UHGV virus genome: UHGV-1754446
From: a virus
DNA length: 20,188 nucleotides
Direction: 5' to 3' (one strand)
In this document: positions 1 through 20,188 of the stretch, one piece after another
How positions within the stretch are numbered: the first letter of the stretch is position 1
Layout of the letters: each line of letters begins with the position of its first letter
Position numbers and translations under genes: made by a program
Notes under the pieces: model-generated
Database searches by the model: none
What the model was told of the DNA's origin: nothing
The model's input: the letters and a program-made list of their open reading frames with translations, nothing else

Positions 1-85
1 AGTAAGATATAATCAAGAAGAGCATCTTCTGTATGTCAGCAACTATACTTGTAAAGCCGATGATAGCATACTTTATGAAATAAGT

Positions 86-2650
86 GTGGATTTAACAGAC
101 ACCCTGACCGTGTCTCAATCCTCATTCAGAGCACAGCTCGATTCCATAAAAACAGAGATACTTACATCCCTGACTTATGGCATGCGTGGTGACATTTTAG
201 CACAATGCGCGAAGTATTTTCTGCGGAAAGACAGTCCGGACACAGCCTTGGATATTATAACATTCCTCAAAGGGCTGCTTGTGGGAGACGGAGACTACGG
301 CATAGATGCGGACGGTACCGCACGGCTGAAGAAACTTCTTGCCGACGAAGCCACAATGAAAACGCTGACCGTGACAGGAAGGGCACATTTCTTCGAGCTT
401 GTCATAGATGAGCTGAACAGCGTCGGAGGTCAACTGATACTGTCCGCTGCTAACTGCACGGTACGCTCTGTCGAAAGAATAAGCGGAGCATGGCGTCTGT
501 GGTGGCTGGCGGAGGACAGCGACGGCAGAGCCGTGCAGAACATGTGGAAGGTCGGAGACCAGGCTCTGGCAATGACATCCAATCTTGCCGAGGGGACATC
601 ATATGATGCAGGAAACAGACTATGGTGGAGACTTGTCACGGCAACAGGGAGCGGAACACGGAACATTGACGGTGAGGACAGAAAGTGCCATTGGATTGAA
701 GTGTCTGAAGCCACGTGCGCGGCTGACAGCCTTGAGCCTGCAGAGGGTGACAGCGTTTGTCTGTGCGGACACCGTGGTGACGACACAGCGCGCAGCCATG
801 CGATAATAATAGCCGCCCACTCCACTCCGGATACCGAGCTGGAGAGTCCGTCATTCGCGCAATACAACGGAATCACAAGTTTTTCTCTAAGCCAGTACCG
901 CACGACATGGTTCGCGGCTAACGGCAATAAGATAAGAGGCGAGCTGGATGTGGACACTTCCGGTCTTGTCAGCTACACGCACCTTGCATGGGGAAACGGT
1001 CCGGACGACTGGACAAAGGACAAATCCCAGAGCACGGCAAAAGACTGGCTCATGCTCGGCATATGCACAGACCGCACGGAGAGCGACGTGGCTCTCGTCT
1101 ACAGCGACTATGCATGGTCAAGGATTAAAGGTACTGACGGAAAGACCACATACTTCCATGTGAAATATTCTTCAAACGAGAACGGAAATCCCATGACAGA
1201 GACGCCCAACCTCTACATCGGCACATACGTTGACTTCACTGAGGCAGACAGCAACGACCCCTCGGACTACACGTGGTCACGCTTCCAAGGATATGACGGG
1301 GAGCAGGGGATACCGGGGAAAAACGGTACGGACGGAAAGACAAGCTACCTTCACATCAAATATTCCGACGACGGGGGAAAGACGTTCACCGCCAGCAACG
1401 GTGAGACACCGGGTGCGTGGCTCGGGCAATGCGTAGACTTCAACTCATATGACCCGACAAGCGTTACCTCATATAAGTGGACACGGATACGCGGTGAGGA
1501 CGGAGCGGACGGAAGTGACGGTGAACCCGGCACGGACGGGCAGGACGGATTCTCGTGGGCACTTGACCCTGCCGCCATAACATTGGAGGCTGACAGTGAC
1601 GGTGTGGTGAGCATGCAGGATGCGACATCACGTCTGCGCGCATGGCTCGGCACGCGCGAGATGACTGTCACCATTACCGCCATAGAGCCAGTGCACTGTC
1701 TTGCGTCACGCAACGGGGCGCAGGTTACAATAACCGCAATAGGGACATATACGGCAGACTGGGGAGGTTCGGTGCCGTACGGAGCGGGATGGGTGCAGAT
1801 TACGGCACAGGCAACACTGGGAGGAGAGACCCGCAGTGTGAGCTGCCGCCTGTCCTTCACTGTATCGTCCATGGCACTCTCATCGCAGATTAAGGCTGAG
1901 ACGGACAGCATAAGCCTTAAAGTCGGCTATCTTGGGGCAAAGGACGGAAACATGGTGACCACTCCTGACATATTCCTGACAGGGAACGGGAACAAGACAT
2001 ACACAATCGGGGACATGTCAAGCCTGCGCGGAAAGACAATAACGGTATCATGCCTTGTCAAGACCGTATCCGCGGTTCCGGCGGCATCTGGCAACAGACG
2101 TATCGGCATGGAGCCCATGGTACGGTATGCCGACGGCAGCACGCAGTATCTCGGAACATGGAGGCAGATAACATCCACGGACACGTTCGAGGGACGCATA
2201 AGCTCCACACACAGGATACAGGATAAGGCTGTGGCGTCGGTAGAACAGTGTAACCTGTATATACAGGGCATATCATCAGGATACTCGTCCGTATCGCGTC
2301 CAAAGATAGAGACAGGTGCGGACGCGACAGACTGGGGACTCAGCGCGGAGGACAGGCTTAAAAGACCGAATCTTCTTCCAGGAACATCGGACTTCAGCCA
2401 ATGCACCGTACAGGATACCGTAGAGGCAGGAGCATACACGACACCTTACGGAGAAAAAATAAGCGTGGCACACGGTGTGAACGAAGCCGGGACATCATAC
2501 AAGGACGTCATCACATGGCGCAACGTGGTGCCCGAGCCGGGCGTACAGTATACGCTCTCATTCTGGGCGCGCGGCACAGGCAGCATCGGCTCGTACCGAA
2601 CTGCACCGACTGGGTCACAAGTCCGGGGACGAAGAACCAGACAGGTGTGA
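86..2650 (+). CDS. Phage tail fibre / receptor-binding protein, N-terminal and central part (probably 5'-truncated by the window edge; 3' end set by a frameshift)
   Basis: 854-aa ORF; the same frame is open from nt 2 to 86, so the gene likely begins upstream of the window (86 is a GTG). Three tandem ~60-aa repeats ([ST]Y.H[LVI].[WY]S ... Y.W[ST]R[IF].G) joined by Gly-X-Y collagen-like linkers (GTDGKT, GEDGADGSDGEPGTDGQDG), typical of phage fibres. The C-terminus (YTLSFWARGTGSIGSY) is the first half of a CBM-like jelly-roll domain whose second half lies in another frame downstream. Confidence 0.8.
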   Translation: MDLTDTLTVSQSSFRAQLDSIKTEILTSLTYGMRGDILAQCAKYFLRKDSPDTALDIITFLKGLLVGDGDYGIDADGTARLKKLLADEATMKTLTVTGRAHFFELVIDELNSVGGQLILSAANCTVRSVERISGAWRLWWLAEDSDGRAVQNMWKVGDQALAMTSNLAEGTSYDAGNRLWWRLVTATGSGTRNIDGEDRKCHWIEVSEATCAADSLEPAEGDSVCLCGHRGDDTARSHAIIIAAHSTPDTELESPSFAQYNGITSFSLSQYRTTWFAANGNKIRGELDVDTSGLVSYTHLAWGNGPDDWTKDKSQSTAKDWLMLGICTDRTESDVALVYSDYAWSRIKGTDGKTTYFHVKYSSNENGNPMTETPNLYIGTYVDFTEADSNDPSDYTWSRFQGYDGEQGIPGKNGTDGKTSYLHIKYSDDGGKTFTASNGETPGAWLGQCVDFNSYDPTSVTSYKWTRIRGEDGADGSDGEPGTDGQDGFSWALDPAAITLEADSDGVVSMQDATSRLRAWLGTREMTVTITAIEPVHCLASRNGAQVTITAIGTYTADWGGSVPYGAGWVQITAQATLGGETRSVSCRLSFTVSSMALSSQIKAETDSISLKVGYLGAKDGNMVTTPDIFLTGNGNKTYTIGDMSSLRGKTITVSCLVKTVSAVPAASGNRRIGMEPMVRYADGSTQYLGTWRQITSTDTFEGRISSTHRIQDKAVASVEQCNLYIQGISSGYSSVSRPKIETGADATDWGLSAEDRLKRPNLLPGTSDFSQCTVQDTVEAGAYTTPYGEKISVAHGVNEAGTSYKDVITWRNVVPEPGVQYTLSFWARGTGSIGSYRTAPTGSQVRGRRTRQV

Positions 2651-3771
2651 CAGACGGATTCGTACAGTTCACGCTTGAAAGCGGATGGAACCGCTACCAG
2701 GTGACATGGAGCACACGCAACGATGTAAGCGGAGCGAAAAGTCTCATAGCGGCACGGCTCATGCCGGACAGTTCTGCACAGGGAGAGATCTGGATATGCG
2801 GAGTGAAGCTGGAGAAAGGCAGCGAGGCGACAGACTGGCGTTCGGAGACAATCACGCACGACGAGCTGCAGGCGACAGGAATAGACATTGAGCACAAGCG
2901 CATAAAGGTCACTGCCGACAACTTCGAGATACAGAACAACTCAGGCGAGACTGTCACCACTGTCGACGAGGCGGGCACCCTTACAGGTGTGATGCTCCGC
3001 ACTATGGACGAAGGACAGGGGCATGTGGAGATAAAGGGAGGACTGATTGAGGTAAAGAACCCTAACGGTGTGACCAACATCAAAATGGGATATAACGGCT
3101 CATACATGGTACTGTCATATTATGACAATGACGGTACGTTCCTTTATGACCTCGGACCGTGGGGACTGTCCGGCAAGGATGTCTCGGAAGAACGGTGGGA
3201 GACCAGCAGCAAATACGGACGCCTGCAGCTGACAGGGACCACATTCTCCACCGTAGGCGACATCGTTGGCAACAAACAGATAATGAACACCATATTCCAA
3301 TATGGTCATGTGTACACGAAAACACCTTTGTACATGTATCTTGCAGGGCGCGTAAACGACACATATCTCAGCGGTGACTACGCCTCCACTCCGGAGATTG
3401 CAAGAGCCGCGAACGGCAGATGGTTCATGGAGCAGGGTAATGTGACCACGGCACAGGCTGTCACAGGAATGTGGGCGCAGGACAATCCGGAATCGTTCAT
3501 GATAGGCTCGCCTATGGACACACCGCCAATGGACTATACGCGATATGAAGATGACTATGCGGAAAAGGTGGATTTCTCCAGACAATGGTGCTCGCGCAAT
3601 GTGTACAGATTCTCGAACATCGGAATCGTACAACCGGGAAGCGGCACCGTATACTACGGCAGCATGATAACGACAACAGCCGTATACATGAATTATGACA
3701 GGGTGCAGATGATACAGATTAATCGCATTGACGATGATGACACGGACACGAACGGAAACATATATTTATGA
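2647..3771 (+). CDS. Tail fibre C-terminal part (CBM-like beta-sandwich plus distal domain); probably the same gene as 86..2650 across a frameshift
   Basis: Frame of ORF 2401..3771. The first ~65 codons from the ATG at 2401 are Arg-rich and look non-coding; protein-like sequence starts about 2590-2650 (LVPNCTDWVTSPGTKNQTGVTDGFVQFTLESGWNRYQVTW ... GEIWICGVKLEKGSEATDW). 2647 is the first in-frame GTG after the upstream stop; the true junction is a frameshift between ~2590 and 2645. Confidence 0.7.
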   Translation: MTDGFVQFTLESGWNRYQVTWSTRNDVSGAKSLIAARLMPDSSAQGEIWICGVKLEKGSEATDWRSETITHDELQATGIDIEHKRIKVTADNFEIQNNSGETVTTVDEAGTLTGVMLRTMDEGQGHVEIKGGLIEVKNPNGVTNIKMGYNGSYMVLSYYDNDGTFLYDLGPWGLSGKDVSEERWETSSKYGRLQLTGTTFSTVGDIVGNKQIMNTIFQYGHVYTKTPLYMYLAGRVNDTYLSGDYASTPEIARAANGRWFMEQGNVTTAQAVTGMWAQDNPESFMIGSPMDTPPMDYTRYEDDYAEKVDFSRQWCSRNVYRFSNIGIVQPGSGTVYYGSMITTTAVYMNYDRVQMIQINRIDDDDTDTNGNIYL

Positions 3772-3793
3772 TAAAAAAACAGGAGGACAGTAT

Positions 3794-3901
3794 ATGACAT
3801 TGACAACATTGAACTTTTCCAAGACCGGAGGCTTGTGGCATGCGGAATGGACACATGGCGGTGAGGGAATATTACAGATAGACGGTGAGCCGGAACAGTA
3901 A
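3794..3901 (+). CDS. Small ORF (35 aa) with strong Shine-Dalgarno, between tail-fibre genes
   Basis: AGGAGG 7 nt upstream of ATG 3794; translation MTLTTLNFSKTGGLWHAEWTHGGEGILQIDGEPEQ; below the ORF-track size cutoff. No homology claim. Confidence 0.25.
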   Translation: MTLTTLNFSKTGGLWHAEWTHGGEGILQIDGEPEQ

Positions 3902-3917
3902 AGAAAGGAGACAGACC

Positions 3918-4571
3918 ATGAGACGTATAAGAATAGGAAACGACATCATTCTGCGCATAAGGCTTACACGCCGTGGCGGTGCAGAGAACCTCGAGGGAAA
4001 GAAAATAGGTCTTATGCTGCGCAACATTCTCGGCAGTGTGAGCCTTCTTGTAGTACAGTCAGGAGGGGAGCTGATAGCAGGATGGCAGGGCACACAGCAG
4101 CAGTGGACAGGTGCGTATACAGTGACACTCACAGAGGATTGGGGCGAGAACAACCGCAACACCGTGGATGAGGCATGCGCCTTCGAGCTTGTGTCAATAA
4201 GCAGCGACGAGGGTGTGGAGACCGGCACCGTGAACATCGAGCTTGACATGGACATCAGCGTGCCGGGCAACGGTCTGTCCGCCTATGAGATAGCCGTGCT
4301 GCACGGCTTTGAGGGCACAGAAGAAGAATGGCTGGAGAGTTTAAAGCCCGACACGAGTAATTTTGTGACAACCGAACAAGTAGCGGAAGACTATCAGCCA
4401 AAGGGAGATTATGTTACAGAAGCACCTAAGGATGGGAAAAACTATGTACGGAAAGATGGAAGCTGGACTGAGTTTGCAGGAAGTGGAAAAGCTAATGCCT
4501 TTTTTTCGAATAATATCCTTAAATTTGAGAGCGGAGGAGCACAATTTAACAACAACATATTAATAATTTGA
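3918..4571 (+). CDS. Tail fibre protein with conserved fibre motif and GC-mosaic C-terminus
   Basis: ATG 3918 preceded by AAGGAG (the ORF-track start 3885 is an upstream GTG). Contains LSAYEIAVLHGFEGTEEEWLESLK, a motif I recognise from phage tail-fibre proteins, followed by a YQPKGDYVT motif shared with the next gene. GC drops sharply right after this motif (~4340). Confidence 0.8.
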   Translation: MRRIRIGNDIILRIRLTRRGGAENLEGKKIGLMLRNILGSVSLLVVQSGGELIAGWQGTQQQWTGAYTVTLTEDWGENNRNTVDEACAFELVSISSDEGVETGTVNIELDMDISVPGNGLSAYEIAVLHGFEGTEEEWLESLKPDTSNFVTTEQVAEDYQPKGDYVTEAPKDGKNYVRKDGSWTEFAGSGKANAFFSNNILKFESGGAQFNNNILII

Positions 4572-4573
4572 TT

Positions 4574-5308
4574 ATGTCAGAAAAAATTAGCCAAATTCAG
4601 ATTAACGCCGACGTCAGAGATATAGAAGACGCGCAGGCATTACACAAAGGTGATAGTTTAGGCACAATAAATGGACAGTCTTTTAATGAAGGTAATGACT
4701 TAAACATTGAAGTTGGTACCAATGATTACAATGCCCTTAAAAACAAGCCACAAATAAACGGACATGAGTTGTCTGGGAATAAATCAGCAAAAGATTTAGG
4801 CTTACAAGAAGCAGGTGACTATGTAACTCCCGAAGATATACCCGATGTGAGCGAACTGGCAACAAAGACAGAATTGGCAGAAGGACTGGAAGGCAAGCAG
4901 CCAAAGGGTGATTATGCCACAAAGGCAGAAATACCAGATGTGAGTGGATTTATTACCTCTTCACAAGCGGAAGAAAAATATCAGCCGAAAGGAACTTATG
5001 TCACCACGACTGAACTATCTAAAAAGGCAGATAAAATCGCAACCGAAAATGTAGCCGAAACTACAAAGGAATTGCAACCGAACAAGTATTACATATTTGG
5101 CGAAGTTGCCACACTTACCATAACTCTTGCAGCAGGAGAAGAAAATGTCCTTGCTGAATACATGTTTGAGTTTACAAGCGGCACAACTCCAACAATATTG
5201 TCACTGCCCGAGGACGTTAAATGGATAGGTGAAAGCACGATTGAGGCAAGCAAGACATATCAAGTGAGCATCGTCAATAATATAGCAGTCATGGGAGGTG
5301 CAGCATGA
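4574..5308 (+). CDS. Tail fibre-like repeat protein (distal fibre / receptor-binding candidate)
   Basis: ATG 4574, in frame with a TTG at 4568 that overlaps the upstream stop. Fibre-type motifs DYNALKNKPQINGHELSGNKSAKDLGL and repeated IPDVS...QPKGDY[AV]T / YQPKGTYVT. Low-GC segment. Confidence 0.75.
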   Translation: MSEKISQIQINADVRDIEDAQALHKGDSLGTINGQSFNEGNDLNIEVGTNDYNALKNKPQINGHELSGNKSAKDLGLQEAGDYVTPEDIPDVSELATKTELAEGLEGKQPKGDYATKAEIPDVSGFITSSQAEEKYQPKGTYVTTTELSKKADKIATENVAETTKELQPNKYYIFGEVATLTITLAAGEENVLAEYMFEFTSGTTPTILSLPEDVKWIGESTIEASKTYQVSIVNNIAVMGGAA

Positions 5309-5994
5309 GCATATACAGACGCAGGCTTATGATAGCCAACACACTTAAAAAGAGTGACAGCAACATAAATTATCCTGGACTTATTGCAGCATGGTCGGCA
5401 GCAGGAAAGAGCAATGACGATGCTGATAGAAACGTGTTGCACGATTTGACGGGTAATGGGCTTGACATTACGCTGAACGGCTTTGCGTTCAATACAGAAG
5501 GAAGTGGCTATGGACATCCCGAATACCCCGATGCTCTTGTCTTTGACGGAGTGGATGATTACGGTATTAATGAGGAAATGCCGATATTGACTGATTATAC
5601 GGTTATTGTTAAGAGAGAAATATTTAGTGGCGGATTATATTCTCATGTAATCGGAAAACGTACAGGCTCTATACCGGGAGCTTTTTGGTTTGAAAGAGGT
5701 AAAGGAGATACTCATAGCTTTGGAATGGCTAATTCAATCAATATATTAAATGAAAGTATATCTTGGCAGTCCACGACAAGCTATAACGGGACACCTATAG
5801 AAAAAGGTGAAGCTGAGGATATTCATGAATTAACGATAGGTGTAGCAAGCAAAACATATCCAGATTTTAGGGGTATGGCTTTCTACTCCGCCTACCTCTT
5901 TGACCGCTCATTGGGTGAGCAGGAGATAAAGTCATTTATTAGAAAGTATATAGACGCAGACTATCTGTTACCGAGTGAACAAACAACAGAATAA
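5305..5994 (+). CDS. LamG/concanavalin-A-like lectin-fold protein (likely distal tail / adhesin component)
   Basis: ATGA start-stop overlap with the upstream gene; LVFDGVDDYG and the surrounding beta-rich sequence resemble LamG-type jelly-roll domains common in phage receptor-binding modules. Family assignment is from motif reading only. Confidence 0.7.
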   Translation: MSIYRRRLMIANTLKKSDSNINYPGLIAAWSAAGKSNDDADRNVLHDLTGNGLDITLNGFAFNTEGSGYGHPEYPDALVFDGVDDYGINEEMPILTDYTVIVKREIFSGGLYSHVIGKRTGSIPGAFWFERGKGDTHSFGMANSINILNESISWQSTTSYNGTPIEKGEAEDIHELTIGVASKTYPDFRGMAFYSAYLFDRSLGEQEIKSFIRKYIDADYLLPSEQTTE

Positions 5995-5999
5995 AGAAT

Positions 6000-6656
6000 A
6001 TGAGATTTATTATAGCAACAATAGCACAAGCAAAGGCGCACGGAATTGAGATTATATCGACAATGCGCCAATCAGTGGATAAGACACAAGTAGTGTTCCA
6101 CGAAGAATATGTAAAGAACATTGACGAATTTAATGCCTTAAAGAGGTATGAATTTGATGATGCTGAATTTACAGACCTTATGGCAAGTGAAGCATGGACA
6201 CACGGAGAAGATTATGTGCAGCCAAATGAGGACTTTGCAAAGGTATTAGCCATGCAGATATTGACAGCAGACACAAAGGCGCAGATAAACACCATGTCGC
6301 TGTCTAACAACGAGGCTCTGAAAGTTAAGGAGTTTTATCCCGAATGGAAAGAAGGAATTGACGTCAACAAAGGCGAAAAGTACAACTGTGACGATGACCT
6401 TTGGGAAGCACTTACAACGCATAAGACGCAGGCGAATTGGCGTCCGTCTTTGGAAACCGCATCTATATGGAAACATATTGACGAGGAACATGAGGGCACA
6501 GAGGACGACCCGATACCATACGCACCGCCTATGGAGTTGTTCAACGGTAAATATTACACGCAAGACGAGGTAAAATACAGGTGTACCCGTGACAGCGGAA
6601 TACCTTTGTCACAGAACCTGAGTGAACTTGTGGGATTATATGTGGAACTTGTTTAA
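6000..6656 (+). CDS. Hypothetical protein (acidic, 218 aa) after the fibre genes
   Basis: Long ORF with ATG at 6000, 5 nt after the upstream stop; no recognisable motif. Its position after the tail fibres is compatible with a fibre-assembly or accessory protein, which is speculation. Confidence 0.65.
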   Translation: MRFIIATIAQAKAHGIEIISTMRQSVDKTQVVFHEEYVKNIDEFNALKRYEFDDAEFTDLMASEAWTHGEDYVQPNEDFAKVLAMQILTADTKAQINTMSLSNNEALKVKEFYPEWKEGIDVNKGEKYNCDDDLWEALTTHKTQANWRPSLETASIWKHIDEEHEGTEDDPIPYAPPMELFNGKYYTQDEVKYRCTRDSGIPLSQNLSELVGLYVELV

Positions 6657-6673
6657 TTTAAAAACCAAAGACT

Positions 6674-6937
6674 ATGAAGGAAAAAGTTATCAGATTCGTG
6701 ACAAACAGATGGTTCGGCTTCGTGGCAGGACTGGTAATCGCAATGCTGTACATGTGGCAGGAACAGAGCCTCGGCAGCGTCAACGCGTGGATAATGGGAA
6801 TCATCACACCTATGCTCTTCGGAGCGTTCGCCGAGGTGGTGAGACATGTCACCACGGAGGACACGTACAAGTGGAAGAACCTGCTGTGGTGGCTCGCGGG
6901 AGCTGTCATTGGAGTAGTGGCGATGCTTGTGGTTTGA
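6674..6937 (+). CDS. Small membrane protein, holin-like (three predicted TM segments)
   Basis: 87 aa with hydrophobic stretches WFGFVAGLVIAMLYMW, WIMGIITPMLFGAFAEVV and LLWWLAGAVIGVVAMLVV; sits ~1 kb upstream of the amidase endolysin. Confidence 0.55.
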   Translation: MKEKVIRFVTNRWFGFVAGLVIAMLYMWQEQSLGSVNAWIMGIITPMLFGAFAEVVRHVTTEDTYKWKNLLWWLAGAVIGVVAMLVV

Positions 6938-6949
6938 TTCCCGGCATCC

Positions 6950-6976
6950 AGGGCAGGGACTCATATGCCCTGCCCT
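6950..6976 (+). terminator. GC-rich hairpin (9-bp perfect stem AGGGCAGGG / CCCTGCCCT, 9-nt loop) between two small membrane-protein genes
   Basis: Stem read directly from the sequence; followed by a weak T-rich stretch (ATCATTTGACTTG). Could be a terminator or attenuator, or an mRNA processing or stability element. Confidence 0.35.
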
Positions 6977-7019
6977 ATCATTTGACTTGATGTATGTACG
7001 AATAAAAAAACAAGGGAGA

Positions 7020-7253
7020 ATGAACAAGATTATAATGTGGTTTAAGACAAGCAACCGATGGAAGCATCTGCTTGGCGGTCTGATTATCGGTATGGGAGCG
7101 GATGATATATACTGTGCGGCATACGCAGGCATAGGCGTTGCGGCAGCCCTTGAACTGAAAGACAGGCAATGGGGCGGCAAATGGGACTGGACAGACTTCG
7201 GGCTGACAACAGCCGGAACAGTTGTGGGACAATGCATAAGGATGATGATATGA
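7020..7253 (+). CDS. Small membrane protein (two TM segments), second holin / antiholin candidate
   Basis: ATG 7020 preceded by GGGAG; hydrophobic segments LLGGLIIGMGADDIYCAAYAGIGVAAAL and FGLTTAGTVVGQCI. The ORF-track start 6927 would run through the upstream hairpin, so 7020 is preferred. Confidence 0.55.
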   Translation: MNKIIMWFKTSNRWKHLLGGLIIGMGADDIYCAAYAGIGVAAALELKDRQWGGKWDWTDFGLTTAGTVVGQCIRMMI

Positions 7254-7858
7254 ACGAGGTACAAAGCACATTGGAGGTCGCAAAAGGCATAAGCGACTAT
7301 GGGATAATGATAGTCATCTGCGCGGTGTTCCTGCTGCTCGCCTCAGGTCTGATGATTGCGTGTTTCCGCTGGTTCAAATCAGCGATAAGCAACATAATAT
7401 CCTACACTGACGAGCTGCGCGAGCTTAACGGAAAGCTGGAAAACAACAACCACGTCATGGTGACGATAGCGGAGGGACTGATGCCTGAGACACAACTGCG
7501 GATAAAGAACATATCCGGAGCGTTCTTTGACCTTGCGGTGGAGAAAGTATGCAGACTCCTGAAGAAAATAAGGGAGGAGAACCATATAGCCGACAAGGAA
7601 AGGACAAAGGCTAAGATACGCACCCTGCTGAGCAACATGTATGAGGACAGGAACAGCAAGTTCGACAATTTCCATTACCGTGGGAAAAAGCTCTCGGAGT
7701 ACTGCAATCCGGAATGGACAGAATGGGTGGCGAAAGTAATAGAGGGAGAGCTGTACAATGAGAACGGTGCGAACAACGGAAGAGCCTACACCAACGTCAG
7801 CGCAGTATATGACAATATAAAATTGGACTTTTATCACAGAATGACAGACCAGATATGA
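7250..7858 (+). CDS. Membrane-anchored protein of the lysis cassette (single N-terminal TM; spanin-like or lysis accessory)
   Basis: ATG 7250 overlaps the upstream stop (ATGA). N-terminal TM IMIVICAVFLLLASGLMIACF followed by a charged, helix-prone domain. Function inferred from position only. Confidence 0.65.
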   Translation: MNEVQSTLEVAKGISDYGIMIVICAVFLLLASGLMIACFRWFKSAISNIISYTDELRELNGKLENNNHVMVTIAEGLMPETQLRIKNISGAFFDLAVEKVCRLLKKIREENHIADKERTKAKIRTLLSNMYEDRNSKFDNFHYRGKKLSEYCNPEWTEWVAKVIEGELYNENGANNGRAYTNVSAVYDNIKLDFYHRMTDQI

Positions 7859-7888
7859 CGATAAACGCATTTTACAACATTATAAATC

Positions 7889-8482
7889 ATGGAAAAGTTT
7901 AAAGTTATACTTGATGCGGGACACGGAAGGGACACCGCAGGGAAACGTTCGCCTGACGGACGCCTGCTCGAATACGCATACGCCCGTGAGATTGCAGTGC
8001 GTCTTGAAAGGGAACTCAAGGCACGTGGATATGACGCGCAGCGCATTGTGCCCGAGGAAAACGACATCTGCCTGAAAGAGCGGTGCGAAAGGGCAAACAG
8101 AATTTATGCCGCGACAGGAAAGAAAGCGATACTTGTCTCAATACACTGTAACGCGGCTGGTGCCGACGGCAAATGGCATGACGCCAGAGGATGGTCGGCT
8201 TATGTCTCGCGCAACGCTTCAAAGAAGAGCAAAGAGCTCGCCTGCCGTCTGATTGACGCGGCAGAGACACAAGGACTGAAAGTCCGAAGATACTCACAGG
8301 ATGAGCCATATTGGACACAGAATCTCGCAATATGCCGTGACACAAATTGTCCCGCAGTCCTGACTGAAAACCTTTTTCAGGACAACCGGGAGGACGTGGA
8401 CTATCTGCTGAGCGAGAAAGGCAAGCGAACCATTGTGGAGCTGCACGTGGAAGGCATCATGGCGTACTTGGGGAAAGTGTGA
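7889..8482 (+). CDS. N-acetylmuramoyl-L-alanine amidase (Amidase_3 / AmiC-type catalytic domain), endolysin
   Basis: Motifs ILDAGHGRDTAGKRSPDG, EYAYAREIA, ILVSIHCNAAG and PAVLTENLFQDN match the Zn-amidase Amidase_3 signature (DxGHGG ... SIHxNA ... E-N-fF). 197 aa with no obvious cell-wall-binding domain. Confidence 0.9.
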   Translation: MEKFKVILDAGHGRDTAGKRSPDGRLLEYAYAREIAVRLERELKARGYDAQRIVPEENDICLKERCERANRIYAATGKKAILVSIHCNAAGADGKWHDARGWSAYVSRNASKKSKELACRLIDAAETQGLKVRRYSQDEPYWTQNLAICRDTNCPAVLTENLFQDNREDVDYLLSEKGKRTIVELHVEGIMAYLGKV

Positions 8483-8508
8483 GCTCGTTTCCAAAATGGA
8501 AATAACTG

Positions 8509-8537
8509 ACGACAGTTGCAAATTCCGCAACCGTCGT
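8509..8537 (+). terminator. Hairpin after the endolysin gene (11-bp stem with one A.C mismatch, 7-nt loop)
   Basis: ACGACAGTTGC-aaattcc-GCAACCGTCGT lies 27 nt after the amidase stop; the U-tract is weak, so this is a candidate terminator only. Confidence 0.35.
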
Positions 8538-8606
8538 AAAGGCGTTCTTTGACATTGTGGGTTGCCGTTAAAAATACAATATTTTCGAAAAATTATATAC
8601 AATTAT

Positions 8607-8628
8607 TTTGGGAAATTATATATCTTTG
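8607..8628 (+). promoter_or_regulatory. Candidate Bacteroidota-type promoter (-7 box TAtcTTTG at 8621-8628) upstream of the accessory island
   Basis: Exact match to the Bacteroides -7 consensus TAnnTTTG in an AT-rich intergenic region about 40 nt before the first possible start codon. A TTTG lies at 8607-8610, but the spacing is shorter than the canonical -33 distance. This motif occurs by chance every few kb, so the evidence is weak. Confidence 0.3.
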
Positions 8629-8640
8629 CACAATATAAGA

Positions 8641-8662
8641 AGCCCTTACGGCAATAAGGGCT
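8641..8662 (+). promoter_or_regulatory. Perfect 8-bp hairpin (AGCCCTTA-cggcaa-TAAGGGCT) immediately upstream of ORF 8666..9295
   Basis: Read directly from the sequence; lies between the candidate promoter and the start codon, so it is a 5'-UTR structure or operator candidate. Confidence 0.3.
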
Positions 8663-8665
8663 GAA

Positions 8666-9295
8666 ATGACAGACGGTGTGCCCGTCTTAAATTTAAATTA
8701 TATGGCAAAGATAAATAATAATTTTGAGAAACGAAAACGCATCACGAAAAATGAAGCGTTGGAACTGCTAAAAGATTGTTATGAGGACATCTTCAAGGCG
8801 TATTACGCAGGTCTGGAAAATTACAATGAAGAAATAAATATGACCATACCTGAAGCAAGGACAAGGCTTGTAGGTCCTTTGCTTAACGCAAAAATAACAG
8901 AGAGTTTCATTCTCACATTTCCCGAGAACTGGAACAAAGGCAAATACGGAAGGATAATATTCAGATGGAACGGTGTGCTCATGCTCATCAAGAAATTGAA
9001 CAAGAATGACAAGCCGTCTTACATTCCGACAATACTTTCAGATTCGATTGTCAACCAATACCAATTACCGCTTTTCCAAGGCGATGAAGGCAAGGAAGAG
9101 CCGATATTGATTTTCGGATATACAAAGGACGGTTTCGGGCAGCTCGTAAACCCGAGAATTGTCTTGTATGACGATGGGGTTCAATGGACTGCCTATATGG
9201 AAGACGGTGTAAATATGCCGACTGCCAATACAGACACGCAGGAGATTATTGTCCGCCTGAAAAAGAAAGAGACAGGAGAAAAGAAGGCAGAATAA
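8666..9295 (+). CDS. Hypothetical protein (197-209 aa), first gene of the accessory island; candidate effector
   Basis: ORF with possible starts at 8666 (MTDGVPV...) or 8702 (MAKINNNFEK...); no motif I recognise; lower GC than the flanking lysis genes; bracketed by the 15-bp inverted repeat. Confidence 0.75.
   Translation: MTDGVPVLNLNYMAKINNNFEKRKRITKNEALELLKDCYEDIFKAYYAGLENYNEEINMTIPEARTRLVGPLLNAKITESFILTFPENWNKGKYGRIIFRWNGVLMLIKKLNKNDKPSYIPTILSDSIVNQYQLPLFQGDEGKEEPILIFGYTKDGFGQLVNPRIVLYDDGVQWTAYMEDGVNMPTANTDTQEIIVRLKKKETGEKKAE
8669..8683. repeat. Left copy of a 15-bp perfect inverted repeat (ACAGACGGTGTGCCC)
   Basis: Exact reverse complement of 9301..9315; overlaps codons 2-6 of the ORF that starts at 8666. 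Confidence 0.9.
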
Positions 9296-9300
9296 CAGCA

Positions 9301-9315
9301 GGGCACACCGTCTGT
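9301..9315. repeat. Right copy of the 15-bp perfect inverted repeat (GGGCACACCGTCTGT)
   Basis: Exact reverse complement of 8669..8683; lies 6 nt after the stop of ORF 8666..9295 and 33 nt before the XRE-ImmA start. Confidence 0.9.
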
Positions 9316-9347
9316 TTTCAACAAACGACCTATAAAAGCAACGTCTT

Positions 9348-10403
9348 ATGAAATGTGAGCAGCTAACATTCGCAAGGGAATACAGGGGATTTACGCAAAC
9401 CGCACTCGCGGCAAAAGTCAAAGGGCTATCGCAATCCAACCTGTCAAAATATGAAAAGGGGTTTGGCGGGCTGTCAGACAACATGCTTAGTTTGATTATG
9501 TCCACGCTTGATTTTCCGATGAAATTCCTTGACATGAATATTGTGAACAAGGTTGACAGCAAGCATTACAGGAAAAAGGCAACCATAACCGTAAAGACAC
9601 GCAACGAGATAGACAGGACAATATCCCTGATTGCGTATTGTTTTGATTGGCTTAGTGAATTTGTCGAGATACCTGACTATTCATTTGGATACTACGACAT
9701 GGACAACGGCATAAGCCCGGAGGAACTTGCCGGGCACATAAGGAACAAATACAGGCTCGGCATGTCGCCTATATCCGATATTTGCAATTTCCTTGAGCGC
9801 AATGGGGTATTCATTTACATGTGGGACAGTCCTAACGACGAGTTTGACGGGGTATCCCTGATAACTGACGCAGGCAATCATCTTATCATTGTGAACAGGA
9901 ACAGAAGCAACGACAGGGTAAGGTTTACGCTTGCACATGAGCTGGGACACATACTGATGCACGAGTGCCCAAGTTTCCCGGTATTCAGCATTAGAGACAA
10001 GGAGAAAGAGGCGAACGCTTTTGCATCAGAGTTCCTTCTCCCCTCCCAGGCTGTCAGAAACGCCTTGCACAATGTCAGGCTCGGACAGTTCCCTGAGCTG
10101 AAACGGTATTGGCTTGTTTCCATGGCATCACTTTTGGAAAAGGCAAAAAACATAAACGCCATTGCAAGTGAGAAGTACAAGTCTATGAGAATGGAGTTCA
10201 GCAGACGCCATTGGAATAAGAAAGAACCTTACGAAGTGCCTATTGACAGCCCTACCGTCTTTGAGCAGGCATATAGGCTGGTATCGGACACATTGGGGTA
10301 TTCAATCAGCATGATTTCGGAAAGCACAGGCTTGCCCGAGGATGTCTTGATAAAGATATTCGGCAAATCTGCGAGGATAATATCATTAAAGCCACTAATA
10401 TAA
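9348..10403 (+). CDS. HTH_XRE DNA-binding domain fused to ImmA/IrrE-family Zn-metallopeptidase (COG2856-like)
   Basis: N-terminus LTFAREYRGFTQTALAAKVKGLSQSNLSKYEKG is a typical XRE helix-turn-helix. The central part has the HEXXH Zn site (AHELGHILMHE) followed by EKEANAFASEFLLP, the third-ligand/E..AN.FA motif characteristic of ImmA/IrrE peptidases. Confidence 0.9.
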   Translation: MKCEQLTFAREYRGFTQTALAAKVKGLSQSNLSKYEKGFGGLSDNMLSLIMSTLDFPMKFLDMNIVNKVDSKHYRKKATITVKTRNEIDRTISLIAYCFDWLSEFVEIPDYSFGYYDMDNGISPEELAGHIRNKYRLGMSPISDICNFLERNGVFIYMWDSPNDEFDGVSLITDAGNHLIIVNRNRSNDRVRFTLAHELGHILMHECPSFPVFSIRDKEKEANAFASEFLLPSQAVRNALHNVRLGQFPELKRYWLVSMASLLEKAKNINAIASEKYKSMRMEFSRRHWNKKEPYEVPIDSPTVFEQAYRLVSDTLGYSISMISESTGLPEDVLIKIFGKSARIISLKPLI

Positions 10404-10429
10404 CAATTATCTATTTTGATACAACACAG

Positions 10430-10467
10430 GCGGTGACCCACATATCAAGGGTTGCCGCTTTTTGTTT
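10430..10467 (+). terminator. Rho-independent terminator after the XRE-ImmA gene
   Basis: GCGGUGACCC-acauaucaa-GGGUUGCCGC forms a 10-bp stem (with two G.U pairs at RNA level) followed by TTTTTGTTT; it starts 27 nt after the stop codon. Confidence 0.6.
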
Positions 10468-10485
10468 AATAAAAAATGAAAGAAC

Positions 10486-10995
10486 ATGGGAAGATTTAAA
10501 GGATTGCTTGTGGTAGTATCGGTGTTGTTGACCGCATCATTATGCGTCAACATACTCCAGTGCAGTAATGCCGGAAAGAAAACAACGAATCAGGACACAG
10601 TACGGACTACATATATAGACACCATTCCGTTCTTGAATCCTGTACCCAAAGACAGTACGGTGATACGGTATGTTACGGAGACGTTGCCCGTGACTTGCCG
10701 CAAAGACACGATATACGAAGAGAAGGGCGGGAATACAGGCGACAGCGTCAAGGTGACACTGCCTATAACTTCCAAAGTCTATAAGGACAGTACCTATACC
10801 GCATACGTGAGCGGATTCCGCGCGAATCTTGACAGTATATTTGTATATCCGAGACACGAGACTGTAACTGTCACAAGGTACAAGGAAAGTCCGCGCCTTG
10901 GCGTCGGTATTGCCGCAGGTTACGGTATAGGGAAAGACATGAAACCGACACCTTTCATAGGAATATCCGTATATTATAGGCTTTGGCAGTGGTAG
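10486..10995 (+). CDS. Secreted or membrane-anchored protein with N-terminal signal peptide (possible lipoprotein); superinfection-exclusion candidate
   Basis: N-terminus MGRFKGLLVVVSVLLTASLCVNILQC is a hydrophobic signal or anchor with Cys residues near the predicted cleavage region; the mature part is rich in T/S/Y/V. Function is inferred from its accessory-island position. Confidence 0.7.
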   Translation: MGRFKGLLVVVSVLLTASLCVNILQCSNAGKKTTNQDTVRTTYIDTIPFLNPVPKDSTVIRYVTETLPVTCRKDTIYEEKGGNTGDSVKVTLPITSKVYKDSTYTAYVSGFRANLDSIFVYPRHETVTVTRYKESPRLGVGIAAGYGIGKDMKPTPFIGISVYYRLWQW

Positions 10996-10997
10996 TA

Positions 10998-11201
10998 TCA
11001 GCCATCTGGGAACAGTCTTTCGTAGAACTCTCCCTGCCGTCGCACCAAAGCTTCCCCATAGTCCAACCCGTAAACATCGGCATCGTGCCTTGCTATGCGT
11101 CGCACACGAGCCTGTGCCGAGCGCGGACAATGTATGGCAATCAGATGCTCTGCCTCGGCAAACAGACGGGCGGAGTATTCATCATTTGGCATCTGTGTCA
11201 T
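10998..11201 (-). CDS. Small GC-rich protein (67 aa) with strong Shine-Dalgarno
   Basis: AAGGAGG lies 5 nt upstream of the ATG at 11201 on the minus strand; no motif recognised. It converges on the + strand gene, with stop codons 2 nt apart. Confidence 0.4.
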   Translation of the reverse strand: MTQMPNDEYSARLFAEAEHLIAIHCPRSAQARVRRIARHDADVYGLDYGEALVRRQGEFYERLFPDG

Positions 11202-11565
11202 CAGATTCCTCCTTTTCTGAGTTTATAGATACGAACAATCTCTCGTAGTCATCACAACTGATTTCAAAGCAGTTCTGACTTATTACTCCGTCAGAATCCC
11301 CGAAAACGTAAAACGGGGTATACGGACTGTATGTCTTCAGGACACCCACATCCTTTTTGTTGTCCTGCCTGTGTCTGATATAGAACCAGTAATGAGGTCT
11401 TTTGTAACCGACACACCATAGCAGCATAAGGACAAACAACAAGAAGAAAAAACAGAAAAACCATTTCGGCAGGAAAACGTCAATCAGAAAGAATGTAACC
11501 CATGCCGTTACCATTACGGCGAAAGCCTCAAAAGATGTCTTGTAATCAAAATTTTTCATTTTCAT
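11182..11565 (-). CDS. Small integral membrane protein
   Basis: Hydrophobic segments FAVMVTAWVTFFLIDVF and FFCFFFLLFVLMLLWCVGY. Preferred start is the ATG at 11565 (MKMKNFDYK); the ORF track extends to 11592, which would overlap the upstream gene by 20 nt. Confidence 0.6.
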   Translation of the reverse strand: MKMKNFDYKTSFEAFAVMVTAWVTFFLIDVFLPKWFFCFFFLLFVLMLLWCVGYKRPHYWFYIRHRQDNKKDVGVLKTYSPYTPFYVFGDSDGVISQNCFEISCDDYERLFVSINSEKEESDDTDAK

Positions 11566-11572
11566 AATATGT

Positions 11573-12127
11573 TTAATATTTCTTATTCCCATGCTTAAAT
11601 GGGCGGAGTCTGTTATAGCGCATCTTCTGCTCGACGTAGAAGTCGATGTCGATATCGTTTTGGTGGCAGAATAAGATAATGAGGGCTACAGTGAGATTGA
11701 TTTTTTCGCAAAGGGCTTCCTTATATAAACAAAGTCCCTCACAAAGATGGTACATGACGACGGGGAATGGCTCATTAATGAATTTTGCGTCTGAAGCAAG
11801 AAACTCGTCAACGTAATGCAGGGATATTCCGCGCAGTGCAGCCAAGTCCAAACAGCGTATGATGATGTCGCTAAGTTCATCCTCAACCGAGTTTTTGACG
11901 TGTGTCTCAAATTCATACTTAAATACAACGTCGTCATCGGCGTATGTTCCAAGTAATGCTTTGAAAAGGTCAATGTCCGTGTGCCTGTCCTTGCGGTCTG
12001 CCTGTACAGCTTCAGATATCTCAGTAATGATAAGCATCAAATAAGTTTCGTCAGGCAGTTCTTCATCGTGCCATCCGTGCGTCTTTGCGGTCTCAAAAAC
12101 TGCTTTTGATAATTTAGTCAAATCCAT
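11573..12127 (-). CDS. MazG-like (all-alpha) nucleoside triphosphate pyrophosphohydrolase
   Basis: Acidic motifs in MazG-like spacing: LMLIITEISEAVQADRKD (E..E) and EDELSDIIIRCLDLAALRGISL (E..D, with the L.LA...GI.L helix), plus a C-terminal K..YNRLRP tail. Family assignment is from motifs only. Confidence 0.55.
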   Translation of the reverse strand: MDLTKLSKAVFETAKTHGWHDEELPDETYLMLIITEISEAVQADRKDRHTDIDLFKALLGTYADDDVVFKYEFETHVKNSVEDELSDIIIRCLDLAALRGISLHYVDEFLASDAKFINEPFPVVMYHLCEGLCLYKEALCEKINLTVALIILFCHQNDIDIDFYVEQKMRYNRLRPFKHGNKKY

Positions 12128-12180
12128 ACTACTTATATTTTATTTTTAGGCATTTAATGCTTAGTGTTAATATCTGTATA

Positions 12181-12927
12181 TCACTGCGACGCGCACTCGC
12201 TTTCAAGCTCGTTCCAATCCTCGTCGGTAATGTATTTGCGGCATTCAGGATTAAGCTTCAACGCCTCATAGCCGACACGGTTGAGGAAACGCTCGCTCGT
12301 CAGCTTCTTCTCTATGATACGGAAGGCGAGCATGGCGTTGGCGTCCTTGTTCAGGTCTATGGTTATCCCGTCCTCGGTCTTGCATATCATGTCCGCAGCC
12401 TGCTCAAAATGGTAGAGGGTGCGTGACAGCCGCGCAGGATTCATGTATTTGTCAAAATGAATGCCGGGCGCGGCTTCGTCAGCCGTCTTTATCTGCACAT
12501 CGTAAAGATGTACCGCGTATGCCAGAAGATTGCGGGCGGTCTCGACATAGGACTTAAGCTCCGTTTCGGTCTGCCTGTACTTGTCGAGCAGCGACTTTAT
12601 GGAGAAGCGCAGGATGTCGACATGCGGCTGTATGTCCTCCTCCACTGTGTCAAGATAGTCATAGAAGAGCTGCGTGCGGTCTCCGAAGTTCTGGATGTGA
12701 AGCTTCTCGTAGGCGTAGTACGCCCTCTCCGCTTCCCTGATGTGACGCTTCAGAGTGAAACGGTAGTACGGTGTCTTCCGTACTCTCTCTATGGCGTCGA
12801 ACATTGTCTTGCCCGCCACTGTGTTGGCGGCTCCCATAACAAGGTTGACGAGTGAGTTGAGACGCTCGAACACCTCCATCGCGCGCTGGCTGCTCACTGC
12901 CGTAGCCTGTCGTACGTATGCTGTCAT
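12181..12927 (-). CDS. Hypothetical protein (248 aa)
   Basis: Long ORF in the operon, with an ATGA overlap to the downstream gene at 12924-12927. No motif recognised. Confidence 0.75.
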   Translation of the reverse strand: MTAYVRQATAVSSQRAMEVFERLNSLVNLVMGAANTVAGKTMFDAIERVRKTPYYRFTLKRHIREAERAYYAYEKLHIQNFGDRTQLFYDYLDTVEEDIQPHVDILRFSIKSLLDKYRQTETELKSYVETARNLLAYAVHLYDVQIKTADEAAPGIHFDKYMNPARLSRTLYHFEQAADMICKTEDGITIDLNKDANAMLAFRIIEKKLTSERFLNRVGYEALKLNPECRKYITDEDWNELESECASQ

Positions 12928-13184
12928 TGCTGACCTCCTTTCTTCAAATCATTCAAAGCCTTGTCATTGCAGCTTTTACAAAACAATTTATTGAGAGTTC
13001 CTTTTAGCATGACTAAATAGACATCATCGTCATCCTTGAACTTGCGGTTGCAATTAAAACAAAGCCTTTGAACATAAAGCCCTATACTTTCTCTCGACTT
13101 GCGGAACTGCCAGAATTTCAAGAATGGCTTATCAACAGCGTTTAGTACCTCGTATTCACGTTTGGTGATTTTCACTACTTTCAT
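12924..13184 (-). CDS. Small Zn-ribbon-like protein (CxxC ... CxxC)
   Basis: 86 aa with CFNCNRK ... CKSCND; ATGA-type overlap with neighbours on both sides. Confidence 0.65.
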   Translation of the reverse strand: MKVVKITKREYEVLNAVDKPFLKFWQFRKSRESIGLYVQRLCFNCNRKFKDDDDVYLVMLKGTLNKLFCKSCNDKALNDLKKGGQQ

Positions 13185-13555
13185 TTTATACCTCCTTTCA
13201 GTAGCTCTGGGTTGTCGTGGATGTTGCCGATTATCGTTGCTTTATCGGTAGGAAGGAAGCCTAATCTTTCAATACCTCCGATAAAAGAGCATTCAGAATC
13301 ACTATATTCCACATCCACAATATCTCCGTCTGGAAATTGAATAATATCCCCTTCGTAAATCTCCTTCCCCTTTTTATCATACAAGCCTGTGAACTGGCTT
13401 ACGGTGGAGGGGGCGATTTCTCGTTTCCACACGGCATTAGAGCTGTCGCTCTTTTCGAGAATGTTGCAGTCTCCGTCCGCCCATATTAAAAGCGAACCAT
13501 AGCACCACTCATCGTTTGCAAGGCGTTTGCCTCTGAACTTGATTGCTCGTTTCAT
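13181..13555 (-). CDS. YopX-family phage protein
   Basis: N-terminal IKFRGKRLANDEWCYGSL and C-terminal IGNIHDNPELL match the YopX signature (KFR.W ... YG ... GNI[HY][DE]NPELL). Confidence 0.8.
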   Translation of the reverse strand: MKRAIKFRGKRLANDEWCYGSLLIWADGDCNILEKSDSSNAVWKREIAPSTVSQFTGLYDKKGKEIYEGDIIQFPDGDIVDVEYSDSECSFIGGIERLGFLPTDKATIIGNIHDNPELLKGGIK

Positions 13556-13863
13556 GACCGCACCTCCTTTCCGTCGGACAGAAGGTCGTCAAGATAGGCG
13601 AACTTGTCAACCTCTCCCCATAATCGTTCAAACGACAGGTCGCGCAGGTCTTTGTAGACAGCGGCATTCCCGTTCTTGAATAAGACGAGTGTCTTGCGCT
13701 TAGGTTGGCAAGATACAGTGCCGTTGTGCCACACGGCGTTGATGCGCCAGTTGGCACCATCTATAAACCCATGTTCATAATACGGCACGTATTTTGGATT
13801 GAAGATGCTGTTGTCAATAACACAACTTTCTGTTGCCGCCTTTTCAATCTGTTCTCTTGTCAT
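13552..13863 (-). CDS. Hypothetical protein (103 aa)
   Basis: ORF coupled to the downstream YopX gene by a 4-nt overlap. No motif recognised. Confidence 0.7.
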   Translation of the reverse strand: MTREQIEKAATESCVIDNSIFNPKYVPYYEHGFIDGANWRINAVWHNGTVSCQPKRKTLVLFKNGNAAVYKDLRDLSFERLWGEVDKFAYLDDLLSDGKEVRS

Positions 13864-13896
13864 ATCTTATTTGTATTAATATTCTTTCCCTCCATT

Positions 13897-14061
13897 TTAT
13901 CTTGTGATTTTAGAGGAAATTTTCCTTGTATTTCCTTTGTTTTCCTTTGCCAAACACTCATTGCCACATCTTCTGCCCACGTCGTACTTATCGCACCATC
14001 CGTCTCCGTAGAAGCCTTCGTTAATGAAGTGGATACATGAGCCGCAGTGTCTTGCTTTCAT
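13897..14061 (-). CDS. Small Cys-rich protein (54 aa, putative Zn-binding), coupled to the PAPS-reductase-like gene
   Basis: Not in the ORF track (below 60 aa). Own translation: MKARHCGSCIHFINEGFYGDGWCDKYDVGRRCGNECLAKENKGNTRKISSKITR. Its ATG overlaps the stop of 14058..14975 (ATGA). Confidence 0.4.
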   Translation of the reverse strand: MKARHCGSCIHFINEGFYGDGWCDKYDVGRRCGNECLAKENKGNTRKISSKITR

Positions 14062-14975
14062 TTTTCGTCGTCTTTAAATTCAAATTTCTGTTGCAGGAAC
14101 TCGTCAGCGTAGAACTGCTTGTAGCTCTTGTCGCTTATCCACCACCTAAAGCCTGTTTCAGCGTCGTTGAAATTGTGGTCGATATATCCGTTGTCTATCA
14201 GCCATTGGATTGTCTTTATCCAATTGCGTTTGACGTGCGGCCAGCGTTTAGCATCTTCCTTCTTTATCCGTGCGTTCGACATAGGGCAACAGATGCAGCC
14301 AATGCGTGTATAACCCTCGTCGTAGAGTTCGCAGTGTGGTATGCCGTTCATGTTAAGGAACTCCCACACGTCGCGCTCCGTCCAATAGATTATGGGCGAT
14401 ACAAGGATTTTGTCCTTACCGCCGACACACGCAACCATGCTCTCCTCATGTTCGCTCCATTGGTCAAAGGTTTCCTCATTGCGCTTGCCCTTTATCTCTG
14501 TGGATATTTCCTCACGTTTTGCACGCCGTGCGCTTTCTTCTTTTCTCACACCGATAAGTGTCACCTTGCCAACGCCTGACGTTTCCTTGAACTCGGCACA
14601 ACACCAACGCAAAGTCCTTGTCGGCAAGATGTGCTTTTTCTTCGCCATTTCGTAAATGCTCATCCGTGGTTTGATTAGCTCCACATCGGGGTATTGCGTC
14701 TTGACGAAGCGGATGACTTCGGGCGGGTCTATGCTCGTAAGGTTCATGTGAGCCTTGAAGCGGACACCGGCCAGCTTTGCGACATGGTAGAGGCATTGGC
14801 TGTCCTTGCCGCCACTGAACGCAAGGTAAAAGCCGTTTTCGGGGTCGAGGCGCAACGCCATTTTCTCCGACTTCCGCAAAAGTTCGACGGAGTGTTCCAG
14901 CTTCCTTGCAAGCGGACGGCTTACCTTTGACATTACGGTGTCGTGGTCAAGCAGTATTATTTCACACGCTTTCAT
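14058..14975 (-). CDS. PP-loop ATP-pyrophosphatase of the PAPS-reductase / TtcA-like (adenine-nucleotide alpha-hydrolase) superfamily
   Basis: PP-loop motif FYLAFSGGKDSQCLYHVA (SGGxDS), plus Cys clusters RWCCAEF and GCICCP that could ligate Fe-S or Zn, as in DndC/TtcA/CysH-like enzymes. I cannot assign the exact subfamily without a profile search. Confidence 0.85.
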   Translation of the reverse strand: MKACEIILLDHDTVMSKVSRPLARKLEHSVELLRKSEKMALRLDPENGFYLAFSGGKDSQCLYHVAKLAGVRFKAHMNLTSIDPPEVIRFVKTQYPDVELIKPRMSIYEMAKKKHILPTRTLRWCCAEFKETSGVGKVTLIGVRKEESARRAKREEISTEIKGKRNEETFDQWSEHEESMVACVGGKDKILVSPIIYWTERDVWEFLNMNGIPHCELYDEGYTRIGCICCPMSNARIKKEDAKRWPHVKRNWIKTIQWLIDNGYIDHNFNDAETGFRWWISDKSYKQFYADEFLQQKFEFKDDEK

Positions 14976-15100
14976 TTTGCCTTGTCTTTAAGTTTGAATA
15001 TAAATTCCATCAGTTGTTTGTTCTGCTGGCGGTACCTGTCAACCTCGGCTTGCAGGAAGTCAATCTCGTTGTGGTACGCCTCACGCTCAAAGTCAGTCAT
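14972..15100 (-). CDS. Small helical protein (42 aa), translationally coupled
   Basis: Own translation: MTDFEREAYHNEIDFLQAEVDRYRQQNKQLMEFIFKLKDKAK. Its stop overlaps the ATG of the PAPS-reductase-like gene. Confidence 0.35.
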   Translation of the reverse strand: MTDFEREAYHNEIDFLQAEVDRYRQQNKQLMEFIFKLKDKAK

Positions 15101-15106
15101 CGTTCA

Positions 15107-15253
15107 CTAATCGTCTACAATGGCTTTTGCTAAACCGAAGAGAAGGATATATATTCCTAACATGAGCAGTACCCATGGGAAACTTGTCAACATCCATATA
15201 GAGGCTGCCACGCAAAGTGCACCGGCATGGATGATTAGTTCAGTTCTGTTCAT
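15107..15253 (-). CDS. Small hydrophobic membrane peptide (48 aa), translationally coupled
   Basis: Own translation: MNRTELIIHAGALCVAASIWMLTSFPWVLLMLGIYILLFGLAKAIVDD. Its ATG overlaps the stop of the radical-SAM gene (ATGA). Confidence 0.35.
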   Translation of the reverse strand: MNRTELIIHAGALCVAASIWMLTSFPWVLLMLGIYILLFGLAKAIVDD

Positions 15254-16155
15254 TGCTTCATATTTTTAAGTTTGTAACTATTCTCATTAAGCCACTTTTG
15301 GAAATACCATAACTGACCGCATCCGCCACCTATATCGTCTTGCCCTGCCGGGTTAAATACTCTCGTATTAAAACCTACGTCATTCATCTTTGAATTAAAG
15401 TCACGGATTAAGTCAAGTTGTCGCTGTATTGATGAATGTACACTTTCATCCTTTTCGCAAATAACAGACAAAGTGACCTCCCATATATCAGGGTTAAATA
15501 ATTCAGAGAGCCTCATAGCATCTTCCATATCATTATTCCCGACATGTACGCAATAATTAAAGAAAGGCTTTCTTCCGACATAAGAAGCCCAAAACTCACC
15601 CGTAGAAGCTATTTGCCGAAGTGTTGACGTATTCGTTGCTATAAGTTTCTTCCTTTTTTCATCTGTACTTTCATGTACTGAAAATTGAAGACCTACTTTA
15701 TCTATTTCTTTCGATAGTGCAATAAAATCAGACATGTATAAATACATCATGTGAGGGGCAGAAGTGCTTACAAGAAGTTGTGCGTTTGGATATTTCACAT
15801 GTAGACTTTCTATTGCAGGCTGCAATGCCGAGTAGTTGTAAAAAGGCTCTCCCATGCTCATAAACATAATTTGGAACTTTTTAATGTCATCAGTGCGGCA
15901 ATCAATAGTAGATAATGCCCCATCAATCTGTTGTATTATTTCGTCAGTAGAAAGATTTCTGACAAAAAATTTGCCTGTTCCGCAGAAAGAACATCCAACT
16001 GGACAACCGCTTTGAACCGAACAACATATAACTGTCCTTTTTTTGTATTCTCCATATCTATAAAGAACAGTTTCAGCAATAGCATTTGGCTTGTCCCACT
16101 CAAACACGAATTTCTTTACATTCGTATCACTTGATTCAAATACTTTTGTTTTCAT
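15250..16155 (-). CDS. Radical-SAM methyltransferase of the RlmN/Cfr family (N-terminally minimal form)
   Basis: RTVICCSVQSGCPVGCSFCGTGKFFVRNLSTDEIIQQI aligns with the E. coli RlmN region [38 protein letters not shown] (CxxxCxxC plus the upstream mechanistic Cys). MFMSMGEP matches VMMGMGEP, STSAP matches STSG, FSVHESTDE matches ISLHAPNDE, and the C-terminal DDIGGGCGQL matches DDIDAACGQL (second catalytic Cys). At 301 aa it lacks the ~80-aa N-terminal domain of RlmN. Confidence 0.88.
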   Translation of the reverse strand: MKTKVFESSDTNVKKFVFEWDKPNAIAETVLYRYGEYKKRTVICCSVQSGCPVGCSFCGTGKFFVRNLSTDEIIQQIDGALSTIDCRTDDIKKFQIMFMSMGEPFYNYSALQPAIESLHVKYPNAQLLVSTSAPHMMYLYMSDFIALSKEIDKVGLQFSVHESTDEKRKKLIATNTSTLRQIASTGEFWASYVGRKPFFNYCVHVGNNDMEDAMRLSELFNPDIWEVTLSVICEKDESVHSSIQRQLDLIRDFNSKMNDVGFNTRVFNPAGQDDIGGGCGQLWYFQKWLNENSYKLKNMKQ

Positions 16156-16361
16156 TTGCCGTATGTTTTTGTTTTCTTGGGTTTGTAACTATCGGTTTCT
16201 TCGTCCCACTCCACGCAGTCGGGGCAGTAGAGTTTGCCGTCGATTTCTTCCCAATCGCACATCTTCGCCATATACCTTGCCATACCTTCACTAAATTCAT
16301 AGCCATGCTTACTTCCGCACCCGTCGCACACGGCTTGGTACATCGTCACTTTCTGTTTCAT
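16152..16361 (-). CDS. Small Zn-ribbon protein (CDGCGS ... CPDC)
   Basis: 69 aa with two CxxC pairs; its stop overlaps the ATG of the radical-SAM gene. Confidence 0.65.
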   Translation of the reverse strand: MKQKVTMYQAVCDGCGSKHGYEFSEGMARYMAKMCDWEEIDGKLYCPDCVEWDEETDSYKPKKTKTYGK

Positions 16362-16363
16362 AA

Positions 16364-16645
16364 TCAGTAATATCTTATTACATCTTGATTCATTAAAGCT
16401 TTCATAAAAGACTCCTTTTCTTCATCTGTGGCTTTCCTTACATTCGCACCCCAACAGAAGTTTCCCCATCCCGTACTTTTCTTGATTATACCGTCATTCC
16501 ATCCAATCAAAATGCCGTATCCGTCACCATCTACATATCCGTTATGGATGAATACCCTTTGATTTTCGGGGTGGTATTTCGCAGATTCTTCATTTGTTGG
16601 AATTCCATATAGGAACTCACCCACGTTATATTCACTTCTTTTCAT
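16364..16645 (-). CDS. Hypothetical protein (93 aa)
   Basis: ORF within the coupled operon. No motif recognised. Confidence 0.65.
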   Translation of the reverse strand: MKRSEYNVGEFLYGIPTNEESAKYHPENQRVFIHNGYVDGDGYGILIGWNDGIIKKSTGWGNFCWGANVRKATDEEKESFMKALMNQDVIRYY

Positions 16646-16848
16646 ATCTTTACATATTGGCTACACGCCTGTTGGTTGCACTTAACTTTCTGTAAACAAT
16701 TGAACGTGCGGTTACTCTTGCGCACACGGCAGTAGGATATTACTTTGCTTCCACATTCCCACCGCTGGCGGTGAATACAAGTGCGGCACGTTTCTAAGGT
16801 TGATTCTTGCGGCTGAATGGTGTCAGCATTGCTAAATAAATCACTCAT
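16642..16848 (-). CDS. Small Cys-rich protein (68 aa)
   Basis: CRTCIHRQRWECGSKVISYCRVRK ... C...C; 4-nt overlaps with both neighbours. Confidence 0.55.
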   Translation of the reverse strand: MSDLFSNADTIQPQESTLETCRTCIHRQRWECGSKVISYCRVRKSNRTFNCLQKVKCNQQACSQYVKI

Positions 16849-17666
16849 AGCAGATCCTTTGCTTCTTCAATCAGGTCACCAAATGTGTCTAAGAACTGGT
16901 CGCGGACTTCGGGGGTGGGGAAAGCCAATATCCGGCTCACCGTCCAATAAGAGTTCTTTTCTTTCTTATTTGCTTTGTAACTAATGCAATATTTCATTTT
17001 ATCATCCGTCCAATACGGCTTCCACCCCAATTGCTTCCACCAGGCGTTGCGGCAGACGAGAAGCTGGCAGAGGGCGAGCATGGGCTTGCCGAGACCTTGC
17101 GGCAACATGTTTCTGTCGCTATCACCAAACAGACGTCCGTCATCGGACAATTCGCTTATACTGCATTTATAAACTTCGCTATCTTCTTCTATCAATTCCA
17201 CGTCATTGATGCTACACAGGCATTTCAGCCACGTCTTGGGCAACCCTTTCTTCTTCTCTTTCAGCACGATGTTGCCTCGTTCGTCCAGGTGGTCGAACTC
17301 CCAGCCGTCGGGGACTGTAATTGTCTTTTCGTTTGTTTCCATATCTTCTTTGTTTTGTTGTTTAACTTCGATGTCTACGGTGTTGTTGACTGCGTTGTAG
17401 TATGCGAACGGTTCTTTGGACAGGACAACAGGGAATTTCACTCCTGCATACCGCTGCACAATGTGGTCGTAAAGAGGGTAAGGGTCGCCGACGGGTTCGA
17501 GCTTCTTGCATTTCGCTTTCACCCAACAATCTCTATTTCCATAGAAACTTGCACAATTTAAATCTTTAAATGATGCACAATCTTTGCAATAATCATACAT
17601 ATCATCTTTCACGCACTGGTACCACTCTCCGTTGTGCTCAAATATCTCTCCTATCTTCCGTTCCAT
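16845..17666 (-). CDS. Hypothetical protein with Cys-rich N-terminus (273 aa)
   Basis: Long ORF; N-terminus CKDCASFKDLNCASFYGNRDCWVKAKC suggests a metal-binding module. No family recognised. Confidence 0.75.
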   Translation of the reverse strand: MERKIGEIFEHNGEWYQCVKDDMYDYCKDCASFKDLNCASFYGNRDCWVKAKCKKLEPVGDPYPLYDHIVQRYAGVKFPVVLSKEPFAYYNAVNNTVDIEVKQQNKEDMETNEKTITVPDGWEFDHLDERGNIVLKEKKKGLPKTWLKCLCSINDVELIEEDSEVYKCSISELSDDGRLFGDSDRNMLPQGLGKPMLALCQLLVCRNAWWKQLGWKPYWTDDKMKYCISYKANKKEKNSYWTVSRILAFPTPEVRDQFLDTFGDLIEEAKDLL

Positions 17667-17668
17667 AG

Positions 17669-18223
17669 CTATTCTTGTTCTTGTTCGTTGTTTTCTTGCT
17701 TGTCATCTTCCTCTTCCTCATTGTCGGACATGAAGTAGGCCACGTCGTCAAAGGGGATGTTCTTGCGCTCCTTTTCGATTTTCACCGCCAAAACATTTTT
17801 GAGGATGAAGTCTTTGAGGTCGGTGTAGTCGGAGGGGATGTAGCCGTTTTCCAAAATACGGATGTAAGCGTCGTCAATGTACTTGTCGATGTCGATGCGC
17901 GGGTGTTCCTCGGCAAGCTCTTTCTTGGCTCGGATAAGGCCGAGCAGGAGGGCATTCTTCTTTGCGCGGTAAGCCTTGTTCTTGGATATGTAGCGTATGT
18001 CTGCTATCTCGCGGTGCGACTCGATGGCGCACTCTATCCTCGCCTCGGATATGGCGCATTTGACACCGCTCTTCTTTTGGAGGTAATAGTGCCAAATTCC
18101 CCTGTCCTTATGCAGGCTTCGGGTGAGCAGCCTCGCACAGGCTATCCGTCCGTTGTGGAAGCGGACGAACAGGTGGTGAGGAAAGTCGCTGTCCGTGAAG
18201 ACTTGTGCCTTTAATTGTTTCAT
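17669..18223 (-). CDS. Hypothetical protein with acidic C-terminal tail (184 aa)
   Basis: Long ORF; the C-terminus SDNEEEEDDKQENNEQEQE is highly acidic. No family recognised. Confidence 0.75.
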   Translation of the reverse strand: MKQLKAQVFTDSDFPHHLFVRFHNGRIACARLLTRSLHKDRGIWHYYLQKKSGVKCAISEARIECAIESHREIADIRYISKNKAYRAKKNALLLGLIRAKKELAEEHPRIDIDKYIDDAYIRILENGYIPSDYTDLKDFILKNVLAVKIEKERKNIPFDDVAYFMSDNEEEEDDKQENNEQEQE

Positions 18224-18225
18224 AG

Positions 18226-18657
18226 CTATTCTGCCTTTGAGTTTTTGAAAATGTCACGTATCTGCCCGGCTACCTTTTCGGCTGCCTCACGGGTGCGGAA
18301 GTAGTTGCCTACGTCATGCAACACCATGTCAGACCGTTCTCCATAGTCCTTATATTGGAGGGTTGTAAAGTCATTGTTCACAATGTAATACAGACCACCT
18401 TTCTCCGCCCTCCACCTCGGCAAGTCCTCGATGCACTTCTTCTCGGCGTTCCACCGCTTGCCCTGTTTGGCGAGAGCGTCGAAGAGGCGTCGCTTCTCTG
18501 CTTCGGTGGCGGGGTGGTAATAGTCGGTATACCCCCAACCTTCCTCACTGAAAACCGTTTGAAGACGTTGCCCGTGAAGTGCTGCGTAAGTCATAATGCC
18601 TCCAATCTTATTAGTCCCGGCATAGATGGCGATTGTATCCATACCGTTAAATTTCAC
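18226..18657 (-). CDS. Hypothetical protein (138-143 aa)
   Basis: Long ORF; start is the GTG at 18657 or the ATG at 18642. No motif recognised. Confidence 0.7.
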   Translation of the reverse strand: MKFNGMDTIAIYAGTNKIGGIMTYAALHGQRLQTVFSEEGWGYTDYYHPATEAEKRRLFDALAKQGKRWNAEKKCIEDLPRWRAEKGGLYYIVNNDFTTLQYKDYGERSDMVLHDVGNYFRTREAAEKVAGQIRDIFKNSKAE

Positions 18658-18808
18658 CGTCTTTCGGCATGTAGCTCTTTACCAATCCAACGGTGACATT
18701 GAGTGTACCGTTGTCAACTTTAGCGTCAATTGTTCCCACTCTCGCGCCTTTCGGCAGCGTAATCCTGTATGTCTTTTTCATTTTCACTATTCTTTTAATT
18801 TACATTAA

Positions 18809-18946
18809 CTAACTATCCCTACCCCACTTCCACGCGGATATAAGGGCTCGGTAGACCATCTGCTTCTCATCCCTGTCGCAGAAGTCGAACGATGCCGCCA
18901 GCTTAACGAGCCACAAGGAAGACGATGGGTGTGCTGTCTGTGTCAT
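18809..18946 (-). CDS. Small ORF (45 aa) with Shine-Dalgarno
   Basis: GGGAGGA lies 9 nt upstream of the ATG at 18946; translation MTQTAHPSSSLWLVKLAASFDFCDRDEKQMVYRALISAWKWGRDS; below the ORF-track cutoff. Confidence 0.25.
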   Translation of the reverse strand: MTQTAHPSSSLWLVKLAASFDFCDRDEKQMVYRALISAWKWGRDS

Positions 18947-18951
18947 GTCAA

Positions 18952-19587
18952 TCAGTCCTCCCTCACTTCTATAGGCTCACCGTCAACTAACTTATACCAA
19001 GTGTCGGACTTTATTGTCTCTCCGTCTACCTTGAATGCCTTGACATCCTTTATAGGATACGTTTCTCCGTTCCAACTGTCACGTTCCGTAAGGACTATCC
19101 AGCAGCCGAGAGCACCTTTCGCCTTGCTGCCCTTGCCTGTCACTATGGCAACAGAATCCTTACCATCAACACTTGCGGCGGAGCAGTCGCCCGTGTTGGT
19201 GGCGGCTGACCAGTCGCCCGTGTTCGATTGTTTATTATCATCCCATTTTACATGGTCCATGATGAACTTGACTCCTGCTTTAATCAGTCCCTGTAAGCCT
19301 ATTTCGGCTTTGATTTTCAAATGGGTACAACATATTTTATCAGGTTTAGACTTGTCAAAATCACCGCTGCCTTCAACTTCACAAAACCTGTTCGGTGTTC
19401 CCGTTTCGTCGCACGGAGCGTAAAAGCCCAGCACATCCATAGGGCATTCGCAATAATGGAAACCGGTATTGCAGGCGACCGCCTTGTCTGTTGAATACTC
19501 CTTGCCGACTTCGTACTGGAAGCCGCGGCACTTCAGGTCTTTGTCAAAACCTTTATAGCCATGAATCGTTTCTGTCTCTTTTTTCAT
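18952..19587 (-). CDS. Hypothetical phage protein with Cys-rich N-terminal domain and TGD[WC]SAA repeats
   Basis: 211 aa; N-terminus YKGFDKDLKCRGFQYEVGKEY ... CNTGFHYCECP; C-terminal half with repeated NTGDWSAA / NTGDCSAA and Gly/Lys-rich stretches. No family recognised. Confidence 0.75.
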   Translation of the reverse strand: MKKETETIHGYKGFDKDLKCRGFQYEVGKEYSTDKAVACNTGFHYCECPMDVLGFYAPCDETGTPNRFCEVEGSGDFDKSKPDKICCTHLKIKAEIGLQGLIKAGVKFIMDHVKWDDNKQSNTGDWSAATNTGDCSAASVDGKDSVAIVTGKGSKAKGALGCWIVLTERDSWNGETYPIKDVKAFKVDGETIKSDTWYKLVDGEPIEVRED

Positions 19588-19599
19588 AGTTTTGAATTT

Positions 19600-19782
19600 T
19601 CATTTGTTACGCAACTGTATGAAGCCGTCGGCTTCGTATTTTTTCAGTTCGGCAAGTCCGTCATCCGTAACGGTGACGATATTCTCTCCGTTTACCGTCA
19701 TGCCTTCTACGATGCCGAACCGCTGCCGGATATTGTCTATGATGCGGGCGTTCTCCGTCACCCAGTAGATTGTAATTCTCAT
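19600..19782 (-). CDS. Small protein (60 aa)
   Basis: ATG 19782 is preceded by AGGAG at 6-nt spacing. The longer ORF-track version from 19890 has an Arg-rich, non-coding-looking N-terminus and overlaps the upstream gene. Confidence 0.5.
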   Translation of the reverse strand: MRITIYWVTENARIIDNIRQRFGIVEGMTVNGENIVTVTDDGLAELKKYEADGFIQLRNK

Positions 19783-19870
19783 ATTGACTCCTGTTCTTCG
19801 TTTTCTACTTGCGCTATCGCGCGGAATATCTCGTAAACAACCTGTGGCACCATTGCGTTGCCCAACGCCT

Positions 19871-20188
19871 TTATGGATTCTGCCCGCCATCGAGGAAAGG
19901 TGATACCAGCCAGTCTGCCGGGAAACCCATCATCTCCTGTACAAACAAGGGATTGAGTCGGGAAGTCGCGCCATCGGCTTGCGGGCAGTTCTTCATAATT
20001 TCCGCCACAAGCCCGTGCCTGTTCTTCTGTGACGGTGGGAATGTGGAGTTTTTCCCGTTGGTCGCCTCCGGTGTCGGAAGCAGTCCGTGGAAATCCATGT
20101 AATCCATCAGACCGTTCGGTCTTGTCTCCCCGTTCGCCCTGCTGTGGAACGTGTCGCCGCCCGCCGCCTTCAAATCCTTTACCCTCCC
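19871..20188 (-). CDS. 3' end of a larger gene continuing beyond the window; C-terminus resembles DNA methyltransferase tails
   Basis: The frame is open from the window edge (20188) down to the stop at 19871; the ORF-track start at 20173 is only an internal TTG. The motifs HGLLPTPEATNGKN and NPLFVQEMMGFPADW resemble the C-terminal region of phage DNA methyltransferases (cf. the GFP motif of C5-MTase motif IX). This is from memory of motifs, with the N-terminal catalytic motifs outside the window. Confidence 0.55.
   Translation of the reverse strand, partial: GRVKDLKAAGGDTFHSRANGETRPNGLMDYMDFHGLLPTPEATNGKNSTFPPSQKNRHGLVAEIMKNCPQADGATSRLNPLFVQEMMGFPADWLVSPFLDGGQNP

Follow-up and report, generated by a model that had tools for sequence, protein, structure and literature searches.

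Several described systems bear on a phage tail-fibre gene that is read in two overlapping frames. In lambda PaPa, a small deletion splits the side tail fibre gene stf into the adjacent ORFs orf401 and orf314, which lie in different frames, and relatives (Ur-lambda) carry it intact. Loss-of-function frameshifts in stf are selected repeatedly in experiments: they were found in 15 of 21 large-plaque lambda mutants, and four of the deletions arose independently at the same position (PMC2762979). The lambda hotspots are short homonucleotide runs, and the loss of stf leaves the phage viable because gpJ is its essential receptor-binding protein. Phage tail assembly chaperones of the lambda gpG/gpGT type are expressed by programmed -1 frameshifting, with a slippery heptamer and a two-frame arrangement that are conserved across phages. 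Finally, modules of the CBM4/9/16/22 type occur in phage receptor-binding proteins such as the Tuc2009 BppA tripod (5e7t) and the Pa193 fibre (9b45), and host-specificity or antireceptor proteins of Streptococcus, Lactococcus, Ruminococcus and crAss-like phages contain collagen-like and repeat regions.

We analysed a stretch of 20,188 nucleotides of viral DNA (UHGV-1754446, hereafter the window), which corresponds to the metagenomic SPAdes contig NODE_910_length_20188_cov_2.736751 (k-mer coverage 2.7x) of ENA assembly ERZ501762 and is itself included in the set of relatives as L014. The resemblance to lambda PaPa is that a small deletion splits a fibre gene that is intact in relatives, and the recurrence at one site of stf resembles the two indels that we found on a single heptamer. 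However, this heptamer is not repetitive, and the allele of the window is a singleton on a low-coverage contig that may be an artefact. As in the gpG/gpGT system, two overlapping ORFs of the tail module are present with the second in the -1 frame, but the family of the window possesses neither the conserved slippery heptamer nor the conserved two-frame arrangement. The likeness to CBM modules consists of CBM_4_9 matches that span the junction in homologues and of Foldseek matches to CBM4, CBM16 and CBM22 modules and to phage baseplate or fibre proteins (E about 1e-4), although at 12-19% sequence identity and with a model pLDDT of 67. Searching the intact protein with tblastn yielded matches annotated as "tail fiber protein; host specificity", "anti-receptor" and "host specificity protein", and PHROG tail and host-range families were matched as well. 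These antireceptor counterparts align to at most 26% of the protein, mostly at residues 320-590, and no cultured phage covered at least 80% of it by tblastn. The annotated phage collection contained no match in a near-identity DNA search, which indicates that there is no cultured relative.

A single fibre gene in two frames

The upstream part of the gene lies in frame 2, which has no stop codon from base 2 onward (Table 1). The initial annotation had placed this ORF at 86..2650; the end is correct, but GTG 86 is not the start, and the true ATG is located at or just beyond the left end of the contig. The last native codon encodes the tyrosine that corresponds to Tyr867 of P0013, an intact protein of 1260 aa. 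Frame 2 reads ...YTLSFWARGTGSIGSY and then RTAPTGSQVRGRRTRQV, i.e., 17 out-of-frame codons followed by TGA 2648-2650. Frame 1 reads ...PNCTDWVTSPGTKNQTGVTDGFVQFTLESGWNRYQVTW...GVKLEKGSEATDW and remains open up to 3771. It provides 391 native residues after the junction, including the rest of the same beta-sandwich domain: the second half of the CBM-like domain is followed by a conserved linker, ATGIDI...KVTADNFEIQNNSGE, and by a C-terminal module. All peptides, frames and coordinates quoted in the initial annotation were found in the window, except that its peptide LVPNC is only partly native: LV is out of frame and the native sequence starts at the proline (codon 2596-2598).

Table 1. Coordinates of the features of the fibre gene in the window
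Feature	Position	Strand	Remarks
Upstream fibre part	2..2650	+	Frame 2; native codons (n=865) up to Tyr 2594-2596
End motif of first CBM-like domain, KIETGADATDW	2303-2335	+	Paralogous copy KLEKGSEATDW at 2806-2838
Second CBM4/9-like beta-sandwich domain	2363..2838	+	Split by the deletion; 4 predicted strands before, 5 after
Deletion junction	2595..2596	+	CTTCTAT (equivalently TTCTATC) present in relatives; from alignment, three-way comparison and allele survey
Downstream fibre part	2596..3771	+	Frame 1; equivalent to intact residues Pro870-Leu1260, followed by the stop
G4 run	2625..2628	+	Invariant in every relative; 30 nt downstream of the junction
Downstream ORF of public gene calls, P0001	2647..3771	+	374 aa; GTG start at 2647
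Glu980 codon GAG	2926..2928	+	Numbered on the intact protein; replaced by TAG in one lineage of related prophages, an independent further truncation of the fibre gene

The split of the gene is not fortuitous: the break in frame can be seen directly from the two paralogous domain-end motifs, which are 503 nt apart (2 mod 3). The downstream part is real coding sequence, as purifying selection acts strongly on the corresponding frame-1 region of relatives (dN/dS of about 0.02-0.06). Intact relatives encode proteins of 1259-1267 aa (1259 aa for P0012), which exceeds the fusion of ~1230 aa that had been expected.

The break also falls within a single domain, as had been proposed for this large tail-fibre or host-specificity protein. 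The Pfam family CBM_4_9 (PF02018) spans the junction in the intact homologues P0002 (35.1 bits) and P0006 (29.5 bits), both above the gathering cut-off of 25.9 bits, and it reaches a sub-threshold score of 16.6 bits at residues 847-916 of the intact orthologue P0013. When Pfam was applied to the two pieces separately, nothing was found for the downstream piece; the CBM signal appears only for the intact domain or for homologues. AF2 predicted a beta sandwich for the intact domain with moderate confidence (pLDDT 67, pTM 0.61); its best solved matches in Foldseek are CBM4, CBM16 and CBM22 modules (E from 7e-5 to 5e-4, TM of 0.45-0.58 on the target), and a PDB sequence search with the intact protein gave no match. 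Carbohydrate binding by this domain is putative. The junction is located inside one of its beta strands, GSY-FY-PN.

It could be argued that two genuine neighbouring genes meet at the junction, as public gene calls report two products, of 882 aa for the upstream part and 374 aa for P0001, whose GTG start shares the bases GTGA with the upstream TGA. This possibility has practically no probability left and is already refuted by homologues: the boundary would lie in the middle of one beta-sandwich domain, and the intact relatives as well as the distant homologues are single ORFs across the junction. The two separate genes with a domain boundary that the initial annotation had considered were not found in any intact relative. 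Compared with these relatives, which have no separate gene at this position, P0001 is a by-product of the frameshift.

The deletion junction and its alleles

The frame change of one nucleotide that had been predicted within ~2590-2645 is indeed a net change of -1, but it results from a deletion of 7 nt located exactly between positions 2595 and 2596. Three near-identical relatives (L002, L025 and L027) present one intact ORF with the peptide GSYFYPN. A fourth, L001 (contig Ga0495776_094567, also labelled L005 and L026), presents CTAT at the heptamer, an in-frame deletion of 3 nt that yields GSYYPN. Every other contig that reaches the site carries CTTCTAT, and all relatives except the window and L001 align to the intact gene without gaps, for as much as 2.6 kb depending on the reach of the contig. 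Relatives at 96-98% identity are continuous across the site, and so are the seven distant homologues (18-36% identity) to which we aligned the protein, which read through it with a Y/F-x-Y/F motif.

Across the 13.77 kb compared with L001, the heptamer indel and two bases at the contig end are the only differences of the window. A 20-kb comparison with the ERZ1310104 contig revealed the 7 nt, four mismatches and an 81-nt length difference at a 27-nt repeat. No more than one base, apart from the deletion, separates the fibre gene from those of its nearest relatives. Any inactivation would thus be very recent, and the "decaying prophage" of the initial annotation was too strong a description. Scans of IMG/VR for further alleles, using wide anchors or single flanks, returned the same four contigs each time, and the scans of public collections that recovered the site revealed only the CTTCTAT and CTAT alleles. 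No second assembly of the window's allele was on record in an exact look-up of the 456-aa frame-1 ORF.

The fibre gene is truncated in a second, independent manner in related prophages: in addition to the 7-nt deletion of the window, an amber codon is found in a related prophage lineage about 110 codons downstream of the heptamer.

Recoding, phase variation and other switching systems

The initial annotation had raised programmed or phase-variable frameshifting that would control fibre length or host range. Programmed -1 ribosomal frameshifting or slipped-strand phase variation would generate long and short forms of the fibre, and the geometry fits, with a downstream frame at -1 relative to the upstream frame and an overlap of about 50 nt. 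We consider this very improbable. No X XXY YYZ slippery heptamer is present in 2401-2650, a range that includes the overlap. The shift site defined by homology, UCG UAC|CCG, is not slippery, and a product of frameshifting at this site would not contain two conserved residues. The protein is encoded in a single frame in every relative, where the site is longer by 7 (or 4) bases, and the two-frame arrangement is not conserved. No homopolymer or repeat that could act as a slipped-strand tract is found at 2580-2610, and local folding is no better than that of shuffled sequences (z of -0.3 to -0.4, computed with DNA parameters for about 85 nt only). The G4 run that had been pointed out is present but is not involved in the frame change, since it is identical in all relatives and distant from the junction. 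We also observed that the heptamer forms the loop of a weak DNA hairpin (4+4 bp) whose energy is no better than that of shuffled sequence.

No tRNA, suppressor or other, was detected in the window. Searches for repeats and inverted repeats, both near the site and across the window, recovered only the paralogous domain-end motif. With no slippery heptamer, repeat tract, inverted repeat or tRNA, programmed and phase-variable frameshifting are rejected. Based on these comparisons, the window carries an ordinary broken (or mis-assembled) copy of the gene, a programmed frameshift being excluded, and the deletion is not a translational or regulatory device.

Other systems that alter fibre genes were considered as well. 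An invertible tail-fibre segment of the Gin/Cin/Min type was discarded: the window contains no inverted repeats of at least 30 nt, neither the 30-nt nor the 22-nt site occurs a second time on either strand across the loci compared (the search covered the 42.9-kb relatives beyond their first 13.7 kb), and no recombinase is among the Pfam matches for 15 of the window's ORFs. A target of a diversity-generating retroelement was likewise rejected, as no direct repeat involves 2500-2700 and the changes are deletions rather than A-to-N substitutions. Finally, we considered escape from CRISPR by scanning species-representative genomes with a 30-nt site pattern, which produced only an unrelated chance match, L009, in a Synergistaceae MAG; this negative result is weak because a spacer must cover the whole 30-nt pattern.

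Origin and meaning of the deletion

On balance, the window probably carries a loss-of-function allele of a single 1260-codon tail-fibre gene, caused by a genuine and very recent 7-nt deletion in the sampled molecules. The loss of CTTCTAT would lead translation to stop 17 codons further on. In the truncated product, three parts would be preserved (the N-terminal anchor, the collagen-like and repeat region, and the first CBM-like domain), while the conserved distal part of 391 residues would be missing along with half of the second CBM-like domain. We infer that the deletion would be a true mutation of very recent origin in the few DNA molecules sampled. The genome may be defective and either carried by a lysogen or complemented in a mixed population; alternatively, the variant may have been selected for reduced or altered adsorption.

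Several observations argue for a genuine allele. The near-identical genomes and the relatives at 96-98% identity are intact, and hardly any other differences separate the window from L001 and from the ERZ1310104 contig. A deletion of 7 nt in non-repetitive sequence is an atypical error for Illumina sequencing or de Bruijn graph assembly. Changes have also affected the site and the gene repeatedly, with the in-frame deletion of L001 and the amber codon of related prophages, and loss-of-function frameshifts in lambda stf offer a precedent (PMC2762979). On the other hand, coverage of the contig is only 2.7x, the site is covered by about a dozen contigs of which a single one carries the allele, and contigs of three other assemblies, from ERR321465, ERR209454 and the ULNY01 metagenome (GCA_900522155.1), break within 18 nt of the site, so that this place may be technically difficult. 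In addition, a lytic phage whose fibre is devoid of its distal part would normally be selected against.

Some of the same observations make an artefact possible, though not probable. The real molecules would then carry CTTCTAT and an intact gene of 1260 codons, and the gap would result from an erroneous read or a mis-join at very low coverage. This is consistent with the restriction of the 7-nt deletion to one contig and with the intact gene of the nearest relative, whose contig has the same start and end. L028, L029 and L030 begin 0, 7 and 18 nt past the heptamer, which suggests a spot that is hard to assemble; the first base of L028 is that of CCGAAC, on the right edge of the deletion in the window. 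GC content also peaks locally in the 120 nt that flank the site (0.64-0.66). However, a de Bruijn graph assembler needs k-mers that support a deletion in order to report one, and the site contains no homopolymer or repeat. As judged from the aligned sequence, there is no self-similarity at a 7-nt offset around the site, which makes a spurious overlap join unlikely. Moreover, an independent assembly (L001) presents a different deletion at the same heptamer.

The heptamer might instead be hypervariable, because the sequence is locally mutable, because the receptor-binding domain is selected on repeatedly or because the DNA is cleaved and repaired again and again; an allelic series (intact, -3, -7 and perhaps larger) would then coexist in gut samples and modulate fibre function. 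We regard this as quite unlikely. The only two fibre-gene indels among five near-identical genomes affect the same 7 nt, and we estimate the chance of a second random indel falling within a few bases in 13.8 kb at about 5e-4. Indels recurring at one position of a fibre gene also have a precedent (PMC2762979), and three contigs begin 0-18 nt past the site even though the relatives are free of SNPs between ref 2569 and 2675. Against this, no repeat, significant hairpin (z of about -0.3 to -0.4) or second copy of the site was found, the support consists of two alleles only, and the scans of public collections added none to CTTCTAT and CTAT. The contigs could also start where they do because the graph branches one k-mer before ref 2676, the first SNP that distinguishes the strains. 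This arithmetic was not retained, as the k values that it implies (69, 62 and 51) do not correspond to any standard setting. Nor do known variants account for where L029 and L030 end on the right, at window positions 7161 and 7158.

That CTTCTAT is a genuine hotspot of recurrent deletion and that gut (pro)phages repeatedly shed the distal 280-390 residues of the fibre appears doubtful. The routes of shedding would be the -7 frameshift, other alleles behind the contig breaks of three further samples and the amber codon that is fixed in a widespread lineage of related prophages. If true, this would indicate selection in the gut for loss of the fibre tip or altered adsorption, comparable to the loss of lambda stf in structured environments.

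The wider interest of the split gene is small. For annotation, 2..2650 and 2647..3771 constitute one disrupted tail-fibre gene rather than two genes or a case of recoding, and the intact protein (1260 aa) found in the near-identical relatives is the appropriate basis for host-range predictions. If deletions recur at the heptamer and the amber lineage is a functional phage, this family would represent a natural case of repeated loss of the fibre tip, as observed experimentally for lambda stf.

Frame change and the underlying deletion

The window corresponds to a complete public contig (NODE_910_length_20188_cov_2.736751, assembled with SPAdes in ENA assembly ERZ501762), whose public gene calls split the fibre gene into products of 882 and 374 amino acids. 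The initial annotation had proposed that a frameshift divides this gene and this was accurate at the sequence level, since the frame-2 and frame-1 peptides are both present in the window. Frame 2 encodes the peptide ...YTLSFWARGTGSIGSY ahead of the break and then unrelated, Arg-rich codons closed by the TGA at 2648-2650; the native reading continues in frame 1 from Pro 2596-2598 (PNCTDWVTSPGTKNQTGVTDGFVQFTLESGWNRYQVTW...GVKLEKGSEATDW). Of the ORF annotated at 86..2650, the end was retained and the start was not: base 2 already belongs to the open frame 2, with no stop before GTG 86, which was the start chosen by the ORF lister. Two paralogous domain-end motifs are spaced by 503 nt (2 mod 3), a direct sign of a frame break. 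The GTG called as a start at 2647 and the upstream stop share bases, reading GTGA; reinitiation there is conceivable, and its interpretation as a designed feature is excluded by the relatives.

The 374-aa product clusters at a minimum of 90% identity with the full-length homologues P0012 (1259 aa) and P0013 (1260 aa), which come from two 42.9-kb contigs of one JGI/IMG data set. Over 13.77 kb, the window and the related contig L001 are separated by a single 4-nt gap and by two bases at the very contig end and are otherwise identical; over 23.8 kb L001 differs from another relative, L002, only by one SNP and a 3-nt indel at the window's deletion site. The aligned alleles read GGCTCGTA-------CCGAAC in the window, GGCTCGTA---CTATCCGAAC (GSYYPN) in L001 and GGCTCGTACTTCTATCCGAAC (GSYFYPN) in L002. 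Seven nucleotides are therefore missing from the window between 2595 and 2596; they can be written as CTTCTAT or, with the same result, TTCTATC. The heptamer is intact in two further near-identical genomes: L025 (a 71-kb scaffold) and L027 (ERZ1310104 NODE_1063, 20,276 nt), whose start and end exactly match those of the window.

More distant relatives, which are prophages within 62-276 kb contigs (96-98% nucleotide identity), give gap-free alignments of up to 2.6 kb with the intact gene, and CTTCTAT is present in every one. Seven distant homologues (18-36% identity) are also continuous across the site, where they present a conserved aromatic motif (SYLYN, TYLFN, TFIYPG, AYFYYP, CYLFDP). These comparisons indicate that the intact allele is ancestral and that the state of the window is derived.

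Programmed or phase-variable frameshifting, which had also been suggested, was rejected: the protein is read in a single frame in every relative. The frame overlap contains no X XXY YYZ heptamer, and no repeat tract was found at the deletion site, where local folding was no better than that of shuffled sequence; homology places the frame change at the junction of UAC and CCG. The suspected G4 run was correctly located, but it is identical in all relatives and is not the place of the frame change. No inverted repeat, second site copy, template repeat or tRNA was found in the DNA compared here, and invertible-segment, DGR and suppressor readings were thus ruled out for that DNA. Across species-representative genomes, the gapped site pattern matched only contig L009 (Synergistaceae MAG JAISQC010000168.1), which we consider a chance match: the 7 nt inside the pattern are different there (GATCTCG), and a blastn search of this contig with the fibre gene returned nothing.

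Coordinates of the fibre gene, its disruptions and other features of the window and related contigs
Feature	Sequence	Coordinates	Remark
Frame-2 fibre part	window	2..2650	native to Tyr 2594-2596, then 17 out-of-frame codons and TGA
Frame-1 fibre part	window	native 2596..3771	frame open from 2359
Motif KIETGADATDW	window	2303-2335
Motif KLEKGSEATDW	window	2806-2838
G4 run	window	2625-2628
Gapped site pattern	L009	1156-1185
Contig L028	NCBI ULNY01025586.1	position 1 = window 2596	exactly at CCGAAC
Contig L029	ERZ916398 k127_38965	position 1 = window 2603; end = window 7161
Contig L030	ERZ913625 k127_60033	position 1 = window 2614; end = window 7158
Amber codon	L003	9902-9904	equivalent to window 2926-2928
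Amber codon	L004	9935-9937	equivalent to window 2926-2928
C-terminal ORFs after amber			P0015 248 aa, P0017 255 aa, P0014 259 aa
Shared start AGTAAGATATAATC	window	1-14
Shared start AGTAAGATATAATC	L025	1060-1090	after 16-N scaffold gap
ATGAAAATAAAATATAATC	L001	10001-10020	where window starts AGTAAGATATAATC
Two genes 3' of fibre	window	3885-5308	47-nt segment at 4378, 4881, 4965
Early region, minus strand	window	11573-12127, 14058-14975, 15250-16155	PAPS-reductase-like (PF01507), weak radical-SAM match, pyrophosphatase-like
27-nt tandem repeat	window	19175-19224	inside minus-strand ORF 18952-19587
27-nt tandem repeat	L017	7891-8490

Split domain and neighboring genes

The proposal that a single CBM-like domain is split was confirmed: Pfam CBM_4_9 crosses the junction in intact proteins, with a sub-threshold 16.6 bits for P0013 (residues 847-916), while P0002 (35.1) and P0006 (29.5) exceed the gathering score. 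In the AlphaFold2 model (pLDDT 67, pTM 0.61, moderate confidence), the intact domain forms a beta sandwich in which the junction is preceded by four strands and followed by five, and the deleted Phe-Tyr directly follows strand SIGSY. Among solved structures, this model is matched best by CBM4, CBM16 and CBM22 modules and by baseplate or fibre proteins of phages. The label of tail-fibre or host-specificity protein, without the qualifier "major", is supported by PHROG tail and host-range families and by tblastn matches to genes so annotated. The part downstream of the break presents a dN/dS of 0.02-0.06 against relatives, indicating genuine coding sequence.

Three assemblies break at fibre codons 3-4 with the same two A-to-G differences, which places the true N-terminus of the fibre outside the window. 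The start of the window is also shared by the ERZ1310104 contig. The two genes 3' of the fibre have in common a repeated 47-nt segment encoding Y-Q-P-K-G-D/T-Y-V/A-T; given this repeat, a weak match to the fibritin C-terminus and hits to tail-fibre PHROGs, they probably encode additional small fibre or whisker proteins. In related prophages their place is taken by 447-, 553- and 538-aa genes, with the fibre C-terminus unchanged. The early-region genes may form a nucleotide or DNA-modification module; the relative L017 additionally encodes an intein-containing DNA methylase. Finally, the 27-nt (9-codon) repeat, located in a phrog_4433 gene, is copy-number-variable: ~15+4 copies in L017, collapsed to fewer than two in the window, with the repeat 81 nt longer in the ERZ1310104 contig. 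This repeat is also where the JGI 42.9-kb contigs and several Logan contigs stop.

Apparent recurrence of disruption and status of the deletion

Across five near-identical genomes, the fibre gene contains only two indels, both on the same 7 nt. In each of three other assemblies a short contig begins just past the heptamer (by 0, 7 and 18 nt), and two of these contigs (L029 and L030) also end together. These starts may reflect co-existing heptamer alleles, graph branching ahead of a SNP cluster that begins at reference position 2676 (no SNPs were found among relatives between 2569 and 2675) or a coverage dip in a locally GC-rich stretch; k-mer arithmetic gave a clean fit to none of the three.

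A GAG codon is replaced by TAG within the conserved motif KVTADNF-E-IQNNSGE in prophages L003/L012, L004, L006 and L015. This lineage, found in 62-276 kb contigs of several samples, has an upstream fibre ORF of 2049-2074 aa, and because of the amber codon gene callers report the last ~280 residues as separate C-terminal ORFs, probably including P0018 (248 aa) and P0020 (221 aa). The sequence after the codon is unchanged, which makes this independent second truncation recent too. The codon may be a nonsense mutation of a defective prophage; read-through is a less likely reading.

The window carries either an ordinary frameshift-disrupted copy of a tail-fibre gene that is otherwise intact, or an assembly error that mimics such a copy. 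We lean towards a loss-of-function allele that is genuine and recent: short reads and de Bruijn graphs do not usually produce a 7-nt deletion in non-repetitive sequence, an independent assembly presents a different, in-frame deletion at the heptamer, and the gene was independently truncated in a related prophage lineage. An assembly artefact, which we regard as less likely, would be consistent with the k-mer coverage of only 2.7, the singleton status of the allele and the breaks of other assemblies at the site. The predicted product comprises 865 native and 17 junk residues; half of the second CBM-like domain would be missing from it, as would the C-terminal module and the conserved ATGIDI...KVTADNFEIQNNSGE linker, and distal receptor binding would presumably be lost or changed.

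This disruption is of the same kind as that of standard laboratory lambda (PaPa), in which a frameshift has left the side-tail-fibre gene stf as two ORFs, orf401 and orf314. In a structured environment, loss-of-function stf frameshifts of lambda were selected repeatedly, and four independent deletions fell on one nucleotide (PMC2762979). In contrast, no homonucleotide run is present at the site in the window. The sole lead that deserves attention is the way events seem to cluster at the heptamer.

Follow-up and report, generated by a model that had tools for sequence, protein, structure and literature searches.

A sharp GC drop marks a recombination joint inside a conserved tail-fibre motif of a gut phage

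Background

Receptor-binding modules determine which bacteria a phage infects, and few of them have been defined for phages of gut Bacteroidales. The locus described here raises the question of whether an abrupt change of base composition in the middle of a tail-fibre gene is the scar of an exchange of such a module, and, if so, where the joints lie and which phages carry the exchanged parts. The DNA under study (UHGV virus genome UHGV-1754446, 20,188 nucleotides, called here the window) is a metagenomic gut-phage contig, the host of which is probably a member of the Bacteroidales. Among isolated phages its nearest relatives are Versailles and BKO1-TP1, both of Bacteroides, with 54-58% amino acid identity in one lysis-region protein; the best match in reference genomes, in a Phocaeicola metagenome-assembled genome, is only 36% identical.

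We interpret positions 3918-6656, flanked by the large fibre gene and the lysis genes, as a receptor-binding (host-range) cassette whose diversity is maintained through homologous recombination with other phages, and assign this reading a probability of about 80%. PHROG matches, a foldon, a lectin fold and the position of the genes suggest that its products are fibre or adhesin proteins of the virion. The genes of the region are as follows.

86-2650 joined to 2401-3771, plus strand: large collagen-like fibre gene, with a 4-nt frameshift at 2596
239-4306, plus strand: GC-rich proximal fibre module (GC about 0.54, GC3 about 0.6), defined by the GC profile and by PHROG tail-fibre and host-specificity matches
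3794-3901, plus strand: 35-aa remnant open reading frame, part of the proximal module
3918-4571, plus strand: junction gene (217 aa), an open reading frame with PHROG tail-fibre matches on aa 104-151
4574-5308, plus strand: gene 2 (244 aa), stand-alone distal fibre with DYNALKNKPQINGHELSGNK motif, QPKGDY/IPDVS repeats and C-terminal beta-sandwich
5305-5994, plus strand: gene 3 (229 aa), lectin-like protein of predicted ConA/LamG fold
6000-6656, plus strand: gene 4 (218 aa), matching PHROG 27545 and 30034 (both of unknown function) and always following gene 3

The composition step

A preliminary description of the window had pointed to an abrupt GC drop directly after a conserved motif in the second tail-fibre gene (the junction gene), with AT-richer sequence from there to about 6650, and both observations hold. 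The GC fraction is 0.537 in 86-4348 and 0.412 in 4349-6656, against 0.497 in 6657-8482 and 0.471 in the whole window. The single best maximum-likelihood split of 86-6656 falls at 4358 (gain of 48 nats), and the return split at about 6711. With 300-nt arms the step at 4358 amounts to 0.20; no other step in the window is larger, and none of 200 codon-shuffled controls goes above 0.18; with 600- and 1000-nt arms it ranks second. GC3 is likewise far from uniform and steps exactly after the motif: it is 0.61-0.63 in the large fibre gene, passes through 0.48, 0.66 and 0.72 to 0.30 in successive 50-codon bins of the junction gene, and then ranges over 0.32-0.42, 0.18-0.46 and 0.38-0.54 in genes 2, 3 and 4, respectively. 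At the codon level the shift is synonymous. The sequence motifs quoted in the preliminary description were all located, i.e., LSAYEIAVLHGFEGTEEEWLESLK in the junction gene, YQPKGDYVT-type coding repeats at 4378, 4881 and 4965 (the last two being the QPKGDY/IPDVS repeats of gene 2), and DYNALKNKPQINGHELSGNKSAKDLGL in the product of gene 2.

Such a step might in principle arise within one lineage, where a Gly/Pro-rich collagen-like shaft gives way to Asn/Lys/Ile-rich distal domains and amino acid composition or structural constraint alters GC content. The large fibre protein does contain collagen-like Gly-rich repeats, and its gene has slightly raised GC1 and GC2; however, the third codon position shifts most, from 0.72 to 0.30 inside one gene, so the drop is not an amino acid effect, and at the same site unrelated sequence (GC 0.25-0.53) is present in siblings whose flanks are 97-100% identical. 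Together the GC3 step and these allelic replacements rule out amino acid composition as the cause, and we see hardly any chance that the step formed without transfer. A more serious competitor places the foreign material on the other side of the joint, so that the step would chiefly mark where a GC-rich island brought in from elsewhere (about 239-4340) ends on its 3' side, and the distal cassette would be compositionally ordinary for this phage. GC3 varies from 0.31 to 0.72 over the whole window, which leaves no clear native baseline, and GC steps of similar size are seen at about 8500, 12900 and 15200. The 4 kb of the same phage upstream of the window have GC of 0.37-0.46, and GC3 rises abruptly, from 0.42 to 0.62, at about 240-296. 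This left edge is also a homology breakpoint in four related contigs (L002, L003, L162 and L169), in one of which (L169) 232-1144 forms a GC-rich patch within a low-GC fibre gene. When ranked by local GC within its own phage, the proximal module (0.54-0.59) stands at or above the 90th percentile and the cassette (0.41) near the 25th; the GC-rich stretch 239-4340 is thus a stronger compositional outlier of this genome than the cassette, and the proximal part may be the more foreign piece. An imported island is nevertheless compatible with exchange of the distal part. All eleven members of the lineage share the island at 91-98% identity while the sequence past the motif varies, which makes the distal part the exchanged one in the sampled population, and the distal block recurs at about 91% identity in an unrelated phage of 37% GC. 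As the main account of the step, import of the island is therefore in our opinion rather unlikely, and we retain exchange of the distal cassette as the preferred reading.

The crossover and the sibling alleles

The proximal module consists of the central and C-terminal part of the large fibre gene, the 35-aa open reading frame and that part of the junction gene which encodes its N-terminal domain. In L002, L003, L004, L164 and L166 the module is conserved at 97-98% identity, with homology beginning at 232-239, and 239-4306 recurs only within its own phage lineage. The elements at and beyond its right end are:

4275-4346, plus strand: DNA for the motif LSAYEIAVLHGFEGTEEEWLESLK (aa 120-143 of the junction protein), a nucleotide-conservation island and the left recombination joint
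4305-4312, plus strand: crossover interval in mismatch maps, between an L004/L003-like proximal and an L167-like distal parent
4310-5195, plus strand: tract T1, the end of the junction gene and most of gene 2, 99% identical to L167
4404-4472, plus strand: GDYVTEAPKDGKNYVRKDGSWTE (aa 163-185), a foldon-like, putative trimerisation motif and the earliest element within the low-GC part
5036-5296, plus strand: conserved C-terminal beta-sandwich of gene 2 (aa 155-241), very widely conserved, with an attachment-type fold
6657-6689, plus strand: right boundary of the cassette, an intergenic spacer and the first codons of an 87-aa membrane-protein gene

Comparison with 15 related contigs locates the crossover precisely. 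At 4295-4304 the window agrees with L004/L003 and differs from L167; at 4313-4325 it agrees with L167 and differs from L004. The best split against L167 is at 4309, with 54 mismatches in 558 positions before it and 6 in 691 after it (Fisher p = 6e-14), so that identity to this contig rises from about 90-91% to 99%. A recombination breakpoint, proposed from composition in the preliminary description, is thereby confirmed between the two nearest 'parents', and L002, L003 and L004 are 97-98% identical to the window up to 4306-4336 and then lose all homology. The unrelated sequence of siblings begins inside the motif-coding DNA (4295-4340), next to flanks of 97-100% identity. In L002, 4337-6656 is replaced and the gene encodes a 721-aa fibre (GC 0.25-0.33); in L003 and L004 about 4307-5156 is replaced, with a 553-aa fibre; L164 has a 440-bp insertion after 4339. 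Across the sibling open reading frames, the same N-terminus as that of the junction protein runs into fibres of 346, 553 or 721 aa, and the flanks at 3100-3900 and 6700-8500 remain 99-100% identical among alternative alleles. An L003-like copy is also present on a 276-kb contig.

The window is a whole contig assembled at only 2.7x coverage, and the motif is common to many co-occurring phages, both of which invite the suspicion that a metagenomic assembler fused two phages at the motif. The identical join is, however, found in an independent IMG/VR assembly, and six more assemblies from other samples have the same proximal-plus-distal arrangement with sequence divergence of 1-10%; because seven independent and mutually differing assemblies carry the same join, we reject a chimera as extremely improbable. 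The same low standing is given to a dedicated diversifying system. Diversity-generating retroelements and invertible Gin/Cin-type segments target phage fibre tips, and both are known in gut phages; here, though, the alleles differ by wholesale replacement and not by adenine-specific substitutions. No template/variable repeat pair was found in the window, and no reverse transcriptase among the Pfam assignments of its genes; nor were there inverted repeats flanking the cassette, an invertase or recombinase among the same assignments, or meaningful minus-strand open reading frames, hence alternative fibre frames, in 4300-6656. Both systems are accordingly rejected within the window (the genome being 43 kb). 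Recombination at the motif remains our explanation of the allelic differences.

A mosaic shared with other phage backbones

The preliminary description had postulated one swapped distal module. Exchange is borne out by the alleles and the breakpoint; the single block is not, as segment tables and mismatch maps resolve the cassette into at least four tracts with different nearest relatives and separate histories. Besides tract T1, 5463-6055 stands out with 99.8% identity to L164 and L162, and the remaining cassette is 88-93% identical to every relative. Further joints lie at about 4921-5195, 5463-5518, 5880, 6055 and 6657, and 5880-6656 is common to siblings that differ in 4310-5156. At the right boundary homology to L002 is regained from 6657 onward, that to L170 extends as far as 6689, and GC changes at about 6711; the 87-aa membrane-protein gene that begins here opens the lysis module.

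Proximal and distal parts also differ in their distribution. The proximal part is confined to the lineage, and the distal one is seen in other backbones: L170, an unrelated podovirus-like contig (P22_portal, SU10_MCP, GC 0.371), has a block with about 91% identity to most of 4921-6689; for this same stretch, the crAss-like L080 and L081 (GC 0.29-0.30) show 69-72%; and the distal part has 84-91% nucleotide identity in L169, a different, siphovirus-like contig (GC 0.417). The pair of genes 3 and 4 is found in RefSeq Crassvirales phage cr1_1 as well. The nearest relative is a different one in each segment, so the two halves do not have the same closest relatives in collinear order. DNA searches of GenBank phages with 1-8600 for near matches and with 4349-6656 for distant ones gave no match.

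Products of the cassette

In the junction protein a conserved N-terminal domain leads through the motif to a foldon-like domain, after which comes a short tail. Within the fibre gene, nucleotide similarity to the diverged phages L005 (81%) and L169 (78%) is confined to the DNA for the motif. The motif itself is spread over many phyla, in both phages and prophages, and P0253 and P0264 carry it as tandem units; literature searches with the motif spelled out returned no relevant paper, and a general one on fibre recombination in Bacteroides phages nothing specific. A tblastn search with the junction protein gave no match. In a phmmer search of PDB, GDYVTEAPKDGKNYVRKDGSWTE retrieved 566 chains, with T4 fibritin and foldon tags taken from it among them (best E = 9e-8), and in Pfam it scored 17.8 bits with Fibritin_C (PF07921), below the cut-off of 21. 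The junction protein is thus predicted to be a fibre stub ending in a homologue of the T4 foldon. It differs from the C-terminal foldon of T4 fibritin, with which it aligns at that E-value, in having a 32-aa tail after the foldon, and in its location on a tail-fibre anchor protein, as opposed to a neck whisker.

The N-terminal 150 residues of gene 2 product have pLDDT below 50 when modelled as a monomer, and the protein has no match among PDB sequences. Its C-terminal domain may be the docking site for the gene 3 adhesin. In phage CBA120, the branched receptor-binding complexes of TSP1-4 are assembled via attachment domains in the N-terminal region of TSP4; similarity of the gene 2 domain to these is weak, and its position is C-terminal. 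Pfam contains no family for genes 2-4 or their relatives.

Gene 3 keeps conserved N- and C-termini around a centre (5518-5874) that can be exchanged, as it has been in L004 and L166. Its AF2 model (pLDDT 89.5, pTM 0.88) has a ConA-like beta-sandwich (jelly-roll) fold, and Foldseek finds as top matches the trans-sialidase lectin-like domain, BoNT/NTNH Hc-N and AbnA domain 4 (E = 7e-7, TM about 0.55); carbohydrate binding is putative. The LamG-like domain noticed in the preliminary description is therefore upheld at the level of the predicted fold, but not in Pfam, where gene 3 and three relatives match no family, LamG-type included, at E <= 0.1. A profile of gene 3 had one weak and irrelevant match to PDB sequences.

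In gene 4, a weak match of CBM5/12-like, carbohydrate-binding type covers aa 110-167 (nt 6327-6500); its target (E = 0.025) is the C-terminal part, in our reading a CBM12 module, of the Vibrio chitin oligosaccharide deacetylase 3wx7. A homologue in phage csAssE-Sib is annotated 'carbohydrate binding domain protein', and that in crAss-like cr1_1 is 49.5% identical.

Proposed route of exchange

The left joint falls within the DNA for a conserved fibre unit, SAYEIAVxxGFxGTEEEWLxSL, which is widespread in phages and therefore gives fibre genes that are otherwise unrelated a short stretch of nucleotide identity. The crossover at 4305-4312 joined the resident GC-rich proximal module to a lower-GC distal set, made up of a foldon-like trimerisation domain (now the end of the anchor protein), a separate fibre protein, a lectin-like protein of ConA/LamG fold and the 218-aa protein with the weak CBM5/12-like match. 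Inside the set, more joints are located at conserved sequence: at the QPKGDY/IPDVS repeats, where gene 2 passes into gene 3, and where gene 3 ends. The right edge is the boundary with the lysis genes, at 6657. The distal parts may have come from lower-GC donors, their products would be carried on the virion and bind surface glycans, and swapping them would alter host range.

A broader scheme can be imagined, in which the C-terminal beta-sandwich of gene 2 and the N-terminus of gene 3 form a 'socket and plug' found in more than 1000 protein clusters, ConA-fold adhesins and their gene 4 partners are interchangeable from one phage family to another, and SAYEIAV..EEWLxSL is a cross-phylum joint for fibre modules. 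It would extend over crAss-like, podovirus-like and siphovirus-like phages of Bacteroidales. We regard this scheme as speculative and distinctly unlikely to hold as stated; if true, it would make the host range of uncultured gut phages, Crassvirales included, readable and engineerable via this cassette. The locus by itself offers a crossover mapped to about 10 bases in a widely shared fibre motif, a natural set of alleles in an otherwise near-identical backbone, and evidence that crAss-like, podovirus-like and siphovirus-like phages have the same adhesin genes in circulation, all of which may help to predict host range from metagenomic data and to select junctions in fibre engineering.

Comparison with known systems

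No new mechanism is involved; the locus is a well-documented example of a known route for changing the receptor-binding parts of phages. In T-even phages, gp37 and gp38 genes for fibre and adhesin are said to be mosaic, with recombination at short conserved motifs (reportedly the work of Tetart et al. in 1998). Common to both systems are a distal fibre with a separately encoded adhesin, conserved patches that serve as crossover points, conserved ends around replaceable centres, and near-identical phages that differ only in the cassette. The T-even patches are His boxes or glycine-rich motifs, whereas here the patch is the SAYEIAV..EEWLxSL unit; in place of the gp38 fold the candidate adhesin has a jelly roll of ConA/LamG type, and the hosts are probably Bacteroidales.

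Mosaicism of tail-fibre genes among P2, Mu, P1, lambda and others, reportedly described by Haggard-Ljungquist et al. in 1992 and by Sandmeier in 1994, resembles our case in that the same distal fibre modules occur in unrelated backbones and morphotypes; the sharing seen here spans crAss-like, podovirus-like and siphovirus-like gut phages, and does so without an invertible segment. In the host-specificity gene of Streptococcus thermophilus phages, Duplessis and Moineau are said to have found in 2001 a variable region, VR2, flanked by collagen-like repeats. There, as in the cassette, repetitive conserved sequence lies on either side of a variable receptor-binding segment and favours its exchange; the flanking repeat unit is a different one, and several consecutive genes are exchanged here, whereas VR2 is one region.

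Gene order and composition of the fibre region

The window is a whole metagenomic contig (ENA ERZ501762 NODE_910, 2.7x coverage), and its sequence is contained in a 42.9-kb IMG/VR viral contig, from which it differs by one base and a 4-nt deletion. Among isolates, Bacteroides phages Versailles and BKO1-TP1 come closest (54-58% amino acid identity in one lysis-region protein), which suggests a Bacteroidales host. The genes of interest are as follows.

86..3771, +, large collagen-like fibre gene, central and C-terminal part, broken by the 4-nt deletion at 2596
3794..3901, +, remnant ORF, 35 aa
3918..4571, +, junction gene, 217 aa, coding for the conserved fibre motif SAYEIAV..EEWLxSL
4574..5308, +, gene 2
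5305..5994, +, gene 3
6000..6656, +, gene 4
7889..8482, +, Amidase_3 endolysin, last gene of the lysis module

The preliminary description had reported an abrupt loss of GC after the motif, and this is borne out, as are all the motifs quoted in it, which are found in the window. GC content drops from 0.537 over 86-4348 to 0.412 over 4349-6656 and recovers to 0.497 over 6657-8482; if 86-6656 is divided once, the optimal cut is 4358, and the cut for the return lies near 6711. When arms of 300 nt are compared, position 4358 has the largest step of the window, 0.20 (maximum of 200 codon-shuffled controls, 0.18), and with longer arms it is second in rank; steps of comparable size occur near 8500, 12900 and 15200. 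The large fibre gene has a GC3 of 0.61-0.63; along the junction gene, GC3 passes through 0.48, 0.66, 0.72 and then 0.30, and in genes 2-4 it is still 0.18-0.54. The GC change after the motif is synonymous.

Recombination joint and alleles in related phages

Ten more members of the lineage were recovered from independent assemblies by protein-guided scans and exact-protein look-ups. Three of these members, L002, L003 and L004, share 97-98% identity with the window between 239 and 4306-4336, and beyond this all similarity is lost. In L002, the motif is followed by a 721-aa fibre with GC of 0.25-0.33, and similarity to the window is back only at 6657; in L003 and L004, it is followed by a 553-aa fibre, similarity is back at 5156, and in L004 the next gene, too, has its centre replaced. 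L164, of the same lineage, has a 440-bp insertion directly after 4339. Binned at 100 nt, the sequence on either side (3100-3900 and 6700-8500) shows 99-100% identity to L164, L003 and L004, and identity across 4000-6650 is patchy, 79-100%, even to relatives with the same type of cassette, i.e., of the lower-GC distal block that ends at 6656. Mismatches to another relative, L167, number 54/558 up to 4309 versus 6/691 after it (p = 6e-14), and, judged by diagnostic positions, the crossover lies at 4305-4312, within the HGFEG codons of the motif. The proposed recombination joint at the conserved motif is thus supported.

Nearest relatives of the window, by segment
Segment; nearest relative; identity
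Proximal module (~239-4306); L002, L003, L004, L166; 97-98%
4310-5195; L167 (only ~91% in the proximal module); 99%
5463-6055; L164 and L162; 99.8%
5196-5462 and 6056-6650; no close relative; 88-93% to every relative

The swap of the distal block at the motif, as originally described, stands as an exchange and is refined by these segment-wise comparisons: the nearest relative of the window differs from segment to segment, and the cassette is a multi-tract mosaic.

Within the fibre gene, only the motif-coding DNA (~4249-4348) can still be aligned at the nucleotide level to the diverged phages L005 (81%) and L169 (78%), so that homologous exchange could plausibly act on it. The amino acid unit is present in phages and prophages from many bacterial phyla. 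In proteins P0253 and P0264 of other phages, a SAYEIAV..GF.GTEEEWL.SLKG unit, labelled DUF2934 in Pfam via short partial matches, occurs in up to seven tandem copies, and is therefore a structural repeat unit, beyond a mere linker.

Several other explanations have been weighed. An effect of amino acid composition on GC is excluded, since both the GC3 step and the allelic replacements contradict it, and so is an assembly chimera of the proximal and distal parts, as independent assemblies agree on the join. A diversity-generating retroelement or an invertible segment as the driver of variation is excluded within the window, which contains neither template/variable repeats nor flanking inverted repeats, and has no reverse transcriptase or invertase among its Pfam assignments; moreover, the allele changes are wholesale replacements.

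A serious, and complementary, explanation is that an imported GC-rich island ends at the GC step as much as a low-GC import begins there. The GC-rich proximal stretch is itself an island: the upstream 4 kb of the same phage, outside the window, have GC of 0.37-0.46, GC3 climbs from 0.42 to 0.62 at ~240-296, and, across 24.3 kb of this phage (mean GC 0.46), the proximal fibre module is at or above the 90th percentile of local GC, with the cassette (0.41) at about the 25th. It is the distal part, however, that varies in the sampled population. Import of the GC-rich island and low-GC distal import can both be true.

Distal genes in other phages

The preliminary description had derived the distal block from a lower-GC phage, and its occurrence in such phages is confirmed. 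Over 4921-6689, the window is ~91% identical, in three pieces, to a podovirus-like contig, L170 (GC 0.371), which codes for P22-type portal and SU10-type capsid proteins; 84-91% identical to L169, a different, siphovirus-like contig (GC 0.417); and 69-72% identical to crAss-like contigs L080 and L081 (GC 0.29-0.30), the former with nucleotide similarity to some 25 Crassvirales records. The pair of genes 3 and 4 is also found in the structural region of RefSeq crAss-like phage cr1_1. At 4265-6654 of that record (L178, NC_055873, Suoliviridae), the two homologues, both annotated as hypothetical, are adjacent in the virion-gene region, that of gene 3 at 32% identity (577 aa, a double lectin-like protein) and that of gene 4 at 49.5%. 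GC of the block is close to that of its surroundings in the low-GC genomes, and in the window it is 0.13 lower than in the left neighbour. Lower-GC phages as the source would be compatible with this, which falls short of proof, and the direction of transfer is an inference.

Encoded proteins

The junction protein consists of a conserved N-terminal domain, the motif, and then GDYVTEAPKDGKNYVRKDGSWTE, which matches T4 fibritin foldon at E = 9e-8, with hits to 566 PDB chains that are for the most part engineered foldon tags; its Pfam score is slightly under threshold. In the window allele, the fibre is thus split into a short anchor protein with a foldon-like cap and a separate 244-aa protein. 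This two-gene layout is retained in 7/7 diverged copies of the split allele and therefore does not stem from a recent nonsense mutation.

The gene 3 product is confidently modelled (pLDDT 89.5) as a ConA-like jelly roll, with best structural matches to the trypanosomal trans-sialidase lectin-like domain, clostridial neurotoxin/NTNH Hc-N, and the GH43 arabinanase binding domain, and it matches no Pfam LamG model. The domain described earlier as LamG-like is therefore so at the level of predicted fold only, and the presence of lectin-like, putative adhesin genes in the distal block is upheld. Gene 4 weakly matches (E = 0.025) the C-terminal part of Vibrio chitin oligosaccharide deacetylase, which we take to be a CBM12 module, and its homologue in another gut phage carries a carbohydrate-binding annotation.

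Probable mechanism of exchange

Co-infecting phages or resident prophages most probably exchange fibre and adhesin segments by homologous recombination at conserved patches. Such patches are provided by the SAYEIAV..EEWLxSL unit, by the QPKGDY/IPDVS repeats (at 4378, 4881 and 4965 in the coding sequence), by the stretch where gene 2 ends and gene 3 begins, both conserved, and by the likewise conserved end of gene 3. Co-conservation of both ends, fold resemblance and gene order suggest that the conserved C-terminal domain of gene 2 may be the docking site for the lectin-like gene 3 product, and that gene 3, perhaps with gene 4, encodes a putative glycan-binding adhesin, a scheme similar in logic to T4-type gp37/gp38. 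The distal swap would presumably affect host range. The cassette is a well-resolved new instance of a long-known phenomenon; of note to specialists are the ~10-base resolution of the crossover, the foldon-capped split fibre, and the adhesin genes common with crAss-like phages.

Neighbouring sites

At 2596, the window lacks 4 nt that are present in the otherwise identical IMG/VR contig, and 7 nt that are present in L002, L004 and L166, which puts the large fibre gene out of frame (ORFs 86..2650 and 2401..3771); given the 2.7x coverage, an error of assembly or sequencing is more probable than a pseudogene. At 1144/1145, L002, L003 and L004 have an extra 1.85 kb of collagen-like and 'YFHVKYS...DYTWSR' repeat modules, so that the shaft length of the large fibre varies with repeat copy number. 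The 35-aa ORF (3794..3901) is an in-frame remnant of a gene that is intact (467 aa) in the same three contigs, and a 14-nt direct repeat, ACGGTGAGCCGGAA, borders the 1.2-kb deletion behind it on both sides; at the examined loci, the remnant accompanies the split foldon-capped allele, and long single-fibre alleles occur with the full gene. The left edge of the GC-rich island, 232-296, is a homology breakpoint in L002, L003, L162 and L169 at a ITFLKGLLVGDG..YGID motif that is conserved in the large fibre protein, and looks like a second motif-guided joint.

Region 6915-7919, with the genes that lie between an 87-aa membrane protein and the endolysin, is replaced by unrelated sequence in L002, L162, L166 and L167 and is 99-100% identical in L003, L004 and L164, and is another exchangeable module. 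A GC step equal in size to the one studied occurs at 8493-8516, and 8640-10449, with a 209-aa ORF and an HTH plus M78-peptidase (ImmA-like) gene, is missing from L162, L163 and L167. Another GC step, at 15147-15231, has a break in similarity to L162 nearby; the low-GC gene at 15250..16155 (minus strand; GC 0.366, GC3 0.31) weakly matches Radical_SAM and adjoins a PAPS-reductase gene. Related 26-32-nt AT-rich sequences (TTTTTCATTTTC... / GCTTTCATTTT...) at minus-strand gene starts (11552, 14054, 14968 and 18774) may represent a shared translation-start or promoter-proximal element.

What the first reader, a model, noticed from the sequence alone, without database searches (positions are those of the whole stretch)
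8483..10995. Self-contained accessory island after the endolysin: unknown protein + HTH_XRE-ImmA/IrrE metallopeptidase fusion + signal-peptide protein
Seen in sequence: directly after the lysis cassette and a hairpin lies a lower-GC block with a Bacteroides-type -7 box (TAtcTTTG, 8621-8628), an unknown ~200-aa ORF (8666/8702-9295), a 351-aa protein combining an XRE helix-turn-helix with an intact ImmA/IrrE HEXXH...E..AN.FA peptidase (9348-10403), a clean intrinsic terminator (10430-10467), and a signal-peptide protein (10486-10995). Established knowledge: the region between lysis genes and the prophage end is a classic moron and defence hotspot, and XRE-ImmA (COG2856) proteins are protease-coupled regulators (the ImmR/ImmA and IrrE paradigm) that often sit beside toxic or defensive effectors. 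Inference: the unknown protein is a candidate effector under control of the XRE-peptidase, giving a two- or three-gene abortive-infection, toxin-antitoxin-like or superinfection-exclusion module. I recognise no known defence-system signature in the 200-aa protein, so it may be undescribed.
Basis: partly seen in the sequence, partly recalled or inferred. Interest (0 to 1): 0.82.

Follow-up and report, generated by a model that had tools for sequence, protein, structure and literature searches.

The report
Prophage toxin–antitoxin cassette with RNA switch
A Prevotella prophage carries a dispensable two-gene cassette of the RosmerTA toxin–antitoxin/defence type, with a previously unclassified ~200-aa partner protein, and its messenger RNA holds a strongly conserved long-range helix that closes the whole partner gene into a loop, a layer of RNA control I found described only for a different class of toxin systems.

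Summary
The sequence features are real. The unit has two genes, not three. ORF-A (8702-9295) was followed by an ORF-B homologue (9348-10403, XRE-HTH + M78 peptidase) on the same strand in all 79 fetched loci encoding an ORF-A homologue. These loci are prophages and chromosomal defence islands of Bacteroidota. A close relative phage lacks exactly 8641-10448.

ORF-B matches 14 PADLOC RmrA models over its full length (best E 5e-59), so this is a RosmerTA-type pair. ORF-A matches no Pfam, PHROG, PADLOC or NCBIfam model and no structure convincingly. It is remotely homologous to the gene upstream of an RmrA-like gene in an Acinetobacter phage.

The DUF6808 gene belongs to the phage lysis cassette, not to the module.

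New here: the leader (8669-8683) pairs with the A-B spacer (9301-9315). This helix keeps its position but changes sequence in 32 distinct versions. 13 of 14 pairs show compensatory changes, and internal wobbles run G·U 9 to A·C 1. A competing local hairpin also covaries. Tandem ATACAA repeats mark a likely operator.

Toxicity, defence and the RNA's role are inferred, not shown.

The parts
8574..8620 (+). Two tandem ~23-nt units (ATACAAT-N-AAATTAT ×2) directly upstream of and merging into the -7 box. Candidate operator for the HTH of ORF-B, overlapping the -33 region.
   Evidence: Direct repeat D3. The 'ATACAA ... TATATACAA ... ATTATA|TATCTTTG' layout is present in 24 representative loci from Bacteroidia to Flavobacteriia. 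The HTH recognition-helix residues of ORF-B are invariant. Binding itself is inferred.
8621..8628 (+). Bacteroidota-type -7 promoter box TATCTTTG (consensus TAnnTTTG)
   Evidence: Sequence. Conserved at 78-95 nt before the ATG in all 24 representative loci. Broken in the deletion relative L090.
8641..8662 (+). HP1: 8-bp hairpin at the 5' end of the transcript (AGCCCTTA / TAAGGGCT)
   Evidence: Folds alone. 7 of 8 pairs show compensatory double changes in 32 distinct sequences.
8669..8687 (+). 5' arm of the long-range helix (8669-8683, ACAGACGGTGTGCCC). It overlaps the alternative local hairpin HP2 (8671-8676 / 8682-8687).
   Evidence: Perfect 15-nt complement of 9301-9315. Covariation. HP2 covaries as well: 6 of 6 pairs. 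The leader alone folds as HP1 + HP2.
8702..9295 (+). ORF-A, 197 aa: candidate toxin/effector (RmrT-like) of an unclassified family
   Evidence: No Pfam, PHROG, PADLOC or NCBIfam hit. Confident AF2 model (pLDDT 84) with no significant structural match. Always upstream of an ORF-B homologue. Remote homology to Acinetobacter phage ABMM1 gp30 (hhalign 94.5%, E 8e-8).
9301..9315 (+). 3' arm of the long-range helix (GGGCACACCGTCTGT), 6 nt after the ORF-A stop and 33 nt before the ORF-B ATG, followed by UUUU
   Evidence: Present in the MFE and centroid folds of 8634-9360. Present in the MFE of 23 of 23 representative mRNAs.
9348..10403 (+). ORF-B, 351 aa: RmrA-type XRE-HTH + ImmA/IrrE (M78) Zn-peptidase + C-terminal helical domain. 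Candidate antitoxin and autorepressor.
   Evidence: PADLOC RmrA, 14 models, E 5e-59 to 2e-31, full length. phrog_2439 E 5e-75. NCBIfam spr1629-family repressor/antitoxin E 7.6e-32, below cut-off. AF2 pLDDT 89. HEXXH invariant.
10430..10467 (+). Intrinsic terminator closing the bicistronic operon
   Evidence: -20.8 kcal/mol, z -4.6, followed by U5GU3. Its 3' half is retained in the deletion relative L090.

Best explanation
Positions 8574-10467 are a self-contained bicistronic cassette of the RosmerTA type, carried as a dispensable accessory unit (moron) inside the lysis region of a Prevotella prophage.

- **Transcription.** It starts at its own Bacteroidota promoter (-7 box 8621-8628) and stops at the terminator at 10430-10467.
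- **ORF-B.** It is the RmrA-type partner. Its XRE helix-turn-helix most likely binds the tandem ATACAA repeats over the promoter and represses the operon. The protein neutralises ORF-A. Its invariant HEXXH peptidase is probably what senses or executes the switch on phage infection or damage.
- **ORF-A.** It is the effector/toxin. It belongs to an unclassified ~200-aa family with no conserved acidic, His or Cys residue, so it more likely acts by binding a target than by metal-dependent hydrolysis.
- **mRNA.** The nascent leader folds into HP1 and a short hairpin HP2. Once the A-B spacer is made, the 5' strand of HP2 can re-pair with it in a 15-bp helix that encloses the ORF-A cistron. I infer that this lowers or times toxin output relative to antitoxin in a toxin-first operon. 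Possible routes are hindered initiation at ORF-A, creation of a processing site, or melting by ribosomes terminating at the ORF-A stop.

**Shown:** module boundaries, obligatory pairing, RmrA membership by profile, covariation of the RNA helices, conservation of the promoter and repeats.

**Inferred:** toxicity, neutralisation, operator binding, anti-phage role, and what the helix does.
For: **Pairing and mobility**
- All 79 fetched loci encoding an ORF-A homologue (40-100% identity) have an ORF-B homologue immediately downstream on the same strand, 38-70 nt away in the 34 distinct leader/spacer versions.
- All 3 more distant ORF-B homologues sampled are preceded by an ORF-A family member (hmmsearch E 1e-63 to 1e-74).
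- Identities of A and B to the window pair co-vary (Pearson 0.98, Spearman 0.77).
- Contexts include prophages after the endolysin, the ends of polysaccharide loci, next to QatABCD plus PIN and RelE pairs, next to a type I HsdR, and next to Mrr.
- Relative phage L090 lacks exactly 8641-10448.

**Classification**
- PADLOC RmrA, best E 5e-59, full length. NCBIfam spr1629-family repressor/antitoxin, E 7.6e-32.
- Literature: RmrA neutralises diverse RmrT toxins and these systems defend against phage (10.1101/2022.05.11.491447; PMC10440598). RipB antagonises the toxin RipA (10.1101/2025.09.02.673660).
- ORF-A family versus the Acinetobacter gp30 family encoded upstream of an RmrA-like gene: hhalign 94.5%, E 8e-8.

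**RNA**
- 32 distinct leader/spacer versions all have a 10-16 bp helix at -33..-19 of the ATG and +5..+20 after the stop, with at least 9 different arm sequences.
- On an independent MAFFT alignment, 13 of 14 pairs show double changes. 86% of cells are paired against 31-43% when the partner is slid, and 0 of 500 shuffles reach the observed score.
- Cognate duplex energy averages -30.8 kcal/mol, against -17.0 for non-cognate pairs.
- The helix is in the MFE of 23 of 23 mRNAs.
- Internal wobbles: G·U 9, A·C 1.
- HP2 covaries.

**Promoter and operator**
- Repeats are conserved in 24 of 24 representative loci.
Against: - There are no functional data for this family.
- ORF-A has no transmembrane segment, no catalytic signature and no similarity to any characterised toxin. 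It matches no PADLOC model, so standard tools would not call this locus RosmerTA.
- NCBIfam similarity of ORF-B to the spr1629 family is far below the curated cut-off (111 versus 335 bits).
- The role of the M78 peptidase in RosmerTA systems is unknown in the papers I read.
- The helix ends 18 nt before the ATG, so it does not obviously occlude the start site.
- One subfamily (L080 type) has a 13-nt spacer and no helix or hairpin. The Acinetobacter and Gordonia relatives have overlapping or abutting genes. So the RNA element is not essential to the pair.
- Covariation shows selection for pairing, not what the pairing does.
Confidence: 0.6

Rival explanations
1. The pair is a regulatory or sensor unit rather than a toxin-antitoxin. 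ORF-A would be a non-toxic substrate, adaptor or anti-repressor-like partner of the XRE-peptidase (as ImmR/ImmA, DdrO/IrrE and CapH/CapP pairs are regulators), controlling other genes in trans.
For: - ORF-A has no toxin-like features: no invariant D/E/H/C and no significant fold match.
- It has a disordered C-terminal tail ending in a conserved KKAE/RKAE (89 of 176 full-length members), which looks like a protease or partner recognition tag.
- Makarova et al. 2009 raised a generic-regulator role for Xre-COG2856 (PMC2701414).
- ORF-B also matches capP (E 5.6e-20).
Against: - The RmrA models fit over the full length and about 40 orders of magnitude better than capP.
- No conserved third gene is present, and neighbours differ in every context.
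- Characterised relatives of this architecture are toxin-antitoxin pairs (PMC10440598; 10.1101/2025.09.02.673660).
- Elaborate RNA control of the upstream cistron fits a dangerous product.
Confidence: 0.2
2. The XRE-peptidase is the prophage's own lysogeny or induction switch (ImmR/ImmA-like), and ORF-A is an unrelated phage gene.
For: XRE + M78 proteins do this job in ICEBs1 and some phages (PMC2701414; PMC10440598). Some phage records annotate B-like genes as cI-like repressors.
Against: - The pair sits at the end of the late (tail/lysis) gene arm, not by an integrase or an early-gene divergence point.
- A closely related phage lacks it.
- The same pair occurs in chromosomal, non-phage settings.
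- ORF-A always travels with it.
Confidence: 0.04
3. The inverted repeats 8669-8683 / 9301-9315 are DNA sites for a site-specific inversion (an inverton) that flips ORF-A for phase variation, as is common in Bacteroidales.
For: A perfect 15-bp inverted repeat brackets a 617-bp segment just downstream of a promoter.
Against: - ORF-A and ORF-B are in the same orientation in all 79 loci encoding an ORF-A homologue and in the 3 loci reached through distant ORF-B homologues.
- The arm sequence differs between close relatives within one genus. That fits base pairing, not recognition by a shared recombinase.
- No recombinase gene is a constant neighbour.
- Mismatches are biased to sense-strand G·U (9) over A·C (1).
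- A third segment (the HP2 3' strand) covaries with the 5' strand, which an inverton does not need.
Confidence: 0.03
4. It is a three-gene system that includes the signal-peptide DUF6808 protein.
For: The gene is adjacent and co-oriented in the window, and in L012-L016 and L031-L033.
Against: - A strong terminator separates it from ORF-B.
- It is absent next to A-B in most loci. In L042-type phages it lies about 730 nt upstream of ORF-A.
- In L090 it follows the amidase directly without A-B, and in L091-L096 it sits 63 nt upstream of the amidase.
Confidence: 0.02

Closest known systems
RosmerTA (RmrT/RmrA) toxin-antitoxin defence systems (Millman et al. 2022, 10.1101/2022.05.11.491447; Ernits et al. 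2023, PMC10440598, including the Gordonia phage Kita system)
   Same: - Two-gene operon, often toxin first.
- The antitoxin has an N-terminal XRE HTH and an ImmA/IrrE Zn-peptidase. ORF-B hits 14 RmrA profiles over its full length.
- The partner is a small protein of unknown family.
- Carried by prophages and defence islands.
   Different: - ORF-A matches no PADLOC model.
- It is soluble, unlike the membrane-depolarising Kita toxin described in PMC10440598.
- The Bacteroidota operon has a 38-70 nt spacer and a covarying long-range RNA helix, which none of the RosmerTA papers I read describe.
- Toxicity and defence are untested here.
RipAB (Spr1630/Spr1629) of Streptococcus pneumoniae, a Rosmer-family TA whose toxin binds the DnaN sliding clamp (10.1101/2025.09.02.673660)
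   Same: - ORF-B aligns over its full length with the NCBIfam spr1629-family repressor/antitoxin model (E 7.6e-32).
- The toxin gene lies upstream in the same operon.
- The RipA toxin works by binding, with no catalytic activity reported in that paper.
- The ORF-A close clade carries Q-x-[S/P]-L-F plus acidic residues, which resembles the clamp-binding motif QL[SD]LF as I recall it (108 of 109 members).
   Different: - The score is well below the model's cut-off (111 versus 335 bits).
- ORF-A has no NCBIfam hit.
- The motif is missing in 42 of 67 distant family representatives and is not conserved in the Acinetobacter relatives.
- A clamp interaction is a lead only.
Acinetobacter phage vB_AbaM_ABMM1 gp30-gp31 and the Acinetobacter soli relatives
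   Same: - gp31 is RmrA-like (PADLOC E 1e-56).
- gp30 (209 aa, directly upstream) is a remote homologue of ORF-A: profile-profile 94.5%, E 8e-8 over 151 columns.
- So the A-B partnership spans phyla.
   Different: - About 15% identity.
- The genes overlap by 4 nt, so there is no spacer and no long-range helix.
- Uncharacterised as well.
Type I toxin mRNAs with a 5'-3' long-distance interaction and metastable hairpins (hok/Sok; aapA/IsoA of Helicobacter, PMC6733600)
   Same: - A local hairpin in the nascent leader can be replaced by a much more stable helix with a sequence just downstream of the toxin ORF, closing the toxin cistron.
- Both alternatives are kept by compensatory changes.
   Different: - Here the antitoxin is a protein encoded downstream on the same mRNA.
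- The toxin is about 200 aa, not a small membrane peptide.
- The helix does not cover the start region (it ends at -19), and these genes show no obvious Shine-Dalgarno sequence to sequester.
- No antisense RNA was looked for.
- This is resemblance in design, not family membership.
ImmR/ImmA (ICEBs1), DdrO/IrrE (Deinococcus) and CapH/CapP regulators
   Same: XRE HTH plus M78 (COG2856) peptidase with an intact HEXXH. The logic is a protease-controlled repressor.
   Different: - Here the two domains are fused in one protein.
- The pair is not next to integrase/excision genes, a radiation regulon or a CBASS operon.
- It is dispensable for the phage.

Membership tests
RosmerTA (RmrT/RmrA) | Antitoxin with an N-terminal XRE HTH and an ImmA/IrrE (M78) Zn-peptidase that matches RmrA profiles | tested here: met
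   PADLOC RmrA, 14 models, E 5e-59 to 2e-31, covering residues ~3-343. Pfam HTH_3 + Peptidase_M78. HEXXH and E..A..FA invariant.
RosmerTA (RmrT/RmrA) | Conserved two-gene operon with an adjacent small partner gene | tested here: met
   All 79 loci encoding an ORF-A homologue, plus all 3 distant ORF-B homologues sampled. Own promoter and terminator.
RosmerTA (RmrT/RmrA) | Partner matches a catalogued RmrT profile | tested here: not met
   No PADLOC hit for ORF-A or for any of 36 family members at E ≤ 1. I could not confirm that this PADLOC copy holds RmrT models: the upstream partners of two other phage RmrA-like genes also gave no hit. RmrT families are described as diverse (PMC10440598), so this does not exclude membership.
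RosmerTA (RmrT/RmrA) | Partner is toxic and is neutralised by RmrA, and the system protects against phage | not testable with these tools
   Needs expression and phage-challenge experiments.
ImmR/ImmA-type element switch (lysogeny or ICE induction) | Located with and controlling the element's integration/excision or early genes, and indispensable for regulating the element | tested here: not met
   The pair sits between the endolysin and DUF6808 at the end of the late arm. It is absent from close relative L090. It is present in non-phage chromosomal loci.
CapH/CapP-type regulators of defence operons | Separate HTH and M78 proteins next to a CBASS or other effector operon | tested here: not met
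   Domains are fused. The capP match (E 5.6e-20) is far weaker than the RmrA match. No constant effector operon is adjacent.
PD-(D/E)XK nuclease fold (for ORF-A) | αβββαβ core with conserved acidic residues and Lys of the D...(D/E)xK motif | tested here: not met
- No conserved D/E. Only K97 is invariant; R84, K98, P105, T110, Q119, G139, Y140 and K187 are ≥90% conserved.
Type I-toxin-style mRNA long-distance interaction | Covarying 5'-3' helix enclosing the toxin ORF, with a competing local hairpin | tested here: met
Type I-toxin-style mRNA long-distance interaction | The helix sequesters the ribosome-binding region and an antisense RNA acts as antitoxin | tested here: inconclusive
   The helix ends at -19 and does not cover the start codon region. 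Antisense transcription was not examined. So it may work like these systems but is not a member.
Inverton (phase-variable DNA inversion) | Both orientations occur, and the repeats are recombinase recognition sites | tested here: not met
   None of the 82 loci examined is inverted. Arm sequences diverge freely while staying complementary. G·U over A·C bias, 9 to 1. Raw reads were not examined.
β-clamp-binding toxins (RipA, SocB) | Interaction with the DnaN hydrophobic pocket through a QL[SD]LF-like motif | tested here: inconclusive
   Q121-L-P-L124-F125 in the window. The pattern Q..[LM]F is in 108 of 109 close-clade members but only 25 of 67 distant representatives. Solvent exposure in the model could not be checked.

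The most novel reading that the evidence does not exclude
A protein-antitoxin (RosmerTA-type) operon is controlled by an RNA switch of the kind known from type I toxins. A metastable leader hairpin is replaced by a 5'-3' long-distance helix that closes the toxin cistron. It sets the toxin:antitoxin ratio, or acts as the trigger when infection perturbs transcription, translation or RNases. It may have evolved in Bacteroidota as a substitute for the gene-overlap coupling seen in the Acinetobacter and Gordonia relatives. In addition, ORF-A may found a wider, cross-phylum family of non-enzymatic RmrT effectors.
Probability: 0.35. Interest if true: 0.78.

Novelty: new variant of a known kind. Interest (0 to 1): 0.62.

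Why it matters
- **Unannotated defence content.** Profile libraries recognise only the RmrA half here, so pairs like this go uncalled in gut Bacteroidota and their prophages. The ORF-A family (about 115 clusters at 50% identity) adds a partner family. Through the Acinetobacter link, it shows that at least one RmrT-RmrA partnership is ancient rather than a recent partner swap.
- **Prophage biology.** The cassette is a cleanly bounded gain/loss unit inside a lysis cassette of a Prevotella prophage. That makes it a natural test case for prophage-encoded superinfection defence in an abundant but hard-to-study gut genus.
- **RNA control.** The three-way covarying leader hairpin and long-range helix is a concrete, mutable RNA element in a group with little Shine-Dalgarno use, as I recall. 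It offers a direct way to ask how toxin-first operons keep toxin output below antitoxin output.

Tried and rejected
- **Nuclease reading of ORF-A.** Rejected. Restriction enzymes recur among the weak hits, but the catalytic residues are not conserved.
- **Rfam.** No family matches 8300-11200, even at E ≤ 1.
- **Deposited genomes.** No nucleotide match of the window in deposited phage genomes. No ORF-A homologue in deposited phages or plasmids by tblastn.
- **Inverton reading of the repeats.** Considered and rejected.
- **Three-gene module including DUF6808.** Rejected.
- **Paired decay of A and B in L024.** I looked for it as indirect evidence of addiction. It was uninformative, because that record has masked bases and an apparent frameshift.
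- **Long-range terminator idea.** A U-run follows the 3' arm in many loci but not all, so I kept it only as a minor possibility.
- **Gordonia phage Shlim410 gp34.** No convincing homology to ORF-A (hhalign 18%).
- **A:B complex model.** I did not attempt one.

Full report
**1. What is in the window**

The plus strand carries tail-fibre genes (86-5994; PHROG tail and host-specificity hits). Small membrane proteins follow, then phrog_19698 (7169-7858) and an Amidase_3 endolysin (7889-8482).

After the region of interest, a convergent minus-strand arm begins at 11182. It includes a MazG-like pyrophosphatase and a PAPS-reductase-like gene.

The window is 100% identical over the sampled region to IMG/VR contig IMGVR_UViG_3300045988_136180 (42.9 kb). 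Near-identical copies lie inside metagenome contigs of 121-565 kb. A relative 89% identical in ORF-A lies on a 135-kb contig of an uncultured Prevotella genome. So this is a Prevotella prophage.

**2. Checking the observation**

- The -7 box TATCTTTG is at 8621-8628.
- ORF-A is there. Its true start is 8702, because homologues are 195-199 aa and the 8666 ATG is ATT in close relatives.
- ORF-B is 351 aa, with HTH_3 and Peptidase_M78 and an invariant HEXXH.
- The terminator at 10430-10467 folds at -20.8 kcal/mol, z -4.6.
- The DUF6808 protein has an N-terminal hydrophobic segment.
- The hairpin at 8509-8537 is there.
- GC dips modestly: 0.36-0.45 against 0.53 in the amidase.

**3. The unit is two genes, and they always travel together**

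I collected loci through exact-protein look-ups and through scans of genome, metagenome and viral collections.
- All 79 loci encoding an ORF-A homologue (40-100% identity) have an ORF-B homologue immediately downstream on the same strand.
- The loci come from Prevotella/Segatella, Bacteroides, Alloprevotella, and the flavobacteria Rasiella and Maribacter.
- Going the other way, three ORF-B homologues at 46-47% identity are each preceded by a member of the ORF-A family (E 1e-63 to 1e-74).
- Identities of A and B to the window pair track each other (Pearson 0.98).

Everything around the pair changes.
- Prophages: after GH108 or amidase lysins.
- Chromosome: the ends of polysaccharide biosynthesis loci in Segatella copri.
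- Defence neighbours: QatABCD with PIN and RelE pairs, a type I HsdR, Mrr, DUF4365.

**4. The cassette is dispensable, and DUF6808 is not part of it**

A related phage (L090) has the same phrog_19698 gene (98%), amidase (94%) and DUF6808 gene (76%) but no A-B.
- Nucleotide homology to the window runs to 8640 and resumes at 10449, with about 45 nt in between.
- The operator-like repeats and the 3' half of the terminator remain, and the -7 box is broken.
- This looks like a deletion of the cassette.

DUF6808 behaves as a lysis-cassette gene of the phage backbone.
- In more distant phages it sits 63 nt upstream of the amidase.
- In L042-type phages it lies upstream of A-B.
- In the window a strong terminator separates it from ORF-B.

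**5. What ORF-B is**

- It matches 14 PADLOC RmrA profiles over its whole length (E 5e-59 to 2e-31), far better than capP (5.6e-20).
- It matches phrog_2439 (5e-75).
- It matches the NCBIfam 'spr1629 family repressor/antitoxin' model (7.6e-32, below cut-off).
- The AlphaFold model (pLDDT 89) has four parts: an HTH (1-62), a less confident linker, the peptidase core (about 124-270) and a C-terminal helical domain (274-338).

RmrA is the antitoxin of RosmerTA systems.
- These pair it with diverse toxins and defend against phage (10.1101/2022.05.11.491447; PMC10440598).
- Spr1629/RipB antagonises the clamp-targeting toxin RipA.
- Prophage-borne RosmerTA systems are also reported in Acinetobacter.

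**6. What ORF-A is**

- It matches no Pfam, PHROG, PADLOC or NCBIfam model, for the window protein or its relatives.
- The family is small: 115 representatives at 50% clustering among 1.84 billion proteins.
- It is absent from deposited phage and plasmid genomes.
- The AlphaFold model is confident (pLDDT 84, pTM 0.77). It has four N-terminal helices, a β-sheet core and a disordered tail at 173-197.
- No acidic, His or Cys residue is conserved. Only K97 is invariant; R84, K98, P105, T110, Q119, G139, Y140 and K187 are ≥90% conserved.
- I therefore reject a canonical nuclease and favour a binding-type effector.

The family is remotely homologous to the ~207-aa proteins encoded directly upstream of RmrA-like genes in Acinetobacter, such as phage ABMM1 gp30. 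The profile-profile comparison gives 94.5%, E 8e-8, over 151 columns. So this partnership spans phyla.

**7.

A perfect 15-nt inverted repeat (8669-8683 / 9301-9315) brackets ORF-A. Homologous loci keep such a helix at the same place, -33..-19 of the ATG and +5..+20 after the stop, but with different sequences.
- At least nine arm classes occur among 32 distinct leader/spacer versions. Each has 10-16 contiguous Watson-Crick pairs.
- On a MAFFT alignment made without reference to structure, the helix falls in one register.
- 13 of 14 pairs show changes on both sides. 86% of cells are paired, against 31-43% when the partner is slid. No shuffle of 500 reaches the observed covariation.
- Cognate leader-spacer duplexes average -30.8 kcal/mol, against -17.0 for non-cognate and -13.9 for shuffled.
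- The helix appears in the MFE and centroid folds of the window mRNA and in the MFE of 23 of 23 representative mRNAs.
- Internal non-Watson-Crick pairs are G·U nine times and A·C once. This points to RNA of the sense strand rather than to DNA sites.

Two further elements covary.
- HP1 is a hairpin at the 5' end (7 of 8 pairs).
- HP2 is a short local hairpin. Its 5' strand is the same segment that forms the long-range helix (6 of 6 pairs).
- The leader alone folds as HP1 + HP2.
- So one strand has two conserved, mutually exclusive partners.

This design matches that of type I toxin mRNAs, where metastable hairpins give way to a 5'-3' long-distance interaction (PMC6733600).

There are differences.
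- The helix stops 18 nt before the start codon.
- The antitoxin is a protein on the same transcript.
- One Bacteroidota subfamily (L080) has a 13-nt spacer and no helix.
- The Acinetobacter and Gordonia relatives have overlapping or abutting genes.

The RNA element is therefore an add-on of one lineage. It is perhaps an alternative to coupling by gene overlap.

**8. Promoter and likely operator**

All 24 representative loci share two tandem ~23-nt units, 'ATACAA ... ATTATATACAA ... ATTATA', running into the -7 box (window 8574-8620).
- The predicted recognition helix of ORF-B (S28-Q29-x-N31-L32-S33) is invariant.
- Autorepression by ORF-B is thus a reasonable inference, but it is untested.

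**9. Mechanism I commit to (confidence about 0.6)**

This is a RosmerTA-type toxin-antitoxin/defence cassette, expressed from its own promoter in the lysogen.
- ORF-B represses the operon and neutralises ORF-A. Its peptidase is part of the release or sensing step.
- ORF-A is a non-enzymatic effector.
- The mRNA switch keeps toxin output below antitoxin output in a toxin-first operon.

How the helix does this is open.
- It may hinder 30S loading next to the helix.
- It may create a double-strand processing site that separates the two cistrons and removes the protective 5' hairpin.
- It may be melted each time a ribosome terminates 5-8 nt upstream of the 3' arm.
- A long-range terminator is a minor possibility, since a U-run follows the arm in many loci but not all.

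**10. Rivals**

- A non-toxic regulator or substrate pair (0.2).
- The phage's own lysogeny switch (0.04).
- An inverton (0.03).
- A three-gene unit with DUF6808 (0.02).

The evidence for and against each is given in the rival entries.

**11. Novelty and score**

The kind of system is known (RosmerTA). The pair is a new variant.
- It has an uncatalogued partner family with cross-phylum depth.
- It has a conserved RNA switch and operator layout that I did not find described for these systems.

Nothing functional is shown, so interest is moderate to high (0.62) rather than the 0.82 first assigned.

Noticed in passing
window 9062-9076 (ORF-A residues 121-125, QLPLF, followed by QGDEGKEE): The ORF-A close clade keeps a Q-x-[S/P]-L-F motif followed by acidic residues (108 of 109 members; the commonest forms include QVSLF, QQSLF, QLSLF and QMSLF). 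It resembles the β-clamp-binding motif QL[SD]LF as I recall it, and a Rosmer-family toxin (RipA) was recently reported to bind the DnaN pocket. The motif is present in only 25 of 67 distant representatives and is not conserved in the Acinetobacter relatives.
   Followed up: partly
window 9218-9292 (ORF-A residues 173-197): The C-terminal tail is predicted disordered (pLDDT below 50), yet it ends in a conserved KKAE or RKAE in 89 of 176 full-length family members, with a conserved V-x-L-K about 10 residues earlier. It could be a recognition or cleavage tag for the ORF-B peptidase, or the conservation could reflect RNA constraints next to the 3' arm.
   Followed up: no
window 10486-10995; L090 5001-5507; L091-L096: The DUF6808 gene (phrog_26448) is next to the endolysin in several unrelated Bacteroidota phages, on either side of it. 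This suggests an undescribed lysis-cassette component, for example a spanin- or anchor-like protein.
   Followed up: partly
L090 (IMGVR_UViG_3300045988_126137) 4860-4965: The relative lacking A-B still carries the tandem ATACAA repeats and the terminator, but has a mutated -7 box (TATATGCT). This looks like a scar of cassette loss.
   Followed up: yes
L080-L083 (2355-4080): One subfamily of the pair, in phage-like loci after a GH108 lysin, has only a 13-nt spacer and neither HP1 nor the long-range helix. This natural variant would be useful for testing what the RNA element adds.
   Followed up: partly
L017, L018, L021 (1-5540 and 8019-8700): In some chromosomal loci the pair is flanked by a QatABCD-like operon (KAP NTPase, QatB, TatD) and by PIN or RelE toxin-antitoxin pairs. 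That is a compact defence island next to polysaccharide loci.
   Followed up: no
L024, L025 (genome contigs records titled Clostridium sp. CAG:302 and [Ruminococcus] lactaris): Short contigs (3.7-5.3 kb) in Firmicutes-labelled MAG bins carry this module with a Bacteroidota-type TAnnTTTG promoter. This is probably mis-binning rather than real transfer.
   Followed up: no
window 11573-12127, 14058-14975, 15250-16155 (minus strand): The convergent arm encodes a MazG-like pyrophosphatase (phrog_9236), a PAPS-reductase-like protein (phrog_424) and a protein with a weak radical-SAM-like hit. This gene set is reminiscent of phage nucleotide or DNA-modification pathways.
   Followed up: no
window 8666-8668: The upstream ATG that would give a 209-aa ORF-A lies between HP1 and the 5' arm and is ATT in close relatives. 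Some gene callers nevertheless extend the gene upstream (205 aa in L012).
   Followed up: yes
window 2401-2650: The 854-aa tail-fibre ORF (86-2650) and the next long ORF (2401-3771) overlap by 250 nt in different frames as listed. The true start of the second gene is probably further downstream.
   Followed up: no

Follow-up and report, generated by a model that had tools for sequence, protein, structure and literature searches.

The stretch of DNA analyzed here, referred to as the window, covers 20,188 nt of the virus genome UHGV-1754446. At the locus of interest, a gene for a 197-aa protein is followed on the same strand by an rmrA-like gene for a 351-aa protein, and both lie behind a candidate promoter and a structured leader (Table 1). 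An Amidase_3 endolysin gene lies upstream of the module in the window and a DUF6808 gene is found nearby. Relatives of the module occur in Prevotella/Segatella, Bacteroidaceae, Alloprevotella, and Seonamhaeicola, and their flanks vary, with amidase or lysozyme genes upstream, integrase or other genes downstream, and sometimes nonphage genes. A search of the deposited phage collection by DNA similarity returned one irrelevant 159-bp match only.

Table 1 Coordinates of the features at the locus, numbered along the window
Feature	Position	Strand	Basis or placement
Candidate module promoter, Bacteroidota type	8590-8628	+	-7 box TATCTTTG at 8621-8628; direct repeats AAATTATATA at 8590-8599 and 8613-8622
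Predicted cis-antisense sRNA, ~65 nt, ends approximate	8633-8699	-	Minus-strand box and terminator
SL1, 8-bp GC-rich hairpin AGCCCTTA-CGGCAA-TAAGGGCT	8641-8662		5' end of leader; terminator-like with T-rich tail on the minus strand
Left arm ACAGACGGTGTGCCC	8669-8683	+	5' leader, 19-33 nt upstream of ATG 8702
SL2, local hairpin AGACGG-TGTGC-CCGTCT	8671-8687	+	5' strand and loop shared with left arm
197-aa gene, putative toxin (RmrT) position of RosmerTA-like pair	8702-9295	+	Start from homologue lengths and loss of the 8666 ATG
Candidate minus-strand -7 box TATCTTTG (CAAAGATA at 8706-8713)	8706-8713	-	Codons 2-4 of the ORF
Right arm GGGCACACCGTCTGT	9301-9315	+	Spacer, with 5 nt to the stop codon and 32 nt to the rmrA start
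Short U-rich stretch, TGTTTTC	9315-9319	+	Directly after right arm; longer in most relatives
rmrA-like gene, 351 aa, HTH_3 and Peptidase_M78 (ImmA/IrrE)	9348-10403	+	Pfam, PADLOC, PHROG 2439

The original prediction took 8666 as a possible start of the upstream ORF, which would place the left arm of a 15-nt inverted pair inside codons 2 to 6. However, homologues of the bracketed ORF (n = 124) are mostly 195 to 199 aa long, and the ATG at 8666 is replaced by ATT in loci that are 96% identical. Because of these two observations, we assign the start to the ATG at 8702. This places the left arm in the 5' leader and makes both arms noncoding.

RosmerTA systems, which are toxin-antitoxin pairs active against phages, are defined by a Zn-peptidase antitoxin and a toxin whose type is diverse or unknown (10.1101/2022.05.11.491447). 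The 351-aa protein carries the N-terminal HTH and the ImmA/IrrE M78 Zn-peptidase that characterize the antitoxin; it is matched over its full length by 14 PADLOC RmrA models (E = 5e-59 to 2e-31) and, below the curated cut-off, by the NCBIfam spr1629 repressor/antitoxin family. The 197-aa gene provides the adjacent partner, as it is always found directly upstream of rmrA and co-oriented with it, and in the ImmA/Rosmer antitoxin node the toxin comes first in 58% of systems (PMC10440598). No family match was obtained for the 197-aa protein in Pfam, PHROGs, PADLOC, NCBIfam, or the PDB sequences, and none of the PADLOC RmrT models recognizes it. Since RosmerTA toxins are diverse, a partner without an RmrT match fits the definition (PMC10440598). 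The AF2 model of the protein (pLDDT 84) has an alpha/beta fold with no significant structural neighbour, and the protein contains no hydrophobic stretch. Judging from these matches and from gene order, the 197-aa gene and the downstream HTH/M78 gene appear to constitute a RosmerTA-like module, with the 197-aa gene in the putative toxin position. The module shares with RosmerTA an antitoxin-type protein of HTH and M78 domains, an upstream partner gene of unknown function, carriage by a phage, and a promoter of its own. However, it differs in its upstream protein, which lies outside the known RmrT models, and in the RNA-level layer described below; no RNA-level control of RosmerTA or of RmrT/RmrA is described in the searchable literature.

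The -7 box TATCTTTG in front of the module matches TAnnTTTG, and the block ATTATATA...ATTATATATCTTTGC is nearly invariant across all homologous loci. From the published Bacteroides consensus, we take the segment 8590-8628 to be the promoter, as a candidate recognized by its sequence. The leader then runs from the promoter through SL1, the left arm with SL2, and an AU-rich stretch to the ATG. Co-transcription of the two genes is likely because neither a -7 box nor a local terminator is present on the plus strand between them.

Conservation of the inverted pair as complementarity

The right arm GGGCACACCGTCTGT is the exact reverse complement of the left arm ACAGACGGTGTGCCC over 15 nt, just as it had been predicted, and Watson-Crick pairing extends the match at neither side. 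As the stop codon of the 197-aa ORF occupies 9293-9295, the gap between stop and right arm is 5 nt and not the 6 nt given at first. The earlier estimate of ~0.2 such pairs by chance agrees with our Markov shuffles, which produced 0.16 to 0.24 perfect 15-nt inverted pairs anywhere in 20 kb and 0.013 to 0.023 within 1 kb. However, the window holds four perfect inverted pairs of at least 15 nt in total, so the count is weaker evidence than it looks, and it is conservation that is decisive. Both neighboring elements of the original prediction were confirmed, namely a hairpin of 8 bp (8641-8662) and the palindrome TTAAATTTAA (8687-8696). The latter is not conserved in other lineages. Partial copies of the left arm inside the ORF (8970-8978 and 9202-9210) were considered as stepping-stones for folding and rejected, since other lineages do not keep them.

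Across homologous loci, what is preserved is the pairing and not the letters. Both arms are exact in the loci that are 96% identical, and in those at ~90% the right arm carries a single C-to-T change, which lies opposite a G. The expectation that the 15-mer itself would recur at homologous loci was thus borne out among the closest relatives, whereas distant loci retain complementarity without the sequence. About 18 unrelated versions of the arms are present in ~26 lineages, and each left arm is complementary to its own right arm, as in the pairs GCCAACGATATAC/GTATATCGTTGGC, AAATTCGGTGATGTA/TACATCACCGAATTT, and TGATAAGGAGGGTTGC/GCAACCCTCTTTATCA. Homologous modules with a spacer of at least 42 nt form a helix of 10 to 17 bp that joins the leader to post-stop sequence. 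Cognate helices have a mean of 13.6 bp versus 8.4 bp for noncognate combinations of arms, and most of them are matched by at most 3 of 200 shuffles of their own spacer. The geometry is also kept within narrow bounds in the helix-bearing lineages, with the left arm ending 16 to 23 nt before the ATG and the right arm starting 4 to 18 nt after the stop.

Covariation was assessed on a structure-blind MAFFT alignment of 21 lineages, in which pairing of the core helix reaches 85.7% and both partners change in 10 of its 11 pairs. SL1 and the long-range helix taken together gave a covariation score of 0.478, compared with 0.10 to 0.16 when the partners were slid by one to three columns, and this score was reached by none of 500 shuffles. 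We also compared the two kinds of transition mismatch, both of which were allowed to extend the helix. Internal mismatches of the G·U type, read on the sense strand, arose ~12 times independently, and convincing A·C mismatches were absent; three A·C cells were traced to a spurious AT-rich match (L102) and to terminal over-extension (L052). Because of this bias toward G·U on the sense strand, the arms are to be read as pairing RNA and not as a DNA site. At the level of sequence comparison, these patterns demonstrate selection for a helix in the sense RNA that brackets the toxin-position cistron.

The protein pair is more widespread than the helix, which is a clade-specific addition to it. Among family members, four whose spacers measure 34 to 73 nt have no helix, and the distant modules, in which the genes abut or overlap, have none either, which implies that the protein pair does not require it. 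Genes for ~200- to 225-aa proteins upstream of distant RmrA homologues were identified by a broader profile as remote members of the same family, and the idea that the helix is a general feature of RosmerTA was rejected on account of these helix-less distant modules. Searches against Rfam 15 returned no family match, the sole match being a snoRNA at chance level (E = 0.57).

The same comparison bears on two DNA-level readings that had been offered for the arms. The first takes them for inverted repeats that either bound an inserted cassette or serve recombination that flips the gene. A single gene framed by a perfect 15-bp inverted pair invites such a reading, and invertible segments are common in Bacteroidales; as in these invertons, short inverted repeats here flank a segment of a few hundred bp. 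However, the inverted configuration was found in 0 of ~98 contigs, which are assemblies from which a low-frequency inversion within one culture would escape. The search covered ORF-anchored loci, a junction-agnostic metagenome scan, and RmrA-anchored loci, which are unbiased for the orientation of the ORF and were gathered by alignment; a single-protein scan of viral contigs gave only the same phages. Besides the missing second orientation, no target-site duplication is present, as the flanks CTGAAATG and TTTCAACA differ, and no invertase, recombinase, or transposase is adjacent, the neighbors being the endolysin gene, rmrA, and the DUF6808 gene. Both RmrA loci that lack the ORF (L098 and L101) are deletions with end points outside the arms. 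In addition, a DNA site would not be expected to show the ~12:0 bias of G·U over A·C, and the substitutions, unlike those of an inverton, follow an RNA-type pattern. We therefore regard a mobile or invertible cassette as extremely improbable.

According to the second reading, the arms are two operator sites for the HTH of the adjacent XRE/M78 (RmrA) protein. In the window, the left arm is indeed a palindrome, AGACGG-N5-CCGTCT, the right arm is a copy of it with two mismatches, and antitoxins commonly autoregulate. This proposal fails because the recognition helix of the RmrA HTH (G26 L27 S28 Q29 N31 L32 S33) is invariant in 16 lineages while the arms take ~18 unrelated sequences. Moreover, only one of the two half-sites is retained in the right arm, together with the spacer, the left arm of L080, L094, and L097 has no palindrome, the motif was not found at other promoters in the window, and the mismatches are asymmetric between strands. 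Paired operators are thus very unlikely, and the invariant promoter repeats AAATTATATA are better operator candidates than the arms.

Predicted folding of the leader and of the toxin-position cistron

When the transcript 8636-9347 was folded, the long-range helix was present in both the MFE and the centroid structures with a pair probability of 0.93 to 0.98, and in the MFE structure it reaches ~19 to 21 pairs if flanking and coaxial pairs are included. Long-range mRNA pairing that sequesters the start region had been among the original proposals, with RNA folding as a check. The pairing stands on covariation, G·U bias, and these folds; the sequestration does not, as the left arm ends 19 nt upstream of the ATG at 8702. 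Predicted accessibility of the start regions changes modestly between the two states (0.59 versus 0.66 for the toxin-position gene and 0.58 versus 0.39 for rmrA). In addition, the leader of the 197-aa gene contains no Shine-Dalgarno sequence and, to our knowledge, Bacteroidota initiate translation without depending on one. Since the helix misses the start codon and the phylum lacks this mode of initiation, sequestration of a Shine-Dalgarno sequence in the manner of hok does not apply.

The 5' strand and loop of SL2 lie in the left arm, so that SL2 and the long-range helix are mutually exclusive. Folding of truncated transcripts predicts that SL2 is kept until position 9300 and that the long-range helix has replaced it by 9320, and blocking the right arm is predicted to cost 18 kcal/mol. 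Both SL1 and SL2 covary across lineages. However, SL2 is absent in L080, L094, and L097, which makes the long-range helix the primary conserved element and means that the metastable-hairpin step is not universal.

These features are best explained if a prophage RosmerTA-like operon is transcribed into a sense RNA whose two arms pair in a conserved intramolecular helix, folding back like the tac/fbi stem of hok and controlling the putative toxin mRNA. We consider this explanation probable. Transcription would start from the Bacteroidota-type promoter, and the leader would fold first into SL1 and SL2. After the stop codon has been passed and 9301-9315 has been made, this segment is predicted to displace the 3' strand of SL2 and to pair with 8669-8683. 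The whole cistron would thereby become a loop of ~617 nt, at whose base the start and stop of the toxin ORF and the leader of rmrA would meet at one junction, with a U-rich stretch after the helix. The tac/fbi stem of hok, with its metastable 5' hairpin, suggests a regulatory effect by analogy, in which the fold-back may tune or lock the toxin cistron relative to the antitoxin. This effect could proceed through translation, decay, or 3'-end formation, and the fold-back may in addition shield the leader against a putative cis-antisense sRNA in which the 15-nt sequence of the right arm recurs. In two natural deletions (L098, L101), the promoter is joined to rmrA, and leader, arms, and toxin-position gene are lost as one block.

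For 3'-end formation, the sequence directly after the right arm is informative. At least four T's occur within the next 8 nt in 21 of 26 lineages, compared with 19% of control windows further down the spacer. In L052, L086, L094, and L095, this U-stretch is not an extension of the helix, because the 5' flank of their left arm has few A's. The helix and the U-tract could therefore act as a long-range intrinsic terminator or attenuator that ends a share of the transcripts just past the toxin gene. Toxin-only and bicistronic mRNA would then arise in a ratio set at this site, and the toxin mRNA would have its genuine 5' and 3' ends paired with each other. Such a device would be a sub-mechanism of the RNA helix and does not contradict it. 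It resembles known terminators and attenuators in that a GC-rich helix precedes a U-rich stretch and an upstream hairpin, SL2, competes for one strand, and no local terminator or -7 box stands between the genes. As no local hairpin is present on the plus strand there and the U-stretch follows the long-range helix, the canonical form of an intrinsic terminator is not found, and only this noncanonical version is possible. However, its stem strands would be ~620 nt apart, and we know of no terminator with a stem closed over such a distance. Such termination would also require a left arm that is both free and nearby while the U-tract is transcribed. The U-tract is also weak or absent in some lineages, including the window itself (3 T in 8), and in L019 and L022 an A-run replaces the T-run found elsewhere. 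Finally, rmrA has no evident promoter of its own from which it could be expressed if transcripts stopped ahead of it. On balance, termination at the helix seems unlikely.

Alternatively, the helix may be a processing stem, in which double-stranded cleavage by RNase III separates or excises the toxin cistron from rmrA and leaves halves of different stability, much as in rRNA processing stems or in the icaR 5'-3' duplex. It brackets one cistron precisely, the ~19 to 21 pairs of the MFE helix with its flanking and coaxial additions would favor such cleavage, and a precedent is given by icaR, in which pairing of the 5' and 3' UTRs creates an RNase III substrate (PMC3868564). However, the conserved core of 10 to 17 bp is short for RNase III, and we identified no conserved features of a cleavage site. 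We accordingly rate processing by RNase III as a rather improbable route by which the fold-back would act.

A candidate antisense RNA and the likeness to hok/sok and icaR

The minus strand of the leader also carries conserved elements. A candidate -7 box is present on this strand in 23 of 25 helix-bearing lineages and in none of seven helix-less family members, and it lies no more than ~35 nt into the CDS, even though the encoded amino acids and the frame offset vary. At the other end, SL1 scores as a terminator-like site on the minus strand, with the canonical shape of a terminator at a place where no minus-strand gene ends, and at least four T's directly follow the reverse SL1 hairpin in 16 of 18 lineages. 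The mismatches in SL1 read as C·A in a sense RNA and become G·U only in an antisense RNA. The conserved antisense promoter box and terminator suggest a cis-antisense sRNA, which would comprise an AU-rich 5' tail, a stem-loop complementary to SL2, and the reverse of SL1 as terminator, and would contain the 15-nt sequence of the right arm. The same architecture is predicted in 18 lineages.

This candidate gives the right arm a possible function. The sRNA (~8699 to 8633, minus strand) would repress or destabilize the toxin mRNA via the leader, and the right arm would occupy its target in cis, with the outcome that finished transcripts escape or that binding of the sRNA frees the right arm, a three-RNA logic like that of hok/sok. 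The co-occurrence of box and helix, the terminator on the minus strand, the G·U mismatches in SL1, and the repeated architecture all point in this direction. However, the pattern CAAAnnTA can arise from A-rich N-terminal codons alone, two other gene starts in the window have a similar box close by (16141 and 19587), no clear -33 element was found, and two lineages (L103 and L120) have SL1 but no box. Masking of the leader from an antisense RNA is thus a possibility that we hold with considerable doubt.

Among known systems, hok is one of the closest. Its mRNA combines a 5'-3' tac/fbi stem with a transient hairpin that the 5' element of this stem forms with sequence a short way downstream (PMC9841398), and AapA/IsoA of Helicobacter pylori is also among the closest systems (PMC9841398 and its references). 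As in hok/sok, an element of the 5' leader pairs over a long distance with a segment 3' of the toxin ORF, the enclosed gene is a toxin gene (here by its putative position), and a cis-antisense RNA may cover the leader. The conserved pairing between 5' leader and post-ORF segment is seen in covariation, in the G·U bias, and in both MFE and centroid folds. SL2 is a candidate for the transient local hairpin in the window and in many lineages, although not in L080, L094, and L097, and the conserved minus-strand -7 box and terminator provide the candidate for the antisense RNA, with a protein antitoxin present instead of it or next to it. However, the differences are equally clear. The antitoxin here is a protein (RmrA), the product is a soluble protein of 197 aa in place of a membrane peptide of ~50 aa, the 3' arm sits between the two cistrons, ahead of the antitoxin gene, and no Shine-Dalgarno sequence can be sequestered. 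Neither the small hydrophobic peptide nor the Shine-Dalgarno element of the hok type is found, as the protein is of the alpha/beta class and its leader has no such sequence. The system is therefore hok-like in architecture but not a member of the hok family.

The icaR mRNA of Staphylococcus aureus offers a second comparison, as its leader pairs with the region after the stop in an mRNA for a protein of ~190 aa (PMC3868564). There, the pairing acts post-transcriptionally, with the 3' UTR binding the Shine-Dalgarno region and blocking initiation (PMC3868564). The icaR transcript is monocistronic and has a long 3' UTR, whereas the present 3' arm begins 5 nt behind the stop codon, in a spacer of 52 nt. 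Likewise, the paired region includes the Shine-Dalgarno sequence in icaR, whereas the left arm of the present module ends 19 nt before the ATG in a phylum without such sequences.

It is conceivable, though on present evidence doubtful enough that we put it forward only as a speculation, that all of these layers act together. The module would then be a RosmerTA-type system with a full hok/sok-like RNA layer, composed of the cis-antisense sRNA, a fold-back arm that mimics the sRNA, and a ~620-nt helix doubling as an intrinsic terminator. A stable, locked toxin-only mRNA would accumulate and would be released when phage infection perturbs transcription or RNA decay. If true, this arrangement would represent a hybrid of type I and type II control and the first long-range terminator stem.

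Toxin-first toxin–antitoxin and abortive-infection operons, RosmerTA systems among them, must restrain their toxin. The covarying 5'-3' fold-back offers a concrete RNA element that can be mutated, and it is present in modules from Prevotella/Segatella, Bacteroides, Alloprevotella, and a flavobacterium. The proteins upstream of rmrA also define a family of ~200-aa toxin candidates that is common in human-gut prophages. Long-range 5'-3' mRNA pairing as such is already known, and what is new is its variant around a RosmerTA-like gene. Pairing of mRNA ends, so far a feature of type I systems and of one S. aureus gene, would thereby extend to a defence system with a protein antitoxin, and to a phylum in which the textbook mechanism is impossible because translation is initiated without Shine-Dalgarno pairing.

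Operator and antisense candidates around the leader

The promoter of the RosmerTA-like module carries two direct copies of AAATTATATA, which hardly vary in any lineage; the same holds for the recognition helix of the HTH domain of RmrA, the antitoxin-type partner. If an autoregulatory operator is sought, these promoter repeats are stronger candidates for it than the arms of the inverted repeat. On the minus strand, the leader holds a candidate cis-antisense sRNA gene. Its -7 box, TATCTTTG, runs from 8713 to 8706 within codons 2-4 of the ORF, and its candidate terminator is formed by the leader hairpin SL1 read in reverse together with a T-rich tail. Both the box and the reversed SL1 terminator are kept across lineages, where they co-occur with the long-range helix, the predicted pairing of leader and post-stop arms. 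In addition, the minus strand has another terminator-like hairpin between the endolysin gene and the module promoter, and this predicted structure would stop leftward transcription into the lysis genes.

Repeats and minus-strand elements in the window
Feature	Position	Strand	Detail
Promoter direct repeats	8590-8599 and 8613-8622		AAATTATATA
Candidate cis-antisense sRNA gene	8633-8713	minus	-7 box and reverse of SL1 with T-rich tail
Second terminator-like hairpin	8509-8537	minus	13 pairs, then CAGTTATTTC
Perfect inverted pair	3035-3050 / 18949-18964		15-16 nt
Perfect inverted pair	16310-16324 / 18289-18303		15-16 nt
Perfect inverted pair	16750-16764 / 20033-20047		15-16 nt
Direct copies of left-arm parts	8970-8978 and 9202-9210		9 nt, inside ORF; ACGGTGTGC and AGACGGTGT
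Direct-repeat family	2303-2335 / 2806-2838		tail-fibre-like gene
Direct-repeat family	4378-4424 / 4881-4927		tail-fibre-like gene

Other repeats in the window

Three additional perfect inverted pairs, with arms 2-16 kb apart, bring the number in the window to 4 per 20 kb versus 0.2 expected, a count reached in 0 of 1000 shuffles. The right arm of the helix could pair alternatively with the two ORF-internal copies of left-arm parts; these lack conservation in other lineages and are therefore probably incidental. The two separate direct-repeat families of the tail-fibre-like genes show 76-77% identity and an identical spacing of 503 nt, and this common spacing suggests that two proteins may each use a repeated domain of ~168 aa.

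The toxin-position family, its relatives and its settings

Of the residues of the toxin-position protein (8702-9295) that are invariant in its family, none is acidic and most have a basic or aromatic side chain (R11, R55, K81, Y82, R84, R88, K97, R152, and W162). The protein is modeled as an alpha/beta fold with a C-terminal tail (residues 172-197) that is predicted to be disordered and is rich in Lys and Glu. Among the RmrA-anchored viral loci L106-L150, which encode distant RmrA homologues (26-37% identity), a gene of ~200-225 aa still precedes rmrA and is tied to the toxin-position family by a broader profile. These modules have no long-range helix, and their paired genes are overlapping or directly adjacent (-26 to +7 nt).

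Two natural variants (L098:2400-2485 and L101:2400-2485) have the conserved promoter abutting rmrA almost directly. The deletion takes out the leader, SL1, both arms, and the entire toxin-position gene, leaving an orphan antitoxin gene under the promoter of the module. Two Segatella copri contigs (L048 and L049) carry the same module with the helix present, including a U·G variant in L049; on one side of it lie glycosyltransferase or sulfatase genes, on the other an ATPase gene. No obvious phage genes were found in their 1.5-kb flanks, and the module may therefore occur outside prophages as well.

Follow-up and report, generated by a model that had tools for sequence, protein, structure and literature searches.

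The minus-strand block at positions 13181-16361 of the window (the whole 20,188-nt stretch of viral DNA that we analyzed) is an ordinary accessory operon with tightly packed genes. It carries three micro-genes, TM48, cc42 and Cys54, beside a radical-SAM enzyme and a PAPS-reductase-like enzyme. We hold with good confidence that these micro-genes are real and independently mosaic, and that the junction geometry of the block comes from packing and cassette exchange, not from functional partnership.

Gene order and junctions of the minus-strand block

We took the gene chain from the listing of open reading frames and from direct reading of the minus strand. The block opens with a zinc-ribbon-like small protein of 69 aa (16152-16361; weak match to phrog_17873 at 1.3e-5, and Pfam DUF7569 and zinc-ribbon families below cut-off only). 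Its stop overlaps the start of the 301-aa radical-SAM enzyme (15250-16155) in an ATGA at 16152-16155, and the stop of that enzyme overlaps the start of TM48 (15107-15253; 48 aa, two hydrophobic helices) in the same way. After a 6-nt gap follows cc42 (14972-15100; 42 aa, single helix), whose stop shares an ATGA with the start of the 305-aa PAPS-reductase-like PP-loop enzyme (PAPS_reduct; 14058-14975). A further ATGA joins this enzyme to the Cys-rich Cys54 (13897-14061; 54 aa), which is followed, after 33 nt, by a 103-aa protein with no function assigned (13552-13863; phrog_32914 at 7.9e-11). The last gene encodes a 124-aa YopX-family protein (13181-13555; PF09643 at 1.8e-19), with an ATGA overlap at each end and AAGGAGG 7 nt 5' of its start.

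We found that the junctions at 13555, 14061, 14975, 15253 and 16155, listed as overlaps in the initial annotation, are each a true 4-nt ATGA start/stop overlap, i.e. five of the seven junctions in 13181-16361. Along the whole minus-strand chain from 20173 to 11182, as assembled from the listing, ATGA accounts for 9 of 19 junctions, and three further junctions have 2-nt gaps. The positions first given for the three micro-ORFs were borne out on the minus strand. Their fit into the overlaps had been called perfect; this holds for four of their six ends, and gaps of 6 nt and 33 nt lie at the remaining two. They had also been called unannotated, which is inaccurate since all three genes (48, 42 and 54 aa) are already called in the JGI source record (L066) and also in other assemblies.

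Open reading frames of at least 30 aa that begin with ATG fully cover both inter-enzyme intervals, and this coverage was reached in 0/5000 and 1/5000 mononucleotide shuffles (n = 5000). In the interval 13860-14061, part of the coverage is due to an alternative-frame ORF and not to the 54-aa gene; we give more weight to the comparative evidence below than to this test. A scan of the coding strand for internal terminators, run without Bacteroidales promoters, returned none that was convincing: its two weak terminator-like hits both lie within genes, and the total was not above that of shuffles. An Rfam scan of the window gave no match.

We read the region as one stretch of a long accessory operon that runs in one direction, in a temperate tailed phage of gut Bacteroidales; its genes, whatever their size, follow each other end to end, and most are joined by ATGA. 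Since ATGA joins most genes, a ribosome that ends one gene could restart on the next (termination-reinitiation). We infer both the operon status and the termination-reinitiation from the geometry alone.

The three micro-genes and their neighbors

All three small-protein families occur on many gut metagenome contigs, and diverged homologues keep the length and the key residues. Nei-Gojobori counts on diverged pairs gave synonymous sites near saturation and low non-synonymous change: pS was 0.70-0.76 and pN 0.32-0.36 for the TM48 gene of the window against diverged homologues, and pS was 0.57-0.81 and pN 0.14-0.26 for cc42. In moderately diverged Cys54 pairs, pS was 0.16-0.26 and pN 0.03-0.09. 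Synonymous change therefore far exceeds non-synonymous change, with dN/dS about 0.05-0.3. In the close relatives that keep the flanking enzymes (L059-L064, L066 and L068), TM48 and cc42 have 100% protein identity and only synonymous nucleotide differences, and Cys54 has 92-100% protein identity. Frame disruption in such relatives and dN/dS had both been proposed as checks; we found the frames intact and, among diverged homologues, a dN/dS well below 1. These comparisons identify the three micro-ORFs as genuine protein-coding genes under purifying selection, as had been argued from their geometry. No micro-protein had a match in Pfam, PHROG or NCBIfam that reaches a family's curated cut-off.

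TM48 has a peak 19-residue hydropathy of 2.5 and, judged by this profile, is a two-helix membrane hairpin. Its exact sequence is present on 24 contigs, and the family comprises five diverged variants (38-50% identity) in which I8, G11, C14, W20, F25, L29, G33, L38 and G40 are invariant. cc42 has a heptad pattern like that of a leucine zipper, and its family comprises 28 homologous clusters of 41-62 aa. AlphaFold2 gave one helix for cc42 (residues 3-41, pLDDT 95), so the protein is predicted to be a single-helix, leucine-zipper-like coiled coil.

Neighboring genes differ widely between relatives. We found cc42 in at least 26 distinct gene contexts, usually ATGA-coupled to whichever gene stands upstream; these upstream neighbors include a 101-aa protein with a TM54 micro-protein, an unrelated 306-aa CxxxCxxC protein, and proteins of 81, 134 and 214 aa. 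Four of the five TM48 variants have no radical-SAM gene, and one relative (L065) keeps the radical-SAM gene, TM48 and cc42 with no PAPS reductase.

As cc42 stands immediately after TM48-type genes in four of the five variants, with differing upstream partners, the two may be a pair. They could form a separate two-part module of membrane hairpin and soluble coiled coil, which might target the host envelope, cell division or superinfection like other small early phage proteins. We consider this doubtful. Elsewhere among the relatives, a different hydrophobic micro-ORF, of 34 aa, comes after cc42, and cc42 has a weak, below-cut-off Pfam match to the DivIC coiled coil (E 0.0023); however, that match is generic coiled-coil similarity. 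In addition, one TM48 variant stands alone, and a hydrophobic micro-ORF is adjacent in only 6 of 18 cc42 variants by a strict hydropathy cut-off (about 8-9 of 18 if the 34-aa type is counted).

The enzymes, the Cys54 family and the junction linkers

The radical-SAM protein matches TIGR00048 (RlmN) at 5.9e-28 over model positions 73-342 of 355, with 97.8 bits against a cut-off of 290; in the PDB, it matches RlmN 6fz6 at 2e-18 and Cfr 9p0p at 1e-11. It keeps CPVGCSFC at residue 51 (C51-x3-C55-x2-C58), CC at 44-45 and GCGQ at 278. As in RlmN and Cfr, the CxxxCxxC cluster motif and both methyl-transfer cysteines (the upstream cysteine and that of the C-terminal GCGQ) align with the structures. Unlike these enzymes, it is without the N-terminal domain of about 70 residues, and it scores far below every family cut-off. 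By these alignments, it is an N-terminally truncated, RlmN/Cfr-like methyl-synthase core and not an RlmN/Cfr equivalog. The enzyme belongs to a phage-specific clade (phrog_24834) that has members of about 50% identity in phages of Proteobacteria and of other hosts, including Listeria. Its family is widespread in phages: besides the window, we found it in 37 viral loci and in 42 GenBank phage records. TM48 and cc42 are absent from all 37 viral loci, which are the set that the micro-gene check covered, and the PAPS reductase is missing from them with two exceptions.

The 305-aa protein matches PF01507 at 3.3e-22 (79.8 bits, cut-off 22.5) and phrog_424 at 4e-39, and has an SGGKDS PP-loop at residue 54 and CC...CICC cysteine motifs. 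By its domain match and motifs, it is a member of the PAPS reductase/PP-loop family. Relatives with 73-85% identity occur in Bacteroidales MAGs, which supports Bacteroidales as the host group.

The PAPS-reductase gene is flanked by a 32-nt direct repeat, D1, whose copies are 81% identical. In a comparison over 35 positions, 27 were identical, where the null gave a mean of 11.3 (sd 2.6). The upstream copy (14968-14999) runs from the 3' end of cc42 across the ATGA into the first codons of the PAPS reductase; the downstream copy (14054-14085) runs from the 3' end of the PAPS-reductase gene across the ATGA into the first codons of Cys54. These linkers of about 30 nt encode '...KDxxK-stop', in the form (F/I/L)KDxxK, overlapping 'MKA...'. 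In L070, the order is cc42-ATGA-Cys54, and exactly the segment between the D1 copies, with the PAPS reductase, is missing. L131 carries a TM43-Cys fusion with its breakpoint inside the same TTAAAGAC linker, and L123, L126 and L127 have the same linker after non-homologous upstream genes. From this layout, we read the PAPS-reductase gene as a cassette between two copies of a linker repeat that spans the ATGA junctions. A weaker 19-nt direct repeat, D2 (15263-15281 and 16174-16192; 84% identity, spacing 911 nt), flanks the radical-SAM gene, each copy just upstream of an ATGA junction; it could be a chance match.

We tentatively suggest that the linkers are a recurrent in-frame cassette-exchange site at which enzyme genes are swapped, and that cc42 and Cys54 persist partly as carriers of the docking sequence; this is possible, but we would not rely on it. 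If true, linker recombination would insert and remove the PAPS reductase, and perhaps the RlmN-like gene as well, with translational coupling unbroken.

Cys54 has the motif C6-x2-C9-x-H11-F...G-W22-C23...C32-x3-C36. Its family comprises about 19 homologous clusters of 43-89 aa, in which C6, C9, H11, F12, E15, G19, W22, C23, C32 and C36 are invariant, and we regard it as a five-cysteine mini-domain that probably binds zinc. In the window, L123, L126 and L127, which are four diverged lineages, a family member stands immediately or almost immediately 3' of a PAPS reductase, and the PAPS reductases of these lineages form one clade, 83-92% identical. This family alone keeps a partial link to one PAPS-reductase clade.

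Cys54 alone might thus partner the PAPS-reductase-like enzyme, e.g. as a zinc- or sulfur-relay mini-protein, with TM48 and cc42 unrelated to the enzymes; we think this unlikely. The Cys54-family genes beside these reductases have diverged to 47-61% identity and have nevertheless kept their place, which suggests long-standing adjacency. However, a linker-defined cassette insertion site common to both genes explains their link at least as well. Moreover, four or five contexts of the family are without an adjacent PAPS reductase (L070, L131, P0039, P0048 and L030), the two genes are 4.7 kb apart in L002, and the AlphaFold2 model of Cys54 was uninformative.

Roles of the micro-proteins and comparison with known systems

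The initial annotation had the micro-proteins functioning with the radical-SAM and PP-loop enzymes, as dedicated subunits for metal or Fe-S handling or as membrane tethers; coupling would then match stoichiometry. We consider this very improbable, and the distribution data largely contradict it. The five genes are contiguous and coupled in the window and in near-identical relatives, a Cys54-family gene stands directly or one gene 3' of the PAPS reductase in the window and three further lineages, and the five conserved cysteines and one histidine of Cys54 would suit such a role. However, TM48 and cc42 do not co-occur with the enzymes across diverged relatives: they are found without a radical-SAM gene, and the 37 other radical-SAM loci are without the micro-genes. 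Cys54 is retained in contexts that have no PAPS reductase (L070, L131, P0039 and P0048), and the neighbors are different for PAPS reductases with an identity of 85% or below, with no Cys54 alongside the more distant ones. RlmN/Cfr enzymes and PAPS/APS reductases also supply their own cysteine ligands, and neither are known to have small subunits. As the micro-genes move independently of both enzymes, a helper-subunit role is unlikely.

ATGA coupling had itself been taken as a sign of partnership, but the same geometry joins the micro-genes to many unrelated neighbors. Because micro-genes and enzymes vary independently, this geometry is a property of the whole operon. The relatives sampled are mostly gut metagenome contigs from one phage group, so their contexts are not fully independent. 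Least credible of all is that the small ORFs encode RiPP precursors for a radical-SAM pathway, or are spurious: the radical-SAM gene does adjoin short Cys-containing ORFs, but its product is RlmN/Cfr-like with no SPASM or RRE domain detected, the gene and the small ORFs do not co-occur, and conservation over the whole length with pS far above pN argues against spurious ORFs.

We therefore return to an accessory operon with independently mosaic micro-genes. Each micro-gene would be a mosaic unit of its own, placed beside many different neighbors in relatives, and the enzyme genes would be cassettes gained or lost at the junction linkers. Since exchange at the linkers would leave the coupling geometry intact, that geometry would reflect operon packing and cassette exchange. 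The micro-proteins would most likely act alone, as small accessory or host-interaction proteins.

Phage proteins shorter than 100 aa are conserved and very numerous in phage genomes, and their functions are mostly unassigned (review PMC11323111). The window micro-proteins are likewise short, conserved and phage-encoded; they differ in that their three families have no studied member and no named family at a curated cut-off.

The block also resembles the nin region of phage lambda, a dispensable block between O/P and Q (PMC10695390) that Kroger & Hobom (1982), as cited in PMC10695390, call a "chain of interlinked genes". In both, a temperate phage carries a run of accessory genes, most of them small, in one direction; the run in the window is mosaic between relatives, and its start/stop overlaps would likewise make one translationally linked chain. 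Dispensability for plaque formation is a feature of the lambda block (PMC10695390). The window differs in its host, Bacteroidales and not Enterobacteria, and in having no sequence homology to Nin proteins. Since no Nin family is among the Pfam matches of the window proteins, the likeness is an analogy and not membership.

In mosaic phages, modules have been proposed to be exchanged at short conserved sequences on their boundaries (PMC3029335). Similarly, the junction sequence in the window flanks a gene that some relatives have and others cleanly lack, from which we infer recombination at the linker. In contrast to those boundary sequences, the window linker spans the ATGA and the last and first codons of the adjoining genes, so that exchange there would preserve both the reading frames and the coupling.

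Gene order and junctions of the minus-strand block

We found that the minus-strand block at 13181-16361 is tightly packed, that its three micro-genes are real and independent of the enzymes beside them, and that it holds a repeat-flanked cassette. The window derives from the 42.9-kb IMG/VR contig IMGVR_UViG_3300045988_136180, which it matches at 100%. Eight consecutive minus-strand genes, read from 16361 to 13181, encode a 69-aa zinc-ribbon-like protein, a 301-aa radical-SAM enzyme (15250-16155), TM48 (a 48-aa hydrophobic protein, 15107-15253), cc42 (a 42-aa helical protein, 14972-15100), a 305-aa PAPS-reductase-like PP-loop enzyme (14058-14975), Cys54 (a 54-aa Cys-rich protein, 13897-14061), a 103-aa protein and a 124-aa YopX protein. 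The ATGA overlaps proposed in the initial annotation (13555, 14061, 14975, 15253 and 16155) are 4-nt ATGA junctions in all five cases, and the two remaining junctions are gaps of 6 nt and 33 nt. Along the minus-strand chain that we assembled from ORFs (20173 to 11182), 9 of 19 junctions are ATGA overlaps and 3 further ones have a 2-nt gap. ORFs fill both inter-enzyme intervals completely, which 0/5000 and 1/5000 shuffles matched, and part of the coverage of the second interval comes from an alternative-frame ORF.

The block would be transcribed as one unit, and its ATGA junctions would give termination-reinitiation. A promoter/terminator scan, with counts near those of shuffles and Bacteroidales promoters outside its model, gave no credible terminator for the coding strand, and no Rfam family was found in the window.

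A putative alternative-frame ORF of 33-35 aa (13860-13967, minus strand) shares sequence with the 3' half of Cys54, and its stop forms an ATGA overlap with the 103-aa gene, which starts at 13863; this frame is open too in the related loci L040, L067 (49 aa) and L070, which are highly similar relatives. Upstream in the chain, genes for a 68-aa Cys-rich product (16642-16848, minus) and a 273-aa protein with a Cys-rich N-terminus (16845-17666, minus) are linked through ATGA overlaps. No credible family was found for either protein; the 273-aa one gave only a Pfam hit below the cut-off (E 0.046).

Conservation of the three micro-proteins

The micro-ORFs had been described as unannotated and as encoding real proteins. 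The first description has to be dropped, since L066, the JGI record of the window's own contig, already calls all three genes (48, 42 and 54 aa). The second stands: they form three conserved families with residues kept and pS well above pN. By Nei-Gojobori counts, synonymous differences are near saturation and non-synonymous differences are low, with dN/dS roughly 0.05-0.3 where computable. TM48 and cc42 are intact, with synonymous changes only, in close relatives that keep both enzymes; hence, they survive the frame-disruption test that the initial annotation had set. Searches of Pfam, PHROGs and NCBIfam returned no match at curated cut-off for the three micro-proteins, with only generic coiled-coil hits for cc42.

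The exact TM48 protein is present on 24 contigs, and two diverged relatives (47 and 53 aa, 50% and 42% identity) came from an exhaustive HMMER scan covering 1.84 billion representative proteins. With two more from loci fetched for other reasons, there are five variants, all with two hydrophobic segments and invariant I8, G11, C14, W20, F25, L29, G33, L38 and G40.

For cc42, related loci were searched with an alignment as query. The family comprises 28 homologous clusters (41-62 aa) with 13 invariant positions. Its AlphaFold2 model is a single helix (residues 3-41, pLDDT 95). Conserved I13, L16, V20, Y23, N27, L30, I34 and L37 have 3-4 spacing with Asn at a core position, a pattern that suggests a short dimeric leucine zipper. 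The single disrupted copy (1/54), in L119 (42-173), breaks off after ...DFLQR and runs into a downstream gene that has an internal deletion. It lies at the end of a 565-kb contig, and this locus may be a decaying prophage.

The Cys54 family has about 19 clusters (43-89 aa) with invariant C6, C9, H11, F12, E15, G19, W22, C23, C32 and C36, and probably folds as a small zinc-binding domain; the AlphaFold2 model from a 17-sequence alignment has pLDDT 47. P0049, a metagenome protein, resembles an in-frame fusion in which the N-terminus of Cys54 (MKARHCGECRHF...) is followed by the C-terminus (...IDGKLYCPxCVE.DEET.SYKPKK) of the 69-aa zinc-ribbon protein; this would reflect recombination of the two micro-genes.

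Micro-genes, enzymes and the PAPS-reductase cassette

The radical-SAM protein matches TIGR00048 RlmN (5.9e-28, aligned from model position 73) with a score far below the family cut-offs and aligns also to RlmN and Cfr crystal structures. Like these enzymes, it keeps the cluster motif and both catalytic, methyl-transfer cysteines, but it differs in its N-terminal truncation, which removes the N-terminal domain. Relatives of about 50% identity occur in 42 GenBank phage records; the hosts of these phages include Salmonella, Vibrio, Stenotrophomonas, Aeromonas and Xanthomonas, and also Listeria. As a family, this truncated RlmN/Cfr-like protein is broadly conserved in phages. The PP-loop enzyme belongs clearly to PF01507, with SGGKDS and a CC...CICC set of cysteines. 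A small subunit is not known to be required by either enzyme class.

The initial annotation had the micro-proteins serving these two enzymes; their distribution speaks against this for TM48 and cc42 and leaves Cys54 at most a perhaps. Radical-SAM relatives (48-74% identity) occur in 37 other viral loci with wholly different neighbours, where TM48 or cc42 is found in 0/37 and a distant PAPS reductase in just 2/37. Four of the five TM48 variants have no radical-SAM neighbour. We found cc42 in at least 26 distinct contexts, preceded by a 101-aa protein and the micro-protein TM54 (L040, L072), an unrelated CxxxCxxC-motif protein of 306 aa (L076, L097), a different PAPS reductase (L111) or, in other loci, proteins of 81, 134, 136 or 214 aa; its start mostly overlaps the upstream gene by ATGA, whichever gene that is. 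Locus L065 keeps radical SAM, TM48 and cc42 and has neither PAPS reductase nor Cys54, and PAPS reductases of ≤85% identity have about 25 other neighbour combinations, without Cys54 or cc42. Since the ATGA geometry follows the micro-genes into every context, it is no evidence of partnership; as a caution, even perfect overlap of start and stop reflects how the whole operon is packed and is no evidence for joint function of neighbours.

Two pairings were weighed. TM48 and cc42 could form a membrane-plus-coiled-coil pair, since four of the five TM48 variants run straight into cc42, and we consider this unlikely. A partnership of Cys54 with the PAPS reductase is kept as a minority possibility, and a decidedly improbable one, because in four diverged lineages Cys54-family genes adjoin PAPS reductases of 83-92% identity but lack an adjacent one in L070, L131, L030 and the contexts of the metagenome proteins P0039 and P0048. 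Readings of the small ORFs as RiPP precursors, holins or type I toxins were set aside, given an RlmN-like radical-SAM enzyme with no RiPP-maturase domain detected, an amidase on the other strand, and small genes that are operon-coupled rather than solitary. Our best guess is that the micro-proteins would be autonomous small accessory proteins.

The junctions on either side of the PAPS reductase are copies of one direct repeat of 32 nt (14968-14999 and 14054-14085, 81% identity). Anchored at ATG, they share 27/35 positions, versus a mean of 11.3 (sd 2.6) and a highest value of 27 for 20,000 ATG-anchored pairs drawn at random within this block. Locus L070 has the order TM54, cc42, Cys54 and lacks exactly the PAPS-reductase gene alone, and both window flanks align to it over a common 28-nt stretch. 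The linker TTAAAGAC...AAATGAAAGC also follows the non-homologous upstream micro-genes TM43 and TM39 in L123, L126 and L127, and in L131, which has no PAPS reductase, the breakpoint lies within the linker and fuses TM43 to the Cys domain. Read from these alignments, the PAPS-reductase gene forms a cassette with a junction linker at each end. This would explain why Cys54 is often beside the PAPS reductase, as both lie at one insertion site. A weaker 19-nt repeat (D2) flanks the radical-SAM gene and may be chance.

Translation starts, host and related arrangements

The junctions are of two types, without Shine-Dalgarno and with a perfect AAGGAGG. Those of the micro-genes and both enzymes have no Shine-Dalgarno, and the junctions where the PAPS reductase and Cys54 start are rich in A. 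Bacteroidetes generally do without Shine-Dalgarno, and initiation there is favoured by A-rich sequence upstream, above all A at -3 (PMC6847099). Junctions 13555, 13184 and 12927 have a perfect AAGGAGG 6-7 nt before the start, and all four such motifs in the window (13563-13569, 13191-13197, 12934-12940 and 11208-11214, minus strand) have an ATG 6-7 nt on. Among loci L039-L131, an ATG lies 4-8 nt after AAGGAGG for 74/124 distinct motifs on the operon strand and 4/19 on the other. Judged by motif position, this placement is canonical Shine-Dalgarno usage despite apparent Bacteroidales hosts, whose ribosomes are described as blind to such sequences (PMC9976891, PMC13000453).

PAPS-reductase relatives of 73-85% identity are found in Bacteroidales MAGs (Parabacteroides, Bacteroides, Prevotella and Candidatus Onthomorpha); hence, the host is most likely a gut Bacteroidales. 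A DNA search of GenBank phages with the region gave a sole match, of 123 bp and 71.5% identity, and hence no closely related cultured phage. On the plus strand, genes for a collagen-repeat protein, an Amidase_3 lysin and an HTH/Peptidase_M78 regulator converge on the block, with the lysis amidase (7889-8482) on the strand opposite to it. GC is 0.55-0.56 over roughly 500-3500 versus 0.39-0.49 in the remaining window, and the GC-richer start (1-3500) codes for a protein of 854 aa that matches collagen repeats weakly and is probably a tail fibre. Three close relatives (L059, L060 and L064, positions 1-678) have, in the upstream part of this operon, a gene for a C5 DNA methylase that an intein interrupts (Pfam hits Hint_2 and Intein_splicing).

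These three confirmed families from gut Bacteroidales phages add to a large pool of phage micro-proteins and belong to a known class, that of small phage proteins encoded within coupled, mosaic operons (PMC11323111). The most useful by-product, and the most instructive feature, is cassette gain or loss at a conserved junction with translational coupling preserved, which bears on single-gene exchange among mosaic phage genomes. PMC3029335 includes the proposal that mosaic phages exchange modules at short conserved boundary sequences, and the linker-bounded cassette agrees with it. The closest known arrangement to the block is the lambda ninR "chain of interlinked genes", described in PMC10695390 as dispensable and lying between O/P and Q; the likeness is one of analogy, with no homology implied.

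What the first reader, a model, noticed from the sequence alone, without database searches (positions are those of the whole stretch)
13897..16361. Phage-encoded minimal RlmN/Cfr-like radical-SAM methyltransferase translationally coupled to a PAPS-reductase/TtcA-like PP-loop enzyme and small Zn-ribbon proteins
Seen in sequence: the radical-SAM gene 15250-16155 retains both mechanistic cysteines of RlmN/Cfr (the Cys just upstream of CxxxCxxC, and the C-terminal GGGCGQL) but lacks the N-terminal accessory domain. It is linked through ATGA overlaps via two small ORFs to a PP-loop (SGGKDS) enzyme with Cys clusters (14058-14975), and both are flanked by small Cys-rich proteins (13897-14061, 16152-16361). 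Established knowledge: RlmN/Cfr enzymes methylate adenosine C2/C8 in rRNA and tRNA, and Cfr confers multidrug ribosomal-antibiotic resistance; PP-loop enzymes of this superfamily perform thiolation or sulfur chemistry on nucleic acids or nucleotides (TtcA, DndC, CysH). Inference: a phage nucleic-acid modification module acting on host tRNA/rRNA or phage DNA, potentially for translation hijacking or anti-defence. A Cfr-like gene on a mobile element is also relevant to resistance dissemination.
Basis: partly seen in the sequence, partly recalled or inferred. Interest (0 to 1): 0.75.

Follow-up and report, generated by a model that had tools for sequence, protein, structure and literature searches.

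The report
Stand-alone phage RlmN-like methylase cassette
A temperate gut phage carries a shortened relative of the RNA-methylating enzymes RlmN/Cfr as a free-moving gene cassette, and the PAPS-reductase gene beside it is an independent passenger, so neither the proposed two-enzyme modification module nor the antibiotic-resistance concern is supported.

Summary
The 301-aa radical-SAM protein (15250-16155, minus strand) has an RlmN fold. It keeps the CX3CX2C cluster motif and both mechanistic cysteines, and it lacks the N-terminal HhH2 RNA-binding domain.

It is neither RlmN nor Cfr. It belongs to a large, uncharacterised, mostly phage-borne third clade that is about 25% identical to both and scores far below every curated cutoff.

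The proposed module is not supported:
- The PAPS-reductase gene lies near the radical-SAM gene in only 3 of 38 related viral loci, and one of those is the source contig.
- None of 19 PAPS-reductase relatives carries the radical-SAM gene.
- A sibling phage with about 95% identical flanks has unrelated small genes in the radical-SAM slot.
- Three of ten contexts encoding the identical radical-SAM protein lack the PAPS reductase and both Cys-rich ORFs.
- The radical-SAM gene is a compositional outlier (GC3 0.31 versus 0.55-0.72).
- ATGA overlaps and small Cys-rich ORFs are generic in this operon.

Elsewhere the family recurs beside tRNA arrays, tRNA-repair genes and non-orthologous NAD-salvage genes. 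It is occasionally fused to NUDIX or dGTPase-type HD hydrolases.

The most likely function is radical C-methylation of an RNA adenosine with altered substrate recognition. A nucleotide substrate is not excluded.

The parts
15250..16155 (-). Short (301 aa) class-A radical-SAM methylase of an uncharacterised, phage-associated RlmN/Cfr-like third clade
   Evidence: - TIGR00048 RlmN scores 97.8 bits (cutoff 290), covering model positions 73-342/355.
- The AF2 model has pLDDT 85. Its top six Foldseek hits are all RlmN (E 1e-13 to 5e-17), and the next hit is at 5e-6.
- Invariant C44, C51, C55, C58 and C279.
- The clade is monophyletic in 200/200 bootstraps.
- GC 0.366 and GC3 0.31, against flanks of 0.46-0.47.
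15107..15253 (-). 48-aa hydrophobic ORF, the only gene that always accompanies this radical-SAM allele
   Evidence: It overlaps the radical-SAM stop codon by ATGA. It is present directly downstream in all 10 contexts that encode the identical radical-SAM protein. It lies inside the swapped segment relative to L059. No homolog was detected in more distant radical-SAM loci.
15101..16173 (.). Exchangeable cassette (radical-SAM gene plus 48-aa ORF), delimited by comparison with sibling phage L059
   Evidence: blastn of the window against L059 gives flanks of 95-97% identity on both sides and no DNA similarity for 15101-16173. In that position L059 has four small unrelated ORFs and a diverged TM ORF.
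14058..14975 (-). PAPS-reductase-superfamily PP-loop enzyme with CC...CxxC cysteines (BrxP/DndC-like catalytic domain), an independent cassette
   Evidence: - PF01507 E=3e-22, phrog_424 E=4e-39, PADLOC BrxP E=2e-16.
- Below the CysH, DndC and TtcA cutoffs.
- Present at 92% identity in L059 without the radical-SAM gene.
- Absent from L091-L093, which carry the identical radical-SAM protein.
- GC3 0.63.
13897..14061 (-). 54-aa Cys-rich ORF that co-varies with the PAPS-reductase gene, not with the radical-SAM gene
   Evidence: It overlaps the PAPS-reductase stop codon by ATGA. It is present with the PAPS reductase in L059 and L084-L090, and absent with it in L091-L093. It matches no family.
14972..15100 (-). 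42-aa coiled-coil-like ORF upstream of the PAPS reductase
   Evidence: ORF. It is 90% identical in L059, where it is separated from the PAPS reductase by a 915-bp insertion. Only a weak DivIC match.
16152..16361 (-). 69-aa Zn-ribbon ORF (CxxC...CxxC), independent of the radical-SAM gene
   Evidence: It is 98% identical in L059, which has no radical-SAM gene. It is absent upstream of the identical radical-SAM gene in L089 (replaced by an IS transposase) and in L091-L093. Only weak Zn-ribbon and DUF7569 hits.

Best explanation
The region is a mosaic accessory stretch of the early operon of a temperate phage, probably of a Bacteroidales host. Independently acquired cassettes happen to lie side by side there.

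The radical-SAM gene, together with its 48-aa downstream ORF, is a recently acquired, self-contained cassette. It encodes a class-A radical-SAM methylase of a distinct phage-associated clade. From the conserved catalytic apparatus I infer that it uses the RlmN/Cfr mechanism:
1. SAM methylates C279.
2. A 5'-deoxyadenosyl radical generated at the C51/C55/C58 [4Fe-4S] cluster abstracts H from the methyl-Cys.
3. The resulting radical adds to C2 or C8 of an adenine.
4. C44 resolves the covalent enzyme-substrate intermediate.

The protein keeps the beta-sheet extension, the barrel and the C-terminal loop. In RlmN/Cfr these hold the U-turn loop that carries the target adenosine. It has lost the HhH2 domain that reads the L-shape of tRNA or 23S rRNA. 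The most likely substrate is therefore an adenosine in an RNA loop, recognised differently from RlmN/Cfr. A host or phage tRNA anticodon loop is the best guess.

The PAPS-reductase-like enzyme and its 54-aa partner form a separate cassette. Relatives of that cassette usually sit beside DNA methyltransferases. It is not functionally coupled to the methylase.

Shown: fold, catalytic residues, clade, and mobility and independence of the cassettes. Inferred: chemistry, RNA substrate, biological role.
For: Independence of the cassettes:
- A PAPS-reductase homolog lies within 6 kb of the radical-SAM gene in 3 of 38 viral loci, one of which is the source contig itself.
- The radical-SAM gene is in 0 of 19 non-self PAPS-reductase loci.
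- L059 has 95-97% identical flanks but an unrelated 1073-bp segment in place of the radical-SAM cassette.
- Contigs with the identical 301-aa protein lack the PAPS reductase, the 54-aa ORF and the 69-aa ORF in L091-L093, and have an IS element upstream in L089.
- GC3 is 0.31 for the radical-SAM gene against 0.63 for the PAPS reductase and 0.55-0.72 for neighbours. In other phages the gene's GC matches its flanks.
- No partner is conserved outside one phage group.

Enzyme identity:
- family and PDB sequence matches; invariant C44/C51/C55/C58/C279, E28, MGEP; RlmN fold; three beta strands precede the barrel; separate clade.

RNA-related context elsewhere:
- tRNA genes lie within 6 kb in 9 of 42 loci, with arrays of 23 tRNAs in L019 and L041.
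- Among the neighbours are CCA-adding enzymes, RtcB, Tpt1, a Glu/Gln-tRNA synthetase domain and QueC.

Roles of the HhH2 and radical-SAM domains in RNA binding: PMC13001441.

Partners of the PAPS reductase:
- DNA methyltransferases or ASCH proteins.
Against: - No tRNA gene is in the window, so here the target would have to be host-encoded.
- Loss of the RNA-binding HhH2 domain could equally mean the substrate is not RNA.
- Rare fusions to MutT-type NUDIX and dGTPase-type HD hydrolases, and repeated adjacency to NAD-salvage genes, point toward nucleotide chemistry.
- The catalytic cores are on average mildly acidic, with mean net charge -4.5. This is weak evidence.
- The 'NLIPxNP' motif of RlmN/Cfr is replaced by 'LSVICEKDE', and there are extra invariant cysteines C202 and C233. 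The chemistry may therefore differ in detail.
- No experimental data exist for any member in the searched literature.
- The tRNA and NAD associations may simply reflect clustering of auxiliary genes in large phages.
Confidence: 0.6

Rival explanations
1. The radical-SAM methylase, the PAPS-reductase/PP-loop enzyme and the flanking Zn-ribbon ORFs form one translationally coupled nucleic-acid modification module, for example combined methylation and thiolation.
For: - The genes are co-oriented in one operon, and most junctions are ATGA overlaps.
- Seven of ten contexts of the identical radical-SAM protein also carry the PAPS reductase.
- Two more distant viral loci, L006 and L023, have a PAPS-reductase-family gene (31% and 25% identical) within 1-2 kb of the radical-SAM gene.
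Against: - 35 of 37 other radical-SAM loci lack a nearby PAPS reductase, and 19 of 19 other PAPS-reductase loci lack the radical-SAM gene.
- The sibling phage L059 keeps the PAPS reductase and the Zn-ribbon ORF but not the radical-SAM gene.
- L091-L093 keep the identical radical-SAM gene but none of the other three genes.
- The two enzymes have very different codon GC.
- ATGA overlaps (9 of 18 junctions) and Cys-rich ORFs (4 of 19 genes) are generic in this operon.
- Homologs of the two enzymes in cultured phages fall in disjoint sets of records.
Confidence: 0.05
2. The gene is a Cfr-type resistance determinant, or a plain RlmN replacement. It would methylate A2503 of host 23S rRNA at C8 or C2.
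For: It shares the fold and both mechanistic cysteines with RlmN/Cfr. Automatic pipelines name it '23S rRNA (adenine2503-C2)-methyltransferase'.
Against: - Cfr models score 69.8-76.6 bits against cutoffs of 530-550. RlmN scores 97.8 against 290.
- The protein is outside the Cfr clade and about 25% identical to all reference sequences.
- It lacks the HhH2 domain, whose positively charged region is described as crucial for rRNA binding and which anchors Cfr at the H90/H91/H92 junction (PMC13001441).
- The plasmid search returned only canonical RlmN/Cfr genes, all below 60% identity (listed rows 24.8-37%, annotated rlmN or cfr); no close relative of the short clade was found.
Confidence: 0.07
3. 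The short clade methylates adenine in a free nucleotide or dinucleotide, such as (d)ATP, ADP-ribose or NAD+, or in a DNA precursor or phage DNA, rather than in RNA. It would serve nucleotide-pool or NAD-linked counter-defence, or DNA hypermodification.
For: - The RNA-binding HhH2 domain is lost.
- There are fusions of the short methylase to NUDIX (P0130, P0219) and to a dGTPase-type HD domain (P0204; PDB 2dqb E=1e-23). All keep the catalytic cysteines.
- NAD-salvage genes of non-orthologous types lie next to the gene in at least 5 lineages: L003 (prs-like plus NAPRTase-like), L008 (NAPRTase plus NAD synthase), L021 and L024 (Nampt), and L080 (NAPRTase plus NMNAT).
- NAPRTase is the most frequent Pfam family among the 150 neighbours scanned.
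- In temperate phages the gene lies among DNA methylases.
Against: - No class-A radical-SAM methylase is known to act on small molecules or DNA (my knowledge of the family).
- The fusions are rare, with 1-2 members each.
- NAD-salvage genes, tRNA genes and nucleotide-metabolism genes often share auxiliary islands in large phages, so adjacency may be non-specific.
- The elements that hold the RNA U-turn in Cfr/RlmN are retained.
- The NARP papers do not mention such a gene.
Confidence: 0.2

Closest known systems
RlmN (E. coli YfgB; TIGR00048), the dual-specificity 23S rRNA m2A2503 / tRNA m2A37 radical-SAM methylase
   Same: - Partial TIM-barrel radical-SAM fold with the beta-sheet extension.
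- CX3CX2C motif, the C118- and C355-equivalent cysteines, and the ETV and MGEP motifs.
- R40 sits at the position of the Arg in RlmN's 'DRATLC', where Cfr has Trp101.
- RlmN is the best-scoring family and the best PDB match.
   Different: - No HhH2 N-terminal domain, about 85 aa.
- Only about 25% identity, and 97.8 bits against a cutoff of 290.
- 'NLIPxNP' is replaced by 'LSVICEKDE' and 'EYV' by 'NYC'. There are extra invariant cysteines C202 and C233, and an insertion after 'STSAP'.
- The gene is carried by phages as a mobile cassette.
Cfr / Cfr(B,C,D,E), the 23S rRNA m8A2503 methylases that confer PhLOPSA resistance
   Same: The same mechanistic class and catalytic cysteines, and residence on mobile DNA.
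   Different: - Outside the Cfr clade (196/200 for Cfr, 200/200 for the short clade).
- 70-77 bits against cutoffs of 530-550.
- Lacks the HhH2 domain and the alpha5/beta6 loop extension that Cfr uses on rRNA.
- No evidence of C8 regiochemistry or of resistance.
Phage PAPS-reductase-like proteins (phrog_424) and the PAPS-reductase domains of BrxP/SspD/DndC, which perform DNA phosphorothioation
   Same: The neighbouring gene 14058-14975 has the PP-loop SGGKDS motif, CC...CxxC cysteines and a PF01507 match. It also matches phrog_424 (4e-39) and BrxP (2e-16). Its relatives sit beside DNA methyltransferases.
   Different: - It has only the catalytic domain. There is no DUF4007 region of BrxP, and no BrxC/DndD/SspC-type ATPase in the window, which PMC12914056 reports as required for phosphorothioation.
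- It scores below the DndC, SspD and CysH cutoffs.
- Its function in phages is untested.

Membership tests
Class-A radical-SAM methylases (RlmN/Cfr mechanistic class) | CX3CX2C [4Fe-4S]/SAM motif in a partial TIM barrel | tested here: met
   C51/C55/C58 are invariant. The AF2 model is closest to the RlmN structures.
Class-A radical-SAM methylases (RlmN/Cfr mechanistic class) | Two additional mechanistic cysteines: the methyl carrier in the C-terminal loop and the resolving Cys 7 residues before the cluster motif | tested here: met
   C279 (GGGCGQL) and C44 align with E. coli C355 and C118, and are invariant across the clade.
RlmN (TIGR00048 / PRK11194) | Score at or above the curated equivalog cutoff | tested here: not met
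   97.8 bits against 290, and 57.3 against 633.
RlmN and Cfr | N-terminal HhH2 RNA-binding domain that reads the L-shaped RNA | tested here: not met
   The match starts at model position 73 of 355. The alignment shows about 85 residues missing. The role of the domain is described in PMC13001441.
RlmN and Cfr | Methylation of A2503 (C2 or C8) and/or tRNA A37 | not testable with these tools
   This needs LC-MS of RNA after expression, or trapping of a C44A crosslink.
Cfr (NF000424, TIGR04432, PRK14453) | Curated cutoff and placement inside the Cfr clade | tested here: not met
   76.6/530, 69.8/550 and 70.9/468 bits. In the NJ tree Cfr is monophyletic in 196/200 bootstraps and excludes the short clade, which is monophyletic in 200/200.
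PAPS-reductase superfamily (PF01507) | PP-loop SGGxDS motif and a domain match above the gathering score | tested here: met
   SGGKDS is at residues 54-59. PF01507 scores 79.8 bits against 22.5.
CysH / APS reductase (assimilatory) | Equivalog or subfamily cutoff and a full-length match | tested here: not met
   TIGR00434 scores 49.7 against 165.1, and only residues 143-247 match.
TtcA / TilS PP-loop family (PF01171) | Significant match to ATP_bind_3 | tested here: not met
   E=0.077, 13.2 bits against 27.
DndC / SspD / BrxP phosphorothioation enzymes | Family cutoff plus an adjacent P-loop ATPase partner (DndD/SspC/BrxC) | tested here: not met
   DndC scores 15.1 against 290.4. BrxP matches only its PAPS-reductase domain, positions 134-352 of 779. 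No ATPase was found among the window ORFs scanned. The requirement for an ATPase is from PMC12914056.
Conserved multi-gene 'modification module' (radical-SAM + PAPS reductase + Zn-ribbon ORFs) | Co-occurrence of the genes across related elements | tested here: not met
   Linkage is lost both at long range and among contigs that encode the identical radical-SAM protein.

The most novel reading that the evidence does not exclude
The phage-associated short RlmN-like clade is not an RNA methylase. It would be the first class-A radical-SAM enzyme to C-methylate adenine in a nucleotide-type molecule, such as (d)ATP, ADP-ribose or NAD+, or in a DNA precursor. It would work with nucleotide hydrolases and NAD-salvage enzymes as a counter-defence or DNA-hypermodification route. 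The evidence that leaves this open is the loss of the HhH2 domain, the NUDIX and dGTPase-type HD fusions, and adjacency to non-orthologous NAD-salvage modules in at least five lineages.
Probability: 0.15. Interest if true: 0.85.

Novelty: new variant of a known kind. Interest (0 to 1): 0.45.

Why it matters
RlmN and Cfr are the only two characterised class-A radical-SAM methylases. Both depend on an HhH2 domain to recognise their RNA substrate.

This work shows a large clade that lacks that domain, keeps the whole catalytic apparatus, and is spread mainly by phages. The word-index search returned 5,587 proteins at E<=1e-10. The 50%-identity library held 74 clusters at E<=1e-30. No characterisation was found in the searched literature.

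Finding its substrate would either add a phage-encoded tRNA or rRNA modification to the list of host-takeover or counter-defence tools, or extend this radical chemistry to new substrates.

For surveillance, the result is reassuring. The gene should not be scored as a cfr-like resistance gene. It also shows why gene adjacency and ATGA overlaps in phage accessory regions should not be read as functional coupling without a conservation check.

Tried and rejected
- Megablast of window 11000-20188 against annotated phages found no match.
- Rfam on the whole window found nothing, and ARAGORN found no tRNA.
- The promoter and terminator scan of 13500-17000 gave no more sites than shuffled sequence, so it does not delimit the cassettes.
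- PADLOC had no hit for the radical-SAM protein or the small ORFs.
- PHROGs gave only a weak unknown-function family, phrog_24834, for the radical-SAM protein.
- The net charge and pI of the catalytic core, tried as a discriminator between RNA and small-molecule substrates, overlapped the RlmN/Cfr range and were inconclusive.
- Literature searches for phage RlmN-like enzymes, phage tRNA-modifying radical-SAM enzymes and 2-methyladenine in phages found no characterisation. The NARP1/2/3 papers do not mention the gene.
- The first bootstrap tree timed out and was redone with a faster distance routine.
One literature query was malformed.
- I considered and rejected reading the two extra PAPS-reductase co-occurrences (L006, L023) as evidence for a module. 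Those PAPS reductases are only 25-31% identical to the window's. They sit in the same accessory region where this gene family is common in temperate phages.


Full report
**What is in the window.**
The window is part of a phage or prophage. The source contig is IMGVR_UViG_3300045988_136180, 42.9 kb. The plus strand carries tail-fibre genes, an endolysin and an HTH/ImmA-type repressor. From about 11.2 kb a divergent minus-strand operon of 19 mostly small genes runs to about 19.9 kb. It includes a MazG-like pyrophosphatase and a YopX-like gene. The finding lies inside this operon. No tRNA gene, no Rfam family and no close DNA match to annotated phages were found.

**Checking the observation.**
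All ORFs are at the stated coordinates.

The 301-aa protein:
- It matches RlmN (TIGR00048, E=6e-28) and Cfr models, but only from model position about 73 onward. The scores are 97.8 bits against a cutoff of 290, and 70-77 bits against 468-550.
- Its best PDB sequence matches are RlmN from Sphaerobacter (6fz6, 2e-18), Cfr (9p0p, 1e-11) and E. coli RlmN.
- In an alignment with reference RlmN and Cfr proteins, C44 aligns with E. coli C118. C51/C55/C58 form the cluster motif. C279 in IGGGCGQLW aligns with C355. About 85 N-terminal residues are missing.
- An AlphaFold model (pLDDT 85, pTM 0.85) shows three beta strands followed by a partial barrel. Its six best Foldseek hits in the PDB are all RlmN structures (E 5e-17 to 1e-13), and the next hit is at 5e-6.

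The 305-aa protein:
- It has SGGKDS, a CC pair and GCICC. It matches PF01507 (3e-22), phrog_424 (4e-39) and the PAPS-reductase domain of BrxP (2e-16).
- It does not match TtcA/TilS (E=0.077), and it is below the CysH and DndC cutoffs.

The two flanking small ORFs each have five cysteines with CxxC pairs. The sequence facts therefore hold.

Two qualifications apply. One junction in the supposed chain of overlaps is a 6-nt gap. ATGA overlaps occur at 9 of the operon's 18 junctions, and 4 of its 19 genes are small Cys-rich ORFs. These features therefore do not single out the two enzymes.

**Is it a module?**
I tested linkage from both sides and at three evolutionary distances.

1. Far relatives of the radical-SAM gene.
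   - The protein has about 50% identical homologs in cultured phages: Salmonella phage Arash, Stenotrophomonas ANB28 and BUCTxx99, Xanthomonas JGB6, several Vibrio phages and Aeromonas Ahp1. None has a PAPS reductase nearby.
   - PAPS-reductase homologs occur in a disjoint set of phages, infecting Clostridium, Bacteroides and Methanosarcina.
   - Among 38 viral-contig loci carrying the radical-SAM gene (48-100% identity), a PAPS-reductase homolog lies within 6 kb in three. One is the source contig. The other two carry PAPS reductases only 25-31% identical to the window's.
   - The Zn-ribbon ORF and the two small linker ORFs were found only in the source contig.
   - All-against-all clustering of ORFs found no partner conserved outside one group of related large phages.

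2. Relatives of the PAPS reductase.
   - Of 19 other viral loci with a PAPS reductase 46-92% identical, none has the radical-SAM gene.
   - Their recurrent upstream neighbours are an ASCH-domain protein or an N6/N4 DNA methylase.
   - In annotated phages the homolog sits between or near DNA methyltransferases.

3. Closest relatives.
   - Sibling phage L059 shares 95-97% DNA identity on both sides. It retains the Zn-ribbon ORF (98%), the PAPS reductase (92%) and the 54-aa ORF (87%).
   - In L059, window segment 15101-16173 (the radical-SAM gene plus the 48-aa ORF) is replaced by an unrelated segment encoding four small ORFs and a diverged TM ORF.
   - Among ten distinct contexts that encode the identical 301-aa protein, seven have the PAPS reductase.
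   - Three (L091-L093) lack the PAPS reductase, the 54-aa ORF and the 69-aa Zn-ribbon ORF. One (L089) has an IS transposase directly upstream.
   - Only the 48-aa hydrophobic ORF always follows the radical-SAM gene.

4. Composition.
   - The radical-SAM gene has GC 0.366 and GC3 0.31. The PAPS reductase has GC3 0.63, and other operon genes have 0.55-0.72.
   - In other phages the gene's GC matches its flanks. Low-GC large phages from the same metagenome carry 72-74% identical copies with GC 0.36-0.37.
   - The simplest reading is a recent transfer of the radical-SAM cassette into this temperate phage, next to a PAPS-reductase cassette that was acquired independently.

**What the radical-SAM protein is.**
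- It belongs to a large family of short proteins. The word-index search returned 5,587 proteins at E<=1e-10, and the best 120 are all 292-319 aa. The exhaustive search of the 50%-identity library found 74 clusters at E<=1e-30, followed by a tail of further short forms and then canonical RlmN/Cfr.
- Members occur on viral contigs of 20-355 kb and in MAGs of Muribaculaceae, Bacteroidales, Runella and Christensenella.
- In a neighbour-joining tree with four RlmN and three Cfr references, the short clade is monophyletic in 200/200 bootstraps and Cfr in 196/200. The window protein is 22-27% identical to every reference. It is therefore a third clade, not RlmN proper and not Cfr.
- Clade-specific features are the missing HhH2 domain, 'LSVICEKDE' in place of 'NLIPxNP', 'NYC' in place of 'EYV', an insertion after 'STSAP', and invariant extra cysteines C202 and C233, with C45 nearly invariant.
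- The recent Cfr-rRNA cryo-EM paper gives the domain roles. The HhH2 domain carries a positively charged region crucial for rRNA binding and contacts the H91/H92 backbone, which is equivalent to the tRNA acceptor stem and D-arm. The radical-SAM domain, the beta-sheet extension and the C-terminal loop hold H90, equivalent to the anticodon stem, and the U-turn that presents the target adenosine (PMC13001441).
- The phage clade keeps the second set of elements and has lost the first.

**How it most likely works.**
Every catalytic element of the RlmN/Cfr ping-pong radical mechanism is invariant. I infer the same chemistry:
1. SAM methylates C279.
2. The radical generated at the cluster abstracts H from the methyl-Cys.
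3. The resulting radical adds to adenine C2 or C8.
4. C44 resolves the covalent intermediate.

The substrate is not established. I favour an adenosine in an RNA loop, recognised without L-shape reading, for three reasons:
- The loop-holding elements are retained.
- The gene lies within 6 kb of tRNA genes in 9 of 42 loci. These include arrays of 23 tRNAs in L019 and L041, and the tRNA cluster of Stenotrophomonas phage ANB28.
- Among 150 neighbour proteins from 25 dereplicated loci there are CCA-adding enzymes (two loci), RtcB, Tpt1, a Glu/Gln-tRNA-synthetase domain and QueC.

The window phage has no tRNA genes in the window, so the target there would be a host RNA. Possible roles are tuning decoding or protecting anticodon loops from host nucleases. 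Those roles are speculation.

**A rival that the data do not exclude.**
- The most frequent Pfam family among those 150 neighbours is NAPRTase (4 members). Pribosyltran (3), NAD synthase (2), isochorismatase (2) and NAMPT_N (2) also appear.
- The NAD-salvage genes next to the radical-SAM gene are of different, non-orthologous types:
  - a prs-like gene plus a NAPRTase-like gene directly upstream in Vibrio phages;
  - NAPRTase plus NAD synthase in the L008 group;
  - Nampt directly downstream in L021 and upstream in L024;
  - NAPRTase plus an NMNAT-like gene directly after a radical-SAM-NUDIX fusion in L080.
- Three fusion architectures exist. Two have C-terminal MutT-type NUDIX domains (P0130 and P0219). 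One has a dGTPase-type HD domain (P0204; PDB 2dqb at 1e-23). All keep the catalytic cysteines. They are rare, with one or two members each, but P0204 was seen in two independent samples.
- Together with the loss of the RNA-binding domain, this leaves open a nucleotide, NAD-related or DNA-precursor substrate.
- Against this, such auxiliary genes tend to cluster in large phages, no class-A enzyme is known to use such substrates, and the charge comparison was inconclusive.

**The PAPS-reductase gene.**
It is a member of the very common phage family phrog_424, with an Fe-S-type CC...CxxC pattern. It resembles the catalytic domain of BrxP. It lacks BrxP's second domain and any BrxC/DndD/SspC-type ATPase, which the phosphorothioation literature reports as required (PMC12914056). 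Its 54-aa Cys-rich downstream ORF co-varies with it in this lineage. Its function remains unknown. Its usual company of DNA methyltransferases suggests a DNA-related role. Nothing links it to the radical-SAM enzyme.

**Comparison with known families, and novelty.**
Mechanistically the protein works like RlmN/Cfr. By membership it fails the curated cutoffs, the clade test and the domain architecture of both. Databases already label it '23S rRNA (adenine2503-C2)-methyltransferase'. I found no paper that characterises the short phage clade. I rate it a new variant of a known kind.

The finding as written, a coupled module relevant to resistance, is not supported. The residual interest is an abundant, mobile, HhH2-less class-A radical-SAM methylase of unknown substrate, with intriguing tRNA and NAD/nucleotide associations.

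**Verdict.**
- Observation: partly confirmed. The sequence facts are true, but the juxtaposition is not more than chance.
- Interpretation: partly supported. The families are right, but the module and the Cfr relevance are wrong.
- Interest: 0.45.

Noticed in passing
window 15101-16173 compared with L059 2891-3963: The segment holding the radical-SAM gene and the 48-aa ORF, and the unrelated segment that replaces it in sibling phage L059, are both exactly 1073 bp. They lie between flanks of 95-97% identity. L059 also has a 915-bp insertion (a 190-aa ORF and others) between the 42-aa ORF and the PAPS reductase.
   Followed up: partly
L089 586-1647, upstream of the identical radical-SAM gene: An IS-type DDE transposase (DDE_Tnp_1) sits directly upstream of the radical-SAM gene. 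It takes the place of the Zn-ribbon ORF and the other upstream ORFs.
   Followed up: no
L003 2225-4900; L008 9594-12288; L021 6934-8430; L024 2178-3845; L080 3451-5374: NAD-salvage genes of different, non-orthologous kinds lie next to the short RlmN-like gene in at least five lineages. The kinds are prs-like plus NAPRTase-like, PncB-like plus NadE, Nampt, and NAPRTase plus NMNAT. The NARP papers I read do not mention this gene.
   Followed up: partly
P0130 (L080 2043-3449), P0219 (L083 6001-7395), P0204 (L081 724-3003): There are rare natural fusions of the short RlmN-like domain to MutT-type NUDIX domains and to a dGTP-triphosphohydrolase-type HD domain. All retain the catalytic cysteines.
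   Followed up: partly
L002, L017, L019, L031, L040, L041 (tRNA genes); L021 146-1570 and L022 2471-3919 (CCA-adding enzymes): In several large phages the gene lies inside or beside tRNA gene arrays, with up to 23 tRNAs within 6 kb, and near tRNA maturation and repair genes. tRNA-Gln genes are frequent among the neighbours.
   Followed up: partly
window 15250-16155, residues C45, C202, C233: Beyond the five RlmN-type cysteines, the short clade has two further invariant cysteines (C202 in NYC, C233 in SVIC) and one nearly invariant cysteine (C45). C202 and C233 sit near the ends of two barrel strands that follow one another in the model. They could form an extra metal site or a redox pair.
   Followed up: no
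window 13897-14061 and 14058-14975: The 54-aa Cys-rich ORF overlaps the PAPS-reductase stop codon. In this phage lineage it is present or absent together with the PAPS reductase, so it may be a small partner of that enzyme. No homolog was detectable beside more distant PAPS-reductase relatives.
   Followed up: partly
GenBank OR529408.1 (BUCTxx99) and OQ436456.1 (JGB6): In these records the homolog of the radical-SAM gene is annotated 'prohibitin family protein / SPFH domain protein'. This looks like a mis-annotation. ANB28 calls the homolog RlmN, and the Vibrio phage records call it 'radical SAM protein, partial'.
   Followed up: no
window 1-3500 compared with 4500-6500: GC content drops from about 0.55-0.56 in the tail-fibre genes (86-3771) to about 0.41 in the following genes. 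This suggests further mosaicism in the structural and host-range module.
   Followed up: no
window 12924-13184 and 16642-16848: Two more small Cys-rich ORFs lie in the same operon. One is 86 aa with CxxC...CxxC, and the other is 68 aa with 7 Cys. This shows that such ORFs are a general feature of the region.
   Followed up: yes

Follow-up and report, generated by a model that had tools for sequence, protein, structure and literature searches.

Identical stop/start junctions on both sides of a single gene in a Bacteroides-type phage as probable recombination joints

Results

The window, by which we mean the whole 20,188-nt stretch of DNA analysed here, carries three adjacent minus-strand genes, designated A, B and C (Table 1). 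Gene A is frameshifted in the window and its intact 3' portion forms an open reading frame at 18226-18657. As the original prediction stated, an identical 12-nt sequence, AGAATAGCTATG, lies at two consecutive gene boundaries; it is present exactly twice in the window, both times on the minus strand and in register with TAG-CT-ATG. Read on that strand, each copy consists of an A, the last sense codon GAA (Glu), the stop codon TAG, the spacer CT and the start codon ATG, and the two copies are spaced 557 bp apart and enclose exactly one gene, B. Both upstream genes do end in glutamate followed by the stop, gene A with ...NSKAE and gene B with ...EQEQE. The palindrome, given earlier as TAGCTA, is present but was understated; it is the 8-bp ATAGCTAT, which is confined in the window to the two 12-mer sites (0.26 expected).

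The repeat reaches 16 nt if one mismatch is allowed. A lineage-specific synonymous change in gene A (GCT to GCA) produced the A that opens the left copy; every other A tail compared reads GCT, which puts the older repeat at 11 nt. GAAT within the repeat is native to A tails and B tails alike, and only about 7 nt of the repeat (AGCT plus ATG) are non-native to both.

Table 1. Coordinates of genes and junction repeats in the window
Feature	Position	Strand	Remarks
Gene A	18226..18781	-	186-190 aa in relatives; split here by a 5-nt deletion near 18651
Left copy of 12-nt direct repeat AGAATAGCTATG	18221..18232	-	GAA + TAG stop of gene A, spacer CT, ATG of gene B
Gene B	17669..18223	-	184 aa; conserved small phage protein; cargo of the 557-bp indel unit
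Right copy of 12-nt direct repeat AGAATAGCTATG	17664..17675	-	GAA + TAG stop of gene B, spacer CT, ATG of gene C
Gene C	16845..17666	-	273 aa, large family; start is the second 12-mer ATG
Left copy of 11-nt exact repeat AAAATGAAAGC	14968..14978	-	Junction upstream of PAPS-reductase gene; inside a ~32-nt imperfect repeat
PAPS-reductase gene	14058-14975	-	Between the 11-nt junction repeats
Right copy of 11-nt exact repeat AAAATGAAAGC	14054..14064	-	Junction downstream of PAPS-reductase gene

The protein encoded by gene B is rich in beta structure in its N-terminal half; its C-terminal half is helical, and its tail is acidic. Twelve homologues were found, at 49-99% amino acid identity, and at 50% identity the homologues form only 19 clusters among 1.84 billion representatives; searches of IMG/VR, JGI metagenome and GTDB data with B returned one locus each and no more. 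Gene B occurs in at least five distinct neighbourhoods. None of the three genes matched Pfam, NCBIfam or PADLOC, a PDB sequence search found nothing for B, and the region 16000-20188 had no megablast match among INPHARED phages. The G+C content of B (0.506) is not atypical of its surroundings, gene A being at 0.494, gene C at 0.457 and the gene cluster at 0.459.

Comparison with relatives revealed that gene B is variably present. In four contigs of a close relative from three further samples (L003 and L046-L048), A is joined directly to C and B is missing exactly at the repeat. The flanks in these contigs are 84-94% identical to the window and the A-C join reads gctGAATAGGTATGgaacgg; the single junction copy in L003, GAATAGGTATG, differs from the window repeat at 1 of 11 nt. 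A contig from an independent sample, L045, is 95.7% identical to the window over 2.9 kb and contains A-B-C with both 12-mers, which indicates that the arrangement is real and stable. An assembly artefact was rejected because the arrangement was seen again in this independent run and because a 12-nt repeat is below the k-mer sizes of assemblers.

The original prediction had hung on recurrence of the motif at junctions of related genomes, and on this count the outcome was mixed. The 12-mer was recovered at the same two junctions of L045, and an 11-mer of it once, at an unrelated junction of L020, but it is absent from all other junctions of the 53 loci examined. The 21-nt B-C junction word that contains the 12-mer was found in IMG/VR in the window contig alone, and the orthologous junction words in relatives read TGAC-ATG, TGACTATG, TGACAATG and TAGGTATG. 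The 12-mer is lineage-specific, and is neither a conserved motif nor a population-wide linker.

The left and right junctions of B covary within genomes across five lineages. The pairs (left/right) are TAGCT/TAGCT in the window and L045, TGAC-/TGACT in L004, TGAC-/TGACA in L031 and TGACA/TGACT in L007, and in L043 the two sides are alike at 27 of 28 nt. Pairing the junctions of the same genome gave the maximal total score, which was reached by 2 of 120 permutations (p = 0.017) in a set of lineages that are few and partly dependent, L004 and L031 having a common left junction. The B-C junction is GAATGACTATG in L004 and L042 and GACTGACTATG in L007, and B-less A-C junctions of matching types occur as TAGGT (L003), TGACT (L049) and TGACA (L012).

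The backbone tree takes the form ((window, L003-type), L049), in which the sister and the outgroup are both without B. The interior of B is 98.5% identical to that of L004, a phage with a backbone only ~76% identical and a different gene order. A recent gain of B is favoured, given its absence from both sister and outgroup and its near identity in so diverged a phage. The tract shared with L004 takes in the last ~54 nt of gene A (the A tail, ...QIRDIFKNSKAE and the stop), which moves together with B in L004, and the first ~56 nt of gene C (the C head, MERKIGEIFE.NGEWYQC), whose nucleotide sequence is conserved across many different preceding genes. With these flanks, B is 95.7% identical in L004, whereas identity elsewhere is ~76%. 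The identical tract shared with L045 covers 18427-17636. Both tracts run beyond the 12-mers, and the 12-mers were for this reason rejected as the endpoints of the latest exchange.

Gene B was also found at another junction. In L043, a Bacteroides sp. MAG, its neighbors are two other genes, X and Y, and on either side of it stands ACAAACCGAAAAAGAAAGAAT[G/A]ATATGA, a 28-nt repeat whose copies agree at 27 of 28 nt. The tail of B, ..NNEQEQE in other lineages, is replaced in L043 by KPKKKE, the sequence with which X-family proteins natively end; seven X-tail codons are copied onto B. That B in L043 ends in a native X-family tail indicates that the target junction was duplicated. For an empty X-Y site, a pattern scan of IMG/VR gave zero matches, and L044 and L050-L053 carry other genes after X. 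Tandem X paralogues were rejected as a source of the L043 repeat, none being present in L050 or L043.

A parallel case is provided by the PAPS-reductase gene of the window, which is bracketed by an 11-nt junction repeat of its own (Table 1). In L045 this gene is precisely absent and the repeat is single-copy, as in an empty site. This looks like a deletion in L045, and by the same token L003 may simply have lost B. Both junction repeat pairs of the window (2/2; B and PAPS reductase) mark genes that are variable among relatives.

The original prediction had also allowed for coincidence. By itself, a 12-mer repeat is unremarkable in 20 kb, and the weight rests on the comparative evidence; the window contains 26 pairs of exact direct repeats 12 nt or longer, compared to 9.2 +/- 2.8 in shuffles, an abundance that would suit a chance origin. 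Coincidence under constraint would mean that stop/start junctions draw on few sequences (Glu-rich tails, TAG or TGA, an NT spacer and ATG) and that the repeat is uninvolved in the gain or loss of B. TGA accounts for 14 of the 20 stops and 2-nt spacers or 4-nt overlaps predominate, so the junction sequence space is small. The 12-mer pair ranks first for in-register match among the 496 junction pairs in the window, and other pairs share 9-11 nt in register, with matches of 11, 10 and 10 present because A-rich sequence and ATGAAA are common to many junctions. C-type genes are usually preceded by a context of stop, NT and ATG, the GAAT of the repeat is native to both tails, and the L020 junction mentioned above shares the 11-mer GAATAGCTATG. 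Judged on the window alone, chance identity of two junctions has a probability of perhaps a few percent, which is non-negligible. Set against this, the boundaries of the L003-type indel coincide exactly with the repeat, the two B junctions covary across lineages, and the 28-nt repeat of L043 includes seven codons of a foreign tail. Moreover, by local in-register score within the minus-strand cluster, the best 2 of 190 junction pairs, of which only 10% are adjacent pairs, are both adjacent and each flanks a single indel gene, B or PAPS reductase. Coincidence is therefore disfavoured by these comparisons, and we regard it as unlikely.

Discussion

The 12-mer pair is best read as a common trace of phage gene shuffling by short-homology recombination, and not as a special signal, because the two copies exactly bracket a small accessory gene without which close relatives occur. 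We think it likely that a single-gene cassette was gained or lost at a tight stop/start junction of a temperate Bacteroides-type phage and that the two 12-mers are the joints of this recombination. Among the three options originally offered, the recombination linker came closest. The two copies are the exact edges of a gene cassette that is present or absent, and the pattern is repeated both where B lies in a different genome and around a second gene of the window. There is no conserved linker, however, since the words of relatives differ and the 12-mer does not delimit the clearly recent tracts of exchange.

The repeats, the exact presence or absence of B, the covariation of its two junctions, the copied X tail in L043 and the PAPS-reductase parallel are direct observations; whether B was gained or lost, by what molecular mechanism, and that the genes are translationally coupled, we infer. 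An insertion that duplicated the target junction is the favoured course. In the common ancestor of the lineages that led to the window and to L003, A would have been joined to C by one junction, ...GAA TAG CT ATG GAACGG..., and the body of B would then have been acquired from a co-resident phage via two short-homology crossovers or template switches, one in ATG(A/G)AAC and the other, farther upstream in the recipient, in (C/A)AGAAT. This stagger would leave a copy of the recipient junction at either end of B. B would start at the left-copy ATG and end at the right-copy stop, while A would retain its stop and C its start and immediate upstream context. Selection may filter random events to this in-register form, because only in-register products keep all three genes translatable. 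The alternative course is loss between the repeats in the relative; such a deletion would leave a single junction as in L003, and may equally be the origin of L003.

Movement directed by the B protein would be a different matter. B would then be, or derive from, a free-standing homing-endonuclease-like gene that targets the stop/start junctions of B-less phages and is copied in during double-strand-break repair, about 50 nt of either flank being co-converted. The only PHROGs match of B, a weak one to PHROG 452 'endonuclease' (E = 0.0038), points this way, as do the NUMOD4/HNH proteins that are frequent among its sub-threshold Foldseek matches, the 95.7% identity of B with its ~54- and ~56-nt flanks in an otherwise ~76% identical phage, and the presence of a bona fide I-HmuI-like HNH gene close by in the L003 contig. 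However, none of the residues expected of an HNH or GIY-YIG motif (His, Asn, Cys) is conserved in B, the 12-sequence B alignment has no invariant His or Cys, and hhalign of B against the HNH_3 protein of L013 gave a probability of 0.2%. The B model is moderate (pLDDT 69) and had no significant structural match, its best Foldseek BFVD E-value being 0.013 with several HNH/NUMOD4 names among the weak matches, and none of the 19 representative clusters shows a nuclease-domain fusion. Homing also predicts donor-type junctions rather than a duplicated recipient junction. Identification of B as an HNH or homing endonuclease was rejected as unproven on the strength of the catalytic residues, the hhalign result and the domain fusions, and protein-directed mobility seems to us very improbable.

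We give slightly less credence again to B as the cargo of a junction-targeting selfish cassette that repeatedly inserts, with exact placement, at stop/start junctions in operons of Bacteroides phages by a dedicated mechanism. Such a mechanism might be directed by B itself, as a catalytically degenerate NUMOD4/I-HmuI-like DNA-binding protein, or a circular B-plus-junction intermediate. If this were true, the cassette would duplicate its target junction and borrow its start codon on the left and its stop codon on the right, and would represent a type of mobile element without transposase, integrase or inverted repeats.

At both junctions TAG-CT-ATG places the stop and the start within a few nucleotides on the same strand, and no stable RNA structure was found at either (z = -0.09 and 0.30). 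From this spacing and lack of structure, each copy probably permits termination-reinitiation. The stop/spacer/start architecture is common, stop plus 2 nt plus ATG being frequent upstream of C-type genes, and to this extent the proposal of a conserved re-initiation context stands, but the word itself is not conserved. For the word or its palindrome ATAGCTAT to be a selected translational signal, it would have to be needed for termination-reinitiation or bound by a factor and to have been fixed independently twice. The register that both copies share with stop and start, the freedom of both junctions from competing RNA structure and the restriction of the palindrome to these two sites are what such a signal would predict, yet we consider it extremely unlikely: orthologous junctions read otherwise (TGAC-ATG, TGACTATG, TGACAATG or TAGGTATG), TAGGT in L003 disrupts the palindrome, the window has no tRNA or suppressor gene, and overlaps make up 10 of the cluster's 19 junctions, nine being 4 nt long and one 20 nt, while a 2-nt spacer is present in only 3, both 12-mer junctions included. 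Suppressor tRNA or TAG recoding was likewise rejected, as there are no tRNAs in the window and TGA and ATGA overlaps are in normal use.

Recombination at the junctions, the preferred reading, needs no new biology, and the same structure is already described in mycobacteriophages. In LRRHood (genes 43-46), a 1.35-kb segment lies between 29-bp repeats at the 3' end of a gene, and in Island3 the C-terminus of the gene preceding gene 68 recurs at the end of gene 68 (Pope et al. 2011, PLoS One 6:e16329, PMC3029335). In those mosaic indels as in the window, an extra gene in one phage is exactly absent from a close relative, and direct repeats stand at both ends of the segment and are single-copy in the relative (here L003). 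The bracketing repeat likewise takes in the 3' end of the preceding gene, GAA and the stop being common to both in the window, and the C-terminus of B in L043 copies that of its upstream neighbor just as in Island3 gp68. Intramolecular deletion and intermolecular acquisition are ambiguous in both systems. The present case differs in that its repeat is 11-12 nt rather than about 50 and 29 bp, in that the repeat covers the entire stop-spacer-start and supplies a start codon for the cargo and for the displaced gene, in that one cargo gene (B) shows the pattern at two different junctions, and in its host clade of Bacteroides-type gut phages.

Exchange of modules via short conserved flanks, and RecET recombination at 5-13 bp, are cited by Martinsohn, Radman and Petit 2008 (PMC2327257), who also discuss exchange at short conserved boundaries or linkers and relaxed (homeologous) recombination in lambdoid phages. 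Similar to such modular exchange, the A tail (~54 nt) and the C head (~56 nt) are common to an otherwise diverged phage, and GAATGACTATGG together with the C head is seen behind three different upstream genes. In contrast to it, the 12-mer is lineage-specific rather than a population-wide linker. Among the genes of the window and L013 that were scanned against Pfam, no recombinase of a single-strand annealing family (Red-beta, RecT or Erf-type) was recognised, another point of difference.

Morons, reportedly described by Juhala et al. 2000, offer a further comparison. They too (also summarised in PMC3029335) are single accessory genes of one genome, the two genes that border them standing directly side by side in a relative that exactly lacks the insert. 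However, with 2-nt spacers on either side, B leaves no room for a promoter and terminator of its own; its G+C content is typical of its neighbors, and it is embedded in an operon and probably translated by coupling. A promoter consensus scan, with a consensus that is not Bacteroides-type, gave 4 promoter-like sites against 2.2 expected, none of them placed for B, and terminator signals around B did not exceed chance. Target-site duplication by a transposable element would also leave an inserted segment flanked by direct repeats of the target, but B has neither a transposase domain nor inverted repeats at its ends, the duplicated length is variable (about 11-12 nt in the window versus about 24-28 nt in L043), and the repeat here gives the cargo coding and start/stop function. 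Moron, transposon and integron-like readings were rejected because promoter and terminator signals did not exceed chance and there were no inverted repeats.

The locus provides a base-resolved case, in uncultured gut (Bacteroides-type) phages, of single genes being added to or removed from tightly packed operons with their neighbors left unbroken. The joint is the stop/start junction itself, which is left on both sides of the cargo, and the case shows that similarity which translation signals impose can serve as the microhomology for viable recombination. Re-initiation context and recombination linker, which had been posed as alternatives, are linked by this junction microhomology. Paired junction repeats may offer a cheap annotation cue for phage accessory genes that were recently gained or are easily lost.

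A gene-sized cassette at a stop/start junction

The 12-mer AGAATAGCTATG occurs exactly twice in the window, at the boundaries between three consecutive minus-strand genes, A, B and C, and either copy is composed of A + GAA + TAG + CT + ATG. Because each copy parses in this way, the original prediction of a TAG stop, CT and an ATG start behind genes ending in glutamate was right; the palindrome it reported, TAGCTA, is present, but its full length is 8 bp (ATAGCTAT), a sequence confined within the window to the two 12-mer sites. In the window, 26 pairs of direct repeats are 12 nt or longer, compared with 9.2 ± 2.8 in shuffles, and a lone 12-nt repeat means little. When junctions were aligned by start codon, the 12-mer pair ranked first among 496 junction pairs; other pairs matched over 11, 10 and 10 nt too, since A-rich sequence and ATGAAA are common to many junctions. 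By local in-register score within the minus-strand cluster, the top two of 190 pairs were both adjacent, each flanking a single gene (i.e., B and the PAPS-reductase gene).

Features of the window discussed in the text
Feature	Position	Strand	Description
Left 12-mer copy	18232-18221	minus	...AAAGGC AGAATAGCTATG AAACAA...
Right 12-mer copy	17675-17664	minus	...GAACA AGAATAGCTATG GAACGG...
Gene A, intact 3' ORF	18226-18657	minus	product ends NSKAE-stop (ORF map)
Gene B	17669-18223	minus	184 aa, product ends EQEQE-stop (ORF map)
Gene C	16845-17666	minus	273 aa (ORF map)
ORF antisense to all of B	17675-18214	plus	179 codons, TTG start
Tract common to window and L004	18277-17610		668 bp, 95.7% identity; B, ~54 nt of A, ~56 nt of C
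69-aa gene (MKQKVTMY...)	16152-16361	minus	by eye looks like an X-family member (cf. L043 2784-2999)
PAPS-reductase gene	14058-14975	minus	
Exact 11-nt AAAATGAAAGC	14968-14978, 14054-14064		flanks PAPS-reductase gene (minus-strand sense)
Genes with LKGG-type tails	13181-13555, 12924-13184	minus	codons spell AAAGGAGGT just before next ATG
Gene without LKGG-type tail	13552-13863	minus	weaker GAAAGGAGGT at its end

In the related contig 3300045988_148138 (L003/L013), A and C are 84-94% identical to those of the window, and A ends ...AAAGGCTGAATAGGTATGGAACGG..., leading directly into C; B is absent, and the boundary lies inside the repeat. The B-less junction of L003 recurs unchanged in L046-L048, three more contigs that come from three other sequencing runs, and both 12-mers, with the order A-B-C, are found in L045, a contig of yet another run with 95.7% identity over 2.9 kb. 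These separate occurrences rule out an assembly artefact and show that the 557-bp repeat unit is a present/absent cassette.

Relative to L045 and L003, gene A of the window is split by a 5-nt deletion (AGTTG) near 18651 (window ~18647-18781), leaving its N-terminal 44 codons in a different frame from the rest. Possible explanations are a pseudogene, a programmed event and a sequencing error. The ORF antisense to B is treated as mechanical, because conservation backs the minus-strand frame.

Gene B and its neighbourhoods

The 12 homologues of B are 49-99% identical and share many invariant residues. Between the window and the related locus L031, the interior of B differs by 13.8% of nucleotides and the whole protein by just 7% of residues, which indicates purifying selection. 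B is rare, with 19 clusters among 1.84 billion representatives, every one stand-alone; it is a real, mobile gene found in at least five distinct neighbourhoods.

Neighbours and junction words of B, and B-less junctions, in related loci
Locus	Upstream	Upstream junction	Downstream	Downstream junction
Window, L045	A	GAATAGCTATG	C	GAATAGCTATG
L004-L006 (words of L004)	DUF551 gene with only last 14 aa of A	GAATGAC-ATG	HP1_YO09-like gene with only C head	GAATGACTATG
L031	A	GAATGAC-ATG	two small genes, then C	GAATGACAATG
L007	unrelated 67-aa gene	GCTGACAATG	C	GACTGACTATG
L042	non-coding DNA near TnpB-like fragment		C	
L043	X		Y	
Distant homologues	unrelated		unrelated	
L003 type, no B	A	GAATAGGTATG (A/C)	C	
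L049, no B	A	GAATGACTATG (A/C)	C	
L012, no B	A	GAATGACAATG (A/C)	C	

The two junctions around B are more alike within one genome than between genomes; in a permutation test, same-genome pairing gave the maximum total score, reached by only 2 of 120 permutations, and a B-less counterpart exists for each junction type. The proposed recurrence of the 12-mer in relatives was borne out at the same two junctions of L045, but the word is absent from the orthologous junctions of the other relatives, so a conserved motif is rejected. No IMG/VR contig besides the window's contains the 21-nt B/C junction word that includes the 12-mer. One further 11-mer GAATAGCTATG lies at a stop/start junction in an unrelated IMG/VR phage (L020 148-158, minus), behind a perfect AAGGAGG and before a gene of the Y family, to which the gene after B in L043 belongs; the small sequence space of junctions explains this better than descent does.

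The interior of B in the window is 100% identical to that of L045 and 98.5% to that of L004, and the remaining genes common to the window and L004 are ~76% identical and differently ordered. The tract shared with L004 runs past the 12-mers, so the latest exchanges did not have their limits at these repeats.

The opening ~26 nt of C (ATGGAACGNAAGATAGGAGA, MERKIGEI...) show nucleotide-level conservation across 18 IMG/VR loci (window 17610-17666; L015-L030, L054-L059), behind unrelated genes and usually at a junction of stop + NT + ATG. Short proteins made of the C head only occur in L012 and L031, and GAATGACTATGG plus the C head stands behind three different upstream genes. Upstream of B in L042, a 1.5-kb contig, positions 1-690 hold a fragment similar to the zinc-ribbon end of a TnpB/IS605-type protein and then non-coding DNA, the latter in place of a coupled upstream gene.

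Other bracketed genes and genome setting

The clearest case of B bracketed by a junction repeat is L043, a Bacteroides sp. MAG locus, in which the end of X (ACAAACCGAAAAAGAAAGAATGATATGA) and the end of B (ACAAACCGAAAAAGAAAGAATAATATGA) match at 27 of 28 nt. Its B has exchanged the usual acidic tail for ...KPKKKE, which is native to the tails of the large X family, so the right-hand repeat is a copy of the target junction; tandem X paralogues as another origin of the repeat were not seen. The Cys-rich X family has 144 homologues at E up to 0.001, and its lysine-rich tails differ from contig to contig with different genes next, making another variable junction.

The 11-nt repeats around the PAPS-reductase gene sit within a ~32-nt imperfect repeat, and in L045 the gene is precisely missing, leaving a single junction copy. 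In L003, too, the gene is linked to its downstream neighbour, and it has a tail native to its family, so a deletion is the simplest account of the L045 state. L003 carries two extra genes at the junction upstream of the PAPS-reductase gene. Given these differences, junctions of the minus-strand cluster are hot spots for gene-sized indels.

The window is matched by IMG/VR contig 3300045988_136180, and no near match was found among deposited phages. Its plus-strand genes encode a collagen-repeat protein, an amidase (lysin) and an HTH + M78 regulator; the minus strand holds small early-type genes packed tightly into one cluster, including DUF7666, PAPS reductase and a radical-SAM protein (match below the Pfam curated cut-off). 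Cluster junctions are overlaps in 10 of 19 cases (nine of 4 nt, one of 20 nt) and 2-nt spacers in three of 19. Judged by LKGG-type tails, we take some cluster genes to be putatively YopX-like; the tail codons spell Shine-Dalgarno-like sequences embedded in the C-terminus of the preceding gene, and tails like those of the window are present in L043. An uncultured Bacteroides sp. MAG holds a B homologue of 93% amino acid identity, so the host is probably Bacteroides or a relative.

The DUF7666 gene contains a 27-nt tandem repeat (9-aa unit), with 8.9 copies in L049 (1-239) versus a single unit in the window (~19175-19224). The ends of several independent contigs (IMG/VR 136180, L045, L046, L047) fall at window ~19207-19224, pointing to a variable repeat that breaks assemblies. 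L013 4940-5452 (= L003 1852-2364) is an I-HmuI-like HNH homing endonuclease gene (NUMOD4 + HNH_3 + NUMOD-like), complete and lying directly upstream of the start of homology to the window (window 19835); it is probably a further indel between these phages.

Probable origin of the repeated junction

Our conclusion is that the 12-mers mark the joints at which recombination added or removed a gene cassette. In the lineage of the window, the favoured event is a gain of B with duplication of the recipient A/C junction, because only the window and L003 clade has the TAG-type junction, and because the sister and the outgroup L049 are B-less, so that a single gain is a more parsimonious account than two losses. 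In addition, had a TGAC-type donor contributed B by an ordinary double crossover in the A tail and C head, the junctions would now be of the donor type. The observed structure would follow from staggered short-homology crossovers or template switches, one at ATG(A/G)AAC and the other at AGAAT, and only in-register products would keep the stop of A, provide B with both start and stop, and keep the start context of C. Translational coupling at TAG-CT-ATG is probable, judging by the spacing and a lack of RNA structure.

Alternatively, L003 possibly lost B through recombination between the repeats, using the same joints; in T4 and T7, deletion between direct repeats of such size is well documented. 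RecET-type recombination at 5-13 bp and exchange via short conserved flanks are cited in PMC2327257.

That B is the cargo of a dedicated junction-targeting cassette seems very improbable, and its identity as a homing endonuclease is not demonstrated (all matches sub-threshold, catalytic residues unconserved, hhalign failing). A transposon is rejected on the absence of inverted repeats and transposase and on the variable duplication length; the differing repeat lengths of L043 and the window argue against a transposase-like mechanism. A moron is dismissed, as B has ordinary composition and no room around it for a promoter or terminator.

In mycobacteriophages, the C-terminal 18 residues of Island3 gene 68 repeat those of the upstream gene, and a 1.35-kb segment of LRRHood has 29-bp flanking repeats at a gene 3' end, with deletion versus acquisition left uncertain (Pope et al. 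2011, PMC3029335). The structure at B is the same, including this ambiguity; however, the window's repeat is shorter and covers the entire stop/start junction, and B, as cargo, shows the pattern at one more site as well. The present case is a new example, in gut Bacteroides-type phages, of a structure already described in mycobacteriophages.
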